NCBI GenBank assembly: GCA_020638155.1 | Contig: JACKJB010000005.1 | Location: forward strand, 5,235 to 69,234 | Direction: 5' to 3' | Source of the DNA: Rhodospirillales bacterium | GTDB lineage: Bacteria > Pseudomonadota > Alphaproteobacteria > Micavibrionales > Micavibrionaceae | DNA: 64,000 nt | Shown: one piece after another, positions 1-64,000 of the stretch | Layout: the number at the start of each line of letters is the position of its first letter | Numbering within the stretch: the first letter of the stretch is position 1 | Translations under genes and position numbers: made by a program | Notes under the pieces: generated by a model | Seen by the model: the letters and a program-made list of their open reading frames with translations, nothing else | Told to the model about the DNA's origin: nothing | Database searches by the model: none

Positions 1-772
1 CGACCCACTGTTCGATCCCCACCCCGTTAGGACTTTCAAGACGGGACACACGAACAACAACAATCGTCACCAGCAGGTTATCAGAGCGCTTCTGCGCCCC
101 CGACTGGTAGGTCAAAACCATCGGGATCTGGACGATCCACTGGTACCGCCCCTGAACGACACCTTCCCGGTCAAGCACCGGGGCACCGCGCGGCGCCGCC
201 GTCACAACCTGCTGATTCGCCTCGACCATCTCGATAATCCGCGACGCCTGCAGTGCTTTGGTAAAGCTTTCCCAGCCACGGCGCGTGAAATTGCGAGACG
301 CTTCCTGAAGACGGCGGCGATAATCGTTAAATCCAAAAGTCATCACCTCGGTCGCCGCCTGAGCCACCCAGGACATCAGCGCCGGCGTACTGAGGTTGGC
401 TTCGTTCAGCGCCACCATCGGTATCAGGCGCCCATCTTCGGTTGTCGCAAAATAACGGTTTTCAGGCTGGTGAATATGAACCACAAACAACATCACACCA
501 ATCAACCCCAAAATCACAAACGTCTGGAGCAAAGCAAGCTTGAGGATGGTGCGGTATCCATCACGATAAAATTCATTACGCACCATTACAGTATTGAGCA
601 TCCCGATATCATTACCCTGCGGCGCCTCTTTCGTGGGCACGGCACCGGGTTTCCCGGCAGGAGCCTTACCCGCCGCCCCCTTGGCAGGCTTAAAACTGCG
701 CGGATTCGCCTTACCACCCGCAGGACGGGGGGGCGCTTTTGGTGATTTCTGAGAAGGTTTGTCCTGAGCCAT
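1..772 (-). CDS. dotI: Type IVB secretion protein DotI/IcmL family (TraM-like), 3' end cut by the window edge
   Basis: My own minus-strand translation from the ATG at 772-770 gives MAQDKPSQKSPKAPP...NEFYRDGYRTILKLALLQTFVILGLIGVMLF (a single TM helix). A periplasmic domain follows, ending ...VRVSRLESPNGVGIEQWV. The FYRDxYR motif plus TM topology is typical of IcmL/DotI. This ORF is absent from the supplied track because it runs off the window. Confidence 0.65.
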   Translation of the reverse strand, partial: MAQDKPSQKSPKAPPRPAGGKANPRSFKPAKGAAGKAPAGKPGAVPTKEAPQGNDIGMLNTVMVRNEFYRDGYRTILKLALLQTFVILGLIGVMLFVVHIHQPENRYFATTEDGRLIPMVALNEANLSTPALMSWVAQAATEVMTFGFNDYRRRLQEASRNFTRRGWESFTKALQASRIIEMVEANQQVVTAAPRGAPVLDREGVVQGRYQWIVQIPMVLTYQSGAQKRSDNLLVTIVVVRVSRLESPNGVGIEQWV

Positions 773-1010
773 GTTTTTTCAATTATATAAAACCAAGATA
801 CGCAACATTATACATGCTGGCATCAGCAGATACCAGAGTTTGAGTATGAATAGCAAAACCAAATATCTCAAGCTCTTTATATAAGAGTTTGACAGAAAGA
901 CAAAACAAACCCTTTCGTACGGGGACGCGGTGTATTTTTGTGCACTCTCTGGAAGAGTGTGTTAAAATATTATAAGCTAAAGAGATAAACTGCGGGCAGT
1001 TGCGGGGTTG

Positions 1011-2453
1011 ATGGATATGAAAAATATTGCCATACAGGCATGGCGGTTTTTTTCCGGAACAGCACGACAAAAATCGCCAGGACGGAAGCCGGGCGTTTTT
1101 GTGCTGTTGCTTTTCTGTGTGCCTTTAGCTGCTCTTACCGCTTTTCTTGTACCAAATTCCGCTTATTCAGCTTGCGCGAACTGTCCCTGCGTCATCAATC
1201 AGCACAACATTACCCGCAGTCACATTACCAGCCAGCACGGGTTCGGTTTTTTCCTGACCGACCCTGAGGGCCTGGCTCTGGTGACCCCTCATGTCTGTGA
1301 AAGAGGTGCCGGTACGCGCGGATGGATCGGTTATGAAATGTGCCGTCACCGCGAAGAGTTTTTTGTATTCTATTTCTGGAAAGAACACGTGCTGGCCGCG
1401 ATGATGATGATGACCGAACAGCTGGTGACCGGGGCCATGAACCAGATGTTTATCGTCGGATCGTTCTTTGATGCGAAAGAACAGCTGGAAACACAGGAGC
1501 TGTTCCAAAAACTGGACGCCCAGGCCCACCGCGATTACCACCCCAGCTTCGGCATGTGCGAAATCGGCACGATGTCGCGCAGTCTTGGCGCTTCGCAACG
1601 CCGTGGCGAGTATAACGCTTACCTGCTGAGCCAACATATGCAGGACCGCCAGATGCGTACATATAATATGGGGTCTTCCGCCGGTAAAGGTTATGAGATC
1701 GTCAACCGCTGGACGGATTTTAAAGAGACGTTCTGTAACCCACACGATAACGATAACAAAATGATGCCGCCGCGCTCCGATACGGCGATATGTGGCGGGG
1801 CTCCGTTTGAAAAACGGAATGCCGATGTCGATTACACCCGCGCAATCGAGCATCCGCTAACGATCGAGGCCGATTTCAGCAATGGCGGGCTTGAGCCTGA
1901 TGAAGATGTGATCTTCGGCCTGTCAGATAATCTCTTCGGGCACGATGTCTTCGAATATTTTCCTGAAGCGTTTTTCAAACAGGATGATTACGAAGACGAA
2001 TATATGTATGTCCGGTCCATGATCGCAAAACGCAGTGTCGCGCAAAATTCCTTCAGCAATATTGTCGGGATGAAATCACAAGGTAAACCAGAATCAGCTG
2101 TCGTCCGGGATTACATGGAAAAACTTCTGGAACAGCTGGGCGTTACCGATGCAGGGGACAGGCGCAATATCGTTCACGACCTGCCAAGCTATTATGCCCA
2201 GATGGAAATGCTGACGAAAAAACTGTACCAGCGCCCGGAATTTTACACCAACCTGTATGACAAGCCGGTCAATGTCGACCGGAAAATCGCCGCGATGAAA
2301 GCGATCGGCCTGATGCAGAATATGGATCTATTCAAAAGCAAGTTACGAAGCGAAGCTTCGCTTGCTGTTTTAACGGAAATGGAAATCTTCAAAGCACAGG
2401 AAAGCGGCGCGCAGGACCGCCTGACCGGTGCGGACAGTACGGGAATTCAGTAA
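1011..2453 (+). CDS. Paralog 1 of an unnamed secreted protein family (signal peptide, N-terminal CxxCxC cluster)
   Basis: ORF 1008..2453; ATG codons at 1011 and 1017. The Sec-type leader ends ...LVPNSAYSA|CANCPCV. Shares these blocks with the next four ORFs: AAMMMMTEQLV, FFDAKEQLETQELFQ, AHRDYHPSFGMCEIGT, IAKRSVAQNSF, PSYYAQMEMLTKKLYQRPEFYTNLYDKPVNVDRK. Confidence 0.85.
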   Translation: MDMKNIAIQAWRFFSGTARQKSPGRKPGVFVLLLFCVPLAALTAFLVPNSAYSACANCPCVINQHNITRSHITSQHGFGFFLTDPEGLALVTPHVCERGAGTRGWIGYEMCRHREEFFVFYFWKEHVLAAMMMMTEQLVTGAMNQMFIVGSFFDAKEQLETQELFQKLDAQAHRDYHPSFGMCEIGTMSRSLGASQRRGEYNAYLLSQHMQDRQMRTYNMGSSAGKGYEIVNRWTDFKETFCNPHDNDNKMMPPRSDTAICGGAPFEKRNADVDYTRAIEHPLTIEADFSNGGLEPDEDVIFGLSDNLFGHDVFEYFPEAFFKQDDYEDEYMYVRSMIAKRSVAQNSFSNIVGMKSQGKPESAVVRDYMEKLLEQLGVTDAGDRRNIVHDLPSYYAQMEMLTKKLYQRPEFYTNLYDKPVNVDRKIAAMKAIGLMQNMDLFKSKLRSEASLAVLTEMEIFKAQESGAQDRLTGADSTGIQ

Positions 2454-2455
2454 TC

Positions 2456-3976
2456 ATGGCTAAAAAGAGCGTCGCATATACACAGAAAGGCCTCAGGAAC
2501 ACCCTGATGGCCTGCCTGTTTGCGATCTCCGCTCTTTTATTCAACCCGGAGCCGGTGAACGCCGGCTGCGGTGACAACTGCACATGTGTACCAATCGCCC
2601 ATGGTTCCGTGATTCCTTTTCCACCGGGCTTTTCTAAAGGCGACATAGGAAACAACACCGATATCCGTGGCACGATCCGGCAGGAACACGAGATGACAAC
2701 CCGACATATGGATATGGAATTCGACGATATGGAAGAGTTCTTAGTCAACGAATCCAACCCCAGGGACCCGACCCGGATCTGGGGCGGGTATCTCTGGCCC
2801 GCATGGATGATGATGAATGAGCAGCTCGTGCACACGGCCATGTACCAGATGCTGATCCTCGGCAGCCTGCTCGATGCCAAAGCGCAGCTTGAAACCCAGA
2901 CCCTGTTCCAAAAACTGACCAATGAAGCGCACCAGAATTATCATACCGATCACGAAATGTGCGTCGTCGGCACCAATGTTCGCAGTCTGGCCGCCGCTGA
3001 ACGGCGCGCCGAATTCACGACATTCGTTCTCAGCCAGCGCAGCATCGACCGGCAGATGGCCAATCTGAACAGCGCCGCCGCCCGCGGCGAAGATGATGAT
3101 GAATGTTTCCGGCTGCGGCAGTTCCGCAAGCGGTACTGTGATAACCGGGACAATAACGAACATATGCAGTGGATCTGCGATCCGCAGGCTGCCGCTACTG
3201 CGGCTGGCGTACCCTTCCAGCCTTTGCGTCCGGAATGCGTGGCACCAAATATCGCAATTACCAATGAAACAAAGAACAAAGATATAAGTTATGCCCGGAC
3301 GATTGACCGCACAAAAACCCTGAATATCGATTTTGTCGCCCCGGCAGCAACGCCAACCGAAGACGAAGAAGATATTTTTGCGCTGGCCAGCAACCTGTAT
3401 TCGCACGATGTGATGTTCAGGATGCCCGAATCATCCCTGCGCCAGCGGCAAAGCCAGGATGAAATCCTGGATATGCGCGGCATCGTCGCCAAACGCAATG
3501 TCGCCGAACACAGCTTTAATACCATCGTTGGCCTGCGGGCGATGGGGAACGAAGAGTCAAAAGACATTACCTACCCTTATATGAAACTGATTATGGAGCG
3601 GCTTGATATTGGCGATGACAGGGGCTGGCCCGAAGAAGAGCTGGCCCGTTTCCTGAAACCCGAACCAAGCGAGCTTGGCGAGGCTGATGACCCTGATCTC
3701 TGGCGCCCCAGTTATGATGCGCAGATGGAAGTCCTGACCAAACGGCTTTTCCAGTCCCCTGATTTTTACGCCAACCTGTATGACGAGCCGGTCAATGTTG
3801 ACCGTAAATCCGTGGCCCTGCAGGCCATCGGCCTGATGCAGGATTTTGATACATGGAACAGCTACCTGCGCACCGAAGCGATGCTGTCGGTGATCCTGGA
3901 GCTGGAGTTATTGCGCCTGAACAATCAGGTCCAGAACCAGCTGGGCACCGTACGAAGCGGCGGACTGGAGTTGTAA
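2456..3976 (+). CDS. Paralog 2 of the same secreted family (N-terminal CxxxCxC cluster)
   Basis: The ATG lies 2 nt after the paralog 1 stop. Leader ...NPEPVNAG|CGDNCTCV. Blocks: AWMMMNEQLV, LLDAKAQLETQTLFQ, AHQNYHTDHEMCVVGT, VAKRNVAEHSF, PSYDAQMEVLTKRLFQSPDFYANLYDEPVNVDRK. Confidence 0.85.
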   Translation: MAKKSVAYTQKGLRNTLMACLFAISALLFNPEPVNAGCGDNCTCVPIAHGSVIPFPPGFSKGDIGNNTDIRGTIRQEHEMTTRHMDMEFDDMEEFLVNESNPRDPTRIWGGYLWPAWMMMNEQLVHTAMYQMLILGSLLDAKAQLETQTLFQKLTNEAHQNYHTDHEMCVVGTNVRSLAAAERRAEFTTFVLSQRSIDRQMANLNSAAARGEDDDECFRLRQFRKRYCDNRDNNEHMQWICDPQAAATAAGVPFQPLRPECVAPNIAITNETKNKDISYARTIDRTKTLNIDFVAPAATPTEDEEDIFALASNLYSHDVMFRMPESSLRQRQSQDEILDMRGIVAKRNVAEHSFNTIVGLRAMGNEESKDITYPYMKLIMERLDIGDDRGWPEEELARFLKPEPSELGEADDPDLWRPSYDAQMEVLTKRLFQSPDFYANLYDEPVNVDRKSVALQAIGLMQDFDTWNSYLRTEAMLSVILELELLRLNNQVQNQLGTVRSGGLEL

Positions 3977-5364
3977 TGAGAAACAATATGAAGCACGGCA
4001 AAACAAGAATATATTCTTCGAGAACTGTCATGCTCCGCATGTTTATGCTTGCGGCTCTCGTCCTGTTTTCTTTTGCCTCCCAAAGCTGGGCCGCATGTTG
4101 TCCTTGCCCGGGATGTAATCAATGCGTCTTTCCGCAACGTGACGCGACAATCGCACATATTCAGACCGAACATAATACGACCCGCAATTTTATCACCCAG
4201 CAGTTCCGGTTTCATCAGAACTGGCTGTTCGGTGCCAATACATTCTACGGTGGAGCACGAGACAGCTTTTTCGAGTTACATGTCCTGCCGGCCCTGATGA
4301 TGATGACCGAGCAACTGGTTACGACCGGCATGGAGCAAATGTTTATTCTCGGCACGTTTTTCGATGCCAAGATCCAGCTGGAAACCCAGCGCCTGTTCCA
4401 GGAAAAAGAAGCCGAAGCCCATAAAGATTATCATCCGTCTTTCGGCATGTGCGTCATCGGCACCAATGTCCGCAGTATGGCCGCCGCCGACCGTAACGGC
4501 GAGTATACCAGCTATGTGCTGAGCCAGCGGTCGCAAGACCGCCAGCTCGGAATCTATAGCGGCCAGGCCGCTTATAGCGCCGAAATGGACCGGCGTGGCA
4601 GGATCGAACAGTTTAAAAAACGCTACTGCGATACCGATAATAACAGCCAGGATTTAACCGAGCTGTGCGACGCGGGTAAAGCGCCTGCGGCGACTGTCAA
4701 CAGCGATATCGATTATATGCGCACCGTCGATATGAACCGGACGCTGAATATCGATTTTACCGACGATGTCGCCACAAATGATGAAATCGATGTGCTGGCG
4801 CTGGCCAGCAACCTGTTTTCCCATGAGGTCATGAATAAGACGAACTGGACCACAGGGGAGATGGAATCAGCCGAAGGTCCTTATCTGGACCTGCGCTCTA
4901 TCGTTGCCAAGCGTAGTGTCGCTGAGAATTCATTCAATGCCATTATCGGTCTGAAAGCGCAAGGTACTCCCATTTCCGAACAAACGATCCTGTTTACCGA
5001 AAAAGTGCTGGAACAGTTCGGCGTTAATGACGGTGATGACAGGCTGCGCATGATTGGCGGGGTTCTCGGTGACCGTGAAACTCCGAACCGGCGCCCAAGC
5101 TATTTCGCTCAGTTAGAAGTCCTGGCGCAGAAGATTTATCAGGACCCCGAATTTTATACCAACCTGTATGACAAACCGGCCAATGTGCAGCGTAAGGAGG
5201 TCGCCATGCAGGCGATCAATCTGATGCTGGAGCGCGACATGTATAAAAACGAGCTGCGCAGCGAAATGGCCCTGTCGATATGGCTTGAAATGGAACTGAT
5301 GAAATACCAGACCGATATTCAGAACCGCCTGAGTTCGCTGAAGGAAAAATATGAACAAAACTAG
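3976..5364 (+). CDS. Paralog 3 of the same secreted family (N-terminal CCxCxxCxxC cluster)
   Basis: I placed the start at the ATG of a TAATG overlap with the paralog 2 stop (3974-3978), in frame with track ORF 3853..5364. Leader MRNNMKHGKTRIYSS...FASQSWAA|CCPCPGCNQCV. Blocks: ALMMMTEQLV, FFDAKIQLETQRLFQ, AHKDYHPSFGMCVIGT, PSYFAQLEVLAQKIYQDPEFYTNLYDKPANVQRK. Confidence 0.85.
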   Translation: MRNNMKHGKTRIYSSRTVMLRMFMLAALVLFSFASQSWAACCPCPGCNQCVFPQRDATIAHIQTEHNTTRNFITQQFRFHQNWLFGANTFYGGARDSFFELHVLPALMMMTEQLVTTGMEQMFILGTFFDAKIQLETQRLFQEKEAEAHKDYHPSFGMCVIGTNVRSMAAADRNGEYTSYVLSQRSQDRQLGIYSGQAAYSAEMDRRGRIEQFKKRYCDTDNNSQDLTELCDAGKAPAATVNSDIDYMRTVDMNRTLNIDFTDDVATNDEIDVLALASNLFSHEVMNKTNWTTGEMESAEGPYLDLRSIVAKRSVAENSFNAIIGLKAQGTPISEQTILFTEKVLEQFGVNDGDDRLRMIGGVLGDRETPNRRPSYFAQLEVLAQKIYQDPEFYTNLYDKPANVQRKEVAMQAINLMLERDMYKNELRSEMALSIWLEMELMKYQTDIQNRLSSLKEKYEQN

Positions 5365-6868
5365 GCAGAAATATCAGAGCCGCTTTCAGAAGGCAGCGCG
5401 ATCGCTAAAAAAACTGAGTGTTTTAGCGATCCTGATTGGTTTTGCATTTATTTTTCTTGCCGCAAAACAGCCGGCCCAGGCTGCGTGCGGGTGCTGTGAT
5501 TGCTGCGTCAGTGTCGTTATCCCGCACCACGAAGTCACCCGCCAGGCCGTAACCGACGAACATGTTCATCTGCGTGTTGATGCGTTCGGCGTATCGGCCG
5601 GTATTCTCGCCTTCCCGGCCCGGCCCAACCCGCCACCGAATTTCTGGCGACTGCAGCATTACGAGAAATGGCTTTTGGACGTTTTCTTCGACGATTACAT
5701 TCGCCCGGCCCTGATGATGATGAGCGAACAGCTAACCTCGGTCATGATGGAACAGATGCTGATTACCGGCACGTTTTTCGATGCCAAGAAACAGCTGGAA
5801 ACACAGCGCCTGTTCCAGGAACTCGAAGCGCGTACACACCGCGATTACCACCCCAGTTTTGGTATGTGCGAAATCGGGACCAGCACCCGCAGTCTTGCTG
5901 CCGCCGAATTTAACAGTGATCTGTCTATGATGGTTCTGAATAAACGCTTCATGGACCGCCAGCTCGGGAACGGCTCTTCCGTTGGCGCTAGCGGACCGGG
6001 GATCGACCGGATCAGTAACGATGTCGCCGGACTAAAAAGCCCGCATAACCGTTTAGGATTTTTCCTGAACAATACCTGTGATGATAACGATCTGGACAAG
6101 GTTCTGGGAAGAGCCGCGACCGGGATGTTCCTGTGCGAAAACCCGCCCGAGGCTAATGGCTGGGTTAACCGCGATATCGACTGGAACAATACGGTCATGA
6201 GTCCGCGAACGGTCAATGTCGAATTCGACCGTCCCAATACGTCTGATAACCGCCGGGTTTTTGAAATGGCGAACTACCTTTACGGGCATACCGTCTTTAC
6301 CCGTCCCGAAGGGGAGATGCTGGGTTACGAACAGAACCAGGACAATTATCTCGATTCCCGCGCCGTTATCGCCAAACGCAGCGTCGCCCAGAACAGCTTT
6401 GATTCTATTATCGGTCTGAAATCCCGCGGGACGCACCGGGACGACCCCGGAGCCCGGCCGATCAGCTCGGAAGATACGGGCGAGTTCATGCGCTTTTTCC
6501 TGGTCGAGTTGGGCTTCCCGGAAGGGGATAAAAACCCGTATCACCGCTATATGTTCCACAAAAACGAGCTGAAAAACGAACCGCCACTTGACGGCCAGAC
6601 CGTCCAGATCAGCTATTACGGGCAGATGGAAGTGCTGGCGAAAAAGATTTACCAGCGCCCCGAATTTTACACGCAATTATACGACAAGCCGGTGAACGTC
6701 AAACGTAAGGCGGCGGCGATGCAGGCGATCAAACTGATGCTGGATCGTGATATTTTCGACAGCCAGTTACGGGCAGAAGCGATCATGTCGATGATCCTTG
6801 AGCTGAAAGTCGTAGAGGAACAACAGAATATCGAGAACGCGCTCGGCATCATGAAAGAGAAGTTTTAG
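5351..6868 (+). CDS. Paralog 4 of the same secreted family (N-terminal CxCCxCC cluster)
   Basis: The ATG overlaps the paralog 3 end by 14 nt. Leader ...FLAAKQPAQAA|CGCCDCCV. Blocks: ALMMMSEQLT, FFDAKKQLETQRLFQ, THRDYHPSFGMCEIGT, IAKRSVAQNSF, ISYYGQMEVLAKKIYQRPEFYTQLYDKPVNVKRK. Confidence 0.85.
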   Translation: MNKTRQKYQSRFQKAARSLKKLSVLAILIGFAFIFLAAKQPAQAACGCCDCCVSVVIPHHEVTRQAVTDEHVHLRVDAFGVSAGILAFPARPNPPPNFWRLQHYEKWLLDVFFDDYIRPALMMMSEQLTSVMMEQMLITGTFFDAKKQLETQRLFQELEARTHRDYHPSFGMCEIGTSTRSLAAAEFNSDLSMMVLNKRFMDRQLGNGSSVGASGPGIDRISNDVAGLKSPHNRLGFFLNNTCDDNDLDKVLGRAATGMFLCENPPEANGWVNRDIDWNNTVMSPRTVNVEFDRPNTSDNRRVFEMANYLYGHTVFTRPEGEMLGYEQNQDNYLDSRAVIAKRSVAQNSFDSIIGLKSRGTHRDDPGARPISSEDTGEFMRFFLVELGFPEGDKNPYHRYMFHKNELKNEPPLDGQTVQISYYGQMEVLAKKIYQRPEFYTQLYDKPVNVKRKAAAMQAIKLMLDRDIFDSQLRAEAIMSMILELKVVEEQQNIENALGIMKEKF

Positions 6869-6876
6869 ACAGGAAT

Positions 6877-8145
6877 ATGGAGAGCAGGATAAAACAAAGT
6901 ATGAGGTTTTTGCAATGCGCCGCGCGGCGCATGGTGCTGCTTTTTGTCATGCTCGGCTTATTGATTATGCCGGCGGCGCAAATCGCCCGCGCATCACATC
7001 TTGACGCCCCCGTTCTTGGCAACGCCGACGGCGCGCTTGACAGTAAGCCGCATGTCAACGGTATATACCGCGCCATGCGGGATAACTGGCTCGCGGCATG
7101 GATGATGATGACCGAGCAGTTTGTCTCCGTGATGATGCAGCAGATGTTCATTGTCGGAACATTCCTTGATGCCAAGCAGCAACTCGAAGTCCAGCGCCTG
7201 TTCCAGCAGCTTGAAGCCGAAGCGCATAAGGATTTTCACCCGGGCTTCCAGATGTGTGTCTTTGCCACCAACGTCAAAAGTCTCGGTGATGCCGATTTCC
7301 GCTCATGGGAAAACAGCATGATGCTGGATACCATTATCGAAAAACGCGAACATCTGCATGCAGGATTATCGACAGCGCCGGGGATTCCCGCCGATATCAC
7401 ACACCGGATCAAGATGTTTAAAGACATCTATTGTGATCTCGACCAGAATAACCGGCAGGATGAGCTGCTTTGCGATGGCACCGAAGGGCCGTTCAACCGC
7501 ATGACAAAAGATGTCGATTACCCAAGGGTCATCGACAATGTCTATACGATTGACGATGTCAACTTTACCGACGGGGCACATACCGATACGGAAAAAGACA
7601 TTATGGCGCTGTCCCGCAATCTTTACGCTTCCCCGGTGTTCGATTTCATGCCGGAACAGCTCATCAATGAAACCGCCGGACAAAATCTGTTCATGGAAAC
7701 CCGGTCCATCCACGCCATCCGCAGTGTTGCACGGCGCAGTTTTACCAATATTGTCGGCCAGAAAGCCGAAGGTGATCCGGCGGAAATATATGAAGTCCGC
7801 CCATTCATGTTCGGGATTGTCCATGAACTGGGCGTCCCGGTTGACGAACTGATCGATTTCCTCGGTGAGAATCCGAGCTATTTCGCCCAGATGGAAGTCC
7901 TGACCCGTAAAATTTATCAAAGCCCTGATTTCTTTACAAACCTGTACGATAAACCGGCAAACGTCCGCCGGATGGGGGTCGCCCTGCAGGCGTTTGAGCT
8001 GATGCAGGACCGCGACCGTTACGAGGCAGCCCTGCGCCGAGAAATGCTGATTTCCCTGATCCTGGAGCTTAAGCTTCGTCATTATCAGGAAAACGTCAAC
8101 GACGTCCTCATGACCTCGATCAGTCACAAACCCGACGGCCGATAA
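6877..8145 (+). CDS. Paralog 5 of the same secreted family (shorter; lacks the N-terminal Cys cluster)
   Basis: ATG 8 nt after the paralog 4 stop, preceded by AGGAA. Leader ...LLIMPAAQIARA. Blocks: AAWMMMTEQFV, FLDAKQQLEVQRLFQ, AHKDFHPGFQMCVFAT, PSYFAQMEVLTRKIYQSPDFFTNLYDKPANVRR. There is no Cys cluster after the leader. Confidence 0.85.
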   Translation: MESRIKQSMRFLQCAARRMVLLFVMLGLLIMPAAQIARASHLDAPVLGNADGALDSKPHVNGIYRAMRDNWLAAWMMMTEQFVSVMMQQMFIVGTFLDAKQQLEVQRLFQQLEAEAHKDFHPGFQMCVFATNVKSLGDADFRSWENSMMLDTIIEKREHLHAGLSTAPGIPADITHRIKMFKDIYCDLDQNNRQDELLCDGTEGPFNRMTKDVDYPRVIDNVYTIDDVNFTDGAHTDTEKDIMALSRNLYASPVFDFMPEQLINETAGQNLFMETRSIHAIRSVARRSFTNIVGQKAEGDPAEIYEVRPFMFGIVHELGVPVDELIDFLGENPSYFAQMEVLTRKIYQSPDFFTNLYDKPANVRRMGVALQAFELMQDRDRYEAALRREMLISLILELKLRHYQENVNDVLMTSISHKPDGR

Positions 8146-8146
8146 C

Positions 8147-8162
8147 TGGCACTATCCTTGCA
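8147..8162 (+). promoter_or_regulatory. Sigma-54 (-24/-12) promoter upstream of flgK
   Basis: TGGCAC-TATCC-TTGCA matches the TGGCAC-N5-TTGCW consensus exactly. It lies in the 79-nt gap between the paralog 5 stop (8145) and the flgK ATG (8225). Confidence 0.75.
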
Positions 8163-8224
8163 AATACCTTTTTGAAAGCATGCCGATATAGGCAAAAACT
8201 GCTTGTGATAAGAGGTATTTAAAA

Positions 8225-11020
8225 ATGGGCTTAAGTGGCTTGGATTCAGCATTATCAGGCCTTCGCGTGGCGCAGCAGCAGCTGAGCGTCATTGCGAATA
8301 ACGTCTCGAACGTCAGCACCGAAGGCTATACGCGGAAAATTTTGCCGCAGCAAACCGTCGCGATCGAAGGGCAGGCCGTCGGCGTTTCGGCGCGGCCGAT
8401 TATCCGCAATGTCGATCTTAACTTAGAGCGTGATTTCTGGACCCAGGTCAGTACCGTTAACGCCCTGGAAGTCAAAGCGAAATACCTGGACCGGATCCAG
8501 AATTTCCACGGCTCTCCCGACCTTGAAGTTTCGATTGCCGCCGAGCTCGGCAAACTGCGTGACACATTTGCCGCGCTGGCCGACAGCCCTGAAGATAACT
8601 TCCTGCAGCGCGAAGTCGTCGACCAGGCGGCGCTGCTGGCCGGGAAAATCAATAAATTCGCGGCCCTGATTACCGAAATGCGCAATGACGCGCAGGATGA
8701 AATCGAAGCCACGATCGACAGCATCAATACGCGGCTGGAAAATATTGCCGAGCTGAACCACCAGATCAAATTCAACACAGCCAGTGGCAAAACCACAGCA
8801 GAGCTGGAAGACCAGCGCGACCAGATTATCAAAGAACTTTCCGCCGATATCGATATCAGCTTTTTCACCCGCGGCGATGGCGTCATGGTGGTGCAAACCT
8901 CAACCGGAGTCCAGCTTGCCGATGAACGCGCTGAATCGCTTTATTACAACAGAACGCCGGTAGGCCCAAGTACCTATTATCCCGACCCGAACAATCCAAT
9001 CGCGAACGGCATTTTTGTCGGCGGCAGCCCTGCCGATAACCCGGTCACGATCGATATCACCCAAAGCGGGATCAGCGGCACCCTCGGCGCGCTTTTAGAG
9101 CTGCGCGATGAAATCCTGCCGGAACAGCAGGCGATGCTTGATGAACTCGCGCATAAAATGTCCACCCGCTTTGCCGAACAGGGGCTGATCCTGTTTACCG
9201 ATGCCAGCGGACAAGTCCCGCCGGACAGCAGCGCGAACGTTATCGGCACAGTCGATCTGACGGCGCTGGGCGGGCTTGATATCGCAACCGGGCCGAATAA
9301 CCTGTTCACCGTTACCCTGAATAATGGCGGCGCTTCCCCTGCCGCTGTTTCATTTCAGGTCGACCTGACCATCGGCAACACGCCGGCGCTGCTCGCTGCG
9401 GAGATTAACAACCAGATTTCGCAATTGCCCGATGCCTATAGCGGCACAATCGCAACGATCGATGCCAACGGGTTTTTAAATATCACGTCCGATTACGACA
9501 TCACCATTAATGCAAACGGCGCGGGTGAAATCGGCGATGCCGGGCTTGCGGTACTCGGCCTGAGCCGCGGTACTGAATATGCCGCGCCCAAAACAAATCC
9601 TCTGACCCCGGTGCCTTATGTCGGTTACGCTTCTGAAATTCGTGTTAATCAACTGGTGCTCGATGATAACCGTCTTGTACAGCAGGGTACGATCGGGACA
9701 GACCTGCCGGTCCAGCAAGGCTCAAACGAAGTGATCCGCCGGATCGTCGAGTTTGTGTTCGGTGATGTCGAGTTCCAGGAAGCCGTCGGCTCTGTTGACC
9801 TGCGTTCTTCCGCGCTTGGTGATTCATTGCAGGATTATCTTGGCATTTACTCGCAGAACAGCATTACAGGTACGCTTGATTTGTCTTCTTACGGCGATGT
9901 CCAGGCTTTGATTAATGCAGGCGGAGAAACATTCCAGCCGCCGACCGGCCCTGTGCTTGACCAATTCACCCTGACTTTCGATGATCCGCGCACTGGTTTG
10001 CCCGCGCAGACTTACTATCTCGATCTTGAAGAAATCCAGACAAACTTTCCTATTGGCGGTGCTATTACTAACGCAGCAGACCAGATCGCAGCAGCGATCA
10101 ATGCCTTACCGCTTGCCGGGAGCGCTCTTAGCGATCCGCTACCGCCTGATGCCGCTTTTGACGTACAGGCCAGTGTCAACGCCTATGGCCAACTGGTTAT
10201 AGAATCACGCGCGAACATTACAATTGATGCCAGCTTTCCAGCCGGGGAAACTTTTCCTCCCGCCGTCACGCCAGATGGCGGGATGGGACAGGACGGGCTT
10301 GATTTCCTCGGCCTGACACAAGGCACATATCAGACAACCGATCCTTATATTGACATACAGATCGGCAACGATCCGCCGGTAAGGGTGACGATTGAGCCGG
10401 GCGATGATGAAACCGACCTGTTCAATAAGCTGAACTTTGCAATCGCGCCGCCGGGCGTTCCAGGCCTGGCGATTGACGACAGCCTGACAGACCCGGCCAG
10501 CGACGGTTTTTTAAGATTGCGCCCGGGCGATGATCCGAACAATCCCGGCTTTGGCGGGGATCTGAAAATTGTCGGCGGCCCGTTTGTTTCCGAAGGCGGC
10601 ACCAGCGGGACAGCCCTTGGCACCGATATTATTACCGCGCTGTTCGGCGTTCCCAACCCGGTTGTCGATGTGCCTCATGAGATTTCAACCGGGACGGGCG
10701 CTTATGAATCGTTCCGCCGCGACCGGCTGGGTCCGAATGCGCTGCTGAGCACCGGGATCATCAGTTCAACCAACCTGATCGATTTTGCGCAGAAAATGGT
10801 GAACCGCCAGACATCGGAAAGCATCGCGATCGATGCGCAGATCCGCGATGAAACCTCGTTCCGCGACCTGCTGCAACGCAGGCTTTTGGATGAGTCCGGC
10901 GTCAATATCGAAGAAGAGCTGTCGCAGTTAATTGTCGTGCAAACCGCATTTGCCGCGGCGGCGCGGGTGATTTCCGCGATCGATGAAGAATTTCAGGAAC
11001 TGCTGAATGCAGTGGCCTAA
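8225..11020 (+). CDS. flgK: Flagellar hook-associated protein 1 FlgK (long form, 931 aa)
   Basis: The N-terminus MGLSGLDSALSGLRVAQQQLSVIANNVSNVSTEGYTRK and the C-terminus EEELSQLIVVQTAFAAAARVISAIDEEFQELLN are the canonical FlgK terminal helices. A large central insertion accounts for the length. Confidence 0.92.
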   Translation: MGLSGLDSALSGLRVAQQQLSVIANNVSNVSTEGYTRKILPQQTVAIEGQAVGVSARPIIRNVDLNLERDFWTQVSTVNALEVKAKYLDRIQNFHGSPDLEVSIAAELGKLRDTFAALADSPEDNFLQREVVDQAALLAGKINKFAALITEMRNDAQDEIEATIDSINTRLENIAELNHQIKFNTASGKTTAELEDQRDQIIKELSADIDISFFTRGDGVMVVQTSTGVQLADERAESLYYNRTPVGPSTYYPDPNNPIANGIFVGGSPADNPVTIDITQSGISGTLGALLELRDEILPEQQAMLDELAHKMSTRFAEQGLILFTDASGQVPPDSSANVIGTVDLTALGGLDIATGPNNLFTVTLNNGGASPAAVSFQVDLTIGNTPALLAAEINNQISQLPDAYSGTIATIDANGFLNITSDYDITINANGAGEIGDAGLAVLGLSRGTEYAAPKTNPLTPVPYVGYASEIRVNQLVLDDNRLVQQGTIGTDLPVQQGSNEVIRRIVEFVFGDVEFQEAVGSVDLRSSALGDSLQDYLGIYSQNSITGTLDLSSYGDVQALINAGGETFQPPTGPVLDQFTLTFDDPRTGLPAQTYYLDLEEIQTNFPIGGAITNAADQIAAAINALPLAGSALSDPLPPDAAFDVQASVNAYGQLVIESRANITIDASFPAGETFPPAVTPDGGMGQDGLDFLGLTQGTYQTTDPYIDIQIGNDPPVRVTIEPGDDETDLFNKLNFAIAPPGVPGLAIDDSLTDPASDGFLRLRPGDDPNNPGFGGDLKIVGGPFVSEGGTSGTALGTDIITALFGVPNPVVDVPHEISTGTGAYESFRRDRLGPNALLSTGIISSTNLIDFAQKMVNRQTSESIAIDAQIRDETSFRDLLQRRLLDESGVNIEEELSQLIVVQTAFAAAARVISAIDEEFQELLNAVA

Positions 11021-11038
11021 ATATAAGGAGATATAGAG

Positions 11039-12115
11039 ATGACTTTTGTATCGACATTGGGACAATCGCTTGACCAGATCGAGCGCATTAAAATCACGCA
11101 GTTGCAGCTGGCCAGTTTCCAAAGCCAGATCGCGACCGGCAAAAAGACACAGACCTTTAGCGGGCTCGGCAATGATGTGATCGCGTCCAAGCGGGCGCGG
11201 GAAAATTTCGCCAAACTGGATAACTACGTCAATAATATCGATATCGCCGACCGCCGCATAAAGATGATGTTTTCTGCGCTGGAAGAAATAAAAAACCAGG
11301 CCGAAGATGTCCTGAACGCAATTGAAATCCAGACGCAACAGGGCGAATACGAAATTGAGGCCGTCAGCGATCTTGCCCGCAATACGGCGGACTTCCTGCG
11401 CGATCTTATTAACACCCGCGATGGCGACCGCTATTTGTTCGGCGGCGCGGAGACCGTCGATCCGCCGCTTTCCGGCAGCGGCACACTGGAAACCTATATG
11501 CAAAAGCAGCTGAATGACTGGGTCACAGCAGCAATCGATACAGACCAGCTCATTGCAAGTTACGGTGATAGCGCAGCCCTGACCGATACGATCATCGGTT
11601 ATTCCGCGACCTTAAGCAGCGGCAGCGCCAAGAATGTTTATGTCCGCGTCGAGGATTACACCGAGATCAATTACACCGTCTTTGCCAACCATGACGGCGT
11701 CCGCGATATCCTCGCCGGGGTTAATATGCTGGCGCAGATTGACCAGGTGCTTGATGAAGTCACGCTTGATCCTGATGATCCGGCAACAACCATCACGGCA
11801 CCGGGGGCAACGCAGCAGGAACAGAACGATAATTTCTACAAGTTCTTTAATGACATGGCGGCGATGATGAACCGCGCGCTGGATGCGATCGACAGCGAGC
11901 TGTATTCGCTCAGCCAGAGTCAGGCGCAGCTTGATAAAATCAAGCAAAGCCACAAGCTTGACCAGAATATCCTGCAGGATACGATCAGCGAAGTGGAGGA
12001 TGCCGATATGAACGAAGTCGCTGTCAAGCTGAACGCGCTGCAAATCCAGCTCGAAGCGTCGTACCGGGTTACGGCGTCGATTTCGAGCCTGAGCCTTGTG
12101 AACTTTATCAGCTAA
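11039..12115 (+). CDS. flgL: Flagellar hook-associated protein 3 FlgL
   Basis: Immediately downstream of flgK, with RBS AAGGAG. Has flagellin-like N- and C-terminal helices (...LQLASFQSQIATGKK...; ...MNEVAVKLNALQIQLEASYRVTASISSLSLVNFI). Confidence 0.88.
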   Translation: MTFVSTLGQSLDQIERIKITQLQLASFQSQIATGKKTQTFSGLGNDVIASKRARENFAKLDNYVNNIDIADRRIKMMFSALEEIKNQAEDVLNAIEIQTQQGEYEIEAVSDLARNTADFLRDLINTRDGDRYLFGGAETVDPPLSGSGTLETYMQKQLNDWVTAAIDTDQLIASYGDSAALTDTIIGYSATLSSGSAKNVYVRVEDYTEINYTVFANHDGVRDILAGVNMLAQIDQVLDEVTLDPDDPATTITAPGATQQEQNDNFYKFFNDMAAMMNRALDAIDSELYSLSQSQAQLDKIKQSHKLDQNILQDTISEVEDADMNEVAVKLNALQIQLEASYRVTASISSLSLVNFIS

Positions 12116-12121
12116 ATCGCG

Positions 12122-13534
12122 TTACTGCGTAGACAGCGAATAATTCTCGATCACCAGCACAGACGGGCCGCCCGGCAGATTCGGATGCAGCCGCCCCAGC
12201 GGACGCGGGTCCGAATCGTTGTAGCGCATAAGGATATTGGTCACGACATCGGGGAACGTGCCGTGCATTTTTACCGCTTCCGGCAATTCGTAATCATAAG
12301 CCGAATTCCACAGCATCGCGACATTGGCTTCATTGGCCCATCGGCTGAGAACGCTTTTCAGACCGGTCCCTTTTTCAGCCTGCCAAAAGCGGATTTCCAG
12401 CGGATCAAGCACGGGGCCGCGGGCCGCGGCACTGTCCGTTGCCGGCGCCATAGAAGGCGTCATCGCAAGCGGCAGGGCCACAGGTCCGCCGGGCATTTCT
12501 TTTGCGGGGGCCTTCATCATGCCGGGCGGCAAAGACGGGGGCGCGGCAAGCGGCGGGGGAGCAGGGGCATCCATCATGACCGCCAGATCCGCCGGGTCGT
12601 CAAATTCGGAAACTTCTTCAGGCTGCTCCGGCCCCTGCGGGAACAACGGTTCCGGACGCTGGCGGCGCGGGTATGATTGCACCGCATCGTCCTGTTCGGC
12701 CGCATCCATCATCATCGGCGTATCCTCGGCCATAATGACCGGGACATTCATCGGGTCAGCGTCCGCCATCACCGGTTCATATGCAAAAGCTTCATTCACG
12801 AGAGGCGGAGCGGGCATGTCCGGGGTTAGTTGCGGCATGGCCACCGGGTGACCCGCTGGCGGCATCATCATCGGCGGGACACTATCCGTTACGACCAGCG
12901 GATTATCCATCATAACCGGAACCGTTTCGGGTTCCCGCTTACGGATCCAGACGCTGTTATCGCTGATAACGACTTCCATATCCTGCGGCCGGACGGCATC
13001 GGACAGGACTTCATCCCATGGCTTGCCGCCGCTCCAGGAAACACGCAGGGCCGGATCGATATTCGGATCGAAAGCATAAGAAAAACGCGGCGGCACGATC
13101 TGGCGCATCGCCATCACCAGCGGAATATCTGTGCCGAAACCGACCGCTTCTTCATAAACCGGGACCGCCGGAACGGCCGGTGCCGCCGGGGCGGCCTCGG
13201 CCATGTCAGCCGGGTTCTGCGCGAACGGATTTTCCTTTAAGACCGGGATCACAGACGGCGCAGCCGCTCCCGGCATCATCGGTTCGCTGGTAATTTCAGG
13301 GTGGGCATAAGGATCGATGCGCGGCTGGGACCCCGGCGCGCCGGTTTTGTGCATTTCCATCGTCATTGTCGGCGGGACAACAGGCACCATCGCCGGCTTG
13401 TTTGCCGGCGGGGTCCATTCAAATCCGGCATATGCCGGGACCGTAACCGCCAAAACCAGGGCAAAAATTCCCGCCGTTGCGGTTTTGCCTTTTTTAAGAA
13501 AATATCTGTTTACCATCGTCGCTTTCCTTACCAT
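12122..13534 (-). CDS. Secreted Pro/Met-rich protein with two TcpQ/PilL-like domains
   Basis: Signal peptide ...ALVLAVTVPAYAG. The central block GFGTDIPLVMAMRQIVPPRFSYAFDPNIDPALRVSWSGGKPWDEVL and the C-terminal block LKSVLSRWANEANVAMLWNSAYDYELP...VIENY resemble the TcpQ / R64 PilL C-terminal domain. It is the last gene of the dotDCB-icmT strand block. The start could instead be M7 (13516). Confidence 0.6.
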   Translation of the reverse strand: MVRKATMVNRYFLKKGKTATAGIFALVLAVTVPAYAGFEWTPPANKPAMVPVVPPTMTMEMHKTGAPGSQPRIDPYAHPEITSEPMMPGAAAPSVIPVLKENPFAQNPADMAEAAPAAPAVPAVPVYEEAVGFGTDIPLVMAMRQIVPPRFSYAFDPNIDPALRVSWSGGKPWDEVLSDAVRPQDMEVVISDNSVWIRKREPETVPVMMDNPLVVTDSVPPMMMPPAGHPVAMPQLTPDMPAPPLVNEAFAYEPVMADADPMNVPVIMAEDTPMMMDAAEQDDAVQSYPRRQRPEPLFPQGPEQPEEVSEFDDPADLAVMMDAPAPPPLAAPPSLPPGMMKAPAKEMPGGPVALPLAMTPSMAPATDSAAARGPVLDPLEIRFWQAEKGTGLKSVLSRWANEANVAMLWNSAYDYELPEAVKMHGTFPDVVTNILMRYNDSDPRPLGRLHPNLPGGPSVLVIENYSLSTQ

Positions 13535-13657
13535 CCTGCCCGCACAGATCCTGCGGTTTATATCTAAGGGATATTAAACCTGAAAATAAAGAGGCTTGGC
13601 GCAATTGACAAGCACCGAACGCGGAAAAGTCATTTTTTTATCGGGATGAAAAAGAAT

Positions 13658-13960
13658 TCAGCCATAATCGCGCATGCGGCGATACGCATAGGTAAACAGG
13701 GCATTACGGCGATCACCGACCATCCAGGACCGCATAGAGCGCAACGCCGCCGGATATGTCAAACCAAACCGCTCAAGGATATAAAAGAAGATGACGATCA
13801 ACAGGGTCAACACAATCGTTACAGGGCGGGCATAAACCAGCAGGATAAAAAACGGCAGGGCCGCTCTTGCATCGAGACCGAAAAACCGTACCGGACGCAT
13901 CGTATTCCGCCAGTGCCAGTTCTTCTTCTCAATCTCAAGATCGTCTTGTGCTGTCGCCAT
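13658..13960 (-). CDS. icmT: Type IVB secretion protein IcmT (TraK-like)
   Basis: A 100-aa, two-TM protein. HWRNTMRPVRFFGLDARAALPFFILLV...ILERFGLTYPAALRSMRSW matches the IcmT signature. It lies directly downstream of dotB. Confidence 0.8.
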   Translation of the reverse strand: MATAQDDLEIEKKNWHWRNTMRPVRFFGLDARAALPFFILLVYARPVTIVLTLLIVIFFYILERFGLTYPAALRSMRSWMVGDRRNALFTYAYRRMRDYG

Positions 13961-14050
13961 GATTTCCCCTGCATATCCCGGTTAACAGTATGATTCTACA
14001 CCGTAAAAGTTAACAAAATATGGGAAAATATCAAAATAAAAACACCGAAA

Positions 14051-15217
14051 TCACTCGCCGCCGCCACCGGTACTGGATGCCAGCATCAGATATGCCCTGC
14101 GGTCGATATGCCCGGCTTCGAACGCCAACCGCGCCGATTGGGACATGGTGCGGCCGTAATTCGGGATCGCCCGCTGGATATTCGGTCCCCATTCCTTGAA
14201 ATCCATATCCAGCAGCTTTTCGCGGATTTCATCAGGGAATGTCATCCATTCGCGAATCCCTATACGGCCCCCGCCGATTTTGGACACGAGGGATTGCGTG
14301 ACGATCATCCTGATCGTTTCCATCAGCGCATAAGCCCGCTCGGCCCGTTCGTCGGTTTCAAAAGTCGAAATCATCCGCTGGACCGTTGCGGCAACGCCAA
14401 TCGTGTGCGTCGTCGTATAGACCGTGTGCCCGGTCTGGGCAGCTTCAATCGAGGCCGAGATGGTTTCCCTGTCCCGCGATTCCCCAACCAGAATCACTTC
14501 AGGCTTGCGCCGCAGCGCATTCCTGACACCGCGATCAAATGACGGCAGGTGGCGGGGAATTTCCGTTTGCGCCACAAGAGAGCGCGGACTTTCGATCGTA
14601 TCGTACACATATTCAATCGGTGCCTCATAAGTCAGCATCTTACCGCAGCCATGCGGCCGCTCCAGCAACATCCGGCACCCGGCTGCGAGTAATGTCGTTT
14701 TCCCTGACCCGGTCGGCCCGGTAATAATCACCATTCCCTGGCGCGGGGCCCAGTGGTTGATGACGTGCTCTTCGACATTCAACGCCTTCATGGTCGGCGG
14801 TTCGGTCGGCAATACCCGCATTGTTACCTGCGCCGCATCCCGGCCACGGGAAAGGATCGCGGTAATATTGACCCGGAACCGAATGCGCGTATAGCGATCG
14901 GGCCGGACTTCGTAAGACAGATCAAGGTCGTTGGCCCCGGCAAGACGGGCCTGTGCCTCGGGTCCGTAAATTCTTATCAGGACGGCCGCCATATCCGCAG
15001 CATCCAGAGTCCTGAATGTAGCAGGATAAAGGACGCCGTCAATTTCCTGGTAAACCGGACGGTCTGACTGGAAAGTAATATCGGAAGCATTCTGTTTAAC
15101 CGACCACAGCAGGAATGGATCGAGCGTTTCACCAGTAAAACGGCCATGCTCATCAGGCCATGTCTGGGCCTTGTTTTCCTTGCCTTTAAGAAGGCTTATC
15201 GGTTTGCGGGCTGCCAT
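14051..15217 (-). CDS. dotB: Type IVB secretion ATPase DotB (PilT/VirB11 superfamily)
   Basis: Walker A motif ITGPTGSGKTT and PilT-like Asp and His boxes (LVGESRD, TGHTVYTTTHT). Sits in dotD-dotC-dotB synteny and overlaps the dotC end by 22 nt. Confidence 0.85.
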   Translation of the reverse strand: MAARKPISLLKGKENKAQTWPDEHGRFTGETLDPFLLWSVKQNASDITFQSDRPVYQEIDGVLYPATFRTLDAADMAAVLIRIYGPEAQARLAGANDLDLSYEVRPDRYTRIRFRVNITAILSRGRDAAQVTMRVLPTEPPTMKALNVEEHVINHWAPRQGMVIITGPTGSGKTTLLAAGCRMLLERPHGCGKMLTYEAPIEYVYDTIESPRSLVAQTEIPRHLPSFDRGVRNALRRKPEVILVGESRDRETISASIEAAQTGHTVYTTTHTIGVAATVQRMISTFETDERAERAYALMETIRMIVTQSLVSKIGGGRIGIREWMTFPDEIREKLLDMDFKEWGPNIQRAIPNYGRTMSQSARLAFEAGHIDRRAYLMLASSTGGGGE

Positions 15218-16035
15218 TTTTCCGTCCCCGGTATGAATTCGGGCACACCCGTAATTTCAACGGCCCGGTCACCAACCCGCATTTTCGACCCTCCGCCGGT
15301 CACACCCCGGTCAATCTGCAGGGCATAAGGCGGGGAGACCATCCCTTGCGCCAGCAACATGCGGTAACGGACCATCCCCTGGTAATGCGCCGTCAACTGG
15401 TCGAGATCCTGCTGGAATATCTCGTTGGCCTGGTCAACACCTTGTTCCCAGCCTTCTAAAACCCAATCCATCCAGAAAGCGCGCTCATAATCATCATTCG
15501 GGCGCAGGATATCGGGCGGCGGCGTCACTTCACCCCATTCACGCCACAGGTAATTGCGCCAGTCACGGGCGGCACTGACGATATTGGCATTACGGCTGAT
15601 ATTATAGACCCGGTCGGCCACGGCAGCTTCCTGACCGCCGGTATCGATAATCATCGCGTTGGTTTGCTCGGATACAATCGGCGGTTCAATCAAAAGACCG
15701 GATGGCGCAGGGATCAGAAGCTGGCGGAAATCGAATACTTTATCGAGATAGCTCGAACGCGTCTTAAGTTCCTCGCGGATATTATAAGTGCGCCAAGCCA
15801 GACCGCCGCGCGCGCCATAGGACAACGCCGCCTCACGCATCGCATCCAGACGGATATCGATCGGCATCCCCGAAGCATCATCGACGACCATATTGAGTTT
15901 CGGCACCATTTGCAGTTCAAACAGCGCCGGCGGAGATGAAAAATCCTCGTCTTCCGACATCGCTGCCGCAACCTGTCCGGCCAGACAAGGGACCGACAAA
16001 CCCAGCACCGCGATGAATAGCAGAAAACGTTTCAT
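15196..16035 (-). CDS. dotC: Type IVB secretion outer-membrane-complex protein DotC (TraI-like)
   Basis: Signal peptide MKRFLLFIAVLGLSVPCLAG. Motifs as I remember them for DotC: DIRLDAMREAALSYGARGGLAWRTYNI, WRNYLW, YRMLLAQGMVSPPY, GVTGGG. Confidence 0.85.
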   Translation of the reverse strand: MKRFLLFIAVLGLSVPCLAGQVAAAMSEDEDFSSPPALFELQMVPKLNMVVDDASGMPIDIRLDAMREAALSYGARGGLAWRTYNIREELKTRSSYLDKVFDFRQLLIPAPSGLLIEPPIVSEQTNAMIIDTGGQEAAVADRVYNISRNANIVSAARDWRNYLWREWGEVTPPPDILRPNDDYERAFWMDWVLEGWEQGVDQANEIFQQDLDQLTAHYQGMVRYRMLLAQGMVSPPYALQIDRGVTGGGSKMRVGDRAVEITGVPEFIPGTEKWQPANR

Positions 16036-16044
16036 GGGGGCTTA

Positions 16045-16596
16045 TTACCCTCCCACGCCCGTATTGGGCGCATAGTTAATTTCAACGATCTTACGGCGGC
16101 CATCGACACGGACATCACCACGGACGCCGAGCTGTAGCCCCAAGCTGCGCAGGACATCAATGACCGGCATATTTTCAACATTGACGGACACCACAACCGG
16201 AACCGGCGGCGGAGTCCCGATCACCTGGAACGCGTACCCGGACCGGCTTGCCAGTTTTTGCGCGATCGGCTCAACCGGGCCGACCCAGTTCACCGTAATC
16301 GCCCGGCGCAGTTCGACCGGCGCGTTTTCAATCGGGGAAACCGAAACTTCTGGAGAGCGGGCCTGCTCCACAGCCGCCAGCGTTTCCAGCGCCACAGAAG
16401 CGCGGTCAGCCGCATCCGCCAGCATCATCGAGACCTTATCGGGAGACGCGACCAACTGCGGATGATCCCCTTCCACAGGTTCGGAGTAAGAGGACGAGCA
16501 CGCCGTCAGCGCCGCCATCATTGCAACAGCGGTATACAGCCGCCCTTTGCGTAGTATTTCTATAGTTTTGAGCATTAACATGCGATAACACCGCAA
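16045..16596 (-). CDS. dotD: Type IVB secretion lipoprotein DotD (TraH-like)
   Basis: Lipobox ALTAC|SS. The C-terminal secretin-N0-like block ITVNWVGPVEPIAQKLASRSGYAFQVIGTPPPVPVVVSVNVENMPVIDVLRSLG matches DotD. Several in-frame Met codons make the exact start uncertain. Confidence 0.85.
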   Translation of the reverse strand: MRCYRMLMLKTIEILRKGRLYTAVAMMAALTACSSSYSEPVEGDHPQLVASPDKVSMMLADAADRASVALETLAAVEQARSPEVSVSPIENAPVELRRAITVNWVGPVEPIAQKLASRSGYAFQVIGTPPPVPVVVSVNVENMPVIDVLRSLGLQLGVRGDVRVDGRRKIVEINYAPNTGVGG

Positions 16597-16733
16597 TCGA
16601 AAAACGTGAACCTAACCATATAGCAAGGTTAAAATTACCGCCTGTCATTATAGAGAACAAGACGTCATTTCGGATATCGCCGCCTTATCACCAGACTTAT
16701 TCACAATTAACTTTTAAAAAGACGGTTTTCCGC

Positions 16734-17147
16734 CTAGCGGGTCGCTTTCACCAGGCCGTGTTTTTCCATCGAGGCAATGACCCGATATTTATACCCGTTG
16801 CCGATATGCGGTGTACGGGAATGATAATGCGCGATCGCGCGCGATAAATCCCTGGTTTCATCAAGATGGGTGCGCAAAATCCATGCCGACACCCCGACAT
16901 TGGTACAAGGGTCATCCCTTACCCACCGTTTCGCGGTTTCGGTGCTTACCCCCCACTGCGCCGCCAGCTCAGGCAGCCAGATCGTGTTGATCTGCATCGG
17001 CCCGAGATCGTAACTGCCATTCTGGTTCGGCCCGACCTGCTGGCCGACCTTCCCGGCCTCGACCTGGTAAATCCCCAGCAGCACCGCAGGCGGAATACTG
17101 TAGGTCTGGGCGGCGAGAAAAATACATGCAGCAAGAACTTTCCCCAT
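16734..17147 (-). CDS. Small lytic transglycosylase (SLT domain; VirB1/IagB-like)
   Basis: Motifs YQVEAG (catalytic Glu), YDLGPMQIN and AHYHS. Its ATG overlaps the upstream gene's stop (TAATG). Confidence 0.8.
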   Translation of the reverse strand: MGKVLAACIFLAAQTYSIPPAVLLGIYQVEAGKVGQQVGPNQNGSYDLGPMQINTIWLPELAAQWGVSTETAKRWVRDDPCTNVGVSAWILRTHLDETRDLSRAIAHYHSRTPHIGNGYKYRVIASMEKHGLVKATR

Positions 17148-18253
17148 TACACGGCTCCCTGTTCATCGTTCTCATCGCTTTTTTTTCCGGAGAAAAACCC
17201 CATCGGATTATAAGGCTGATCGCTTTCTGCGGGCGGCGGTTCCGGCGCAGCAGGAGGTTGTGGCGGCACTGGCGGCGGTGCCGGATCAGGCTCCTGCCGC
17301 ATCGGCGGCATTTGCGGTTCAACCGGTTTGGGCGGCGTCGCAAAAGGCGAGAACGGCGCTTCAGACGCAGGCGGCGAATCTTCCGTCGCAGGCCCTGCCG
17401 GAGACACAGCTTTATCCGGGACGGCAACAGGAGTCTGCGAAATACTCCCTGCATTCGGCATTCCGGCAATCATAGAGGCCATCGACCGGCGCTGCTCGAA
17501 GGCCTGCCAGACCGGGTCCATCGGCAACATTCCGCCTGCCTGTTCGGCAGCCTGTGCGCGCGCCGCGTCATCCATCGCCATCAGCCTTGCAGTTTCAGCC
17601 TTGTGGCACACAACATAAAGCGCCGCAAAGGCTGCAAGGACACGCAATTCATTCTGCTTGAGCTGCTGCGCATCCGCGCCGGCGGAGATTTGAGCGGCGA
17701 CCGTTCCCGCGGCGCTGACCAGCCGGTCAGCCACCTCCTGCGCCAGTTTATTCTCAGGACGCCCAAACGGGAAGGCGGCAATCGCATCAATAACCGGAAC
17801 CAGCACATTGACATACTGGATAGTCACCTGCGCTTCATCAAGCAATAGCGGTCCCGGCGATAAATTTTCCAGCCGGGCGTTATTCTCTGCCGCCGGGGCA
17901 AAATTATCGGAGAAAGTCAGGACCGCTTCAAGCGATTTAATCATCCGCTTGATATCATTATCGCCCGGCACCCGCGCATGCAGCCGGTAATGCCCGGCGA
18001 TCAGCGGCGCCGCCATCCCCGCCAGCGCAAGCCGCAAAGAATCGCCGTCGGCATCTTTTAAATCCATCACCGCAGACAGCGCGATACTGATCTGCACCGT
18101 TTTATTCAGCAGTTCGGCCACGCGTTCTGCGTCCTGTTTCTGGTCCGGATGCTCCGCCGCGTTTTGGCGGACAGACACGTCATCGACCGCCGCCATTAAC
18201 GGGGCGCCGAGTTTTTCAAGCATCCGGGCCTGGAATGTGGATCGTTGCGTCAT
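17147..18253 (-). CDS. Hypothetical 368-aa protein with a Pro-rich C-terminal tail (no signal peptide seen)
   Basis: Long ORF, translationally coupled to the transglycosylase gene. The helical N-terminal ~270 aa is followed by ...PAPPPVPPQPPAAPEPPPAESDQPYNPMGFF. I recognised no family. Confidence 0.6.
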   Translation of the reverse strand: MTQRSTFQARMLEKLGAPLMAAVDDVSVRQNAAEHPDQKQDAERVAELLNKTVQISIALSAVMDLKDADGDSLRLALAGMAAPLIAGHYRLHARVPGDNDIKRMIKSLEAVLTFSDNFAPAAENNARLENLSPGPLLLDEAQVTIQYVNVLVPVIDAIAAFPFGRPENKLAQEVADRLVSAAGTVAAQISAGADAQQLKQNELRVLAAFAALYVVCHKAETARLMAMDDAARAQAAEQAGGMLPMDPVWQAFEQRRSMASMIAGMPNAGSISQTPVAVPDKAVSPAGPATEDSPPASEAPFSPFATPPKPVEPQMPPMRQEPDPAPPPVPPQPPAAPEPPPAESDQPYNPMGFFSGKKSDENDEQGAV

Positions 18254-18361
18254 CGTGGTTTCTTAAAATTACAGACCTTTTTATATATAAAGCGAGCATA
18301 CCCTCCCAGACAAGAGGGCATCACACCCCATCCCGTACAATTCGAGAAGGCAGAACGGATC

Positions 18362-19222
18362 CTAACGCAGGTCGGACAGAATCTGGTTCGGATCCTGCGC
18401 GCGGCCCTGGACAATCCGGACATCGCCGTCCGCCGTGCGGTAAACCGTAAACGGGGTGACATTAACCTTCCAGGACTGCATGATGGCCAGATTGCGCTGG
18501 ACACCCTGCTGGTTGATATCCGGCGTGACCGGCAATGCGCTATCATCCCCGTCCAAATGCGCATACCAGCGTTTTTGCGGGTCGGGGACCGCTAACAGAA
18601 ATGCCGCCTGCGCCCTTGTATCCTCACGGAACCCGACCGGGAGGATGCGAACCTGCAACAAGCCGTTATCGATATAATTTTTCCGCAGGTCTTCGAGAAA
18701 GGCATGGCAATGCGGGCATTGCGGGTCGATAAAGGTATAGATATAAGGCGCGTTTTTATCGCCCAGCGTCACCCAGTTCGCGCCTTCAACATCGGAAAAA
18801 AGCTGTTCCGCCGGGGTTTTAAACTCACGTTTGGCCGCATCTTTAGCCTGCTCCAGCGGCGAGTCCGCTTTTTCCGGCAAGATGTCACCGGTAAACAAAT
18901 CAAGCGTATCGCTGCCGCTTTGCTTCTGCAGGTCGCGGACCTGATCGAGTGTCACAGCCTTTCCGTTCTTATCGAATAAAAGCCCCATGACAAAAGCCTG
19001 CTGGTCTTCGGTTACATAGAAATATTGTTCCTGCCCGCCTTTGATCGCGATCCAGCCATCCAGGCCGCCGCGGTTGCCAAGATAGCGCATCTGCGCGCCT
19101 TCATCGGCAAGATTTTTCAACGGGGCGGGAAGCGAAGGTTCTCTCTGCGCCTGTGCCTGCGATATTCCCATCACCGCTATAACCAGTGCCGCTAAAAGAA
19201 TTCCGTTTAATTTGTGCATCAT
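18362..19222 (-). CDS. Periplasmic thiol:disulfide interchange protein, DsbC/DsbG-like
   Basis: Signal peptide MMHKLNGILLAALVIAVMGISQAQA. Thioredoxin-fold active site IDPQCPHCHAF. An N-terminal dimerisation-like domain is present. It is the first gene of the minus-strand T4BSS block. Confidence 0.75.
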   Translation of the reverse strand: MMHKLNGILLAALVIAVMGISQAQAQREPSLPAPLKNLADEGAQMRYLGNRGGLDGWIAIKGGQEQYFYVTEDQQAFVMGLLFDKNGKAVTLDQVRDLQKQSGSDTLDLFTGDILPEKADSPLEQAKDAAKREFKTPAEQLFSDVEGANWVTLGDKNAPYIYTFIDPQCPHCHAFLEDLRKNYIDNGLLQVRILPVGFREDTRAQAAFLLAVPDPQKRWYAHLDGDDSALPVTPDINQQGVQRNLAIMQSWKVNVTPFTVYRTADGDVRIVQGRAQDPNQILSDLR

Positions 19223-19285
19223 AAGCCCCGCTTGTTTTATTGTCTGCCCATAGTAATAATTTTACCACACTTCATCAAAGCGTTT

Positions 19286-20482
19286 TCAAAGAAACAGGAT
19301 CAAAAGCGCGGTATAACCGTATAGCCGGTCATTTGAAATTTCCCCGTCGGCATAAAACCCAGCCAGCGGCACATCCCCGATAATTTCGCGCACAAGCCGC
19401 ATCTCACCGCCCGTACCGTCACCAAAATCCGACATGGTCCGCGCCACACAAGATATATAGAGCGCACCTTGCGGTGCGAACACCCCCTGCTCGGCGGTAA
19501 TTCTGTCTCTTAATTCGAGCAGTTTGCGCGACAGGTCAGCACGTACGGTTTCATGATCCCGGTGCACGAACATCATCTGCTCGCCGTTTCCCGCCTGGTG
19601 CGCCACGGCAATCCAGCCTTTGTCCGGATCGATCCCCATCGCATTACGCACAAGGTAATCCTGCGTATCACTCCCCGGCACAGGAAAGGCGACATGGACT
19701 TCGCCCCGGAACAGTTTTTCCTGATCCGTGGCCTTGTCTTCCCCGGAGTCTTTATGCTGCTGCCGGGCCATTTCCTTTAAGTCTGCGGAAAACACATCGA
19801 AAGCGCGCTGGCCGTCCAGCTCCATAATGACATGCTCATCACAGCGCGTAATAGTATGCACCGGGCCGACCGGGGCGCAGCCCTGCGTTAATACCGTCGC
19901 CACCGCTACGGATTGCGAGAAAGCAACCCCCGATACGCCGCCCTGCACAACCTCATCGGCAAACTGGAGATGCTTCGTGCGCGAAGAGCTCATTCCGCCC
20001 GCAACATACCCGCCGGTCATACGACCCAACAAGGACAATGTACGCACCGGGTCATTTTCCGGCACCGGGTCGCCGTGCACCAACACCAGCATCGGGTCAC
20101 GATCTTCAACCCAGTTTTCCAGCGCTTGCTGCGCCGGGGTCAGATCAAGCTCAATCGGCGGGAAAACACAGAATTCCTCCTCGGGGATCCGCCCGATCAG
20201 GATCGATATCGCAGGCTCGTCAACATATTCCACCCCGACCGCGCAAATCCCCAGCCCGACAGACCCGGTCCAGTGATCGATCCCTGTTACGGTGCGGCAA
20301 AGATTGATGATGCTGACCGCATCATCGGCGAGCACATCGGACATATATATAAAGCCGATATTGAAATCATCCTGCCTGGCCCTGGCCTGTTCGATCAGCT
20401 CAAGCACGGCCCGCGCCGTATCACGCCAGTCCGTCCCGGAGGCGCTGGCAGAGGCAAATTTACTTGACGAAAAGAAACTCAT
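19286..20482 (-). CDS. FIST-domain sensory protein
   Basis: 398 aa with a FIST_N/FIST_C-like layout. The C-terminal GFYADGEISNDRLYGYTALLILF is typical of the FIST C domain. Confidence 0.65.
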   Translation of the reverse strand: MSFFSSSKFASASASGTDWRDTARAVLELIEQARARQDDFNIGFIYMSDVLADDAVSIINLCRTVTGIDHWTGSVGLGICAVGVEYVDEPAISILIGRIPEEEFCVFPPIELDLTPAQQALENWVEDRDPMLVLVHGDPVPENDPVRTLSLLGRMTGGYVAGGMSSSRTKHLQFADEVVQGGVSGVAFSQSVAVATVLTQGCAPVGPVHTITRCDEHVIMELDGQRAFDVFSADLKEMARQQHKDSGEDKATDQEKLFRGEVHVAFPVPGSDTQDYLVRNAMGIDPDKGWIAVAHQAGNGEQMMFVHRDHETVRADLSRKLLELRDRITAEQGVFAPQGALYISCVARTMSDFGDGTGGEMRLVREIIGDVPLAGFYADGEISNDRLYGYTALLILFL

Positions 20483-20644
20483 GATCTTGCTTTGTCCCTT
20501 CCCCGGATGGTACGGCGGACTATATTGGAGTATAACGTTGTTTGTGACAAAGCATCAATGGTCCCCTTTTAAATAGGTGGTCACAAAGCATAAAACATGC
20601 TTATGATTTCAGGATGCTCTTTTTACCAGCTCAGGAGATTTTCG

Positions 20645-21202
20645 ATGACCTTTCCTTCCCGTTTTCTGATGTGTTGCGCTGCTACACTGCTATTCTCTAT
20701 TGCACCTGCCAGCGCAGAGCCCATGACCGCCGCGGAAATCGAAGCCCAGGAAATGGGTCTTATTAGCGATGAGGAGGCACAGGCGATTAACGAGGCCGGG
20801 GCTGCCGCAGAAGAGATGAGCGCCGAAATGGCCGAAGACATTGCCGAAGACGCCATCGAGGAGATGGCGGAAGACCTTAAGGTAGAGGATGAGGGCACCG
20901 AAGAAGCGGAAAAGCAGGCTGAAGAGCCGGAAGCCTCCTCCGCAGAAGAAATACCCGAAGACGCTTCTGAAGACGCTGATATGGCAACAGAAGAAAGCGT
21001 GACGGACGAAGGCGCTATCACAGAAGACAATGTCGATGAGGCCACTGAAGCCGATGAAGAGCAAAGCCCTGCTATGCCTGAAACCGAAGAAGATATAGAG
21101 CTTGAGCTGGGCGATGACGGTGCCAACGATGATGAGGCTGCCCAAACCCCGGCTGAGTCGAAGCCGCACAAAAACAAGCGCTGGTGGGGCCGCCCATATT
21201 AA
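20645..21202 (+). CDS. Hyper-acidic secreted protein with a short basic C-terminal tail
   Basis: I took the internal ATG giving MTFPSRFLMCCAATLLFSIAPASA|EP. The next ~150 aa are dominated by E/D/A, ending in KPHKNKRWWGRPY. Confidence 0.5.
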   Translation: MTFPSRFLMCCAATLLFSIAPASAEPMTAAEIEAQEMGLISDEEAQAINEAGAAAEEMSAEMAEDIAEDAIEEMAEDLKVEDEGTEEAEKQAEEPEASSAEEIPEDASEDADMATEESVTDEGAITEDNVDEATEADEEQSPAMPETEEDIELELGDDGANDDEAAQTPAESKPHKNKRWWGRPY

Positions 21203-21292
21203 GGGGGTGATTTTGGCAGGTTTTCTGCTACACTATCTGCTGTCTTTGGCATTCATTCCAATGCCGCATCACAAGCAGAAGGAACCGGAACT

Positions 21293-21871
21293 ATGGACGG
21301 ATTTGTCATTTTACTGATTATCATCGCCGCCGTGGCAGTTTTCGCGATCTCTATTTATAACCGCCTTGTCGCGCTGCGCCAGACCCGTAAAAACGCCTTT
21401 TCCGATATCGATGTCCAGCTCAAGCAGCGCTATAACCTGGTGCCGCAGCTTGTGGAAACCGTCAAAGGCTACGCCAAACATGAAAGCGAGACTTTCGAAA
21501 ATGTCACCGAAGCGCGCTCCGCGATCGGCAAGGCGAAAGCCGGACCGGGCGGGGACCGGATCAAGGCTGAGAACGCACTCGCCGGGGCCCTGATGGGGCT
21601 GATGGCCGTGGTCGAGAATTATCCTGACCTCAAAGCCGACCAGAATTTCCAGCGCCTGATGGCCGAGCTGTCCGATATCGAGAACAAGATCGCCGCCTCA
21701 CGCCGTTTCTTCAACAGCGCCACCAACGAATATAATACGCAGGTCCAGCAGTTTCCCGGCAACCTGATCGCCAATATGTTCGGGTTTGGGGAAGAAGCGT
21801 TCTTTGAAGTGGAAGAAGCACTGAAAGACGCCGTTAACAAAGCACCGGACGTTAATTTCACCGGCGCGTAA
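21293..21871 (+). CDS. lemA: LemA family membrane protein
   Basis: N-terminal TM helix, then YNRLVALRQTRKNAFSDIDVQLKQRYNLVPQLVETVKGYAKHE, the LemA signature. Confidence 0.85.
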   Translation: MDGFVILLIIIAAVAVFAISIYNRLVALRQTRKNAFSDIDVQLKQRYNLVPQLVETVKGYAKHESETFENVTEARSAIGKAKAGPGGDRIKAENALAGALMGLMAVVENYPDLKADQNFQRLMAELSDIENKIAASRRFFNSATNEYNTQVQQFPGNLIANMFGFGEEAFFEVEEALKDAVNKAPDVNFTGA

Positions 21872-21890
21872 ATAAAAGGCCACCGCTCAT

Positions 21891-23021
21891 ATGGCTGCCG
21901 GATTACAGACCCATATCTGGAACAACAACCTGCGCTCTGTGCTGCTGCTGGTCAGCTACCCCTTCCTGATCCTGCTGCTATTCGGGGCTGTGGCCTTTCT
22001 TGGCGGCAATATTATGGCATACGGTCATAGCGGCGGCGCAGTTAGCGGACAACAACTCATGGATACCGGCCTTGCTTTCAGCAAAGAAGCCCTGATTACC
22101 TGGTGGCCGCTGGTATTTATCGTCGTGATCCTGTGGTTCATGATCGCCTATTTTTTCCAAGCCAGGATGATCCGCGCCTTGTCACACGCCCATCCCGTAA
22201 CCCGCGAGGAAGAGCCGGAGCTTTATAATCTTCTTGAAAATCTCTGCATATCGCGCGGTATGACCATGCCCCGGCTTGAGATCATCGAAACCCATGCCCG
22301 TAACGCTTTTGCCAGCGGGATTGACGAGCAAAGCTACTGCATCACGGTGACGCGCGGGCTGATGCAATCGCTGCAAAAAGACGAGCTGGAGGCGGTGCTG
22401 GGACACGAGCTGACCCATATTATGAACCGCGATGTCCGCCTGCTGATCGTTTCGATCATCTTTACCGGGATGATCGGCTTTTTCGCCCAGATGGCCTGGA
22501 GCAGCATCCGTTTTAGCATGTATGGGCGGCGCAAAGATGCGCGGGTCATGATGTTTATTTTCGCGGTCGCGGCCATTTTGTGGATCGGCTATATGGCAAC
22601 GATGTTTACCCGCTTTGCCCTGTCACGGCGGCGCGAATATATGGCCGATGCCGGGGCGGTCGAGCTGACCAAGAACCCGGATGCGATGATGCGGGCACTG
22701 TTGCGACTGTCCGGGAAAGACAGGATTCCCGAGGCGACCGACGATATTGCGCTGATGTGCATTGAAAACAGCCGCAAGTTTTTCGGGCTGTTTACCACCC
22801 ATCCGCCGCTGGAAGACCGTATTGCCGCGATCTCGCAAGTGACCGGAACGCCGATCCCTGAAATCAGGCCGGGAACACGGACTGATGATGAAAGCCGCTT
22901 TACAAACCCGGAAGATAACACCAATCCGTGGGTAACGGCGACCAGGCGCGGACGGAAATCGCCGTGGGAGCGCAGTCAACCGCTTGCAAAACCCCCGCGG
23001 AAAAATTCCCAAAAGCTTTGA
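21891..23021 (+). CDS. M48-family zinc metalloprotease (HtpX-like)
   Basis: HELTHIMNRD (HExxH) sits between TM helices. Has the usual pairing with an upstream lemA. Confidence 0.8.
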   Translation: MAAGLQTHIWNNNLRSVLLLVSYPFLILLLFGAVAFLGGNIMAYGHSGGAVSGQQLMDTGLAFSKEALITWWPLVFIVVILWFMIAYFFQARMIRALSHAHPVTREEEPELYNLLENLCISRGMTMPRLEIIETHARNAFASGIDEQSYCITVTRGLMQSLQKDELEAVLGHELTHIMNRDVRLLIVSIIFTGMIGFFAQMAWSSIRFSMYGRRKDARVMMFIFAVAAILWIGYMATMFTRFALSRRREYMADAGAVELTKNPDAMMRALLRLSGKDRIPEATDDIALMCIENSRKFFGLFTTHPPLEDRIAAISQVTGTPIPEIRPGTRTDDESRFTNPEDNTNPWVTATRRGRKSPWERSQPLAKPPRKNSQKL

Positions 23022-23099
23022 AAAACGGTAAAATAGACTATATAAGTTCTGTATTATAAGTTTCTTATAATTATTTGGAATTAAGTGGAGAGGAAGATT

Positions 23100-23804
23100 A
23101 TGCAACCAGAACGTTCCAACGCAACGCAGACAGGCAGCGCCGTCAATTATGACGCCGGGCTGCACGCGCACCTGCAACGCATTTATAACCGTATGACGCT
23201 GGGTGTGCTTGTCACAGCGCTAACGGCCTATTTTGTTTCTATGACCCCGGCCCTGATGTCGCTGTTTCTGACACCGCCGATCGTTTATGTCGTCATGTTT
23301 GCGCCGCTGGCCGTGGTCTGGTTCGGTTTTAACCCGATGACCATGTCTTCGCAAAAACTGCAAATGAGCTTTTTTGCCATCAGCGTGCTTTACGGGATCA
23401 GCTTCTCGGTCATTTTCCTTGCCTTCACAGGCGAGAATATTGCCCGTGCATTCTTTATCGCCACCGGCATGTTTGCGGGCCTGAGTATCTTCGGCTACAG
23501 CACCAAGAAAAACCTCGACGGGCTGATGAGCTTTGCCATCATGGGCGTCTGGGGTGTCCTGATTATGAGCCTTTTAAACGGCTTCATCTTTAAATCCGAA
23601 GGGCTGTTCGACCTGATTTCCGCCGTTGGCATCCTGGCGTTTGCCGGAATCACCGCATGGCAGACGCAGGCGATGAAAGAAATGTATCACCCGGCGGCAG
23701 GCGATGAGGCCAACAGCCGCATGGGCTGGAGTGCTGCGCTAACGCTATATATAAGCTTTATCGCGCTGTTCCAGCATATCCTGCATTTTACAAGCCAACG
23801 TTAG
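23100..23804 (+). CDS. BAX inhibitor-1/YccA family membrane protein
   Basis: ATG at 23100 after GGAGAGGAAG. LHAHLQRIYNRMTLGVLVTALTAYF is followed by 7 predicted TM helices, typical of BI-1/YccA. Confidence 0.85.
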   Translation: MQPERSNATQTGSAVNYDAGLHAHLQRIYNRMTLGVLVTALTAYFVSMTPALMSLFLTPPIVYVVMFAPLAVVWFGFNPMTMSSQKLQMSFFAISVLYGISFSVIFLAFTGENIARAFFIATGMFAGLSIFGYSTKKNLDGLMSFAIMGVWGVLIMSLLNGFIFKSEGLFDLISAVGILAFAGITAWQTQAMKEMYHPAAGDEANSRMGWSAALTLYISFIALFQHILHFTSQR

Positions 23805-23830
23805 AGCGAATCCTATTCTTACTATTTTAC

Positions 23831-23858
23831 AGCCCGGCCTCCAGCGCCGGGCTTTTTA
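23831..23858 (+). terminator. Rho-independent terminator after the BI-1 gene
   Basis: AGCCCGGC-ctccagc-GCCGGGCT followed by TTTTTAT. Confidence 0.7.
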
Positions 23859-23921
23859 TATACGAGATCATGCCAGAGTATTCATAATGCATCCTCCATC
23901 ACAAAGCGCTAAAATGGTCTT

Positions 23922-25358
23922 ATGTACCATGAAAGCGAAATACATATCCTGTTGATCGAAGATACGGCGGCGCTGCTGGAAATGTACGCGCTGGCGCTGG
24001 AGCAAAAAGGCTACCGCGTCACGCAATGCCAGAACGGGCAGGGTGCGCTTGACGCGCTTAAGGCGGACACGCCGTTCGATATGATCCTGCTGGACCTGAA
24101 ATTACCGGATATGGAAGGGATCGATATCCTGCGCCGCATCCGCGGACAAAATCATAAAATGCCGGTGATCGTCATTACCGGGCACGGCTCGATCAATACC
24201 GCGATTGAAGCCATGCGAGAAGGGGCGTGTGATTTCCTTGTCAAACCGTTCGACATCGAACGGCTTTACGGTGCCATAGAAAGCGAACTGGACAAACAGC
24301 CGCTGGATACGATGCCCGAAGCGCTGGCAGGCTATTGCGGGGAAGATTTGCCCCACACGCCGCCACAGCAGCCCGCAAATCCCGCCGCGTTTGGCGGCTT
24401 TATCGGTACCTCGCCGATCATGCAGAAAATTTACGGGCAAATCGAGAACGCGGCGCGCAGTACCGCGACCGTTTTCATTACCGGCGAATCCGGCACCGGC
24501 AAGGAAGTCTGCGCCGAGGCGATTCACAAATACAGCGCCCGCGCCGGCAAACCTTTCGTGCCGATCAACTGCGCCGCCATCCCGCGCGACCTGATGGAAT
24601 CCGAACTGTTCGGTCACGTCAAAGGGGCCTTCACCGGCGCGATTGCCGACCGGGACGGGGCGGCGCGGCAGGCCAATGGCGGGACCCTGTTTCTTGATGA
24701 AATCGCCGAAATGAACCCGGACATGCAGACAAAATTACTGCGCTTCCTGCAAACGCTCAGCTTCCAGAAGGTCGGCAGTAATAAGCCCGAGCAGACCGAT
24801 ATCCGCATTATCTGCGCCACCAACCGCAACCCGTCCCATGAGATCAAGGCGGGGCGGTTCCGCGAGGATCTGTTTTACCGCCTGCATGTGCTGCCGCTTT
24901 ATATGCCGCCCCTGCGGGAGCGCGGGGAAGATATCATCGACATCGCCCAGACCTTATTACGCCGCTATGCCGCCGAAGAACGTAAAGATTTTGAAAGCTT
25001 CGGCACTGACGCCCTTGAGGTCATGCGCCGGTACGGCTGGCCGGGTAATATCCGCGAGCTACAGAATACGCTGCGCAATATCGTCGTCATGCATGACGGC
25101 CCGGTTTTAACCGCATCGATGCTGCCTGCAACCGTCCGGAACAGCAACGCGGCGTCACCTCCCCGGCACACAGAGACGCCCGCACCCTCCTCCCCCTCAC
25201 AGATCAGGCCGCTGGCTGACATTGAACGTGAAACGATCGAGCAGGCCATCGCCCTGTGCCGTGGCAACATCCCCAAAGCCGCCGCAGCGCTCGGCGTATC
25301 GCCTTCCACTATCTACCGCAAAAAGGCAGGCTGGGAGGAAGAAAAGCAGGCTGTTTAA
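23922..25358 (+). CDS. Sigma-54-dependent response regulator (NtrC family enhancer-binding protein)
   Basis: Receiver domain (ILLDLKLPDMEG), an AAA+ domain with GESGTGKE and the sigma-54 contact loop GAFTGA, and a C-terminal Fis-type HTH. No cognate kinase is adjacent. Confidence 0.88.
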   Translation: MYHESEIHILLIEDTAALLEMYALALEQKGYRVTQCQNGQGALDALKADTPFDMILLDLKLPDMEGIDILRRIRGQNHKMPVIVITGHGSINTAIEAMREGACDFLVKPFDIERLYGAIESELDKQPLDTMPEALAGYCGEDLPHTPPQQPANPAAFGGFIGTSPIMQKIYGQIENAARSTATVFITGESGTGKEVCAEAIHKYSARAGKPFVPINCAAIPRDLMESELFGHVKGAFTGAIADRDGAARQANGGTLFLDEIAEMNPDMQTKLLRFLQTLSFQKVGSNKPEQTDIRIICATNRNPSHEIKAGRFREDLFYRLHVLPLYMPPLRERGEDIIDIAQTLLRRYAAEERKDFESFGTDALEVMRRYGWPGNIRELQNTLRNIVVMHDGPVLTASMLPATVRNSNAASPPRHTETPAPSSPSQIRPLADIERETIEQAIALCRGNIPKAAAALGVSPSTIYRKKAGWEEEKQAV

Positions 25359-25426
25359 TTTTCCCATCGCCCCGGCACCCCCGCCGCGCTATGCTGTGCA
25401 CAGTCATTTTCTTAGAAGGAGAGATC

Positions 25427-26590
25427 ATGCTGCGCGCTGCCCTGTTGACCACGCTGTTGTTTTTATCCGCCTGCAGTTTTTTCGGACAGGAAAAACAGGA
25501 TACTGAATCACTGCCGCTGGTTTTAAAACCCGCCGCTTACAGCGAGCTGCCCGGATGGGATGCGGATAGCCAGGACCAGGCCCTGGCTGCGTTCGCCCGG
25601 TCGTGCGCGCGGATCCTAAAACGCGAAGCCGCTGATGATTTCGGCCCTGTCGGCGGGACGTACGGTGACTGGCAGGCGCCCTGCGCGGCCCTGCCTTCGG
25701 AGCAAGCAGGCACCGATGCGATCCGCAGCTATTTCCAAAAATGGTTTACACCCTGGAAAGCCGGCATGGGCGGCGGCGAGGAAACGGGCCTGTTCACCGG
25801 TTATTACGAACCGCTGCTGCGCGGCTCGGCGATTAAAACCCCGCCCTATACTTATCCGCTTTATGCAAGACCGGACGACCTGGTCATGGTCGATCTGGGC
25901 GCTTTCCGTGACGAGCTTAAAGGCCAGCGCATTGCCGGACGCGTGGTCGATGCGCACCTGAAGCCTTACGAAGACCGCGCCGCGATCGATGCGGGCAGCT
26001 GGCCGCATAATGATAAAGCGCTGCTATGGGTTGATGACCCGGTCGATGCGTTTTTCCTGCATATCCAGGGATCGGGCCGGGTGCAGTTCCCGGACGGATC
26101 CGCGGCGCGGGTCGGCTATGACGGGCAGAACGGGCATGTGTATTACGCGATCGGACGCGAGCTGATAAAACGCGGCGCACTTGAAAAAGACAAAGTCTCA
26201 CTGCAGACGATCCGCGCCTGGCTGGCGCAGCACCCGGAACAGGCGAACGAGATCATGCATCTGAACCGCTCCTACGTGTTCTTTAAAATGCTGGAGGGCG
26301 ACGGCCCGCTCGGCGGGGAAGGGCTTGCCTTAACGCCGGAGCGCTCGCTTGCGATCGACCGCTCCAAACTCTCTTATGGGATTCCGCTCTGGGTGGCGAT
26401 CGATTCGCCCGTGCCTGACGAACCGCCGCTGCGGCGTCTGATGGTGGCGCAGGATACCGGCGGGGCGATTCGCGGCGCCGTGCGCGGGGATGTGTTCTGG
26501 GGGCACAGCGAACGGGCCGAATATTTGGCTGGACATATGAAAGCGAAGGGGCAATATTGGCTGCTGTTACCAAAAACAATAACACCATAA
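25427..26590 (+). CDS. mltA: Membrane-bound lytic murein transglycosylase A
   Basis: I took the internal ATG giving MLRAALLTTLLFLSAC (lipobox). MltA and 3D-domain motifs: QDTGGAIRGAVRGDVFWG, YYEPLLRGS. Confidence 0.85.
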   Translation: MLRAALLTTLLFLSACSFFGQEKQDTESLPLVLKPAAYSELPGWDADSQDQALAAFARSCARILKREAADDFGPVGGTYGDWQAPCAALPSEQAGTDAIRSYFQKWFTPWKAGMGGGEETGLFTGYYEPLLRGSAIKTPPYTYPLYARPDDLVMVDLGAFRDELKGQRIAGRVVDAHLKPYEDRAAIDAGSWPHNDKALLWVDDPVDAFFLHIQGSGRVQFPDGSAARVGYDGQNGHVYYAIGRELIKRGALEKDKVSLQTIRAWLAQHPEQANEIMHLNRSYVFFKMLEGDGPLGGEGLALTPERSLAIDRSKLSYGIPLWVAIDSPVPDEPPLRRLMVAQDTGGAIRGAVRGDVFWGHSERAEYLAGHMKAKGQYWLLLPKTITP

Positions 26591-26614
26591 TAAACAGATA
26601 CAGGGAGATTTTTG

Positions 26615-27823
26615 ATGACACTGACCATCGAAGATTTTGATATGACCGCCGATCGCGGCTTTTTGACCCCCCATAATATGGACGAGGTCAGCCTGCCCGC
26701 AGATTTCGCGCCGCTTTTACACGCAGGCAAACATCTATCCGATTATATGTGCGCCGGGCAGACGCATGAGTATTTAAACAAGCTGCCGGAAATCGATATG
26801 GACAAGCACCTGGACAGCCTGTCCGATGCGCAGCGCCGGATGCTGATGGTGCATTTTTCCTTTATCGTGCAGGCTTATGTCTGGGGCGGCGGCGATGTGC
26901 CGCAAACCCTGCCGCGCAATCTTGCCGTGCCTTTTTGCAAACTGGCCGATGCGATGGGCCTGTTCCCGCTGCTCCCTTATACCGGCTATACGCTGGATAA
27001 CTGGGCGAAGCTGGATAAAAACGGCCCGGTTACGCTTGAAAATGTCTATGTGATCCAGAACTTCCTCGACGGGCAGGATGAAAACTGGTTCATCATGGTG
27101 CATATTGAAATCGAAGCCAAAGCCGGTCCGGCGCTGGCCGCGATCCCGGCGCTGCTTGATGCCGTGGATGCCAAAGACGTGCAAACCGTCATGAAGCAGC
27201 TTACCGTCATCCGCGATGCGTGGACGCTCATCAACCCGGTGTTCGACCGGATGCCGGAGCGCTGCGATCCTTATATTTATTATCACCGCGTCCGCCCTTA
27301 TATTCACGGCTGGAAAGGCAACCCTGCGCTGCCGGACGGGCTGATCTATGAAGGCGTTGAAAAATACGCAGGCAAGCCGCAGCCTTTCCGCGGCCAAACC
27401 GGGTCGCAAAGTTCGATCGTGCCGACAATGGATGCGCTGCTCTGCATTGGTCATGAAAACGATCCGCTGCGTGAATATCTGGACGAGCTGCACCAGTACC
27501 GTCCGCCCAAACACCGCCTGTTTATCGAAGCGGTGCAACAGCGCAGCACCCTGCGCAGTTTTGTCGCCGGGTCTCACAATGCTGAAATGGTGCTGCTCTA
27601 TAACGAGATCGTCGATCACGTGCAGAAATTCCGCACCCGCCATCTTGAATACGCGGCGAGTTACATCAACAAGCAGGCCCGCGATTCCGAAGGCAACCCG
27701 GTTGATATCGGCACGGGCGGCACCCCGTTCATGAAGTATCTGAAAAAGCACCGGGACGAAAGCGCTGATCATTTGCTGCCGATCCCGGAAACAAACGGTC
27801 ATAACGGGCACAAAGCGGCTTAA
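26615..27823 (+). CDS. Indoleamine 2,3-dioxygenase (IDO) family haem dioxygenase
   Basis: Blocks that align by eye with eukaryotic IDO1: VRPYIHGWKGNPALPDGLIYEGV, GQTGSQSSIVPTMDALL, YRPPKHRLFIE, GTGGTPFMKYLKKHR. Confidence 0.85.
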   Translation: MTLTIEDFDMTADRGFLTPHNMDEVSLPADFAPLLHAGKHLSDYMCAGQTHEYLNKLPEIDMDKHLDSLSDAQRRMLMVHFSFIVQAYVWGGGDVPQTLPRNLAVPFCKLADAMGLFPLLPYTGYTLDNWAKLDKNGPVTLENVYVIQNFLDGQDENWFIMVHIEIEAKAGPALAAIPALLDAVDAKDVQTVMKQLTVIRDAWTLINPVFDRMPERCDPYIYYHRVRPYIHGWKGNPALPDGLIYEGVEKYAGKPQPFRGQTGSQSSIVPTMDALLCIGHENDPLREYLDELHQYRPPKHRLFIEAVQQRSTLRSFVAGSHNAEMVLLYNEIVDHVQKFRTRHLEYAASYINKQARDSEGNPVDIGTGGTPFMKYLKKHRDESADHLLPIPETNGHNGHKAA

Positions 27824-27841
27824 GAGAAAATCACAAGAAGA

Positions 27842-28537
27842 TCAGAACGGCGAAGACGGCTTAAATCCCGGTTTCGCCGTTTCCGTTAAGCCGTATAGCC
27901 CCCGCTTTAAAATCTCCTGCTCGACCCTTGGCATCAGGTCGCGCAGGTTTCTTTTACCCGCCTTTAAGTCCTGCAGGATCTGGCTTGAGGAGATATCGAA
28001 GCCCGGCGAGTCGATAAATGTCCAACCACTATTTTTTCCAGCCAGGTCTTCCGGGTTATCGACTTTTAAATGCGCCGCATATTTTGCCGCGACACTTTCC
28101 AGCGCCTTATCTCCGTCACCAGGCCGGGCCAGGACAGCCAGAGCGTGATTGTCTATGATCTCCTGCCAGCGGTTCCATTCATGGAAATTCGTCAGATTAT
28201 CCGCCCCCATAATCCAGACAAACTCGATATCAGGATAACGCCTTTCCAGTTCGGCCAGGGAATCGGCGGTCTGGGTCGAGGCAAAATCCTTCTCAATATC
28301 AGTCGGCTTGAGCCACGGATGAGCTTCGGCAATCATCCGGCACAGATCCATCCGGTCCTCGAGCGGGGCGTAGCGCGCCGGGTCCTTGAGCGGGTTTGAC
28401 GGGGTCACCATCATCCAGACTTCATCCAGCTTGAGAAAATGATACGCAAAGAACGCGGCAATAAAATGCCCGTAATGCGGCGGATTGAAAGACCCGCCAT
28501 ACAAGCCGACCCTTATCTTGCTTTGTTCCTGCGTCAT
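27842..28537 (-). CDS. nadD: Nicotinate-nucleotide adenylyltransferase
   Basis: GLYGGSFNPPHYGHF (the HxGH motif) lies near the N-terminus. I moved the start to the internal ATG (MTQEQSKIRVGLYGG), which removes a 35-aa extension. Confidence 0.85.
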   Translation of the reverse strand: MTQEQSKIRVGLYGGSFNPPHYGHFIAAFFAYHFLKLDEVWMMVTPSNPLKDPARYAPLEDRMDLCRMIAEAHPWLKPTDIEKDFASTQTADSLAELERRYPDIEFVWIMGADNLTNFHEWNRWQEIIDNHALAVLARPGDGDKALESVAAKYAAHLKVDNPEDLAGKNSGWTFIDSPGFDISSSQILQDLKAGKRNLRDLMPRVEQEILKRGLYGLTETAKPGFKPSSPF

Positions 28538-28640
28538 CTGAAGCTCTAAAAACCCTTGCTTTATATACATAATTTTGCTTAGGTGCCAAAATAACCATAA
28601 ACCGCTTATTTGACAAGTTTTTGCAGGAAAGAGAGCACTC

Positions 28641-30239
28641 ATGACTCTGACACGCGATCAAGGGTATCAGGAAAAACTGGCACAGCACGGGCCGCTTTGG
28701 GGCGATTTATACGCCCTGACCATGTCACAGGCTTTTTTCACCAACGACAAGCATGAGCTGAATACCGCGTTTCATGCCTTTATCCGCAAAAACCCGTTCG
28801 GCGGCAGTTACCTGATTACCGGCGGCCAGAATATTATCGCCGAGTGGCTCAGTGAGAACTGGAAATTCGGGCCACGGGAAACCGCATGGATGCGCGCACA
28901 GACCGCGGAGAACCCGGATACGGGCAAGCAGGAGCGCCTGTTCTCCGATGACTTCATCGATTATGTCGCAAACAGCAAGCTGGCGCTTAGCATCGAAGCG
29001 ATGCCCGAAGGCGAGCTGGCCTTCCCGGATGAACCGATTTACCGTGTGCGCGGGCCGCTATGGCAATGCCTGATGGTGGAAACCGCAATCCTGAACGCCA
29101 CGAACTCGCAATCGCTTTTTGCGACATTGGCGTCCCGCCTCGTTGAAGTGGCTGACGGCGCGCCGATCCTTGAGTTCGGCCTGCGCCGCGCACAGGCTAT
29201 CGGCGGTTACGAATCCTCGCGCGGGGCCTATCTCGGCGGCGCTGCCGGGGTATCCAATATGGAAGCGAGCATGAATTACGGCATTCCCGCCGCGGGGACA
29301 TTCGCCCATGCCTTTGTCATGACCTATGAAGACGAGCTTGACGCGTTCCGGGAATGGGCCGGATCCATGCCCTATAGCGGGGTGTTCCTGGTCGATACTT
29401 ACGACACGGTGGAAGGCGTTAAAAAAGCCGTACAGGCCTGCCAGGAAAAAGGCATCAGGCTCAAAGGCATCAGGCTTGATTCCGGGGACCTTGCCTGGCT
29501 GTCAAAACAGGCCCGCCAGATCATGGATGAAGCCGGGTTTACCGGCGCCAAAGTTGTCGCCTCCAACGACCTTGATGAAGAAACGATCGCCAGCATCAAA
29601 GCACAGGGCGGCAAAGTCGATATCTGGGGCGTGGGAACGAACCTTGCCACCGCCAAAGCGCAGCCTGCCCTCGGCGCCGTTTATAAGCTCGGTGCCGTTT
29701 ATGACGGTACACTCAGCCAGGCGGAAATCGATGCGACACGCGCGCTGATCCAGCAGGGAAAGATGCCGCTTGATGAAGATTTCGTCCGCAATGTCGTCAA
29801 GCTGTCTGAAGATGCCGTTAAAACCACCATCCCCGGCGAGCTCGATGTGCTGCGCTACATTTTCCGCGATGCCGACGGTTCCGCCCGCTATAACGGGGAT
29901 ACAATCCTTTCCGCGCTCCAGCCCGACCCGATCCAAAAAGGCGCGCTGGCCCGTCCGATCGTTTCCGTTCGTAAAACCGATGATACGATGCGTAAACGTT
30001 TTAATGCGCAAACCGAAGTTTACCGCCCGCTGAAACCGTTCTTCGATCAGGGCACACTGGTACGGCCGCTTGAGACCATCCATGAAGCGCGGGCGCGGGC
30101 ACAGGAAGGGCTTAGCCGCCTTGATTCAACACATAAGCGGCTTAAAAACCCGCATGTTTATGTCGTCGGGATTGAAGAGACCCTGTATAACGAGCGCCGC
30201 CGGATGATTATGGATCTGCGCAGCGGCCCTAAAATTTAA
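28641..30239 (+). CDS. pncB: Nicotinate phosphoribosyltransferase (long form)
   Basis: 532 aa. Family-like blocks: EFGLRRAQAIGG, GTFAHAFVM, GIRLDSGDL. Divergent from nadD and followed by pncA. Confidence 0.8.
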   Translation: MTLTRDQGYQEKLAQHGPLWGDLYALTMSQAFFTNDKHELNTAFHAFIRKNPFGGSYLITGGQNIIAEWLSENWKFGPRETAWMRAQTAENPDTGKQERLFSDDFIDYVANSKLALSIEAMPEGELAFPDEPIYRVRGPLWQCLMVETAILNATNSQSLFATLASRLVEVADGAPILEFGLRRAQAIGGYESSRGAYLGGAAGVSNMEASMNYGIPAAGTFAHAFVMTYEDELDAFREWAGSMPYSGVFLVDTYDTVEGVKKAVQACQEKGIRLKGIRLDSGDLAWLSKQARQIMDEAGFTGAKVVASNDLDEETIASIKAQGGKVDIWGVGTNLATAKAQPALGAVYKLGAVYDGTLSQAEIDATRALIQQGKMPLDEDFVRNVVKLSEDAVKTTIPGELDVLRYIFRDADGSARYNGDTILSALQPDPIQKGALARPIVSVRKTDDTMRKRFNAQTEVYRPLKPFFDQGTLVRPLETIHEARARAQEGLSRLDSTHKRLKNPHVYVVGIEETLYNERRRMIMDLRSGPKI

Positions 30240-30251
30240 AGGAGAAAACGC

Positions 30252-30944
30252 ATGTCACAAGCCCAAAGATTTTCAGATGACACCGCACTGGTCATCGTCG
30301 ATGTGCAGAATGATTTCTGCCCCGGCGGTAATCTGGCCGTTCCCGGCGGCGATGAAATCATTGAAACTATCAACGCGCTTAAGAAAAAATTCAATACCGT
30401 TGTCCTGACCAAGGACTGGCACCCGGCAGGGCACCAATCCTTTGCCAGCAGCCATGACGGCAAGGCTCCGCTGGAGCTGATAAACATGCCTTACGGCCCG
30501 CAAGTATTGTGGCCGGATCACTGCGTTCAGGACAGTGAGGGCGCTGCGTTCCATACGAACCTCGCGCTCGCGCCGACCGATCTGATCCTGCATAAGGGGA
30601 CCAATGCGGCGATCGATTCCTATTCCGGCTTTTTTGAAAACGACGGCAAAACCCGGCCGCAGTTTGATGACGGCAAAACGCTGACCGAAGCTTTACGGGA
30701 AAAAGGCATCAAAAATGTCGTGTTTGTCGGGCTGGCCTACGATTTTTGCGTCGGCTGGCATGCGCTTGATGCGATCAAGGAAGGGTTTAATGCGCTCGTC
30801 GCTAAAGATGCGACGCGCTCCATCGCGATCCCCGGCGCAGACGGCGGCCCGGATACGGACGCGGTGATGACAGACCAGCTTGCACAGGCCGGCGCGATCG
30901 TTACAGAAACCAAAGCGCTGGAAAATATCCTGCGCCCTGCCTGA
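30252..30944 (+). CDS. pncA: Nicotinamidase/pyrazinamidase (isochorismatase fold)
   Basis: ALVIVDVQNDFCPGGNLAVPGGDEII, plus a catalytic Cys context GLAYDFCVGWHALDA. Confidence 0.88.
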   Translation: MSQAQRFSDDTALVIVDVQNDFCPGGNLAVPGGDEIIETINALKKKFNTVVLTKDWHPAGHQSFASSHDGKAPLELINMPYGPQVLWPDHCVQDSEGAAFHTNLALAPTDLILHKGTNAAIDSYSGFFENDGKTRPQFDDGKTLTEALREKGIKNVVFVGLAYDFCVGWHALDAIKEGFNALVAKDATRSIAIPGADGGPDTDAVMTDQLAQAGAIVTETKALENILRPA

Positions 30945-30965
30945 TCTATACGTTCCTTAAATAAC

Positions 30966-30991
30966 AAAAATCCCCGCCACATTGTGACGGG
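30966..30991. repeat. Left 26-bp hairpin repeat bounding the NERD cassette; acts as a minus-strand terminator
   Basis: AAAAATCCCCGCCACATTGTGACGGG. It matches the reverse complement of 32171-32196 at 24 of 26 aligned columns. Read on the minus strand it is a stem-loop followed by TTTTT. Confidence 0.7.
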
Positions 30992-31012
30992 GGTACGGAG
31001 CATGCCGCAATT

Positions 31013-32086
31013 TCATGACATTCTCATTCTCAAATAATCACAAATACTTCCAATTTCGGTACTGTTAAAAACAGGATCGAAATAAGTTACATACCCATTC
31101 AGTTCCTTCAGGGACAAAATTTTCACATGCTTAAATTCTTCTCTTGGTTTTGCGTTGGTCATTACGATGAGATTTTTAACAGGTATTTGTTTGCTACCCC
31201 AATGATGGCTTTCCAAATTTATGTTATGGCGGGACTGGCTATTAAGCAGAACAAATAAAGCATAACTTGATCTCATGATTTGTTTGACGGGCGACCTAAG
31301 ATCAATGCTTTTGACTGATTGTTTGCCCCAGTTTTTTGTTTCTAAAATAAATATGCCCGCTTCACAGACAAGAAGGTGATCTATTTGAATACTGTATATC
31401 CTGTCGTCTTCTTTCTTATTATAAATAGGCGGATCAAATTCTACTGAAAAATCGTTAAATAAGTGAAAGTTATCGGGTAGCTTTTGGATTTCTTTTATTA
31501 CGGAATTTTCGCCTATTGCTCCAGCAATCAAATTATAAAGACCATCAATTACGTCTTTCGTTCTTTCTAATTCCCGAGATACTTGCAAGCAACGTTCCGA
31601 GGAAAGCTCGGCCCTATTTTGGGTATAATCATCTAATTTTCTTTTAACCCGATAAATATCCTGTTGTGCACTTTGAGCGCCTTTGTCTACCAAGCTTTTA
31701 AAGTTTTTTTCAAACTTCGATATTTTCTTAATTAGTTTTTTTTCTTTAGAGTGAAAAAATATCTTATAAATAAAGTTCCTGTTGACCCTTTTTTTGATAA
31801 CTGCCAATTCTTCTTCCAGGTTTTCAATTTCAATATTTATTTCGTTGGTAACGCTAGCTTTTAAAGCATCATAGTCTTGCTGGCATTTGGAAAGATCGAT
31901 ACGTAGCTGGTTTATTTCAATATCAAATTCATGTTCAATTACTTTTGGTATCTCATTCTTTTCCGTTTCATAATTTTTTATAAAATCATTGATCTCGCCA
32001 ATAGAGCCAAAACGAGTGATCCCATTTTGTTCCAGGGTCTCTTTCAATTTTTTGAGTGGTTCAATTTGACCTTCAATTACAGCCAT
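31013..32086 (-). CDS. NERD-domain protein with an N-terminal coiled coil
   Basis: GAIGENSVIKEIQKL...IQIDHLLVCEAGIFILETKNWGKQS is the NERD signature. The N-terminal ~190 aa is heptad-rich. The gene is visibly AT-rich compared with both flanks. Confidence 0.8.
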   Translation of the reverse strand: MAVIEGQIEPLKKLKETLEQNGITRFGSIGEINDFIKNYETEKNEIPKVIEHEFDIEINQLRIDLSKCQQDYDALKASVTNEINIEIENLEEELAVIKKRVNRNFIYKIFFHSKEKKLIKKISKFEKNFKSLVDKGAQSAQQDIYRVKRKLDDYTQNRAELSSERCLQVSRELERTKDVIDGLYNLIAGAIGENSVIKEIQKLPDNFHLFNDFSVEFDPPIYNKKEDDRIYSIQIDHLLVCEAGIFILETKNWGKQSVKSIDLRSPVKQIMRSSYALFVLLNSQSRHNINLESHHWGSKQIPVKNLIVMTNAKPREEFKHVKILSLKELNGYVTYFDPVFNSTEIGSICDYLRMRMS

Positions 32087-32170
32087 CTTTAAAAAATATC
32101 TTAAATTAACGCGTCATATGACCATAGCTTACCCAAAATCTGGAATATTCTGAGCAGAAACCATACTCTT

Positions 32171-32196
32171 CCCGTACAATGTGACGGGGATTTTTT
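32171..32196. repeat. Right 26-bp hairpin repeat bounding the NERD cassette; a plus-strand hairpin plus T6
   Basis: CCCGTACAATGTGACGGGGATTTTTT is the inverted partner of 30966-30991. Confidence 0.7.
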
Positions 32197-32213
32197 ATGT
32201 ATCAAAAAATAGT

Positions 32214-32501
32214 CTAAAGATCGGTCGCATCGCTGCGCAGGGTTTCGAGCGCCTTTTTAATGGCTTCTGCGGTAGAGCGGTTTTCTTTGGTGTCTTCTTC
32301 ATCGCCTGCGGCCGGGGCGATTTCGGACAGGGATTCTGCCGTGGCATCGGCATCATCGGCAACCATCAGGGAAGACGGATCCCCGAAACCCGGGTGCTGC
32401 GTGTTCGCGAACGGCGCGCCGAAACCGCCATCATCTTCAGTGGCGAGGGCCGGAGCGGCCGCCAGCAGCAGTAAAACGGACAAAATCGTGAAAAACTTCA
32501 T
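32214..32501 (-). CDS. Small secreted acidic protein
   Basis: Signal peptide MKFFTILSVLLLLAAAPALA|TEDDGG, then a low-complexity acidic body. Confidence 0.5.
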   Translation of the reverse strand: MKFFTILSVLLLLAAAPALATEDDGGFGAPFANTQHPGFGDPSSLMVADDADATAESLSEIAPAAGDEEDTKENRSTAEAIKKALETLRSDATDL

Positions 32502-32516
32502 ATTAAAGCTCCTTAC

Positions 32517-32639
32517 CTAAAGCTTCTGGATCGATTCCCCGGCTTTTTCAATATCACGGCCCATGCCTTCTACCGTATTGCATGCGCTCAGGGTCAGCCC
32601 TGAAAGCAGCAAAAGCGCCGATATAACCCAAATTTTCAT
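32517..32639 (-). CDS. Entericidin A/B-family small lipoprotein (40 aa; not in the supplied ORF track)
   Basis: My own translation gives MKIWVISALLLLSGLTLSACNTVEGMGRDIEKAGESIQKL*. It has a lipobox (LSAC) followed by the NTVxGxGxDIxxAG motif typical of EcnA/B. Confidence 0.7.
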   Translation of the reverse strand: MKIWVISALLLLSGLTLSACNTVEGMGRDIEKAGESIQKL

Positions 32640-32759
32640 CATAGAACTCCTTGCATGGTTGGTTTGTTTTACCATAAAACAATACAAAACAAAAGCTTTT
32701 ATCCATAAAAGCTTTATGTTACCGATAGCCTTAAATAACTATAAAAAGGGAGCGTAAGC

Positions 32760-34565
32760 ATGTCAAAACCGATTAAAGCCGGGGCGCAGCATTATCCGCA
32801 GCAGGCGCGCGGGATGAATAATTTCATCCATGACCGCAATTTGCGGCGGTACCTGCACAGGCTTTACCCGGACATGCTGCGCCGCCAAAGCGCTACCCTT
32901 GAGAGCCTTGGCGCTTTTTGCGGCGGCCGGCTGGATGCGCAGGCGGCTTACAGCGACCGGATCGCCCCGCCTAAACTGGTACAGGATCTTGACCGCGTCA
33001 CCGCGCCAGGCAAACGCACCGGCCGGGTTGTCGCCAATGAGGATTACAAGGACTGCCAGCAGGAGCTGTACCGGCACGGGGTGATCGCCAAATGTTTTGA
33101 TCCGCAGGCGCCGGAGCCGCATATGCTGGCTTTTACCGCGCAGTATATGGCGTCATACACCGATATTTCGACCGGCTGTCCGCTGGCGATGACCCATCCG
33201 AACGCGCTGGCGCTGGCGACCCGCGCCCCAAAAGAGGTGCGCGAGGCGTTCCTGCCGCAATATCTGCGTACCGACGGCAAGACCATGGTCGGCGGCACCT
33301 GGGCGACCGAATGGGCCGGGGGCAGCGATGTCAAAGGCAATACCGAAACGCGCGCGCATCTGACCGGCCCCACGCAATGCATCGTCAATGGCCGGAATTT
33401 TTTCACCAGCGCGATGGGGTTCGACAGCTGGGGCGCGATCAAGACCGTTAAGATGGATCGCGGGCAGGGCGAAGGCATCGCGCTCGTCTTCGTCACCCGC
33501 TTTACCGACCGGGACTGGGACACCCCGGAACACACCCGCAAAGAGAACAGTGTGCACGTCACGCATTTAAAGGAAAAATCCGGCACGACCGGATTGCCGA
33601 CCGCCGAGATTGAGCTGCGCAACGCTACAGGGCACCTGATCGCCGATGAGAAAAACGGCCTGCGGGCGATGATGGAAGCGCTGGGCTGCAGCCGGGTCCA
33701 TAACGCCATGGCCGCCGCCGGGGTGATGCACCGCGCTTATGTCGAAGCGATGTGCTGGACGGCACACCGCAGGACCTTCGGCGATACGCTGGATACGCGC
33801 CCCGATATACAGGAGGATCTGCTGCAGCTGAAAACCGCCTGGCTCGGCGGGGCGGCCCTCGCCTTTGAAGCCGCCCGCAGCTTTGATGACGCGCTCAAAG
33901 ACCCGGTCCACAAGCCGTGGCTGCGCGTGGCAACGGCGCTGGCCAAATATATGACCGCCGAGCAGGCCACCACCTGCACCGCAAAAGTGACCGAGCTGGT
34001 CGGCGGGATCGGCTATACCAGGGATCACCCGATCGAGCGGATCCACCGCGATGCCATGGTCCTGCGGGTCTGGGAAGGGCCTAAAAATATCCAGGCCAAA
34101 GATTTAATGTTCATGCTCGGCAGGCAAGGCGGGATGGACGCTTTTGATGCCCGCCTGCGCACGATCAGCGCCGCCCTGCCCGTGTGCATGAGTAACGAAA
34201 AAGCCAGCCTGCGGCAGGTTTACAGCAATCTTCAAACCGGGCTGCAGGACGTCGTGAAGGCACAAGACCCCGCGATCCGCGAAGCCGCCGGGCCGCGGGT
34301 CCTGCATGAGATGGCGAAGGTGCTGACTTATGCGCTGCTGTGCGAAGAGGCCGGGCACGAACTTACGCAGAACAATGATGTCAACAAGTTACTTACCGCC
34401 CGGTATTTTCAGGAACAACATTTCGGAACGCCCAGCGCCGACCTTGCCAAAAAACACGGCCTGCAGGCCCATTTCACAGCCACCGCACAAGGCCTGCCGG
34501 TCAGGCCGGATGATTTAGAAACCGGGGATCCTGTGAAAGGCTGCGGCGCTCATTTCAAACGTTAA
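32760..34565 (+). CDS. Acyl-CoA dehydrogenase family protein (AidB-like long form)
   Basis: 601 aa. The C-terminal GGIGYTRDHPIERIHRDAMVLRVWEGPKNI is the ACAD C-terminal signature, and the N-terminal extension is AidB-like. Confidence 0.75.
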   Translation: MSKPIKAGAQHYPQQARGMNNFIHDRNLRRYLHRLYPDMLRRQSATLESLGAFCGGRLDAQAAYSDRIAPPKLVQDLDRVTAPGKRTGRVVANEDYKDCQQELYRHGVIAKCFDPQAPEPHMLAFTAQYMASYTDISTGCPLAMTHPNALALATRAPKEVREAFLPQYLRTDGKTMVGGTWATEWAGGSDVKGNTETRAHLTGPTQCIVNGRNFFTSAMGFDSWGAIKTVKMDRGQGEGIALVFVTRFTDRDWDTPEHTRKENSVHVTHLKEKSGTTGLPTAEIELRNATGHLIADEKNGLRAMMEALGCSRVHNAMAAAGVMHRAYVEAMCWTAHRRTFGDTLDTRPDIQEDLLQLKTAWLGGAALAFEAARSFDDALKDPVHKPWLRVATALAKYMTAEQATTCTAKVTELVGGIGYTRDHPIERIHRDAMVLRVWEGPKNIQAKDLMFMLGRQGGMDAFDARLRTISAALPVCMSNEKASLRQVYSNLQTGLQDVVKAQDPAIREAAGPRVLHEMAKVLTYALLCEEAGHELTQNNDVNKLLTARYFQEQHFGTPSADLAKKHGLQAHFTATAQGLPVRPDDLETGDPVKGCGAHFKR

Positions 34566-35560
34566 GAAGAGGCCTGGTTCTTCTTTTCCTCGGCTTTGGT
34601 CTTCAGGAACGACAGGGCAAAGCCGCCGACCAGAATCCCCAGCGTTAAGCTCAGCGAGAGCCAGGACGGCACATGGCCGCCAGTAAATTCAGCATAAAAC
34701 GCCTTAAGCCCGATAATCACCAGAATCAACGAAAGCGCATAATTCATATAGCTGAAGCGGTGAATAATCGCGGTCAGCACGAAATACATCGCCCGCAGGC
34801 CGATAATCGCGAAAATGTTACTGGTATAGGCGATAAACGTATCGGTGGTGATCGCGAAAACCGCCGGAACACTGTCAAAGGCGAAAATCACATCGGCGCA
34901 TTCAATCGTGACCAGCGCCAAAAACAGCGGAGTCGCATGGGCCACAAACTTCCCGTTTTTCTTATGCCGCTCCTTCACAAAGAAATCATGGCCGTTAATC
35001 GTCGTCGTCACCGGGATATATTTTTTCAGGAATTTAATAATACGGTTTTCCTCAATCGCCGGGTGCTCGTCCTCGGACAGCAGCAGCTTGATCCCGGTGA
35101 AAATCAGGAAAGCGGCAAAGACCAGCAGGATCCAGTCAAAGCGGTGCACCAGCGCAAGCCCCGCCCCGATCATAATCGCCCGGAAGACAATCACGCCGAT
35201 AATCCCCCAGAACAGTACCCGGTGCTGGTACATCGCCGGAACACCGAAATAGCCGAAGATCAGCGACATCACGAAAATATTATCGAGCGAAAGGCTTTGT
35301 TCAACCAGGTAGGCGGTAAAAAAATCCATCCCGCTCTCAGGCCCGATTTTTACCCAGACCCAGACCCCGAAAGCACAGGCTATGCCGAAATACAGCGAGG
35401 CCAGCTTCAGGCTCTCGCCCACGCCGGCCTCATGATCCCTGCGGTTCAGAAAGCTTAAGTCAAACACCATCAGCGCCAGGATGAGGGTCAGGAATCCGGC
35501 CCAGAAAATCAACGGCTGTTCGCCGATCGTGACGTCAAATAAAATAGAAATCAGGTCCAT
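34562..35560 (-). CDS. TerC/Alx family integral membrane protein
   Basis: Multi-TM protein with EQSLSLDNIFV and FAFDSVPAVFAIT motifs. Confidence 0.85.
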   Translation of the reverse strand: MDLISILFDVTIGEQPLIFWAGFLTLILALMVFDLSFLNRRDHEAGVGESLKLASLYFGIACAFGVWVWVKIGPESGMDFFTAYLVEQSLSLDNIFVMSLIFGYFGVPAMYQHRVLFWGIIGVIVFRAIMIGAGLALVHRFDWILLVFAAFLIFTGIKLLLSEDEHPAIEENRIIKFLKKYIPVTTTINGHDFFVKERHKKNGKFVAHATPLFLALVTIECADVIFAFDSVPAVFAITTDTFIAYTSNIFAIIGLRAMYFVLTAIIHRFSYMNYALSLILVIIGLKAFYAEFTGGHVPSWLSLSLTLGILVGGFALSFLKTKAEEKKNQASS

Positions 35561-35672
35561 GGTCTACTCGCGAAAAATCCGGAAAAGGGCCACCCAAAAA
35601 CGGCCCGGCGCAGCCATCATACCAGATCACAGCCAACTCTCATAATGGAATGCGCGGCCTTCTTACAGGCCG

Positions 35673-36095
35673 CTATTCATCGACTGCGTAGCCGACAACC
35701 TGCATATACTGGACGAATTTTTCGGCACTGAAATCTGATTTGAGCATAAAACCGGTCGCCCCGGCTTTTTTACATTCATCGCGGGTAACATTGGTGGCGA
35801 TCCCGGTCAGCACGATCAGCGGGATATTGCCGGGCAGGATACGCCGGATTTCATAAACCGCGCTGGCGCCGATACTGTCGGTCATATTCAGGTCGGTAAA
35901 GACGATATCGAAGGGTTTTTGCTGCAACAGCGGCCTGCCTTCTTTAAGCGAACCGACGACCGAGATATTCAGGTTTTCAAACTGCCTGCCGCAATAACGC
36001 TCAAATATTTCAACGTCAAAAGGGTTATCTTCAATCAATAATAACTCGACATCCCTGCACGCTACGGGATCGGCAAAATCGATCTGGCTGGCCAC
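35673..36095 (-). CDS. Single-domain response regulator (CheY-like receiver)
   Basis: LLIEDNPFDVE...DIVFTDLNMTDSIG...IVLTG...K layout. 140 aa with no output domain. Confidence 0.8.
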   Translation of the reverse strand: MASQIDFADPVACRDVELLLIEDNPFDVEIFERYCGRQFENLNISVVGSLKEGRPLLQQKPFDIVFTDLNMTDSIGASAVYEIRRILPGNIPLIVLTGIATNVTRDECKKAGATGFMLKSDFSAEKFVQYMQVVGYAVDE

Positions 36096-36253
36096 AGCCT
36101 TACTCCTCTCACATATAATTTTTTATTTAATAATTTTCGCCATTTGTATCCCTATACATAAGTTGCTTATACAACCAATAAGGATTGAATGATAAAATAT
36201 ACAACTTTAACTATATCGTGTTTTGGAGAAAGTTTCAAAAACTAAGAGGAAAA

Positions 36254-36329
36254 TGGTGGACCCGAACGGGATCGAACCGTCGACCTTTGCAATGCCATTG
36301 CAACGCTCTCCCAGCTGAGCTACGGGCCC
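36254..36329 (-). tRNA. tRNA-Ala (anticodon GGC)
   Basis: The reverse complement is GGGCCCGTAGCTCAGCTGGGAGAGCGTTGCAATGGCATTGCAAAGGTCGACGGTTCGATCCCGTTCGGGTCCACCA. It folds as a cloverleaf with anticodon loop AT-GGC-AT, has the G3:U70 alanine identity pair, and encodes its CCA. Confidence 0.93.
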
Positions 36330-36404
36330 TTAAGAAATAATGCGCTGAAAATAGGGAGTTTCGCCGCCGCAGGCAAGCAAAAACTTCAAAAACGGGAAAT
36401 CGCC

Positions 36405-37145
36405 TTATTCCTTGCCGGAATCCGCTTCCGGGACGGTTGAGCCGGAAACCTCGTCCGCCGCATCTTCGCGGGTTTCATAAACCAGCCACGCCGGGTCGCG
36501 GGACCGCAAGGACCGGCCAAAGGTCCAGACATCGATGGTTTCGGTGATGCGCTCCGGATTGCCGAAAATGACCTGTCCGGCAGCGTCTTTGACGATGCTG
36601 GTTTCATCAGCGGTAAAGCGCACGGTGATATAAGCCACCTTGTCTTTAATCTGCGCATCCATCACTTCGGACTTGCGGATGGCGTGAATTTCCACGCTGG
36701 CGGTTTCGTTTTTCGCGGCGCGCTCATCAATCACACCGCAGAATGCTTTATAAACCGGGTCACTCAGCAGGCCGCGCAGCGTATCTTTATCGCCTTCGGC
36801 GAAAGCTTCGATAATCATAATGAAGGCATCCTGCGCCCCGGTCAGGAAATAGGACAGCTCGAAAGAGCGGTCGGCGCGGGCAATATCCTGCAAGCCCTGC
36901 TCAGCCGTCTGGTTTTCAATGCTCATATTGCGGGCAAGCCCGGCAGCCATATCTTCCGGCTGTCCCGGCAGAACCGGTGCCCCGGCGGCCAACTCTGGCG
37001 CAGGCTGTTTTTTCATCGGATCGGTATGGGATGTAAACGGGTTGGGACGGTCCTGTTCGTCCCCGTGTCTGGTCCCTAAAAGACCCCGCAGCCAGAATAC
37101 GAGCCCGGCGGCAATCACGGCGTAAAGAATAATATCTGCAGGCAC
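36405..37145 (-). CDS. Tim44-like domain protein
   Basis: N-terminal TM helix MPADIILYAVIAAGLVFWL, a linker, then a Tim44-like C-terminal domain (YITVRFTADETSIVKD...WTFGR). Its position next to fxsA and secB is typical of alphaproteobacteria. Confidence 0.75.
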   Translation of the reverse strand: MPADIILYAVIAAGLVFWLRGLLGTRHGDEQDRPNPFTSHTDPMKKQPAPELAAGAPVLPGQPEDMAAGLARNMSIENQTAEQGLQDIARADRSFELSYFLTGAQDAFIMIIEAFAEGDKDTLRGLLSDPVYKAFCGVIDERAAKNETASVEIHAIRKSEVMDAQIKDKVAYITVRFTADETSIVKDAAGQVIFGNPERITETIDVWTFGRSLRSRDPAWLVYETREDAADEVSGSTVPEADSGKE

Positions 37146-37293
37146 TTGAAAATCCTTTATTTACCTTATGTTTACAGTATAACACAGTATTTGCGGTCAA
37201 ATGGTTAAAGATGCTAGGGTATGCCGCAATATCCAACCTCACTTAAATAAGCGCCAAAGCGCCAAAGCGCAAGGGCCGGAAGGTGACTATTTT

Positions 37294-37737
37294 ATGATAT
37301 TTTTCATCATCTTCGTTATTATCCCGTTAACGGAAATCGCGTTATTTATCGCGGTCGGCGATGAAATCGGGCTGCTTTCAACCTTGTTTTTATGCGTACT
37401 GACCGCGATGATCGGGGCGGTCCTGATCCGCACACAAGGGCTTGCCACATTGTTCAGCGCGCGCGGCACGATGAGCCGGGGTGAATTGCCGGTTCAGGAG
37501 ATGTTCGACGGGATCTGCCTGGCAGTTGCCGGTGCCCTATTAATGACGCCCGGCTTTTTTACTGACGGGATCGGTTTTTCGCTGCTGGTGCCGCAATTCC
37601 GCGTGTGGCTGCGGCATTATCTGAGCCGCCGTTTTGATTTTGAAATACATGGCTCGCAAACATCTTACGGCCGTCCGCGCGACCCGGATGTGATCGAAGC
37701 AGAGTATGAACGCGTAGATAACAAGGATAAGCCTTGA
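37294..37737 (+). CDS. fxsA: FxsA family membrane protein
   Basis: Internal ATG after GGAAGGTGA. MIFFIIFVIIPLTEIALFIAVGDEIG...LLMTPGFFTDGIGF is the FxsA signature. Confidence 0.85.
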   Translation: MIFFIIFVIIPLTEIALFIAVGDEIGLLSTLFLCVLTAMIGAVLIRTQGLATLFSARGTMSRGELPVQEMFDGICLAVAGALLMTPGFFTDGIGFSLLVPQFRVWLRHYLSRRFDFEIHGSQTSYGRPRDPDVIEAEYERVDNKDKP

Positions 37738-37794
37738 GCGGACCTTCGTTTTCCGCAATAATCGCTGTTAATGATTTTCTAGTGTAAGGATAAA

Positions 37795-38340
37795 ATGATG
37801 GCCGATGACCAAAACCAGACCGATAAACCGAATGCGCTTCCGGATGAAGGACAGATGCTCGACCGCCTGCCGGTAACGATCCAGTCGCAATATATCAAGG
37901 ACCTGTCCTTTGAAAACCCGAACGCGCCGATGCCGCTGCGCAATTCCGAAGGCAAACCCGCGATCGGGGTTGATTTTGCGATGGATGCGAAAAGGCTGGA
38001 ACTCGATGATTTTGAAAACAGCTACGAAGTCAGCCTGTATATCACCGTTAAAGCGAGCAAAGGCGAGATCACAACATTCATCGCCGAGCTTGAATATTGC
38101 ATGATGGTCACACTGAACGATGTGCCGGAAGATAAAATCCATCCGCTGCTGCTGATTGAAATGCCAAACTATATGTTCCCGTTTGCGCGCCAGATCATCG
38201 CCGACCTGACGCAAAAAGCGGGGTACATGCCGTTCCTGCTCAGCCCGGTGAATTTCAAGGCGCTTTACCGCAAGCAGTTCGGCGGGCCGCAGCCTAACGT
38301 TCATGAGCGCTCCTCTGAAAAAGAAAAAGAGACGGCCTGA
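37795..38340 (+). CDS. secB: Protein-export chaperone SecB
   Basis: LPVTIQSQYIKDLSFENPNAP...EAPRILFPFARQ-like core (MPNYMFPFARQIIADLT). Confidence 0.9.
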   Translation: MMADDQNQTDKPNALPDEGQMLDRLPVTIQSQYIKDLSFENPNAPMPLRNSEGKPAIGVDFAMDAKRLELDDFENSYEVSLYITVKASKGEITTFIAELEYCMMVTLNDVPEDKIHPLLLIEMPNYMFPFARQIIADLTQKAGYMPFLLSPVNFKALYRKQFGGPQPNVHERSSEKEKETA

Positions 38341-38342
38341 GC

Positions 38343-39041
38343 TTAACCCGCATCCTTCCATAAAGGATCGGTCAGTTTTTCCAGCATCGCCGCATGGGCT
38401 TCCCGTTCTTCGGGCAGCGGGGCATGCGGTCTTGGCTCGCGGAACGGGCGGTCCTTTTGCGCAAGGCTGGAGACGGCCTGCGTACCGGCGCCCTTATCAT
38501 CATCCGCGCCTAACCCCAGGCCATGCTGGCGGCCTCCCATCAGCTCGAGCCAGACTTCGGCGAGCAGCTGCGCATCAAGCAAAGCGCCGTGCAGTTCCCG
38601 GCTGGAAAGATCTATGCTAAAGCGGCGGCACAGCGCATCGAGGGATGCCGGGGAGCCGGGGAATTTTTCCCGCGCGATCAACAGAGAATCCTTGACCCGT
38701 TTATTTGGCAGCGGCGCATGCCCCATTGTGTGCAGTTCGGCATTGACGAATTTCATATCGAACGCCGCATTATGCGCGATCAGGATGCTGTCTTCGCCGA
38801 TAAATTCGAGAAAGTCGGTGTAAATTTCAGAAAAGGTCGGCTTGTCCTTGAGCATATCAAATGTCAGGCCGTGAACGGCGACGGCTTCTGCGGGGACGTC
38901 GCGTTCGGGATTGATATACTGATGATAGGTGCGCCCGGTCGGCACCTGGTTCATCAGCTCGACGCAGCCGATCTCAACCAGCTTGTCGCCTTCGCTCGGG
39001 TCCATCCCGGTGGTTTCGGTATCGAATACAATCTCGCGCAC
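38343..39041 (-). CDS. dnaQ: DNA polymerase III epsilon subunit (3'-5' exonuclease)
   Basis: Exo I MREIVFDTETTG, Exo II HNAAFDMKF, Exo III HGALLDAQLLAEV. Confidence 0.92.
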   Translation of the reverse strand: MREIVFDTETTGMDPSEGDKLVEIGCVELMNQVPTGRTYHQYINPERDVPAEAVAVHGLTFDMLKDKPTFSEIYTDFLEFIGEDSILIAHNAAFDMKFVNAELHTMGHAPLPNKRVKDSLLIAREKFPGSPASLDALCRRFSIDLSSRELHGALLDAQLLAEVWLELMGGRQHGLGLGADDDKGAGTQAVSSLAQKDRPFREPRPHAPLPEEREAHAAMLEKLTDPLWKDAG

Positions 39042-39061
39042 AATCGTTCCCCTGATTTGGA

Positions 39062-39164
39062 TGTCATCCCGAACGCATGTGAGGGATCTCCCGACAGTCC
39101 GGAGATTTCTCAGCTTCCTCCTTCGCCCTTTGGGCTTCGGAGGACAGGTCGCTTCGAAATGACA
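39062..39164. repeat. MITE-like, highly structured intergenic element with terminal inverted repeats
   Basis: The ends are TGTCATCCCGAA ... TTCGAAATGACA. Internal hairpins are GGATCTCC-N9-GGAGAT and CCTCC..GCCC-TTT-GGGC..GGAGG. It fills the dnaQ/coaE spacer. Confidence 0.55.
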
Positions 39165-39181
39165 GCATTATTCCCGTCCTG

Positions 39182-39835
39182 TTATAAGGCGCGCGGCGGG
39201 AAACGGCAAGAACCGGGCGATGGACCGCCCATAGTTTTTTTGATCTCGGCCAGCGTTTTCTCAAGCGCTTTTCTTGTCTCCGCGATACTGGTCCCGGTCG
39301 GGATGGTGAAATCGGCGCGGGCACGTTTTTCCGCATCCGGCATCTGGCGGGACAAGCGGAACGCCGCGTCCTCTTCGCTGACTTTTCCGTCACGGATTCG
39401 CGCTTCGATCCGCTGGCGCTGGATAAATTCCGGCGCGCTGACGCACAGCGTGAAATCAACGCGCTGCTCCCCGCCGGTTTCAAACAACAGGGGGATATCC
39501 AGCACGGCAATCGATGTGCCCAGGCTTTGCTGGTCGCGGATAAATTTCTGCTGCGCGCACCGGACATAAGGGTGCAGGATCTCTTCAAGATCATCCCAGG
39601 CTTCATGATCGCGGCCCAGCAGCCCGATCAGTTTCTTTTTATCAATGCTGTTTGTTTTCTTCTGGAACGTGGCGGGGAAACGGCGGCGGATCAGGTCGAT
39701 CACCTCCGCATTGTTGTAAAGATCGCGCACCGCCTCATCCGAGCAATGCACGGCGACACCCTTCATATCCCGCAGCATATTGGCGACCGTGGTTTTTCCC
39801 ATCGCCATGGATCCGGTCAGCCCGATTACGATCAT
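39182..39835 (-). CDS. coaE: Dephospho-CoA kinase
   Basis: MIVIGLTGSMAMGKTT P-loop, in the conserved aroE-coaE-dnaQ order. Confidence 0.88.
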   Translation of the reverse strand: MIVIGLTGSMAMGKTTVANMLRDMKGVAVHCSDEAVRDLYNNAEVIDLIRRRFPATFQKKTNSIDKKKLIGLLGRDHEAWDDLEEILHPYVRCAQQKFIRDQQSLGTSIAVLDIPLLFETGGEQRVDFTLCVSAPEFIQRQRIEARIRDGKVSEEDAAFRLSRQMPDAEKRARADFTIPTGTSIAETRKALEKTLAEIKKTMGGPSPGSCRFPPRAL

Positions 39836-40662
39836 AATGCCTGCTCCAAAATTTTTTCCTGCAACGCTTCATCAACATCCGGCAGCACCCCAAACCATCC
39901 TTCAAAGGCAGGCCGCGCCTGGTGCAGCAGCATGCCGATGCCGGTCACGATGTCATTGCCCCGGCGCTGCGCCTGCCGCAATAAATCCGTATGAAGCGGT
40001 TTATAAACAATATCGCATACCGCAGCCTGCGGCGGCAAATGGGAAAGATCGAATACAAGCTCCGGCTGCCCGGTCATCCCCAGCGCGGTTGTATTGACCA
40101 ACAACTCTACGTCCTGCGCGGCGGCTTCCCGCCGGTCCCAATTGATGACAGACGCGCCGAATCTCTGCGCCGCGCGCCGCGCTTTTTCTGCCGTGCGGTT
40201 TGTAATCCTGATTTCGCCAAGCCCCATCCCTCCCAGTGCGTGCAGCACCGCCAGCGCCGCACCGCCGGCGCCAAGAACGAGCGCGGTTTTATTCTCAAAA
40301 GAGCGTCCCGGCAAAGCCCGCCTGATATTCTCGGCGAAACCATACGAATCGGTATTATGCCCGTGCAGCCTGCCGCGCTCTCCGACACGCACCGTATTGA
40401 CCGCGCCGACCGCCTGCGCGGTATCGGAAAGCGCATCGCACAAGCTCATGATATCCTGTTTATAGGGGATCGTGACATTAAACCCGGCATAGCCGTCCTC
40501 GATCATCTTGTTCACGGATTGCTCCAGCCTGCCCGGCACAATCTCGATGGCATCGTAATGCCCGTGCAGACCATAGCGCTCAATCCAGTAATTATGGATG
40601 AGCGGCGATAGACTGTGCCCGAGCGGGTACCCGATAACGCCGGCTTTGATATTATTCGGCAT
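39832..40662 (-). CDS. aroE: Shikimate dehydrogenase
   Basis: GVIGYPLGHSLSPLIHN, NVTIPYK, GAGGAA. Confidence 0.9.
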   Translation of the reverse strand: MPNNIKAGVIGYPLGHSLSPLIHNYWIERYGLHGHYDAIEIVPGRLEQSVNKMIEDGYAGFNVTIPYKQDIMSLCDALSDTAQAVGAVNTVRVGERGRLHGHNTDSYGFAENIRRALPGRSFENKTALVLGAGGAALAVLHALGGMGLGEIRITNRTAEKARRAAQRFGASVINWDRREAAAQDVELLVNTTALGMTGQPELVFDLSHLPPQAAVCDIVYKPLHTDLLRQAQRRGNDIVTGIGMLLHQARPAFEGWFGVLPDVDEALQEKILEQAL

Positions 40663-41515
40663 AATCCCCCGTGCGCTCTTTTTTATCGCGTTTTTGTAAT
40701 AAAAGCTGGATCTCCGCCGCCGTTTCCTCGATCGAGCGGCGTGTCACATCGATAATCGGCCAGCCGTTTTTGGTGAAGTAGCGGCGCGCCTGCCGGATTT
40801 CCTCTTCGACTTTTTCCCGGTCGAGATAGGTATTATTGCCGTGGTTCTTATCGTGCTCATCCGCTTTCAGGCGCGAGCGGCGCAGATTGACCAGCCGTTC
40901 CGGCGATTCGGTCAGCGCCACAATCATCGGGCCTTTGAGCTGCGTCAGTTTTTCCGGAAACGGCACGGCCGGGACATAAGGCACATTCGCCGCCTTGATG
41001 CCGCGGCGGGCCAGGAAAATACAGGTCGGCGTTTTCGAAGTACGCGAAACGCCGACCAGGATCACATCCGCATCTTCGATCCCGTCCAGATTTTGCCCGT
41101 CATCAAAAGACAGCGCAAAATCGACCGCATCGACACGGTGGAAATAAGCTTCATCGAGCGCATGCTGCAAGCCCGGCAGGCCGATCGGCGGCAGGCCCAG
41201 ATAAGAGGACAGTCCTTTTATAAGCGGGTCCATCACCGCCATGCAGGGAATCTCCAGCGCCCGGCAGCGTTTTTCCAGCTTGCGGCGCAGCGCTTTGTCC
41301 ATCAGCGTATAAAAAACCGGGCCGGGATATTCGGAAATATCTTCGAGAACGCGCTCTAACTGGCGCTCGGTCCGCACCAGCGGCCAGAACCGCTCGACCG
41401 TATCAATCCCTTCGAACTGGGCGACGCAGGCGCGCGCAAGCCCCTGCAACGTGGTTCCCGTTGCATCAGAGATAAGGTGAAGGTAGAAATCTTTGACCGG
41501 CTGTTTTTTCGTCAT
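40652..41515 (-). CDS. Pyruvate,phosphate/water dikinase regulatory protein (kinase/pyrophosphorylase, DUF299)
   Basis: LHLISDATGTTL near the N-terminus and the VGVSRTSKTPT P-loop. Confidence 0.85.
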   Translation of the reverse strand: MTKKQPVKDFYLHLISDATGTTLQGLARACVAQFEGIDTVERFWPLVRTERQLERVLEDISEYPGPVFYTLMDKALRRKLEKRCRALEIPCMAVMDPLIKGLSSYLGLPPIGLPGLQHALDEAYFHRVDAVDFALSFDDGQNLDGIEDADVILVGVSRTSKTPTCIFLARRGIKAANVPYVPAVPFPEKLTQLKGPMIVALTESPERLVNLRRSRLKADEHDKNHGNNTYLDREKVEEEIRQARRYFTKNGWPIIDVTRRSIEETAAEIQLLLQKRDKKERTGDYAE

Positions 41516-41570
41516 CTCCCGGCCATAGTAGCAGCGCCGGGAGCCAACACAAAGGAGGATTTCTTAAAGT

Positions 41571-42623
41571 CTAAGAGGACTGCATATCGCCCTGCGGGAA
41601 CATTTTGCGGGCAAGGCTGCGGTCGCGGAACGGCACGTTATTCACCATCGTGACTTCCATATCGTACATCAGGTGAAATAAATGCGTCTGGTTGATCTCA
41701 TCATGCAGCCCGGCGAAAAACGGGTCGCGCCGAATCGTATCGCCCAGCCCGGCCAGATAGCATGTGCCGTCCGGCATGCAGGCAAGCCGTTCGATCGCCA
41801 GCGCCTCAAGGCGCTTGCTGCCGAAGGCGCGGATTTCGGTGGTATCGAGCAGGATATCATCGAGCGCTTCGAGCGTTTCATGATCGCAGCCATCCACGCG
41901 GGCCTCATCGGCATACCATTGCCGGAACGCGTAAGTCATGGCCCCGCCGTCAAACAGCGCACTCGGATCACGTTCTAAAAACCTGGAAAAGATCATCGCC
42001 ATATCGCCTTCAGCCGAGCCGATCAGGTGACGCCAGATTTCAGCATAGCCCGCGCCGCGCAATTCCCAGACCGCGAACACGGTGACCGTGTCGCAATCCG
42101 CCGCCCGTACGCGCTCTAGCATCAGCACGTCTTCGGGACCGTATTCGTCTTCGAACGGTACATTGCGGTGTTCGTGCCAGATATCGCGCAGTGCGCGAAT
42201 AAACGTAATTAAAAGCGTGTTGCGAAAATAAGCGGAGCGCCCCAGCGCCGCCGGGCTCATCGCGAAATGATCGAGCAGGATTTTATGCCCCGGGATATCG
42301 AGATGAAACCCGCTGCTGTGCAGATCCGACAAGCCGACCTGCCAGCCTTGCGCCGCGGCATCCTGATACAATGCCGAAGCTGCCGGGCTTTCAGCAATCA
42401 GGGCAGCGCACCAGCTCAGGATATCATCCTGCGTTTCAAAGCTGTGCGGCAGGGCGCTAATCTTATCAAAATCAGTCGTATCCGGAATTTCAATCTCGTC
42501 CAGCAAGACCGTCTCGCCCTGCGGCAAGGGTGATGCGGTCAGGTCATAAACCGTGATATCGCCGTCAGGCTTTACGCTGTGCTTTTTCAGATAGGTTTTT
42601 CTGCTCAGCCGCTCTGCCTTCAT
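41571..42623 (-). CDS. Hypothetical protein, paralog B of a two-gene pair
   Basis: I set the start at the ATG 13 nt after the upstream stop, preceded by GAGGGTG (MKAERLSRKTY...). Shares the ...RALRDIWHEHRN...VFAVWELRGAG... architecture with the upstream gene. Confidence 0.6.
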   Translation of the reverse strand: MKAERLSRKTYLKKHSVKPDGDITVYDLTASPLPQGETVLLDEIEIPDTTDFDKISALPHSFETQDDILSWCAALIAESPAASALYQDAAAQGWQVGLSDLHSSGFHLDIPGHKILLDHFAMSPAALGRSAYFRNTLLITFIRALRDIWHEHRNVPFEDEYGPEDVLMLERVRAADCDTVTVFAVWELRGAGYAEIWRHLIGSAEGDMAMIFSRFLERDPSALFDGGAMTYAFRQWYADEARVDGCDHETLEALDDILLDTTEIRAFGSKRLEALAIERLACMPDGTCYLAGLGDTIRRDPFFAGLHDEINQTHLFHLMYDMEVTMVNNVPFRDRSLARKMFPQGDMQSS

Positions 42624-42636
42624 CCCATCACCCTCA

Positions 42637-43935
42637 TCATCCGCCGGACCGGCCGCGGAACGGGACAATATTTCCATTTTGCGCTTTTCCGGCTTGCGGA
42701 GCTGCGGCAGGTTCTTCACCCCTTTGAAGGGTGATGATTTCTGATTTTTGTTCATGGTCGCCAAACCGTATGTTTTTGTTTTTGGAAGAGCCTGACAGAT
42801 AATCAGGATCCGTGTTTGTTTCATCGGTTTGCAATTCCTGTTCCGTTTCCCGGAAAGAGCGCTCAAACTTGATAAACCATAGGAAATTCGCGTTAGAGCG
42901 GTCGCGTACCTCGGTAAAGATTGCATCATTCATGATCGTATTGACATGCGATGCCAGGTAATTTTTGCCGAAAGGCATGCTGCCGAGCGCGATAATCAAC
43001 TCTGCAGTGATATGCTGCGAGGCCTGCTGGGTATCGAAAACATAGCCGCGATAATCCGCCAGCATGCTTTGGATCAGCTTTTTGTCCTCATGGCGGCAGC
43101 GCTCGGATAAGAACCAGCTTTCGAATACCGCGCTTTGCGCCACGCCGTTATTCAGCGTGCGAAAATCAAGGAAGGATTCGCGGGCGAAGGCACGGGCCAG
43201 ATCGGCCATGGACGAGCTTTCAACCCGCTCCCACACATCTTTTTGTCCTGCCAGCTGCAGCTCCCAGGCGACCCGGACCATCATCACCGACAGATCGGCA
43301 ATTTGTGCCCGGTTGACTAAAATAGCCTGATCCGGGTGGAAGGTCAGCGGGTTCAAAAGCGCCCCGTTACGGTGCTGCCAGGCGCGGCGGAGTTCACGCA
43401 CCGCCATTAATATCCTGTCTTCCCGGTTCATATGCGGGTTGATATAGATCTGCCCGTCGCGGCGGTCATAGATGGCCGTTTCCGTTTCCGCGGCATAATG
43501 CAGTTTTGTTTCGTATTTCGCGGCAAAATCCAGCAAGGATGCGGCAAAACGGCTTTCGCGCAAGGACTGCTCTAAAAACCTGATATCGCCCGAATCATTT
43601 TCACCCGCCTCGAAAGGCTGGGTGATCGCGGCGATATTCTCCCCCAGCGCCGCGATACGCTCAAGATCATCATGCTCTTCAAAACCATCCTCGAAACGCT
43701 CCAGCGCGGTCAGGCGCGCGTACAGATCGGCAACGCCGTCTTCCACAGCGGTAAAATCGAAATAGCCGTAATCCTCTTCATCATCAATCGCGCCTTCAAA
43801 ATCCATATAGAAAAGCGGCTGATCGCTGATGTAAGAACACAAAACCGGCTGCCTGTTATTCAGCGTATAGGCGATCCTGCACGGTTTGCTGTGCCCGGCC
43901 TGAAATTCGAAGATATTGTCCGTCGTATTACTCAT
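42637..43935 (-). CDS. Hypothetical protein, paralog A of a two-gene pair
   Basis: Start chosen at MSNTTDNIFEF (43935); upstream in-frame Met codons exist up to 44088. Core ...RELRRAWQHRNG...VRVAWELQLAG... is collinear with paralog B. Confidence 0.6.
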   Translation of the reverse strand: MSNTTDNIFEFQAGHSKPCRIAYTLNNRQPVLCSYISDQPLFYMDFEGAIDDEEDYGYFDFTAVEDGVADLYARLTALERFEDGFEEHDDLERIAALGENIAAITQPFEAGENDSGDIRFLEQSLRESRFAASLLDFAAKYETKLHYAAETETAIYDRRDGQIYINPHMNREDRILMAVRELRRAWQHRNGALLNPLTFHPDQAILVNRAQIADLSVMMVRVAWELQLAGQKDVWERVESSSMADLARAFARESFLDFRTLNNGVAQSAVFESWFLSERCRHEDKKLIQSMLADYRGYVFDTQQASQHITAELIIALGSMPFGKNYLASHVNTIMNDAIFTEVRDRSNANFLWFIKFERSFRETEQELQTDETNTDPDYLSGSSKNKNIRFGDHEQKSEIITLQRGEEPAAAPQAGKAQNGNIVPFRGRSGG

Positions 43936-44175
43936 TTTAGAACCCCAAAATACCCCAATGGTCCAGATCCATTGCTCATGCCGCAATTGCGCGGCCATGG
44001 GTTCATTATGCGCCAGCTTTATTAACGCTTTCCTACCAAGACGCGGGTTTTTGGATTTTTTGGAGAAAAAATCCCTGTTCGTTAACAAGGACTTAAGTGT
44101 GTATTAACAGAGTCCTAAAAAAGGACCCTGTTTGCCTATACTGTGGGATAGCCTGTCTCCGAATCAGGGTCGGCA

Positions 44176-46662
44176 CTAAAAATTGAAATCCTTGAAATCA
44201 TCAAGGCTGAAACGCGGTTTTTCAGGCGCGCTGTCTTCGTTCTCCGGCACTTCAGGAACAGTGTCGTTTTCTGCCGACGGGGCTTCGGTTTCCGGGGTAA
44301 CCTGCGGCGCTACATATTCAAAGGCACCGCCATATTGCTCAAAAAGCGCAGTCACGACCGGTATATCCCCGATCGCTTCCGGGGTCATTCCCAGAATTCT
44401 TTCAATCATGGTTTCCCGGCCGTAGCGTTCGAACCGATCGATCACTTTCGCCGCAGCCTCTTCAGACAGTTTTTCTTCGCTCAAGCCTTTACCGTTCAGG
44501 CCGTAATAAAGATTACCGTTCTTATATTGTACGGACGCCGTCACCAGACGGCTGATATAAGCCCCGGCAGACAGGCCGATATAGTCCTGATGCACCGCGA
44601 TTTTATCTAAAACCCGCATGGCTTCATCCGCTTTCATATCAATGCCCCATTTACTCTCGGTCCCGATATTAAAGTTCAGGCGTCCTTTTTCATAGGTAAT
44701 GGCGCCGACCTTTGCCGGGTTAAGCTGCGATTTCAGGCGGTAGTTCAGGAAATCACCGGGACCATTTCCAATCTCATCCAGAACAGCATAGGCCCGATCT
44801 TTACCCATTGTTGTTGAATAAAGCGTACCGCCAATCAAATAAGAAAGCTTACCGGTTTTACCGCTTTCGCCCGGCTGATGGAAAATTACCGCACATTGAG
44901 CCGGGTTCAGGCATTCTTCAGGAGTCAGGCGGATATGGCCATACTTCCGGATACTTTCCTCGATAAAGGCCTGCGCTTTTTCGATGGTGGTCGGAATATT
45001 ATAATTCTTATCACCGATGATGAATTTCAGTTTACAGGACCAGTCCTCCTGTTTGTCGGCAATCCACATATTGCCGATCCGCGTAATGTCCACCATCTGT
45101 GTATCTGTCACCATATAGCGGCCATATCCTTGCGCAAAACCGTCCAGCAGTTCGCGCGCGCGGTCAGGCGATGAAATATTTGAAATCGACCGCGTCTCAC
45201 CTTCAATGACATACTGGATCATATAGCTGTTCCCCGCGTCATTCAGTGTAATCCATGCATGATCGACGGCGTCTTTTTTGATGACCGTTTTATCGCTTAG
45301 TTGCACCATCCCGGGCTGTGCCGCCCGGGCATCGAGCACAGAAACAGCCGTTCCGGGTTCCACATTTTTGTCGTTCCAGCTTTTGGCTCCGAAATCGGTA
45401 TATAATATTGTCGGGTTACTATCCTTCTCATAGTAAGAACGGCTGAGCATTCCCATGTTTGTGATTTCATTTTCAGGAAATCCAAACGCTACGAATCCCG
45501 GCTGGGTCTTCAAGTAACGCAAGATGCTCTTTTTCGTATTTTCATCCGCGGGAACGCTATCATTATGACCGTAGCGCGCCATGCGTAATCCGCCTTCAAC
45601 CGGGGCAATAAAGCCTGCCTTTTCCGGGCGGAAGATCGCCAGTTCGGCTGTTCTGATAAAATCACCGCTATAGCCCAGCGCAATTTTTTGCAGCGCTTCT
45701 GCCTGCTCCCCTTCAAGGCTGGCAGCCACCTCTCCCAGAAATTCAGCCCTTGCGGCATCACAGGACAGGAATTTCAGCGCACTGTCCAGCATCGCTGTCT
45801 GTGTTTCCGGATTGCCTGCAGTCATTTCCAACAAGCGCACCAAACGTGAAGTTCCGGAATCATCAAACGGCACCGGAGCTTTAAGCCATGATTTGGAATC
45901 CTCTTCGCCGTAATTATCTTTCAAAAAGACCAGTGCGGTTTCCAGCACAGACCGTTTTTGTTCCGGATCGCCTTCGAAAACGTGGAAAAGACGCTGGGCC
46001 ATGACAGTTGTGTGAAGATCCTGCTCAAGGCTTTTAAGCGGGGTTTTAATCGCGCTGGCATGCTGGCTTCTGACGGCTTCCAGTTCCGCTTGCTGCCTTA
46101 GTTTTCTTTCAAGTTTTTTCAGTTCAATCTCTGCCTGCAAACGATCGACTCTTTCCTCATATTCGCCGGTAAGTTTATCCAGTAAACCAGGCGGTGTCGG
46201 CTTTTGGACGGTAACAACGGTTACAGGCGCAGGCGGTATCTTTACATGAGCGAAATCCGGGGTTAACGGCGCCTGTGCGGCGGTCTTCAGTATTTCACGA
46301 AACGCCCCGGTTTCATCCTGCCGGGCAAACACATCTTCGGCCCAGCGCAGAAAATCTGTTTTTGTGCCATTGGGTAATAAAACCGGAATGGACAGGACGG
46401 CCGCTTTTGTATTGGCATCCATGCCCAGCAGCAAGTGCCTTACGCCGCCGATATCTTCCGCATCAAAACGTTCGCACAGGGAAACATATTTATCCTTGAT
46501 TTTCGGCGTCTGGTTTTCCAGCCATTTAAGAGCCATTTCCGTACGGGCTTTCAGCGTCGCGATAATACTGTTATGCACAGAAGCAGCTTCATTGATCTGG
46601 TCTGCTATTTTATCGATTTGTTCCAGTTTTTGCTGGGAAGACCCGTTAAATTTATCGCGCAT
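44176..46662 (-). CDS. Large hypothetical protein (828 aa) with a coiled-coil N-terminus, about five internal repeats and an acidic C-terminus
   Basis: No signal peptide. The C-terminal half contains units such as KLKFIIGDKNYNIPTTIEKAQAFIEESI, KLSYLIGGTLYSTTMGKDRAYAVLDEI and RLNFNIGTESKWGIDMKADEAMRVLDKI. The tail is ...ETEAPSAENDTVPEVPENEDSAPEKPRFSLDDFKDFNF. Confidence 0.7.
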   Translation of the reverse strand: MRDKFNGSSQQKLEQIDKIADQINEAASVHNSIIATLKARTEMALKWLENQTPKIKDKYVSLCERFDAEDIGGVRHLLLGMDANTKAAVLSIPVLLPNGTKTDFLRWAEDVFARQDETGAFREILKTAAQAPLTPDFAHVKIPPAPVTVVTVQKPTPPGLLDKLTGEYEERVDRLQAEIELKKLERKLRQQAELEAVRSQHASAIKTPLKSLEQDLHTTVMAQRLFHVFEGDPEQKRSVLETALVFLKDNYGEEDSKSWLKAPVPFDDSGTSRLVRLLEMTAGNPETQTAMLDSALKFLSCDAARAEFLGEVAASLEGEQAEALQKIALGYSGDFIRTAELAIFRPEKAGFIAPVEGGLRMARYGHNDSVPADENTKKSILRYLKTQPGFVAFGFPENEITNMGMLSRSYYEKDSNPTILYTDFGAKSWNDKNVEPGTAVSVLDARAAQPGMVQLSDKTVIKKDAVDHAWITLNDAGNSYMIQYVIEGETRSISNISSPDRARELLDGFAQGYGRYMVTDTQMVDITRIGNMWIADKQEDWSCKLKFIIGDKNYNIPTTIEKAQAFIEESIRKYGHIRLTPEECLNPAQCAVIFHQPGESGKTGKLSYLIGGTLYSTTMGKDRAYAVLDEIGNGPGDFLNYRLKSQLNPAKVGAITYEKGRLNFNIGTESKWGIDMKADEAMRVLDKIAVHQDYIGLSAGAYISRLVTASVQYKNGNLYYGLNGKGLSEEKLSEEAAAKVIDRFERYGRETMIERILGMTPEAIGDIPVVTALFEQYGGAFEYVAPQVTPETEAPSAENDTVPEVPENEDSAPEKPRFSLDDFKDFNF

Positions 46663-46754
46663 CGCTTTGCTTTAACCTTTTTTATTTACAGAATATTAAT
46701 ACTTTTTTAACAAAGATATTTTAATTATGCAAATATTTTCGGGTTGTTAAGGCG

Positions 46755-47375
46755 TTATCCGAGCCGGGAATCGCGCAGCGGTAAATCATCGATCATGATC
46801 TTTTCATCGGAAATACTGATTCTTCCTTGTAAGCTGACCGTGATCTGCCCCTGATACAGGACATTTTTAAAGATGAAGCAGGCATTGACGATAAAATCAC
46901 CATCCGCTGTTTGCCGTTCCAGTTTCACAGGTTTGAGCTGCTGACCGACGGCTTTACGCGCTGCAGGAGGCGGTTCGTCGCTCCAGTTAATGTCATCGAT
47001 CGTTTCCGCCAGCGATAGCGCCCCTTCCGGTCCCCGGACATATCCCAGGAAAAAGCGCACATAATCACACACATTGTCTGCATCAAGCGACAGGGGCGCT
47101 TTTTTATTGAGCTCATAAACAGGAGCATTCGTCCAATCGATCACGGTCACGCTGCCGGGTTTATAAATGACAAATTTACGAAGCATCGGTGTCAGGTCGT
47201 AATCTGCGATTTCTAAAAAGCTGTAACCGGGATAAAACCGCAAAGGCTGGGTCATAATCACTGCGGTCTTTGGATCGAAATCACCGCCGCTCAGAACCGG
47301 GTTAATTTCCGAGAGAACTTTTTCACACTCTTCCGATTCGAGTTTTATGTAAGCGTCCTGAAACATGGGATTCAC
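46755..47375 (-). CDS. Hypothetical 206-aa protein
   Basis: Clean ORF with a codon pattern like its neighbours. It is the first gene of the minus-strand block leaving the hemE-upstream spacer. I recognised no family. Confidence 0.55.
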   Translation of the reverse strand: MNPMFQDAYIKLESEECEKVLSEINPVLSGGDFDPKTAVIMTQPLRFYPGYSFLEIADYDLTPMLRKFVIYKPGSVTVIDWTNAPVYELNKKAPLSLDADNVCDYVRFFLGYVRGPEGALSLAETIDDINWSDEPPPAARKAVGQQLKPVKLERQTADGDFIVNACFIFKNVLYQGQITVSLQGRISISDEKIMIDDLPLRDSRLG

Positions 47376-47716
47376 TTTATTACATCTGCGCTGCCGATTC
47401 GATCTTTTTTATCCACGGGAGGGTGTGTGTATCCTGTGCTGAAAGGATGGGGTAAAAGCGGGATGAAATTTCTCCCCAAGTCACATGATTTTTATCCGGG
47501 GGAGTCATGCCCTGTGCAAAGACGATTTTTTGACAGGCATGGATAAGTGGATAGTGAAAAGCGACTCGCAAGCTTTTATGCCGAGTCCGGCAAAGTGATT
47601 CTGTGTGCGAATCGCGGGATAAAGAGTCATCCCCGTTACTCACAGGACCAACTATCTACTAATACCTTTCTATATTTTCTTTTTATATTGTTATTATTCG
47701 GTCATGATGCCTGACC
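47376..47716. other. Candidate chromosomal replication origin (oriC) region upstream of hemE
   Basis: A 341-bp spacer where gene orientation switches: minus to the left (38343-47375), plus to the right (47717-52203). Contains a near-consensus DnaA box TTATCCACG at 47409-47417, a weaker box (CTATCCACT, minus strand, 47546-47554), and an AT-rich stretch at 47651-47700. hemE-adjacent origins are established for alphaproteobacteria. Confidence 0.45.
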
Positions 47717-48775
47717 ATGATGAACAGTAAAGCGATAGACGAACGAAACGAAAAACCGTTCCTTGCCGTGTTGAACGGCGGGGTTCCTGAGCGCACCCCT
47801 TTCTGGCTGATGCGCCAGGCAGGCAGGTATTTGCCTGAATACAGGGAATTGCGGACGAAAGCTGGAAGCTTTTTGGACCTGGTTTATAATCCAGAATTTG
47901 CGACTGAAGTAACCATGCAACCTTTGCGCCGGTACGGTATGGATGCGGCGATTTTGTTTTCGGATATCCTGGTGATCCCGCATGCGCTGGGGCAGGATTT
48001 ATCTTTCGTGCAGGGCGAAGGCCCTAAACTTGATCCGGTGCGTGGTGAAAAAGATCTGAGCCGCTTGCGTTACGACGATACGGTTTTACAGCCTGTTTAT
48101 GAAACCGTGCGCGGGATCAGGAACGCGATGGCGGATGAAGGCATGGAAGAAACCGCGCTGATCGGGTTTGCCGGCGCGCCGTGGACGGTGGCGACTTACA
48201 TGATCGAAGGCGGCAGCAGCCGTGATTTTATTCACGCCAAAGGCTGGGCTTACAGCGAGCCGGACTCGTTTGCAAAGCTGATCGAGCTTATTACCGAAGC
48301 GACGATCGTTTATCTTGGCAAGCAGATCGATGCCGGGGCGGAAGCGGTGCAGCTGTTCGATAGCTGGGCGGGCGCTCTGGATGAAGATCAGTATGCGCGC
48401 TGGGTAATTGCGCCGACGGAAAAAATCGTGCTCGCGTTACACAAAGCCTATCCGCATATTCCGGTGATTGGTTTTCCGCGCGGATCGGGTGCGCTGTACC
48501 CTGTTTACGCGCAGCAAACCAAAGTCCATGCGCTGGGGCTCGACAGCCAGGTCCCGCTTGAAATGGCGGTGGCGTTAAAAGATATCTGCGCCGTGCAGGG
48601 CAATCTTGATCCGGTGTGCCTGCTCAGCGGCGGGACGGCGATGGAAAAACGGGCGCGGGATATTCTTGAAACACTCGGCGGGGACCGGTTTATTTTTAAT
48701 CTCGGTCATGGCGTTATCAAAGAAACGCCACCGATTCACGTGGAACAATTAACCAGGATCATCAGGCAGTTTTAA
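47717..48775 (+). CDS. hemE: Uroporphyrinogen decarboxylase
   Basis: RTPFWLMRQAGRYLPEY, ILFSDILVIP. Confidence 0.93.
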   Translation: MMNSKAIDERNEKPFLAVLNGGVPERTPFWLMRQAGRYLPEYRELRTKAGSFLDLVYNPEFATEVTMQPLRRYGMDAAILFSDILVIPHALGQDLSFVQGEGPKLDPVRGEKDLSRLRYDDTVLQPVYETVRGIRNAMADEGMEETALIGFAGAPWTVATYMIEGGSSRDFIHAKGWAYSEPDSFAKLIELITEATIVYLGKQIDAGAEAVQLFDSWAGALDEDQYARWVIAPTEKIVLALHKAYPHIPVIGFPRGSGALYPVYAQQTKVHALGLDSQVPLEMAVALKDICAVQGNLDPVCLLSGGTAMEKRARDILETLGGDRFIFNLGHGVIKETPPIHVEQLTRIIRQF

Positions 48776-49791
48776 TGACGGAAAAAACCGCGATCATCCT
48801 GTTCAATCTCGGCGGACCGGATAAACCGGATTCGATCCGGCCGTTCCTTTTGAATTTTTTCATGGATAAAAATATTATCCACCTGCCCTACCCGCTGCGC
48901 TGGATGATTTCCCGGCTGATCGCAAACCGCCGCAGTAAGCGCGAAGCCGGGGACAGTTATGCGCTGCTTGGCGGTAAATCGCCGCTGCTTGAAAATACGC
49001 AGGACCAGGCGAATGCGTTGCAAGCCAAACTCGGCGACGATCATAAGGTATTTGTTTGCATGCGCTACTGGCATCCGATGGCCGATGAGGTCGCGCGTAA
49101 GGTCAAAGATTATGATCCCGCGCGGATTATTTTACTGCCGCTCTATCCGCAATATTCCACGACAACGACCCGTTCTTCTTTCCAGAGCTGGGATAAGGCT
49201 GCGGAAGCTGCCGGGCTGACTGTGCCGGGGGAACGTGTGTGCTGTTACCCGTTTCATGACGGTTTTATAGCGGCGTCCGCAGACCATGTCACCGCGGCGT
49301 ATAAGCAGGCGCAAAAAGAACTTGCCGAGAAAGACCTTCCTGCCCCGCGGGTTTTATTTTCCGCGCACGGCCTGCCTGAAGATATCGTCAAAGCGGGCGA
49401 TCCGTATCAATGGCAATGTGAGCGGTGCGCGGAGAAAATTGCCGCGGCGACAGGGATCGAAGATCTTGACTGGCAGATTTGTTACCAGAGCCGCGTCGGT
49501 CCGAAAAAATGGATCGGTCCTTCAACCGATGAAGCCTTGCGGCAGGCGGCAGCCGATAAGGTGCCCGTGCTGATTTATCCGCATGCTTTTGTCAGCGAAC
49601 ATGTCGAAACGCTGGTTGAAATTGAGATTGAATACAGGCATCTGGCAGAGCAGGAAGGCGTTCCTTATTTCGCCCGCGTCCCGACTGTGGGAACGCATGA
49701 AGCCTATATCGATGCGCTGGCGCAGCTGGTTAAAAATCCGCAGGTGCAAAAAATATGTCCGCGATCCTGCGGGGACTGCGGACATACATAA
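48775..49791 (+). CDS. hemH: Ferrochelatase
   Basis: AIILFNLGGPD, LPLYPQYSTTT, SAHGLP. TAATG overlap with hemE. Confidence 0.92.
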   Translation: MTEKTAIILFNLGGPDKPDSIRPFLLNFFMDKNIIHLPYPLRWMISRLIANRRSKREAGDSYALLGGKSPLLENTQDQANALQAKLGDDHKVFVCMRYWHPMADEVARKVKDYDPARIILLPLYPQYSTTTTRSSFQSWDKAAEAAGLTVPGERVCCYPFHDGFIAASADHVTAAYKQAQKELAEKDLPAPRVLFSAHGLPEDIVKAGDPYQWQCERCAEKIAAATGIEDLDWQICYQSRVGPKKWIGPSTDEALRQAAADKVPVLIYPHAFVSEHVETLVEIEIEYRHLAEQEGVPYFARVPTVGTHEAYIDALAQLVKNPQVQKICPRSCGDCGHT

Positions 49792-49806
49792 AGCTTTAAA
49801 AAACGC

Positions 49807-50010
49807 TCAGGTTTTTTTCGTCAGGTTATCGATCTTTTTTGCGATGACCAGACTGATCGGCGCGGCAACGACGGCGCCAAGAACGGCGGCCATGATGATA
49901 TATTTACTTTCCGCATGTGCGAGCGAAGGCATCAATAAAACAGCTAAAACAAATGTGCCCATCAAAACCGGGGCGGCGATAATCCAAATAAACAGACCAA
50001 GTTTATCCAT
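49807..50010 (-). CDS. Small two-TM membrane protein
   Basis: 67 aa with two hydrophobic helices and a basic C-terminus. No family recognised. Confidence 0.4.
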   Translation of the reverse strand: MDKLGLFIWIIAAPVLMGTFVLAVLLMPSLAHAESKYIIMAAVLGAVVAAPISLVIAKKIDNLTKKT

Positions 50011-50168
50011 GTTTGAAATCTCCTGTAGATTCTTATTATCCTTATAATCATTATAGCATAAGACGATTACTCCTGCGCGGTAAACAGGAAGATATTGTGC
50101 ATATGCGAAGTCTCTGTGGTTTCAATTTGCGCTTGCATCTGAAATGAAAAATTTCGAAAATACCATCC

Positions 50169-50624
50169 ATGACAGAAACAGAACTTCATATTTTTTTGCT
50201 GAATAATTACCAGCTCTTCAGGGCGCTGCATATTATCGCGGTGATCGCGTGGATGGCGGGGCTGCTCTATTTGCCGCGCCTGTTTGTCTATCATGTCGAT
50301 GCCGGAAAAGAGGGCGCGGCGATGCTGCAGGTGATGGAGCGGCGGCTGTTGCGCTTTATCATGAACCCGGCGATGATCGCCGCCTGGATTTTCGGGCTGT
50401 TGATGATCTGGGCGAATACGGGGCTGTTATCGAACGGCTGGATGCATGTGAAACTGACGGCTGTGGTGGCGATGACTGTGGTGCATCATATTTACGGGCG
50501 CTGGCGGAAGAGTTTTGAGCGCGGCCAGAACCAGAAACCGGCCAAATTTTATAAAATATGGAACGAGGTGCCGACGGTATTGATGATTATCATCGTATTT
50601 ATGGCCGTCACCGAGCCGTTTTAG
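50169..50624 (+). CDS. hemJ: Protoporphyrinogen IX oxidase HemJ (UPF0093/CopD-like)
   Basis: LHIIAVIAWMAGLLYLPRLFVYH, four TM helices, in a haem-gene neighbourhood. Confidence 0.8.
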   Translation: MTETELHIFLLNNYQLFRALHIIAVIAWMAGLLYLPRLFVYHVDAGKEGAAMLQVMERRLLRFIMNPAMIAAWIFGLLMIWANTGLLSNGWMHVKLTAVVAMTVVHHIYGRWRKSFERGQNQKPAKFYKIWNEVPTVLMIIIVFMAVTEPF

Positions 50625-50723
50625 ATACGGAAAATATTAAGCAAAACCAAAGCGTATTAAAGGTTTCCCCGCATCTTCCACAGGTTATATATACATAATC
50701 AACTTTTTTCTTGACAGAAAATG

Positions 50724-50752
50724 TTGACTCGGGCGGGCGATTTAGCTATAAA
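50724..50752 (+). promoter_or_regulatory. Sigma-70-type promoter for rho, with a long leader
   Basis: TTGACT, a 17-nt spacer, then TATAAA. This leaves a leader of roughly 185 nt before the rho ATG at 50944. Confidence 0.5.
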
Positions 50753-50943
50753 TCCAGTGTCTTTAGGAAGAAAACTCCACGAAATTTATATGATTATTAT
50801 GGAGCGGTAGCGGGCCGCGGCGAGTACAGAACGTGTTAAGACCTGCTTTATGACATTGGTTTAACGAACAACTTTCACGGAAATACAGAACATTGTCTTC
50901 CCGATCAAACCAGGATTTAGAAACGAAAAAAGAAGTTTACCTT

Positions 50944-52203
50944 ATGAATCTGCAGGAATTAAAAACACGTTCCCCAGCGGAACTGCTTGCATTTGCCGAA
51001 GAGCTTGGCATTGAGAATTGCAGCGCGATGCGCAAACAGGACATGATGTTTGCGATCCTTAAAGAACTGGCCGACCAGGGTGTGCCGATTTCCGGCACCG
51101 GGGTCCTCGAAGTGCTGCAGGACGGCTTTGGCTTCCTGCGCAGCCCGGAAGAAAATTACCTGCCCGGGCCCGATGATATTTATGTTTCCCCCTCGCAAGT
51201 GCGCCGTTTCGGCCTGCGGACCGGGGATATTGTCGAGGGCGAAATTCGCGCCCCGAAAGATTCCGAGCGTTATTTTGCGCTGTTGCGGGTCGGCTCGATC
51301 AATAACGAGACCCCGGAAAAAGTCCGTCACCGTATCAATTTTGATAATTTGACGCCGCTTTACCCGGACCGCAAAATCAATCTTGAATATGACGATCCGA
51401 CCAAGAAAAGCGGCGGCATGACCCAGCGGATTATCGAGCTGGTTTCCCCGCTTGGTTTCGGGCAGCGTGCGCTGATCGTTGCGCCGCCACGGACCGGTAA
51501 GACCGTGATGCTGCAGGATATCGCGCATTCAATCGCGATCAACCACCCGGAAGCGTATCTGATTGTCCTGCTGATCGATGAGCGTCCTGAAGAGGTGACC
51601 GATATGGCCCGCTCTGTGCGCGGCGAAGTCATTTCCTCCACCTTTGATGAGCCGGCCGCCCGCCACGTGCAGGTTGCCGAAATGGTGATGGAAAAAGCCA
51701 AGCGGCTGGTCGAACAAAAGCGTGATGTCATCATCCTGCTGGACTCGATTACCCGTCTTGCCCGCGCTTATAACACGGTTGTGCCGTCATCCGGTAAAGT
51801 GTTGACCGGTGGTGTTGATGCTAACGCGCTGCAGCGTCCGAAAAGGTTCTTCGGTGCAGCCCGGAATATCGAACAAGGCGGCAGCCTGACCATTATCGCG
51901 ACGGCGCTGATTGAAACCGGCAGCCGGATGGATGAGGTGATCTTCGAAGAATTCAAAGGCACGGGTAACTCTGAAATCGTGCTTGACCGGAAAATCTCCG
52001 ATAAGCGGGTCTTCCCGTCGATCGATATCCAGAAATCCGGGACACGGAAAGAAGAGCTTCTGGTCGGTAAAGACCTGCAGAAAATGTGGGTCCTGCGCCG
52101 GATTCTCAACCCGATGGGCACCGTGGATGCGGTCGAGTTCCTTATCAGCAAACTCAAAACGACCAAGTCCAACGAGGATTTCTACCAGTCAATGAACCAG
52201 TAA
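50944..52203 (+). CDS. rho: Transcription termination factor Rho
   Basis: I took the start at [24 protein letters not shown] (canonical Rho N-terminus) rather than the TTG at 50893. Walker A PPRTGKT and the RNA-binding OB domain are present. Confidence 0.95.
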
Positions 52204-52488
52204 ACCGTTTTTGAACGCGTTTACAGATCCGGCGCTCATCCAGTGCTCAAGGGTGCCGCGGGTTCTGTTCGCTTGCTTCCGAACAAAGCCTGAAAAATTT
52301 CACCGAAATCCCGCCTAAATAAGAGACAAATTATCTTTTATTTTTAATAACTTACGCCACAAAATCGAAACGAAAATATTTGTCATAATTATATTTGTTC
52401 GCTAGACTGGAAATTGTGAACGAAACAACCGCAGACATTTTCTAACGATCAAACACTAACTTTCTAAACAAACTATCGGGTGGGAATA

Positions 52489-52995
52489 ATGAACGATCAA
52501 ACGAACGCACATGCCGGGCGACGCATGACCAAATTGACGGCGCTGGCACTTATCATCCTTTTCTCTGGAGTTTTCCTGATTCTTTTCCTGATCCCTGGGC
52601 CAGCCCGGTCTATGGAACTTGACCATCCTTCGTCCGTGATCGATACGGATGAAACCCCTCTGCCTATCATCATCTCCCCTGAACCGGTCCAGCAGTATAG
52701 CGATACCTGTCTTTCCCTGCTCAAATCCGTACGCTATACGGCTTCTCCCTCCGCAATGGACCGTGACCGGCATGTTGCCGGAAAAGCTGCGGCGCTGGGC
52801 GTTGTCTTTGGAGTCCGTTTTGCCCTCGGTCCCAAAGAAGTCGCCCGCTCCGGCGGTCATAATAAAGCTGTCAGGTTCGACTTGTGGGAAGCCCGGGAGT
52901 CTAACAGCCGTCAGGCCATGGCGGTTGCTGAGTACCGGCGCTGTAAAAACGAGGAAGCCCTGAAAGCGATATCTGACTGGCGCTGGAAACGTTAA
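52489..52995 (+). CDS. Hypothetical membrane-anchored protein
   Basis: ATG after GGGTGGGAATA. Has an N-terminal TM helix (LTALALIILFSGVFLILFLIPG) and ends just before a strong bidirectional terminator. The overlapping minus-strand ORF reads through that terminator and looks like a shadow ORF. Confidence 0.5.
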   Translation: MNDQTNAHAGRRMTKLTALALIILFSGVFLILFLIPGPARSMELDHPSSVIDTDETPLPIIISPEPVQQYSDTCLSLLKSVRYTASPSAMDRDRHVAGKAAALGVVFGVRFALGPKEVARSGGHNKAVRFDLWEARESNSRQAMAVAEYRRCKNEEALKAISDWRWKR

Positions 52996-53025
52996 GCACC
53001 GCAAAATGAATGCCCCTTGCTCTTG

Positions 53026-53058
53026 AAAAACCGCTCTGTGCAATGCAGAGCGGTTTTT
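53026..53058. terminator. Bidirectional rho-independent terminator
   Basis: AAAAA-CCGCTCTG-tgcaatg-CAGAGCGG-TTTTT, between two convergent genes. Confidence 0.8.
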
Positions 53059-54736
53059 ACTTCAGCAGCATTCCCGCCAGCCATATCGGTGTCTCGCCAC
53101 CGGATTGCATAGAGGCAAACAGCAATACTGCAAAAATTATTGCGGCAAGCGGGTAGGCTATAAACATGCTGCTGCTTGCCGGCGGCATGATCTGTTTTTT
53201 TGCCCCGTCCTTTTTCATGAGCGGCCCCAGCGCTTTTTCCAAGGCGCTGTGGGCCATGATTTGTGCCGTATATGTCGTTATTGCACCGCCCGCGATGATG
53301 ACGGCCAGGTCGGCGAGCAGGTCGGGGATGCCGCCTAAAGATTCGGTCATGACTGCGCGGGCCGGGGTAAAGAAATAGATGACGGCCAATGCCGCCGTTA
53401 TTGCCGATCCGATCATAAATGCTTTCTGGCGCGGTTTGCGCGTCAGGTGGTTGATGGCTTGGCGCGCCTGTGTTGCCATGTCTAATAAGGTCTCTTCGCG
53501 GATGCCGCATGGGTAACGCTCTTTTAGACGGTTTGCCGCAAGCTTTGGTGCTGCGCGGCTGGCGATGAGAAAAGTTTCGCCGATGGCGCGGTAACGGATG
53601 GCTTCGCGGACCGCTTTTACAACGTTGCCCTGCCCTTGCGCGGCATTTTGCAAAGCTTTTAATCCCTTGGCGATGAAATCTTCAAGAAAGGGCGGCAGTC
53701 CGACAAGAAGCGCGTTGTAGCCGAATAAATGGCCTTTCAGGGTCAGTTTGCCACGGGCCGAAAAACTGATATCGCCCCAGGGCAGTTTGGCGTGATACGG
53801 AATCATGTACTCGCCTTTTTTGCTGCGTTGGTCCATTTCCTGGTCTTTGGCCGGTTCTTCGATGATCCGGACCTGGGCGTGCTCTTCTGTGACCAGGCGC
53901 GGCCCGTATTCATCGATCAGGGGCGGCAGTTCCTGCGGCAAAATATTCGGGTCGTATGAAAAGCGGCCTTTGGCTTTGATGTCCATGACGAACAGGTGAC
54001 TGTGCCAGCCGGTCGCGCCGCAATTCTGGCAAGGTACTTTCCCGGTAGCTCTGCATTTTGGACATTGTACTTCGCCGAGCTGGCGGCACATATCGCAATT
54101 GATCCGGCCCCGGCCGTGGCAGTAGGTACATTGCTGCTGGCCGCGCGGGGTATTGATGAATTGCGCGCCGTTACACATATGACACTGTATGTCCCTGTGG
54201 CCTTTACATTTGACGCAGGGAATCATCCTGTGACCGTGGCAGTTCTGGCAGGTAATTTGTCCGCTGGCTTCGCAAAGCGGGCAAGGTTCCTGCACCACAT
54301 AGATTTTGCGGTAACGCCGCAGGTTCATGACCTGATTATCTACGGCAAAACCGATGTCCTGCCGCTTCTTTAGCATCGATGCGGTCATGCGTTTGACATC
54401 GCGGTCATGGGCGATACGGTCCATGACGACCTGGTTTTTTTGCTGCGCGTCTTGCCGTGATCCGGCCTTCTCCCCGTTTTCTTTGCCGGTCACCCGCTTT
54501 TCAGCCATGGTCGATTCCAGCTTATAAGTCTGGTAGGCTTCAAAGTTAACGATTTCACCGTGAAAGTTGCCAAGAGAGAGGGCTTCCGGGTTGAGGCCGT
54601 TGCCCTTAACGACCGCGCGTAAATTTGCCAGCGCTTTTTTCGGCAATTCCGGATCGACCGGCTCGTGATCGTCCGGGACCTGCTTTTTTTTGTTTTGCCC
54701 GGAGTCTTCGGGCTGGTCGTCTTCTTCTTCGATCAC
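53057..54736 (-). CDS. Membrane protein with eight CxxC motifs (DnaJ-type zinc-finger-like array)
   Basis: CPLC..CQNCHGHR..CVKCKGHR..CHMCNG..CTYCHGRGR..CDMC..CPKCRATGK..CQNCGATG lie in one ~95-aa stretch. Also has an acidic N-terminus and 3-4 C-terminal TM helices. Confidence 0.7.
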   Translation of the reverse strand: MIEEEDDQPEDSGQNKKKQVPDDHEPVDPELPKKALANLRAVVKGNGLNPEALSLGNFHGEIVNFEAYQTYKLESTMAEKRVTGKENGEKAGSRQDAQQKNQVVMDRIAHDRDVKRMTASMLKKRQDIGFAVDNQVMNLRRYRKIYVVQEPCPLCEASGQITCQNCHGHRMIPCVKCKGHRDIQCHMCNGAQFINTPRGQQQCTYCHGRGRINCDMCRQLGEVQCPKCRATGKVPCQNCGATGWHSHLFVMDIKAKGRFSYDPNILPQELPPLIDEYGPRLVTEEHAQVRIIEEPAKDQEMDQRSKKGEYMIPYHAKLPWGDISFSARGKLTLKGHLFGYNALLVGLPPFLEDFIAKGLKALQNAAQGQGNVVKAVREAIRYRAIGETFLIASRAAPKLAANRLKERYPCGIREETLLDMATQARQAINHLTRKPRQKAFMIGSAITAALAVIYFFTPARAVMTESLGGIPDLLADLAVIIAGGAITTYTAQIMAHSALEKALGPLMKKDGAKKQIMPPASSSMFIAYPLAAIIFAVLLFASMQSGGETPIWLAGMLLK

Positions 54737-54742
54737 GGTATT

Positions 54743-55456
54743 TTAAGCGGCCAGCGCCTTCTCCAAAGTGTGGTGCAGGAATGCAAGTGTACGCTCATCA
54801 GCGAGCGCCGCGCCCTGCGCATCGTAATGTTTGCCGCCCACGCGGGTGAAGGCGTGGTTCAGCCCTTCATAACTGTGCAGTGTGACATGCGGATTATCGG
54901 CCAGCCCCGCCTTGATTTTTTCCTGCGCGTCTTTGGAAACGAATTCGTCTTCTTCGGCAATATGCAACATCAGCGGGTTTGCGATACTCCCCGCTTCGTC
55001 GAGCAACGCATCCAGCCCGACACCATAATAGCTTACAGAAGCCTCGACCGTACTGCGTGTCGCCATCAGGTAAGCAAGCTTGCCGCCAAGACAATACCCG
55101 ATGCAGCCGACTTTGCTGGTGCAATCGGCGTGGCCTTTGAGGACGTGATGCACTGCGCGCAGGTCTTCGATGCCTTGATCGATATCGAATGCGTTGAACA
55201 GCTCGAATGCCCGCGCCCACTCCGCTTCGCTTTGATCGGTCAGCTCTATCCCCGGTTCGATGCGCCAGAACAGGTCCGGGCAAACGGCGATAAAGCCCTG
55301 CTCCGCCAGCCAGTCGCATTTATCGCGCAACCCTTTATTCACGCCAAAAATTTCCTGTGCGACGATAATGGCGGGGGCCGGTTTTTTTTCCGGCATCGCG
55401 ATATAGGCAGAAAAGGATCCGCCGTCTTTAGACGGGATGATAATCGTGTTGCTCAT
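54743..55456 (-). CDS. Dienelactone hydrolase family protein
   Basis: Alpha/beta-hydrolase with a nucleophile context GCIGYCLGG and a C-terminal HAF motif. 237 aa. Confidence 0.8.
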   Translation of the reverse strand: MSNTIIIPSKDGGSFSAYIAMPEKKPAPAIIVAQEIFGVNKGLRDKCDWLAEQGFIAVCPDLFWRIEPGIELTDQSEAEWARAFELFNAFDIDQGIEDLRAVHHVLKGHADCTSKVGCIGYCLGGKLAYLMATRSTVEASVSYYGVGLDALLDEAGSIANPLMLHIAEEDEFVSKDAQEKIKAGLADNPHVTLHSYEGLNHAFTRVGGKHYDAQGAALADERTLAFLHHTLEKALAA

Positions 55457-55546
55457 GAAAATATGCTCCCTTGGAAAAAACCGATAAAACCTTATCCAGC
55501 TTACGCGGGTTAAGCCGTTTTTTAAAGGGAGGATTACTTTATAGAT

Positions 55547-56365
55547 TTATGCCGGGCAAAAGGCAGGCTGGCCGGCATTGATGGGTGCCGGCCGGTCCGC
55601 TGTTGCCGTTTGTTTGTCCGGGGTTTGCCCCAGACGGTTTTTTACCTGTTCAACTTGCCGGGCTATGGCTTCGCTGCGCGGGCTGGTCCGTTCGACCAGT
55701 ACGGCAGTGCTGTCCATGATTTTCAGTTTTTTATCCAGGCCGTTTGCGGCCAGGGTGGTTCCGGTGTCAACCACATCACAAATCGCATCGGCGAGGCCAA
55801 GGCGAATGTAATCTTCAATACCGCCGTCACGGGCGAGAATTTCAACATCATCAATCCCCTGCTCTTCCAGCCAGACACGCAGCGTGTTGGGGTAAGAGGT
55901 GGCGATGCGCAGGCCTGCAAGCTGGCTGGCGTCTTCCATGTCGAAGTCTTCGGCGGCGGCAATCCAAAGGCCGCAGGCTGAAACGCCGTTAAAGGTACAG
56001 GCGATTTGCAGGTCCGCCATATTTTCAGGATCGGCGCAGCGGGCTTCTTCATATGTATCCAGGCCGACCACGGCCATATCGGCGATCCCGGCTTTCAGAT
56101 TTTCAATCGCATCGGCGGGGCGCTGTAATAAGGTTTCAAAACTGCCCATTTTGCCCCGGGCATCGGCGGTGGTTCCAAAATCCAGCCGGCTGTTCTGGCG
56201 GTCGGTATTCAGCCCGGCGCGGGTCAGGATTGCGGCAAAATCATCTCGCAGCCGCCCTTTTTTCGGCAGGATAACGCGAAAAGGCTGTTCAGTCCGGGGC
56301 GCTGCCTGCGGCAGGATCTGCGGCGCTGCTTGCGGCGCTCTCTGTACTGCGTTGGCTGTTGTCAT
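55547..56365 (-). CDS. hisG: ATP phosphoribosyltransferase
   Basis: RVILPKKGRL, DMAVVGLD, RIATSYPN, ADAICDVVDTGTTLAANGL. The N-terminal ~25 aa overlaps the upstream gene, so the exact start is uncertain. Confidence 0.8.
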   Translation of the reverse strand: MTTANAVQRAPQAAPQILPQAAPRTEQPFRVILPKKGRLRDDFAAILTRAGLNTDRQNSRLDFGTTADARGKMGSFETLLQRPADAIENLKAGIADMAVVGLDTYEEARCADPENMADLQIACTFNGVSACGLWIAAAEDFDMEDASQLAGLRIATSYPNTLRVWLEEQGIDDVEILARDGGIEDYIRLGLADAICDVVDTGTTLAANGLDKKLKIMDSTAVLVERTSPRSEAIARQVEQVKNRLGQTPDKQTATADRPAPINAGQPAFCPA

Positions 56366-56708
56366 CGTGATCTCCTAAACGGTCCAGCACCAGCTGGTAG
56401 CCGCGATGCGGCTCTTGTTGTAAAAATCGCGCCACGCGGCCAACGGTTGTTGTACTTGCCCCTGTGGCGGCACTGATGTCCCGGTACGATAATCCGCCTT
56501 GGGCGAGAAGCCGCGCAATAAGCAGGCGTTCGGCCAGGGCCTGGATTTCCGTCCGCGTGCAGAGGTCTGTAATGAACGCCCGGAAGTCTCCCTCACAGCG
56601 GCACTTGGTGAGCGCCGTGTATAAAATGTCTTCGGGGTTCTGGTCCAGTATTTCATTACTCTTACTCTCATGCGCTGTGGCGTCATCGTTCCTAAGAGAC
56701 ATTATCAT
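56289..56708 (-). CDS. TrpR-related YerC/YecD family DNA-binding protein
   Basis: FITDLCTRTEIQALAERLLIARLLAQGGLSYRDISAATGASTTTVGRVARFL is the YerC/YecD HTH signature. Confidence 0.75.
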   Translation of the reverse strand: MIMSLRNDDATAHESKSNEILDQNPEDILYTALTKCRCEGDFRAFITDLCTRTEIQALAERLLIARLLAQGGLSYRDISAATGASTTTVGRVARFLQQEPHRGYQLVLDRLGDHDDNSQRSTESAASSAADPAAGSAPD

Positions 56709-56851
56709 CCTCTTGTGTTAGTGTATTAACACGATAATACAGTGGTGAGTCAACAAAAAATTAAAAAAATTTCGCAAATGCAGCATTGAAGGTGAAAAGC
56801 ATCGCCAATCCCCGCCCTTTCCTGCTATATCCATACTGACATGATCTGTGT

Positions 56852-57130
56852 TTGGAGGACATCATGAAAATAACATTTGATATCAACTGTACGCCCGAAG
56901 AGGCCCGCCGTTTTATGGGATTGCCGGATTTGACGCCGATGCAGGATAAAATCCTGAAAGAGATGGAAAACAAGATGCTTGAGAATATGCGTTCGCTTGA
57001 GCCGGAAACATTCATGAAAACCTGGATGCCATTGACGCTTGAAAACTGGACTGAAATGCAAAAACTGTTCTGGGCGCAAATGGGGATCGAGCCAGCCAAG
57101 GCCGCGCCGCGGAAAAAGACCGGCAGCTAA
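56852..57130 (+). CDS. Small conserved hypothetical protein
   Basis: (MEDI)MKITFDINCTPEEARRFMGLPDLTPMQDKIL... lies upstream of mnmE. It resembles a small protein commonly found at this locus in alphaproteobacteria, from memory only and without a family name. Confidence 0.5.
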   Translation: MEDIMKITFDINCTPEEARRFMGLPDLTPMQDKILKEMENKMLENMRSLEPETFMKTWMPLTLENWTEMQKLFWAQMGIEPAKAAPRKKTGS

Positions 57131-57169
57131 ATCTTGCAATCTATATAGTTTTGACCCTATATCATCGTT

Positions 57170-58522
57170 ATGACAATAAATGACACGATCTATGCGCTGG
57201 CAACGCCGCCCGGTAAAGGGGGGGTTGCTGTTGTCCGTGTCTCTGGCGTGCGGGCAAAAAATAGTCTTATGGCAATAGCTGGACGGAGTCTCCCGTCGCC
57301 GCGCGCCACAAGATTCTGTAAAATTATGAATCCTGTTTCACGTGAAACAATTGACCGCGGGCTGGTGATCTATTTCCGGAGTCCGGCGAGTTTCACCGGT
57401 GAGGATGTTGCCGAGTACCATCTGCATGGCGGCGTTGCTGTCGTTCGGGCGCTTTTGGACGTTCTTGCGGATCAGGACGGGCACAGGCTGGCTGCGCCGG
57501 GCGAGTTTACCCGCCGGGCGTTTGAAAATGGCAAAATTGATTTGACCGAAGCCGAAGCCGTGGCCGACCTGATCGACGCCGAAACGGCGCTGCAGCGCAG
57601 CCAGGCCTTGACCCAGCTGGAGGGCGGTTTGTCCGCGATTTATAATCGCTGGCGGGATGCGTTGAAAAAAGCGCTGGCGTATCTTGAGGCCGATCTCGAA
57701 TTCCCTGACGAAGATATGCCGGAGGGGGTCGCGCCGGAGGTGGTGCCGATTCTTGAAAATTTATGTTCGGAAATGGCGGCGCATCTTGATGATAACCGCC
57801 GGGGGGAGCGCCTGCGCGACGGGATAAAAATTGCCGTGATCGGCGCGCCGAATGCCGGGAAATCGTCCCTGGTTAATGTGCTGGCCCGGCGGGATGTGGC
57901 GATTGTTTCCGAGCATGCCGGGACCACGCGGGATGTTATTGAAGTCCATCTTGATCTGGGCGGTTATCCTGTCATTTTATCCGATACGGCCGGGCTGCGG
58001 CCGGAGCAGCTCGGGCAGGGGGCGCAGGACCAGATTGAGGGTGAGGGTATCCGCCGGGCGATCCGCCGGGCGGAAGAGGCGGATATCCGGATTCTGCTTT
58101 TTGATGCCAGTGCCGCCGGGACGATGGATTCGCACACGCTGGCGCTCAAAAATGACTCCGCGCTGGTCGTTTTTAATAAAGTGGATAAGGGTGTGGAAAA
58201 GTCTGCCCATAACTATGAGGGCGAATCGGTGCATATCTCTGCACAGAGCGGGGAAGGGCTTTCTGCCCTGATCGATCTGTTGGCGGCGCGTATTGATGTT
58301 TTGATCGGGCGGCAGGAAACCCCGTCTTTAACCCGTGCCCGGCATCGCGAAGCGTTGCAGGATTGCCGTGATGCGCTGGTCCGCGCTTTTGCCGCGCCGC
58401 TGCCCGAACTGGTCGCCGAAGATGTGCGGCTTGCCATTCGCCAGCTTGGGCGGATTACCGGGCGCGTGGATGTCGAAGATTTGCTCGATGTGATCTTCAA
58501 GGATTTCTGTATCGGAAAATGA
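57170..58522 (+). CDS. mnmE: tRNA modification GTPase MnmE
   Basis: TIYALATPPGKGGVAVVRVSG, G1 motif GAPNAGKSS, C-terminal FCIGK. Confidence 0.95.
   Translation: MTINDTIYALATPPGKGGVAVVRVSGVRAKNSLMAIAGRSLPSPRATRFCKIMNPVSRETIDRGLVIYFRSPASFTGEDVAEYHLHGGVAVVRALLDVLADQDGHRLAAPGEFTRRAFENGKIDLTEAEAVADLIDAETALQRSQALTQLEGGLSAIYNRWRDALKKALAYLEADLEFPDEDMPEGVAPEVVPILENLCSEMAAHLDDNRRGERLRDGIKIAVIGAPNAGKSSLVNVLARRDVAIVSEHAGTTRDVIEVHLDLGGYPVILSDTAGLRPEQLGQGAQDQIEGEGIRRAIRRAEEADIRILLFDASAAGTMDSHTLALKNDSALVVFNKVDKGVEKSAHNYEGESVHISAQSGEGLSALIDLLAARIDVLIGRQETPSLTRARHREALQDCRDALVRAFAAPLPELVAEDVRLAIRQLGRITGRVDVEDLLDVIFKDFCIGK
57334..57349. promoter_or_regulatory. parS centromere site (perfect 16-bp palindrome) inside mnmE
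   Basis: TGTTTCACGTGAAACA equals the canonical chromosomal parS consensus. Confidence 0.85.
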
Positions 58523-58586
58523 TGGCCGATCAGGGTTTTAGTCTAAAAAACTGGCATTTTTACCTGTCTTTATTATATAACAGCGC

Positions 58587-60467
58587 ATGATTAAATCTTT
58601 CGATGTCATTGTGGTTGGCGGCGGTCACGCCGGATGCGAAGCGGCTGCTGCTGCGGCGCGGATGGGCGCGTCCACGGCGCTGCTGACTCACCGGCTGGAT
58701 ACGATCGGCGCGATGTCCTGTAACCCAGCGATTGGGGGGCTGGGTAAAGGTCATCTGGTGCGCGAGATCGATGCGCTGGACGGGGTGATGGGCCGGGTGA
58801 TCGACCGGGCCGGGATCCAGTACCGGATGCTTAATGCCTCCAAAGGCCCTGCCGTCCGGGGACCACGCGCGCAAGCGGACCGCAAGCTTTATAAGCAGGC
58901 GATGCAGGATATCCTGGGTGCCTATCCGAATTTAACCCTGGTTCAGGGCGCGGCAGACGATCTGATCCTCGATGATAACGGGGCGATTGCCGGGCTGAGG
59001 ACGCTGGACGGGGCGGAGTATCAATGCCGGGCCGTGGTTCTGACGACCGGGACGTTCCTGCGCGGAATTATTCACCGGGGCGAAGAAACCACGCCCGCCG
59101 GGCGGGTGGGCGAAGCGCCGACGATCGGGCTTGCGGAAACGCTGGAGCGGCTGCAATTTCCGCTCGGGCGGCTGAAAACCGGGACGCCGCCCCGGCTTGA
59201 CGGGCGCACGATCGACTGGACGGTCCTGGAAGAGCAGCCGGGCGATCATCCGCCGGTGCCGTTTTCCTTTATGACCGATAAGGTTACCGTGCCGCAGATC
59301 CCATGTCATATCACCTATACCAACCCGGAAACGCATCAGGCGATTGCCGATAATATCGACCGCGCGCCGATGTATTCCGGGCAAATCAAGAGTTCCGGGC
59401 CGCGTTATTGCCCGTCAATCGAGGATAAAATCATGCGCTTCCGGGATAAGGAGCGGCACCAGATTTTCCTTGAGCCGGAAGGGCTGGACGATCATACGGT
59501 TTATCCTAACGGAATTTCGACCTCGCTGCCGATCGATGTACAGGCGGCGCTTTTGAAAACGATTCCGGGTCTTGAAAATACCGCGGTCCTGGAGTGGGGC
59601 TATGCGATTGAATATGATTATTGCGACCCGCGCGACCTGAAATCCACGCTTGAAAGCCGCCGCTTGCCGGGACTTTATATGGCCGGGCAGATTAACGGGA
59701 CGACCGGTTACGAAGAGGCGGCGGCGCAAGGGCTGATGGCCGGGATTAACGCCGCCCTGCAGGCGGGGAGCGCGGCGCAGGATGTGCCGATATTCACGCT
59801 CGACCGGGCGGAAGCCTATATTGGGGTCTTGATTGATGATTTGATTACCCGCGGGGCGCCGGAACCATACCGGATGTTTACCAGCCGGGCGGAATACCGT
59901 CTGCGCCTGCGCGCCGATAATGCCGACCAGCGTTTGACCCCGCGCGGGCTGGATATTGGCTGTATCGGCCCGGCGCGCCAGAAAGTCTGGGGCGCAAAAG
60001 CGGATTCATTGGCGGCCGGCCGGGCGCTGGTGCAGGAGATCCAGGCGACCCCGAATGAGCTGGCCGCGCAGGGGCTTAAGATTAACCAGGACGGGGTGCG
60101 CCGCTCGGCGTTCACGCTTTTGGGGTATCCGACGATCGACTGGGCGGATTTATGCCGGGTCTGGCCGGAATTGGACGCGATCCCGCCGTCTGTGGTTGAG
60201 CAGATTGAGTGCGATGCGCTATATGCCGGGTATATGGATCGTCATGAGGCCGATATCGCCGCTTTCCGCAAGGATGAGGCGCTGGCCTTGCCCGAAGACC
60301 TTGATTACGGCCAGATTGGCAGCCTGTCCAATGAGGTGCGGCAAAAGCTCGAGCAGGCCAGGCCGGCAACGCTCGGCGCGGCAAGCCGTATTCCCGGTGT
60401 GACGCCGTCCGCGGTGGTCGCGCTGCTGCGGTTCGTGAAACGGGGCGGGGCACGGGATGCTGCCTGA
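58587..60467 (+). CDS. mnmG: tRNA uridine 5-carboxymethylaminomethyl modification enzyme MnmG (GidA)
   Basis: [39 protein letters not shown]. Confidence 0.95.
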
Positions 60468-61050
60468 GGATTCGCGGCAAAAACTCAAACAATATCTCGC
60501 GCTGTTGCGCAAATGGCAGTGCTCGATCAATCTGGTCAGCCCGGCGACACTCGATCACGCCTGGGAGCGGCATTTTGAGGATTCGCTCCAGCTTGCCGCC
60601 CTGATTCCCGAAGAAGCCGTTTTGTTTGATCTGGGGTGCGGTGCAGGGTTCCCCGGATTGGTGCTGGCGATTGCGCGGCCGGACATTAAAGTGACCCTGA
60701 TTGAATCTGATACAAAGAAATGCACATTTTTATCCACTGTTTCACGTGAAACAATGACCCCTGTAAGCGTCGTGAATCAGCGGATCGAATCGGCGGTTAC
60801 AGATTCAATCCCCACTATTATCACCGCGAGGGCGTTGGCATCACTGGATAAGTTGCTCGGCTATGTGATGCCGTGGGCGAAAGCGAATCCTGATCTGGTC
60901 TTGTTGTTTTTAAAGGGGCGGCAGGCGGCGGACGAAGTGACGGATGCGCTGCGTTTATATGATTTCACCTATGAGATGGTTCCGAGCCGTACCGATTCAG
61001 AAGCCCAGATTGTCAGAATCAGCAATCTTCGCGAAAAGTCAGATGGTTAG
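60457..61050 (+). CDS. rsmG: 16S rRNA m7G527 methyltransferase RsmG (GidB)
   Basis: [18 protein letters not shown] motif, in the conserved mnmG-rsmG-parA-parB order. Confidence 0.9.
60738..60753. promoter_or_regulatory. parS centromere site (perfect 16-bp palindrome) inside rsmG
   Basis: TGTTTCACGTGAAACA. It is immediately preceded by TTATCCACT (60730-60738), a DnaA-box-like 9-mer. Confidence 0.85.
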
Positions 61051-61128
61051 AGGCTTTTCCTTGACCTGTGGTCGATAAATCGACATGATAGGGACCGTTC
61101 CCCGAACCCGTATTTATTGAGAGTGCAT

Positions 61129-61995
61129 ATGACCGAATATCCCTCACGCTACCCGTTTACGACGAAAAAGCCGGAATTGAAAAATGGCGGCATTAGTGTC
61201 TCCAGGACCCCGCGTATCTTTGCGATCGCGAACCAGAAGGGCGGTGTGGGGAAAACCACGACATCGATTAATCTTGCGACGGCGATGTGTGCGGTCGGGA
61301 AAAAAGTGCTGCTGGTTGATCTTGACCCGCAGGGCAACGCTTCGACCGGGCTTGGGGTGAAGCGCTCCAGCCTGCAAAAGAGCATGTATGACGTGCTGTT
61401 CGGTGAGGCGCATGTGCTGGATGTGATCCAGCAAACCAAAGTGCCGGGGCTGTCGGTTGCGCCGTCTTCTGTTCACCTGTCCGGGGCGGAACTGGAGCTG
61501 GTGACGGCGGAGCGCCGGGAATACCGGCTGCGCGAATCGCTGCGGACGCCGTTGCCGTATGATTACATCATTATGGATTGCCCGCCTTCGCTGAACCTTT
61601 TGACGCTGAATGCCCTGGTTTGCGCCGATTCGGTGGTTGTGCCGCTGCAATGTGAATTTTATGCGCTGGAAGGGCTGAGTCATCTTGTGAAGACGATCGA
61701 GCGGGTGAAAAAGCACTATAACGAGACGCTGGATATCCATGGCGTGGTGCTGACGATGTATGACAAACGCAATAATCTGTCCGGTATGGTCGCGAATGAT
61801 GTCCGCGATTATTTTGGCGATAAGGTCTATAAAACCGTGATTCCGCGCAATGTCCGTGTGTCCGAGGCGCCGTCTTTCGGCCTGCCGGCGATTGTCTATG
61901 ACATGCGCTGCCCTGGGGCGCAGGCCTATATCCACCTGGCCAGCGAAGTGCTGCGCCGCGAGCGGAAAATGATGCGGGCGCACGAGGCCGCTTAA
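61129..61995 (+). CDS. parA: Chromosome partitioning ATPase ParA
   Basis: IFAIANQKGGVGKTTT deviant Walker A. ATG at 61129, inside the track ORF that starts at a TTG. Confidence 0.93.
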   Translation: MTEYPSRYPFTTKKPELKNGGISVSRTPRIFAIANQKGGVGKTTTSINLATAMCAVGKKVLLVDLDPQGNASTGLGVKRSSLQKSMYDVLFGEAHVLDVIQQTKVPGLSVAPSSVHLSGAELELVTAERREYRLRESLRTPLPYDYIIMDCPPSLNLLTLNALVCADSVVVPLQCEFYALEGLSHLVKTIERVKKHYNETLDIHGVVLTMYDKRNNLSGMVANDVRDYFGDKVYKTVIPRNVRVSEAPSFGLPAIVYDMRCPGAQAYIHLASEVLRRERKMMRAHEAA

Positions 61996-62025
61996 AGATT
62001 AATCCCTATATCTGTGTGAGTGACG

Positions 62026-62967
62026 ATGAGCGATGAGATGAAAAGCGATGTGAAGCCCGATCCGAAAAAGCGGGGTTTGGGCCGCGGCCTGAACGCGCTG
62101 TTTGAAGATGAAGAGGGGATTTACCCGCAGGCCGATCCGCAAGGGCATACGCCGGGGACGGCGCGCCTGATGGTCGGGGTTGACCAGCTGGAGCCGGGGA
62201 CGTACCAGCCGCGCCGCAAATTTTCTGATGAGAGCATTAACGAGCTGGCCGAATCGATCGCCGTGCACGGGGTTTTGCAGCCGCTGATCGTGCGGCAGAA
62301 GCCCGGATTTGACGGGACATATGAGATTATCGCCGGGGAGCGCCGTTGGCGCGCGTCGCAAAAGGCGCAGCTTCATGAAGTGCCGGTGATCGTTAAGGAA
62401 CTTGATGACGGGCAGGCTTTGGAAATCGCCCTGATCGAGAATTTGCAGCGCGAAGATTTGAACCCGGTCGAAGAAGCGCTCGGCTACCAGCAACTGATCG
62501 AGGAATTCGGCCATACGCAGGAAAAGGCCGCCGCGGTGCTCGGTAAAAGCCGCAGCCATGTCGCGAATATGATCCGGTTGCTGAGCCTGCCGCGCAAGGT
62601 CATGGATATGGTGCGGGACGGCAAGCTGAGCGCCGGGCACGCCCGGACGCTGGTGACGGCGGAAAACCCGGAAGAACTGGCAAATATCATTGTTTCTCAA
62701 GGGCTTAGTGTTCGTGAGGCCGAGCGCCTAGCCGCTGATAAAAGCGGGCGGACGCCGGGCAAGCGCAAATCCGGCTCTAAGGCCGAAAAAGATGTTGATA
62801 CGCTGGCGCTGGAAGATGAAATTACCAACGCGCTGGGCATGAAAGTCAGCATCGATGTGAAGGGGCAGGGCACCGGCGCGCTGAAAATCCGCTTCGAAAC
62901 GCTCGATCAGCTTGATGATCTGTTGCACCGTTTATCCCATTTCCCGGGACGGCAGCAGGCGGGGTGA
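62026..62967 (+). CDS. parB: Chromosome partitioning protein ParB
   Basis: GLGRGLNALF, IIAGERRWRAS, HTH region. The ATG is at 62026 (GTG at 62020 is also possible). Confidence 0.93.
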   Translation: MSDEMKSDVKPDPKKRGLGRGLNALFEDEEGIYPQADPQGHTPGTARLMVGVDQLEPGTYQPRRKFSDESINELAESIAVHGVLQPLIVRQKPGFDGTYEIIAGERRWRASQKAQLHEVPVIVKELDDGQALEIALIENLQREDLNPVEEALGYQQLIEEFGHTQEKAAAVLGKSRSHVANMIRLLSLPRKVMDMVRDGKLSAGHARTLVTAENPEELANIIVSQGLSVREAERLAADKSGRTPGKRKSGSKAEKDVDTLALEDEITNALGMKVSIDVKGQGTGALKIRFETLDQLDDLLHRLSHFPGRQQAG

Positions 62968-63028
62968 TTTAGGGCTTGGGGACGTAATGGGTATTGTGTC
63001 CCGTATCATATAACTGGTGTTTTTAAAT

Positions 63029-63310
63029 ATGCATTTTATAGCTTTTTGGACTCTTGTAGAAAACTATATTGAGCGCGAAACTGTAAAGCAATTTGCCGGA
63101 TATGGCTTGATATTAGGATTTTCATCTTGGATTATCTGTTTTCTAATTTTTCCTGTAATTTCTGTGTGGCCGGATATAGATAATTTCCTTTGGCTTATGA
63201 TTCCTTTTTTTAGTCTTCATTTGCTACCGATCACAAGCCTTATCGGAAGTGCGTTGGGGTATTTAGTGGGGGTCGGTGTTTCAATTCTCAAAAAGACATC
63301 TAAAGAATAA
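63029..63310 (+). CDS. Small hypothetical membrane protein in an AT-rich spacer
   Basis: Three hydrophobic helices. The region is AT-rich compared with its flanks. No family recognised. Confidence 0.35.
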   Translation: MHFIAFWTLVENYIERETVKQFAGYGLILGFSSWIICFLIFPVISVWPDIDNFLWLMIPFFSLHLLPITSLIGSALGYLVGVGVSILKKTSKE

Positions 63311-63416
63311 ACCTTACCCTCAAATGTGCTAAAGAGAATTTCAAAAGATAGCCATAGATAAGATCGCATCAGTAGCAAGATGGTTATTTTGTCTTTGAGA
63401 CTAGCTTTTCGCGTAA

Positions 63417-64000
63417 TTACAGCCCGCTGATATTCTGGTCTTTGGGCCAGGTGACTTTCCAGCCGAGTTTTATGTCGGTTTTCTGGCTGGCCTGTAGGTC
63501 CTTGACCCATTGCAGGACGCCTTTTTTGTTATGGATGTCTTCGGTGTAGCCGGGAGTGGTGGAGTCTTTGAGAAGCTCCACTTTGATGTCTTCGTGGCGC
63601 GCGACCGGGATTGATTCGGTGAGCGCGAGTTTCACCGGGGTCTGGCGTAGATTGTGGATGGTGGTGATGTAGCGCTGCTCTTTCACGCGGTCGCGGCCGA
63701 GGATGCCGCTATCGCCGCTTTCTTCCTTGAGGGTTTCGCGGCGAACTTCGATCTGGTCGTCGATGCCGTAGAACAAATCGTATTCCTTGCCGGGGCGCAG
63801 GAGCGGCAGGCTGTTTTGACCGACATAAGCGCCATCGCGGAACAAATTGACCTGGCCGGGCAGGATCGGGCTTTCGCCTTTGAGCGTGGCATGCGCGACG
63901 AGGTAGGCTTCGGTGCTGAGCTGCGGTTTCACGTGGATTTGCAGTTCGTTATCGGCTTCAAACGTGCCGATCAGCAATTTGCTTTCCGTGCCGTCGGCCA
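63417..64000 (-). CDS. DUF4139-family (MuiA-like) protein, C-terminal part; 5' end outside the window
   Basis: The ORF is open to the window edge. ...GQVNLFRDGAYVGQ...YDLFYGIDDQIEVRRE...ITIHNLRQTPVKL... resembles the DUF4139 C-terminal region. Confidence 0.55.
   Translation of the reverse strand, partial: ADGTESKLLIGTFEADNELQIHVKPQLSTEAYLVAHATLKGESPILPGQVNLFRDGAYVGQNSLPLLRPGKEYDLFYGIDDQIEVRRETLKEESGDSGILGRDRVKEQRYITTIHNLRQTPVKLALTESIPVARHEDIKVELLKDSTTPGYTEDIHNKKGVLQWVKDLQASQKTDIKLGWKVTWPKDQNISGL

Follow-up and report, generated by a model that had tools for sequence, protein, structure and literature searches.

The 64,000-nucleotide window analyzed here, from a Rhodospirillales/Micavibrio-like MAG, carries part of a Dot/Icm-type type IVB secretion system (T4BSS) locus in which five consecutive open reading frames occupy positions 1017-8145 of the plus strand (Table 1). 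Their junctions are as given in a preliminary description of this DNA: a 2-nt gap, a TAATG overlap joining the stop of paralog 2 to the start of paralog 3, a 14-nt overlap between paralogs 3 and 4, and an 8-nt gap. For paralog 1 we use the ATG start chosen by NCBI; the frame itself opens at TTG 1008 (481 aa). The five products are indeed paralogs, with 36-44% identity between paralog 1 and the other copies, 77 invariant columns in an alignment of the five, and a BLASTP E-value of 3e-66, far from chance level, for the weakest pair tested. Searches of the five against Pfam, NCBIfam and PADLOC returned zero matches, and the family, which comprises 1,347 clusters at 50% identity, has no annotated member; its description as unnamed stands.

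Table 1. Features of the paralog array and its surroundings, in positions of the window.
Feature	Position	Strand	Details
icmL/dotI	2-772	-	5' part in window, runs off window start; PF11393 T4BSS_DotI_IcmL, E = 9.3e-66; divergent from array
icmL-paralog 1 intergenic region	773-1016	.	AT-rich, divergent; presumed promoter region of paralog operon
Paralog 1	1017-2453	+	478 aa; upstream type, position 1; identical to P0002, H6867_02015
Paralog 2	2456-3976	+	506 aa; upstream type, position 2
Paralog 3	3976-5364	+	462 aa; upstream type, position 3
Paralog 4	5351-6868	+	505 aa; upstream type, position 4
Paralog 5	6877-8145	+	422 aa; terminal type; without N-terminal Cys cluster
σ54-type promoter for flgK-flgL	8147-8162	+	TGGCAC-N5-TTGCA; closes exclusive region of paralog transcription unit
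flgK (flagellar hook-associated protein 1)	8225-11020	+	TIGR02492, E = 7.7e-75; PF22638, PF00460, PF06429; nested in locus, outside family
flgL-like (hook-associated protein 3/flagellin family)	11039-12115	+	Flagellin_N, Flagellin_C; TIGR02550, E = 7.5e-16, below cut-off
TcpQ-domain gene	12122-13534	-	Proline/methionine-rich exported protein, C-terminal TcpQ; PF10671, E = 2.6e-13
icmT	13658-13960	-	NF038220 IcmT_TraK, E = 4.9e-27
dotB (ATPase)	14051-15217	-	TIGR02524, E = 1.6e-111, below equivalog cut-off
dotC (TraI-type lipoprotein)	15196-16035	-	PF16932, E = 2.4e-80
dotD	16045-16596	-	NF033882, E = 1.6e-30, below cut-off
DsbG/DsbC-type periplasmic disulfide isomerase	18362-19222	-	NF008657, E = 5.7e-38; dotD-side end of locus

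To the left of the array, the PF11393 match bears out the divergent icmL reported there, and icmK, icmE, icmG-like, icmC-like, icmJ and icmB follow farther leftward on the contig. To the right, the dotD-dotC-dotB-icmT operon is present as described, but the flgK-flgL unit and the TcpQ-domain gene, which that description lacks, intervene. The latter is a syntenic member of the T4BSS locus, found at the corresponding position in other loci. Among PDB chains, the dotC product finds those of Legionella DotC (E = 2e-44). The DsbG-type gene, also syntenic in locus L011, plausibly encodes a folding helper for the cysteine-bearing paralogs.

A heuristic check of the N-termini agrees with the Sec-type leaders and basic n-regions noted previously: in all five paralogs an n-region of net charge +4 to +8 precedes a hydrophobic core of 15 residues, and the cleavage site is of the AxA type. 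The same check found no membrane-spanning segment beyond the leader, and the combined features (Sec leader, 422-506 aa, no other hydrophobic segment) fit soluble periplasmic or surface proteins. The cysteine pair singled out in the preliminary description is conserved, but belongs to a set of three cysteines invariant among 75 family members. A CxxCxxC-type cluster, 76-89% conserved and missing in paralog 5, lies right after the cleavage site. The sequence motifs listed for the paralogs are present and collinear, though less exact than given there: LLDAK and HTDHEMC occur in paralog 2, paralog 5 has HAIRSVARRSF, and W is also tolerated in the first motif, A[AL]MMM[TSN]EQL.

The family occurs almost only in Micavibrio-like Alphaproteobacteria, in arrays of 2-5 copies beside icmL in a chromosomal T4BSS locus. 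Among the roughly 80 species-level genomes with enough flanking sequence for a locus survey, the array adjoins icmL and/or the icmT-dotB-dotC-dotD operon in nearly all; counted by locus, this holds for the window and for nearly all of 78 loci. Together with the Sec leaders, this distribution upholds the proposed tie between a secreted family and a Dot/Icm-type locus, and homologs are not concentrated in genomes lacking T4BSS genes. We find that the family is confined to the T4BSS locus of the predatory Micavibrio-like lineage, with the exception of L033, in which the array and flgK-flgL stand together with zero T4BSS genes within 21 kb.

Analysis of a tree of 225 copies reveals that each array holds exactly one terminal-type copy, always last, and one to four upstream-type copies. 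One clade unites all last-position copies and no others (57/57), and the position-1 copies of five-copy arrays form a clade of positional orthologs. The array structure is ancient, consisting of two subfamilies ordered by position, and its copy number is 2, 3, 4 or 5 but never greater. The five-fold amplification, which the preliminary description would regard as unusual for IcmX/TraW-like proteins, is not unique but one state of an old ordered array. The N-terminus of the terminal-type copy is often lengthened by a long stretch of repeats or linker, as in orthologs of paralog 5 in many other genomes, and sometimes also carries a hydrolase domain. The family also evolves fast relative to the T4BSS core components: its median identity is about 41%, versus 74% for DotB and 70% for IcmL, and no protein of the locus is less conserved.

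The comparison of predicted structures suggested in the preliminary description was carried out for two paralogs, 3 (AlphaFold pLDDT 81, pTM 0.60) and 5 (pLDDT 81.8, pTM 0.69). For both models, Foldseek ranked the 417-residue IcmX chain of 9ngy, the DotA-IcmX protochannel, first among 350,542 PDB chains, with probabilities of 0.97 (paralog 3) and 0.63 (paralog 5); the next matches reached at most 0.33 and 0.11, respectively. The match itself is weak (TM-score 0.20-0.26, rmsd 9.5 Å, E 0.05-0.08), and the two top ranks are not independent, since the modelled paralogs are homologous and about 38% identical to each other. Long-helix proteins also tend to give spurious structural matches.

The resemblance nevertheless extends to overall architecture. 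IcmX is the sole known Dot/Icm component that is Sec-exported, all-helical and of about 450 aa, and in the published description (466 aa) its signal peptide precedes a conserved N-terminal helix, then an extended domain and finally C-terminal helices that are again conserved. Family members (420-506 aa) run from a signal peptide through a highly conserved long N-terminal helix and a cysteine-bearing middle to conserved C-terminal helices, and their conservation profile fits the IcmX fold layout qualitatively, with the remainder more variable in both. Several traits of the family recur in the Legionella/Coxiella IcmX: a place in a Dot/Icm-type locus, a Sec leader, an all-helical make-up, a length of about 420-500 aa and the highest rate of evolution in the system; in Legionella, IcmX is the least conserved Dot/Icm protein (51% versus 94% for DotB), above all at its N-terminus. 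However, the family differs from IcmX in having 2-5 ordered paralogs rather than one gene, an N-terminal Cys cluster, and long N-terminal extensions in the terminal-type copy. The canonical site of icmX/traW is adjacent to dotA/traY (traV-traW-traX-traY; dotA | icmV-icmW-icmX), whereas the array lies between icmL and the dotB operon. Neither the fetched loci nor the sequence beyond icmB yielded a dotA/traY, so the presumed partner DotA was not located.

No similarity to IcmX is detectable at the sequence level. The profile searches that had been proposed gave no link to TraW or IcmX: the family profile found nothing among PDB sequences up to E = 10, hhalign probabilities with TraW were 1.5-1.7%, the lower value with a TraW profile of 9 sequences, and reciprocal HMM ranking with filters off was negative in both directions. 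These tests are low-powered, because the TraW profile also misses IcmX. TraW of IncI1 plasmids such as R64, the conjugative counterpart of IcmX, shares with the family a length of about 400 aa, a leader, cysteines and an I-type T4SS gene set, and a short hhalign stretch pairs ETQRL...C...YC...C without significance; traW, however, occurs once, flanked by traV and traX-traY.

A second likeness concerns VirB5, to which the helix layout of IcmX has been compared. In the type IVA Trw system of Bartonella, the VirB5-type gene trwJ is tandemly duplicated, and this target-contacting tip component thus exists, like the array, in tandem variant copies, read as variant surface-exposed forms. The resemblance is one of functional analogy only: VirB5/TrwJ proteins have about 220 aa, a three-helix bundle with a small appendage and a VirB-type operon, whereas the family is twice that size and its locus is type IVB. 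In addition, the trwJ copies are recent and lineage-variable, whereas in the Micavibrio-like array the order was fixed anciently and the two subfamilies are old. VirB5 structures were absent from the listed Foldseek matches of both models.

In sum, the suggestion that the paralogs are divergent IcmX/TraW-like proteins gains modest support from the rank of IcmX with two models and from the agreement in size, leader and evolutionary rate, but receives none from sequence. We favor the reading that they are diverged, amplified IcmX-type cap subunits, at a probability of about 0.55; judged by fold and gene context, not sequence similarity, the family most likely replaces the single IcmX channel-cap protein of the T4BSS. 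The DsbG-type isomerase in the locus and the trwJ precedent accord with this reading; the non-canonical gene position and L033 count against it. In such a system, (I) the five genes would be co-transcribed as one operon diverging from icmL, (II) their products would be Sec-exported, disulfide-bonded, all-helical proteins of the periplasm or surface, acting as the Micavibrio-like counterpart of IcmX (TraW in IncI plasmids; VirB5-like), and (III) an ancestral single gene would have given rise to the ordered array of one to four upstream-type copies and one terminal-type copy. Homology to IcmX, or at least functional equivalence, would be expected, and the paralogs may assemble into mixed oligomers and act at the predator-prey interface. 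The limit of five copies is only suggestive in view of the pentamer that IcmX forms on DotA at the axis of the machine.

Alternatively, the paralogs could be a lineage-specific T4BSS envelope accessory unrelated to IcmX, such as a scaffold in the periplasm, an adhesin that recognizes prey, or a gatekeeper, with a superficial likeness of fold. Confinement to the locus would fit this equally, and the low TM-scores, the missing sequence link to TraW/IcmX and the distance from the canonical icmX site speak in its favor. We nevertheless regard it as unlikely: IcmX is the top PDB match of both models, well separated from the others, and the family also resembles it in size, leader, helix layout and rank by evolutionary rate. 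Moreover, the system would still require an IcmX, and the locus, as far as it is sequenced, showed no further TraW- or IcmX-like gene.

It is more doubtful that the paralogs are Sec-exported prey-directed proteins, acting as toxins or bearing lytic domains, which leave by another exit, e.g., type II secretion, with the T4BSS merely as neighborhood. Sec leaders and fast evolution are compatible with such a role, fusions to a Peptidase_M23 or GDSL-lipase domain occur in some members, and obligate predators to which the organism is related secrete many hydrolases. Most members, however, have no enzyme domain, and what is conserved is a bundle of long helices without an enzyme signature. The strict array order, with one terminal-type copy always last, and the positional orthologs look like assembly subunits rather than an arsenal, and the divergent promoter region common to icmL and the array is kept in 67 loci. 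No conserved 8-mer motif was found in this region across the 67 loci. A set of T4BSS substrates, also considered in the preliminary description, is less likely because Dot/Icm effectors are not known to be recognized through Sec leaders.

Finally, the flgK-flgL genes are controlled separately from the array by σ54: a motif equivalent to that in the window lies 50-140 nt upstream of flgK in 63/63 loci (background rate 0.012 per 250 nt) and upstream of the array, between icmL and paralog 1, in 0/67. A lineage-specific flagellar accessory inherited together with flgK-flgL, for instance a component of the periplasm or the basal disk, is the least probable reading, for although these genes directly follow the array on its own strand without an intervening terminator, and accompany the array away from any T4BSS gene in L033, the arrays of L011 and L066 retain T4BSS genes but not flgK-flgL, the orientation of flgK-flgL is inverted in L007, and a hook-filament junction structure reached a Foldseek probability of only 0.01 (paralog 3 model). 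We likewise rejected the paralogs as hook-associated or axial proteins of the FlgK or FlgL type, as Pfam and NCBIfam searches gave zero flagellar domains (Flg_bb_rod or flagellin N- and C-terminal), the σ54 promoter is missing, and Sec leaders are present, which flagellar axial proteins are not known to carry. In M. aeruginosavorus ARL-13, the sole annotated flgK is the flgK of this locus.

The five consecutive open reading frames proposed from the sequence are present and all lie on the + strand, with successive junctions of 2 nt, a TAATG overlap, a 14-nt overlap and 8 nt. Their paralogy is borne out by 36-44% identity to paralog 1 and 77 invariant columns, and the weakest pair among those compared aligns at E = 3e-66. 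The shared motifs listed in the preliminary description are likewise present and collinear, although paralogs 2 and 5 depart from them in places. By a heuristic check, all five carry Sec-type leaders: the n-region is basic (net +4 to +8), the hydrophobic core spans 15 residues and the cleavage site is of the AxA type. No paralog contains a further hydrophobic segment. Three cysteines are invariant across 75 family members, and a CxxCxxC-type cluster right behind the leader is 76-89% conserved but missing from paralog 5. Searches of Pfam, NCBIfam and PADLOC with the five paralogs returned no match. Locus tags H6867_02015 to 02035 of a Rhodospirillales metagenome-assembled genome match the window.

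Features of the array, its neighbours and other loci in the window
Feature	Coordinates	Strand	Remarks
paralog 1	1017-2453	+	478 aa
paralog 2	2456-3976	+	506 aa
paralog 3	3976-5364	+	462 aa
paralog 4	5351-6868	+	505 aa
paralog 5	6877-8145	+	422 aa
icmL/dotI		divergent from array	left of array; PF11393, E = 9e-66
σ54 promoter	8147-8162		directly behind paralog 5 stop codon
flgK-flgL unit	8147-12115
flgK		+	right of array; TIGR02492, E = 8e-75
flgL-like gene		+	next to flgK, right of array
TcpQ-domain protein	12122-13534	-	470 aa; exported; very Pro/Met/Ala-rich; C-terminal TcpQ domain
368-aa protein and DsbG-type disulfide isomerase	17147-19222	-	after dotD
NERD-domain protein	31013-32086	-
DUF6782 pair and 828-aa protein	41571-46662	-	two adjacent putative metallopeptidases
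828-aa ORF	44176-46662		no family match

The array sits within genes of a Dot/Icm-type type IVB secretion system (T4BSS). Beyond icmL, the contig continues with icmK, icmE, icmG-like and icmC-like genes, icmJ and icmB, the canonical order of Dot/Icm region II. On the other side stand flgK and a flgL-like gene, which had gone unreported in the preliminary description, followed on the opposite strand by the TcpQ-domain gene, icmT, dotB, dotC, dotD, a 368-aa unknown and a DsbG-type isomerase. The remaining part of the 64 kb consists of housekeeping genes. G+C content is uniform over the T4BSS/array locus, and a search for a conserved operator in the icmL-paralog 1 intergenic region gave AT-rich words only. 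The TcpQ-domain protein is fast-evolving (~35% identity) and adjoins icmT syntenically in many loci. The 368-aa protein has no family match, no leader and a proline-rich tail; both it and the isomerase are syntenic in L011 as well, a family locus in another genome.

At the level of sequence, the relationship to IcmX or TraW that had been proposed was not recovered. The family profile matched nothing among PDB sequences, hhalign against R64 TraW alone and against a plasmid-built, 9-sequence TraW profile gave probabilities of 1.5-1.7%, and reciprocal HMM rankings with filters off, family versus IcmX/TraW, were negative both ways. These are low-power tests, since in a control search of the PDB the TraW profile misses IcmX as well. 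DotC and IcmK encoded here, unlike the family, match their Legionella chains (E = 2e-44 and 5.5e-52).

Structural comparison, in turn, points weakly to IcmX. AlphaFold models of paralog 3 (pLDDT 81, pTM 0.60) and of the mature part of paralog 5 (pLDDT 82, pTM 0.69) are both all-helical, with very long N- and C-terminal helices. When these were compared by Foldseek with 350,542 PDB chains, a 417-residue chain of 9ngy, the in-situ DotA-IcmX protochannel of Legionella, ranked first for both, with probabilities of 0.97 and 0.63 against at most 0.33 and 0.11 for all other matches; the match is weak, with E only 0.05-0.08 and TM only 0.20-0.26. IcmX has 466 aa including its leader, and the extended domain of DotA alone covers residues 154-685, so the chain length fits IcmX and not DotA. 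In IcmX, the signal peptide is followed by a conserved N-terminal helix, an extended domain and C-terminal helices that are again conserved. The protein forms a VirB5-like pentamer on DotA, and the authors of the structure proposed an outward movement of IcmX upon activation. Within the family, helix 99-151 and the C-terminal helices are the most conserved parts, and the mature N-terminus is variable. The family's median identity of ~41% is the lowest in the locus (DotB 74%, IcmL 70%, DotC 63%, IcmB 71-87%). Similarly, IcmX is the least conserved Dot/Icm protein in Legionella (51% vs 94% for DotB), especially at its N-terminus, and both thus hold the lowest conservation rank in their own systems.

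R64 Tra protein probes detected neither dotA nor a canonical icmX in any of the loci, and walking two long contigs past icmB yielded neither gene. Of the candidates considered, a 382-aa gene after icmB in the separate icmB locus L094 matches neither profile, and neither the 368-aa ORF adjacent to dotD nor the 828-aa ORF is DotA- or IcmX-like.

The most economical reading, to which we assign a probability of roughly 0.55, is that the family represents this lineage's IcmX-type central T4BSS cap, so diverged that sequence searches no longer recognise it, and multiplied into an ordered series of subunits. This putative assignment draws on a modest structural match together with gene context. A lineage-specific T4BSS accessory unrelated to IcmX would share that context and would agree with the negative sequence comparisons; the first rank of the IcmX chain for both models speaks against it, and we consider it rather unlikely.

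The arrays follow a strict rule. Copy number in 56 complete arrays is 2 (1 array), 3 (24), 4 (9) or 5 (22), and never exceeds five. An apparent sixth gene in L001, the array locus of the Rhodospirillales H6868 genome, is an unrelated 221-aa exported protein inserted between copies 4 and 5 (12702-13367). In a tree built by neighbour joining from 225 copies (57 arrays), the copies in last position fall into a single clade that is pure and complete (57/57), and positions 1-4 of five-copy arrays each form a positional-ortholog clade (17-18 of 23 arrays). We therefore find that every genome holds exactly one terminal-type copy, always last (paralog 5 in the window), together with one to four upstream-type copies (here paralogs 1-4), and that the duplications are old. 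The two types also differ in length, the terminal-type copy reaching at least 550 aa in 37 of 56 arrays versus 15 of 164 copies at other positions, with extensions that are mostly low-complexity repeats or linkers behind their own leader. About one-third of the 150 best family clusters carry N-terminal extensions of 100-650 aa (e.g., the members P0112, P0184, P0136 and P0170 from other genomes). Most of these are GLDLxGIxNL-type repeats or Gly/Ser/Ala-rich linkers, and occasional domains are Peptidase_M23 (P0112) and GDSL-lipase (P0184). A Pfam search with 10 long members found a domain in one only (the GDSL lipase of P0184); SLT-like (P0014, P0021) and M23-like (P0170) regions guessed by eye were not confirmed by Pfam.

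This array rule and the pentameric state of IcmX lead us to a speculative and, on present evidence, improbable prediction: an asymmetric, hetero-pentameric IcmX-type cap with one terminal-type and four upstream-type subunits per machine. The four upstream-type subunits would be one gene used four times in M. aeruginosavorus and four different genes in the window. The terminal-type subunit would carry its N-terminal extension, a repeat or a hydrolase, at the tip, where it might breach or grip the prey envelope. Compatible with such a cap are the range of two to five copies, the single terminal-type copy in last place, the concentration of extensions in that copy and the fact that IcmX is itself a pentamer.

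An exhaustive profile search (E <= 0.001) returned 1,347 clusters at 50% identity, and all named members are annotated "hypothetical". A one-genome-per-species scan confirmed 287 stretches; among the best 78 loci, nearly every one bears the label Micavibrio, Pseudobdellovibrionaceae or unclassified Alphaproteobacteria, and the complete genome sequence of the cultured strain M. aeruginosavorus HCB189 is included. When all loci were probed with proteins from the window, a recurring layout emerged: icmL (-), two to five family copies followed by flgK and flgL (+), then TcpQ, icmT, dotB, dotC and dotD (-). In HCB189 (NZ_CP195303.1, 2008170-2029279; L024), icmL, two family copies, icmT, dotB, dotC and dotD are present. 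Deviations from this layout point in both directions. T4BSS genes directly follow the array in L011 and L066, where flgK-flgL is absent; flgK-flgL is inverted in L007; and the icmL side is missing from L055 and L057. L033 (JADLAT010000021.1, 54699-76099) contains three family copies and flgK-flgL between housekeeping genes, namely SecB to the left and an M16 peptidase and ComM to the right, and no T4BSS gene occurs within 21 kb. In one genome, icmB (L094; JACKJA010000002.1, 519652-542663) lies ~350 kb from the icmL/array/dotB locus (L001; 870596-891951), and T4BSS genes are therefore scattered around the chromosome in this lineage. In sum, the family is firmly established and runs through the whole lineage; the Dot/Icm-type machine of this lineage is inherited vertically, with its genes scattered over the chromosome, and the family is the most variable and most amplified part of it. 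A rival reading, in which the family consists of secreted prey-directed proteins that share only a location with the T4BSS, we regard as quite improbable.

The flgK-flgL pair, which keeps its nested place between T4BSS operons throughout an entire order, behaves as a separate unit. Its σ54 promoter in the window is a perfect TGGCAC-N5-TTGCA; a counterpart precedes flgK by 50-140 nt in 63/63 loci and precedes the array in 0/67, and these flgK sites make up 63 of the motif's 71 occurrences in the 1.48 Mb of loci retrieved. M. aeruginosavorus ARL-13 has a single annotated flgK, GMV2433, which is far from the main flagellar clusters; this argues that the flgK nested here is the true flagellar gene of the cell and, given the unit's own promoter, that the array is not a flagellar operon. 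A flagellar accessory role, suggested by adjacency, is thus rejected on promoter and synteny evidence and is very improbable.

Micavibrio and related bacteria feed on other bacteria from the outside, after attaching to them. The family bears on how such epibiotic predators attack prey, and ~1,350 unnamed protein clusters gain a name and a testable role. If the family does supply IcmX-type cap subunits, its members would be the component predicted to contact prey and the first amplified, subfunctionalised cap in a type IVB system, and M. aeruginosavorus, with two copies only, would offer a tractable genetic entry point. Were the hetero-pentamer true, this would be a bacterium-targeting Dot/Icm machine and the device, long sought, with which epibiotic predators feed or kill. 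According to the 2011 genome paper on M. aeruginosavorus, there was no evidence of a type IV secretion system in this species, whereas the cultured HCB189 chromosome carries T4BSS genes. Dot/Icm-type systems were detected by MacSyFinder in seven marine Micavibrionales, as a survey from 2022 notes in passing. Our literature search found no paper on this family or on multi-copy IcmX. The nearest precedent for an amplified target-contacting component is the VirB5-type trwJ, amplified in the Bartonella Trw system.

Elsewhere in the window, a lower-G+C stretch (0.47-0.49 at 44-48 kb) contains or borders the DUF6782 pair and the 828-aa protein, which could be secreted effectors or acquired DNA. A sharp G+C dip at 30001-32086 (0.44 vs ~0.55 around it) coincides with the NERD-domain protein.

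Follow-up and report, generated by a model that had tools for sequence, protein, structure and literature searches.

Proteins of the TraW/IcmX class form a pentameric cone on the axis of the type IVB secretion machine, seated on DotA/TraY. In the Legionella structure, the central bundle of the IcmX pentamer consists of the five N-terminal helices, and DotA carries five disulfides (10.1101/2025.06.23.660953). TraW (of R64), IcmX and VirB5 have been equated in a published table, and the VirB5 pentamer has been likened in shape to the PAAR/VgrG spike tip of type VI secretion (PMC12624023).

Here we describe five tandem paralogs (P1 to P5) encoded in the window, a 64,000-nucleotide stretch of a Micavibrionales genome. 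The family to which they belong resembles IncI1 (R64-type) TraW and Legionella IcmX in its Sec signal peptide, its length of ∼400 to 470 amino acids, its all-helical build, in which an "extended" middle domain is flanked by long helices at the N and C termini, its three conserved cysteines, and the location of its genes among dot/icm (tra) genes. A subset of TraW proteins also has a CxxC straight after the leader. Unlike TraW and IcmX, the family is not recognised by Pfam or NCBIfam, is chromosomal and confined to one order (Micavibrionales), and comes as two to five tandem paralogs instead of one gene. It also has a Cys cluster enlarged to three to seven residues, and an obligatory extra paralog that lacks the N-terminal helix.

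Three other systems share features with the array. In the type IVA Trw system of Bartonella, which is a host-cell adhesion device and does not serve bacterial predation, trwJ (VirB5) and trwL (VirB2) are tandemly amplified, trwJ together with trwI and trwH, an amplification that may allow more kinds of target surface to be engaged. The likeness lies in the tandem amplification and diversification of a VirB5-class tip/adhesin gene; no N-terminal Cys cluster is known in Bartonella Trw. The likeness to PAAR/VgrG would be that of a rigid, pointed cap, possibly stabilised by an ion, on the side of a contact-dependent injector that faces the target, with several alternative paralogs per genome, but the type VI tip has an unrelated beta-structure fold, is assembled in the cytoplasm, and holds Zn mainly through His and Cys of a folded domain rather than an N-terminal Cys-rich peptide. 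Finally, several Cys-rich periplasmic type IV components come with an oxidoreductase that is encoded with the machine or required for it, i.e., F-plasmid TrbB (DsbC-like, with TraN, TraU, and TraH), Legionella DsbA2 with Dot/Icm (for which PMC12624023 cites Jameson-Lee 2011), and DotA. In those cases the cysteines are spread through a domain, whereas here they are packed in an N-terminal peptide of 6 to 15 residues, and the DsbG-like gene is tied to the array by gene location only.

Gene neighbourhood and identity of the paralogs

The array and its neighbours are arranged in the window as follows.

1..772, minus strand: dotI/icmL, 5' part, type IVB inner-membrane component (Pfam T4BSS_DotI_IcmL, E 9.3e-66)
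1017..2453 (start at 1008 or 1011 possible), plus strand: P1, type A TraW/IcmX-like paralog (family HMM 547 bits; 8 mature Cys)
2456..3976, plus strand: P2, type A paralog (family HMM 535 bits)
3976..5364, plus strand: P3, type A paralog (100% match to P0001; Foldseek match 9ngy; TraW-family HMM 39.7 bits)
5351..6868, plus strand: P4, type A paralog (family HMM 499 bits)
6877..8145, plus strand: P5, type B paralog, lacking both Cys cluster and N-terminal helix (HMM match from position 80)
8225..11020, plus strand: flgK, co-oriented downstream (NCBIfam flgK_ends 252.9 bits, cutoff 170.75; Pfam FlgK_D1)
11039..12115, plus strand: flgL-like/flagellin-family gene, context (Pfam Flagellin_N and Flagellin_C; NCBIfam matches all below cutoffs)
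12122..13534, minus strand: TcpQ-domain protein, conserved in the neighbourhood (57 related loci; Pfam TcpQ, E 2.6e-13)
13658..13960, minus strand: icmT-like gene (open reading frame; the identical gene in related locus L004 carries PF28014 IcmT_2)
14051..15217, minus strand: dotB-like ATPase (Pfam T2SSE, E 5.9e-34)
15196..16035, minus strand: dotC/traI (Pfam T4SS_TraI, E 2.4e-80)
16045..16596, minus strand: dotD (Pfam DotD, E 3.1e-37)
18362..19222, minus strand: periplasmic thiol:disulfide interchange protein of the DsbG/DsbC family, active site CPHC (NCBIfam equivalog model DsbG, 130.6 bits against a cutoff of 124)

This order (dotI, P1-P5 flgK flgL, tcpQ-like icmT dotB dotC dotD ... dsbG-like) is conserved across Micavibrionales. 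Of 82 related loci, 68 have the divergently transcribed dotI next to the array, a tblastn search with IncI TraJ (further evidence for the dotB-like ATPase) matched 47 loci, DotG, DotH, and DotO were found in related loci, and locus L011 has the same gene order for the DsbG-like gene. A tblastn search with IncI TraY had no match within the ∼10-kb flanks of the related loci. The flgK gene is probably context and not part of the secretion machine. A genome paper on Micavibrio-type predators reported no type III or IV system (PMC3189940), and our literature search on Micavibrio and type IV secretion found no paper describing this one.

The paralogs are homologous to TraW, as seen by comparison of profiles. 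When scanned against Pfam and NCBIfam, the five proteins had no match (no Pfam family at E ≤ 1), and the VirB5/TrbJ Pfam models of type IVA systems matched none of the five; the tie to VirB5 is one of position and architecture only, by way of IcmX and TraW. An hhalign comparison of the family with a single IncI1 TraW had a nonsignificant probability of 1.6% and yet aligned the LETQRL...AH...C and YC...C motifs, which led us to build a profile of 70 diverse TraW relatives. Against this profile the family aligned with a probability of 98.4% (E 8.4e-15, 311 columns), with the N-terminal ∼85 residues falling outside the significant region, and an HMM from the same 70 relatives scored family members at 30 to 61 bits. 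Three cysteines are common to the family and TraW, including the sole invariant column of the TraW alignment. Every TraW among the matches listed carries PF28212 (the TraW family), which is absent from the precomputed Pfam annotation of all 120 homologs among those listed; this places the family outside the curated threshold, as a divergent branch.

The predicted fold also points to IcmX, with a similarity that is weak on an absolute scale. Searches of PDB sequences with 5-sequence and 121-sequence profiles of the family found nothing, and the TraW profile found only low-complexity noise there and did not reach IcmX. The AlphaFold2 model of P3 has a pLDDT of 85.6 overall and ∼50 in the Cys loop. 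With the P3 and P5 models, Foldseek returned a single match at probability 1.00, namely 9ngy (E 0.047 and 0.016, respectively), with TM scores of only 0.27 to 0.30. The matched chain, 9ngy_AP1, is from the Legionella DotA-IcmX protochannel, and its 417 residues are consistent with the IcmX chain. No second TraW/IcmX candidate is visible in these loci. The family comprises at least 1,688 proteins in databases, each named "hypothetical" and lacking Pfam annotation, that could now be read as a TraW/IcmX-class tip component; among them, P3 is deposited at NCBI as hypothetical protein H6867_02025, with its start placed later.

Within the array, the P2 stop overlaps the P3 start (TAATG), and P1 falls in an orthologous "position 1 of 5" clade. 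The type B copies, such as P5, always occupy the final position of the array, and the 73 of them make up one monophyletic clade. Arrays hold two to five copies, in stable 2+1, 3+1, and 4+1 sets in different lineages, which contradicts a strict rule of five paralogs for one pentamer. The preliminary description noted that P5 has no cysteines after its signal peptide and is ∼60 amino acids shorter at this end, and we confirmed both points. In the P5 model, the signal peptide is followed by a disordered stretch (residues 31 to 58) and then by a long helix that equals the second helix of P3, so that the shortfall amounts to the loss of the Cys loop and the N-terminal helix.

Our best explanation, which together with the tip mechanism set out below we hold at a probability of about one half, is that P1 to P5 are divergent, unannotated paralogs of TraW/IcmX, the VirB5-class tip protein of type IVB systems, and belong to a Dot/Icm-like machine encoded on the chromosome of a predatory, Micavibrio-like alphaproteobacterium. 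In this explanation, P5 (type B) would be an ancient sister form without helix or cluster that must play a different structural part. The family would thus expose a conserved and overlooked Dot/Icm-like type IVB system in Micavibrio-type epibiotic predators.

Cysteine clusters at the predicted mature N-terminus

The four type A paralogs each begin, in their predicted mature form, with a dense group of cysteines.

1173..1190, plus strand: P1 Cys cluster, C-ANC-P-C (CxxCxC), followed by VINQH
2567..2587, plus strand: P2 Cys cluster, C-GDN-C-T-C (CxxxCxC), followed by VPIAH
4096..4125, plus strand: P3 Cys cluster, CC-P-C-PG-C-NQ-C, five Cys (loop of low pLDDT in the model)
5486..5506, plus strand: P4 Cys cluster, C-G-CC-D-CC, five Cys

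There are thus 3, 3, 5, and 5 cysteines within 6 to 10 residues in P1, P2, P3, and P4, respectively. Translation bears out the earlier observation of 3 to 5 cysteines per ∼10 residues behind a leader peptide, and the peptides quoted for all four paralogs were correct. So were the coordinates for P1 (SACANCPCV, 1167-1193) and P2 (AGCGDNCTCV, 2561-2590), whereas those for P3 and P4 were 1 nucleotide out of frame; the in-frame ranges are 4090-4125 for P3 (AACCPCPGCNQC) and 5480-5506 for P4 (AACGCCDCC). With ∼1% Cys elsewhere in these proteins, we calculate a probability of ∼1e-4 for three or more cysteines in a given 10-residue window, so their occurrence at the same spot in four of five paralogs is far beyond chance.

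Signal peptides, called by inspection and simple rules, have the Sec layout of positive n-region, hydrophobic h-region, and small-x-small (AxA) site in all five proteins and across the family, with this order of elements preceding each cluster. The predicted cleavage sites are AYS|A or YSA|C (P1), VNA|G (P2), SWA|A (P3), and AQA|A (P4), and the first cluster Cys of P1 to P4 lies 1 to 2 residues past this AxA-type signal-peptidase-I site. Over the family, the first Cys is at +1, +2, or +3 in 66, 77, and 23 cases, together 166 of 179 unique N-termini. Residue −3 is mostly Ala and residue −2 often bulky, which is the AxA signature of signal peptidase I.

The preliminary description left it to orthologs to show whether the cluster is conserved, and they retain it. 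Among 182 non-terminal (type A) copies from 78 related loci, 172 have at least two cysteines within 32 residues after the h-region. The cluster is conserved in presence and position-specific, with variable Cys number and spacing; the commonest patterns are CxxCxC, CxxC, and CCxC. The helix motif that follows it, H..TR..I..EH, is conserved along with it over ∼180 copies. The rapid divergence earlier ascribed to this segment is not restricted to it: the five paralogs show little conservation over their entire first ∼100 residues, and conservation begins at MMMTEQ. A His completes the pattern C-x2-3-C-x-C-x4-H in 32 of 58 copies of that class, including P1 and P2 (24 of 42 CxxCxC and 8 of 16 CxxxCxC copies), and is missing in the CCxC and CxxC classes.

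A simpler motif, AxA|x-CDGC-VV, occurs at the same place in plasmid TraW, where about 19 of 70 relatives have CxxC or CC. This CDGC form is found in ordinary Pseudomonas-type conjugative plasmids as well, a feature overlooked in the type IV field. The N-terminal Cys motif bears on how VirB5/IcmX tips may be stabilised, gated, or engaged with the target membrane.

Mature P1 to P4 contain exactly eight cysteines each. Across the family, 118 copies have an even total of mature cysteines and 60 an odd one, a bias whose p value (1.6e-5) is inflated because the sequences are phylogenetically related. A rule that all cysteines are paired was rejected, since one third of copies are odd and the window array (P1 to P5) totals 35 Cys. 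One Cys per monomer always stays unpaired in TraW relatives, which have 3 or 5 Cys, and in type B copies, which have 3. Some family members have long N-terminal extensions or fused Cys-rich domains, in which we had the impression of a lytic-transglycosylase motif; a Pfam scan of these regions had no match.

Possible roles of the clusters

In the setting of the secretion system, which the preliminary description had not recognised, the cluster gains a location and a plausible function. We infer that its most likely role is to staple the apex of a pentameric tip, on the side facing the target, through disulfides or possibly through a metal; the apex location would follow from published descriptions of VirB5/IcmX and the helix topology. 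Each paralog would be exported by the Sec pathway and cut past AxA by signal peptidase I, leaving Cys at mature +1 to +3. The cluster would then cap the N-terminal helix, which in VirB5/IcmX pentamers is "projected out" toward the recipient cell, and because this helix lies in the central bundle and points outward, the clusters of adjacent subunits would meet at the distal apex. There the oxidising periplasm would most probably turn them into a small disulfide knot, aided by the locus-encoded DsbG/DsbC-like isomerase, which may be a candidate folding factor for the clusters. This knot could join chains or lie within one chain, in which case it might also link the N-terminus with the invariant Cys of the helix 2-3 turn. 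It would stiffen the tip and lock it, as a closed protochannel, until prey contact.

Disulfides are suggested by the periplasmic location, the even-Cys bias, the eight cysteines in each of P1 to P4, the DsbG equivalog in the locus, and the five disulfides of DotA. On the other side, the odd third of copies makes parity a bias and no rule, TraW relatives and type B copies keep an unpaired Cys, local disulfides are hard to reconcile with adjacent CC pairs and very tight spacings, and the C-x2-3-C-x-C-x4-H pattern offers the classic four ligands of a metal site. E. coli DsbG keeps single cysteines reduced, which would also fit a thiol or metal role.

It is possible, though clearly less probable, that the identity and apex location are as above but that reduced cysteines and the conserved His five residues on bind Zn, Cu, or Fe, which would sharpen or stabilise the tip in the manner of the zinc site of PAAR on the spike of type VI systems. 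Three Cys plus His would supply four ligands in the 32 copies counted above, P4 (CGCCDCC) and the P3 cluster look metallothionein-like, Cys-richness retained under variable spacing is typical of thiolate clusters, and a DsbG-type reductase/isomerase could hold the thiols reduced. However, cysteine-ligated sites are uncommon in the oxidising periplasm, where Sec-exported proteins fold, the even-parity bias would be without a reason, two of the pattern classes lack the His, and the plasmid TraW form has only two Cys.

A more speculative extension of the staple reading is that the Micavibrionales machine is a conduit for prey attack or "leeching," with a hetero-oligomeric tip assembled from the paralogs, in this genome four Cys-tipped subunits and one helix-less subunit, five in all. 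The N-terminal cysteines might be fused into one disulfide- or metal-bonded point that pierces or docks to the prey envelope, and paralog number and Cys pattern might tune prey range. We consider this doubtful as a whole. A contact-dependent injector with multiplied, Cys-tipped tip proteins would be a concrete candidate for breaching or draining prey.

Less likely again, the cluster could be a redox-sensitive latch in which CxxC at the helix N-terminus, with thioredoxin-like geometry, holds the protochannel closed until reduction or thiol-disulfide exchange on prey contact, or else links covalently to a prey-surface protein. CxxC is indeed the commonest core and placed at the start of the N-terminal helix, many copies have one Cys to spare, and the DotA-IcmX protochannel, closed in the resting state, has to rearrange when the host is contacted (10.1101/2025.06.23.660953). 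Against this purely conjectural reading, the motif has no surrounding thioredoxin fold, a reductant at the contact site would be hypothetical, and variation in spacing (CC, CxC, CxxxC) speaks against a tuned redox pair.

Or the segment might be absent from the working protein: it would aid folding or targeting for a short time and be removed once the protein has been exported. Both Legionella and Coxiella release IcmX in shortened form, ∼165-466 (10.1101/312009), so N-terminal processing of some molecules is possible, and the Cys loop is disordered in the predicted model. However, N-terminal helices form the pentamer core in the in situ IcmX structure (10.1101/2025.06.23.660953), and conservation of the cluster with H..TR..I..EH in ∼180 copies is unexpected of a discarded peptide. 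We think this improbable.

The preliminary description had also offered lipidation at a degenerate lipobox, with the first Cys acylated and anchoring the proteins to the membrane. This very unlikely reading is largely refuted by the sequences themselves, and we discarded it on the lipobox counts and the floating first Cys. P1 to P4 do have small residues at −1 and −2, and one UniRef entry labels R64 TraW a "lipoprotein." Yet the strict lipobox, [LVI][ASTVI][GAS]C, fits 3 of 179 unique N-termini and none of P1 to P4, a permissive PROSITE-like pattern fits 11 of 179 (among the four, P3 only), and Leu is at −3 in only 9 of ∼180 cases; AxA sites are found instead, with the first Cys drifting from +1 to +3 or further past them. 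IncI1 TraW itself lacks the N-terminal Cys, IcmX is described as a soluble periplasmic protein, and type B copies and most TraW relatives have the same fold without Cys here.

Hardly tenable, too, is a flagellar role for the paralogs, suggested by their position on the same strand as flgK with an 80-nucleotide gap, an arrangement with flgK/flgL retained in 65 to 68 of 82 loci: they have TraW homology, the IcmX fold match, and Sec signal peptides, whereas flagellar axial proteins leave by the flagellar type III pathway, and the locus comparison, on which we discarded this role, places the L011 array between dotI and tcpQ-dotB without flgKL and has flgKL inverted in L007.

Cysteine clusters of the paralogs and their relatives

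Five ORFs, all in the same orientation, occupy window positions 1008-8145 and encode the tandem paralogs P1 to P5, which share 36-44% pairwise identity:

1017-2453: P1
2456-3976: P2
3976-5364: P3
5351-6868: P4
6877-8145: P5
4090-4125: P3 cluster peptide, AA-CCPCPGCNQC
5480-5506: P4 cluster peptide, AA-CGCCDCC

A preliminary description had reported Cys clusters directly after the leader in P1 to P4 and none in P5. We found SA-CANCPC (P1) and AG-CGDNCTC (P2) precisely where it had placed them, and P5 has no Cys past its leader. The P3 and P4 peptides had been read correctly, but their coordinates missed the frame by one base and should be the ranges listed here. Ahead of every P1-P4 cluster, the n-region is charged, the core is hydrophobic, and a small-x-small site follows. 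Calculated at the ∼1% Cys found elsewhere in these proteins, the chance that a fixed window of 10 residues holds at least three Cys is ∼1e-4, so the Cys pattern of the paralogs is not due to chance. It was an overstatement that only the Cys segment diverges: the whole N-terminal ∼100 residues differ among the paralogs, and the conserved part starts at an MMMTEQ motif ∼100 residues in.

A homology search with P3 (8,000 candidates scored, cut-off E ≤ 1e-3) matched at least 1,688 proteins. Homologs with a source name are all called "hypothetical," and there is no Pfam domain on any of 120 homologs among the matches listed. The 100% match is a "Rhodospirillales bacterium" MAG protein, and named relatives are Micavibrio. 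Scanning one genome per species gave 303 relatives, from which we used the best 78 loci, nearly all labelled Micavibrio, Alphaproteobacteria, or (via old taxonomy) Pseudobdellovibrionaceae, with arrays of 2-5 tandem copies. Among the non-terminal copies, the N-terminus could be aligned in 182, and 172 of these carry at least two Cys in the 32 residues after the h-region (mode, 3), most commonly as CxxCxC (29), CxxC (27), CCxC (17), and CxxxCxC (11). In the last copies of arrays, Cys are absent there in 60/72. This comparison of orthologs bears out conservation of the N-terminal Cys, and the cluster is a trait of the whole family rather than a local oddity.

Relationship to TraW and IcmX

Pfam, NCBIfam, and PDB sequence searches for P1-P5 gave no match. 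The genes next to the array provided the lead for identification:

1-772 (-): dotI/icmL
downstream of the array (-): TcpQ-domain gene, icmT, dotB, dotC/traI, dotD

Related Micavibrio loci have the order DotG(TrbI)-DotH-DotI, array, FlgK and FlgL, then TcpQ, IcmT, DotB, and DotC. Of the 82 loci searched, 68 have DotI and 68 have FlgK, and direct matches in these loci include IncI TraN, TraJ, TraM, TraI, TraO, and TraU.

The AlphaFold2 model of P3 is all-helical (pLDDT 85.6). After the signal peptide and a Cys loop modelled with low confidence come an N-terminal helix (48-85), two long helices (98-151 and 156-191), and a mixed middle region, followed by a C-terminal helix of 54 residues. Foldseek against the PDB returned a single probability-1.00 hit, 9ngy chain AP1 (E 0.047, TM 0.27-0.30), which was also the unique hit of the independent P5 model (E 0.016). 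This entry is the in situ DotA-IcmX protochannel of Legionella; chain AP1, at 417 residues, fits IcmX. A 2025 review equates VirB5, TrwJ, TrbJ, TraW (R64), and IcmX as a pentameric stalk or pilus-tip protein (PMC12624023). Aligned to a single IncI1 TraW, taken from an annotated plasmid, the family gave a weak yet suggestive result. An exhaustive TraW search yielded 139 representatives, and a profile of 70 full-length ones matched the family profile with 98.4% probability (E 8.4e-15, 311 columns); family members score 30-61 bits against the TraW-family HMM. The supported alignment excludes the N-terminal ∼85 residues of the family proteins. The curated TraW Pfam model PF28212, carried by the listed TraW proteins, is absent from the listed P1-P5-type homologs. 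Altogether, we consider it very probable (roughly 0.9) that P1-P5 belong to the TraW/IcmX class, as a divergent branch that has multiplied.

TraW and IcmX are thus the closest known proteins, but the P1-P5 family differs in its tandem multiplication into stable paralog sets, its obligatory helix-less partner, its much richer N-terminal Cys cluster, and its chromosomal, order-wide occurrence in obligate epibiotic predators. The multiplication recalls that of Bartonella trwJ, another VirB5-class gene amplified in tandem.

A neighbor-joining tree built from 290 copies groups the last-in-array copies (type B, including P5) in a single clade, whose tips number exactly 73 and include no other kind of copy. 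Type B copies have neither the Cys loop nor the first helix, and the HMM begins to match them at about position 75-88. The P5 model confirms this layout, with a signal peptide leading into a disordered stretch and then a helix equal to the second helix of P3. An array has 1-4 type A copies, which have the N-terminal helix. In the lineage of the window, the copies at each array position form an orthologous clade of their own across ∼19 genomes, with 18/22, 19/22, 16/18, and 19/24 clade tips coming from positions 1, 2, 3, and 4 of 5; therefore, the paralogs are old, and each was retained individually. The division into types A and B is ancient. Sets of 2+1 or 3+1 are stably kept in other lineages, which rules out a strict, general rule that five genes make one pentamer.

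Many type B copies are 600-1,000 aa long with an extra N-terminal region, and a few type A homologs have a ∼250-aa Cys-rich N-terminal domain bearing a "SESGG.Y...GRYQF" string, which is reminiscent of lytic transglycosylases. The extra regions of both have no Pfam match. Long or Cys-rich variants include proteins P0005, P0009, and P0015, as well as copies in four related loci:

L009: 12626-15250
L014: 11387-13201
L025: 11353-14421
L082: 15779-17653

Export, position, and chemistry of the cluster

The preliminary description had allowed for lipidation at a degenerate lipobox. However, of 179 unique N-termini, just 3 match a strict lipobox and 11 a permissive version. Relative to the closest (-3,-1) small-residue site, the first Cys is at +1, +2, or +3 in 66, 77, and 23 of them. 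Lipidation is therefore not supported; the counts indicate cleavage by signal peptidase I, which places the cysteines at the very start of the mature chain.

The placement of this segment is based on helix topology and published VirB5/IcmX descriptions. In IcmX, five N-terminal helices form a central bundle and extended middle domains touch DotA at the base (10.1101/2025.06.23.660953). The helix order of the P3 model puts the mature N-terminus opposite the middle domain, near the turn with Cys159. This residue is invariant in the family, and its counterpart in a single-sequence alignment is TraW Cys108, which occupies the one column of the TraW alignment that never varies. If the placement holds, clusters of neighboring subunits would meet at the target-facing apex, and the proposed stabilized point recalls PAAR/VgrG (PMC12624023).

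At the same spot, AxA|x-C-D-G-C-V-V (or CC) is present in about 19 of the 70 diverse plasmid-type TraW relatives, some of them from Pseudomonas and Trinickia and bearing the annotation conjugal transfer protein TraW. An N-terminal Cys motif thus recurs in the class and is enlarged in Micavibrionales. Homology of the motif between TraW relatives and the P1-P5 family is plausible. We found no description of the TraW motif in the literature examined. Carriers such as P0246, P0270, P0254, P0330, and P0350 have 5 Cys in total rather than 3.

What might the cysteines do? We favor a disulfide knot over a metal site, giving the knot close to even odds. The location is periplasmic, and DotA is likewise rich in disulfides (10.1101/2025.06.23.660953). 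Total mature Cys are even in 118 type A copies versus odd in 60, counts from copies related by descent, so that a binomial P value for parity treats them as more independent than they are. P1-P4 have exactly 8 each, and in type A copies the rest of the protein nearly always supplies 3. A candidate enzyme is encoded two genes beyond dotD, an order shared with the related locus L011:

18362-19222 (-): DsbG-equivalog thiol:disulfide interchange protein, CPHC site

A metal site is rather unlikely, though several features point to it: C-x2-3-C-x-C-x4-H occurs in 32/58 copies in this cluster class (P1 and P2 among them), P3 and P4 carry metallothionein-like strings, and an ion-stabilized VirB5 pentamer has been reported (PMC12624023). 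A redox latch is a minor alternative, as is a removed pro-segment, with which the release of truncated IcmX (about residues 165-466) by Legionella is consistent (10.1101/312009).

The secretion-system locus and other regions

DotI, IcmT, DotB, DotC, and DotD lie within window positions 1-19222, and DotG, DotH, and DotO occur in relatives. A Dot/Icm-like type IVB locus is kept in L001, L002, L011, and L023, the last being a complete Micavibrio aeruginosavorus chromosome, with DotI, two paralogs, FlgK and FlgL, then TcpQ, DotB, DotC, and DotD. The 2011 M. aeruginosavorus genome paper stated that evidence was lacking for both type III and type IV systems (PMC3189940), and our literature search found no report joining Micavibrio with Dot/Icm or T4SS components.

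Embedded in the locus right after the array, in the same orientation, are flgK and an flgL-like gene (8225-12115). Of 82 related loci, 65-68 have this pair after the array; it is absent there in L011 and inverted in L007. The only annotated FlgK of M. aeruginosavorus ARL-13, GMV2433, is distant from other flagellar genes. L011 repeats the order DotD, unknown 368-aa gene, DsbG, FIST. Two conserved locus genes may be further machine components:

12122-13534 (-): 470-aa protein, only a C-terminal TcpQ domain
17147-18253 (-): 368-aa protein, no family match

Elsewhere in the window, 41571-46662 (-) holds two adjoining DUF6782 putative metallopeptidase genes and then an 828-aa protein with no Pfam match, with falling GC. 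Positions 30001-32100 have a GC of 0.44 versus ∼0.55 around them, include a NERD-domain gene (31013-32086, -), and may be a small foreign insert.
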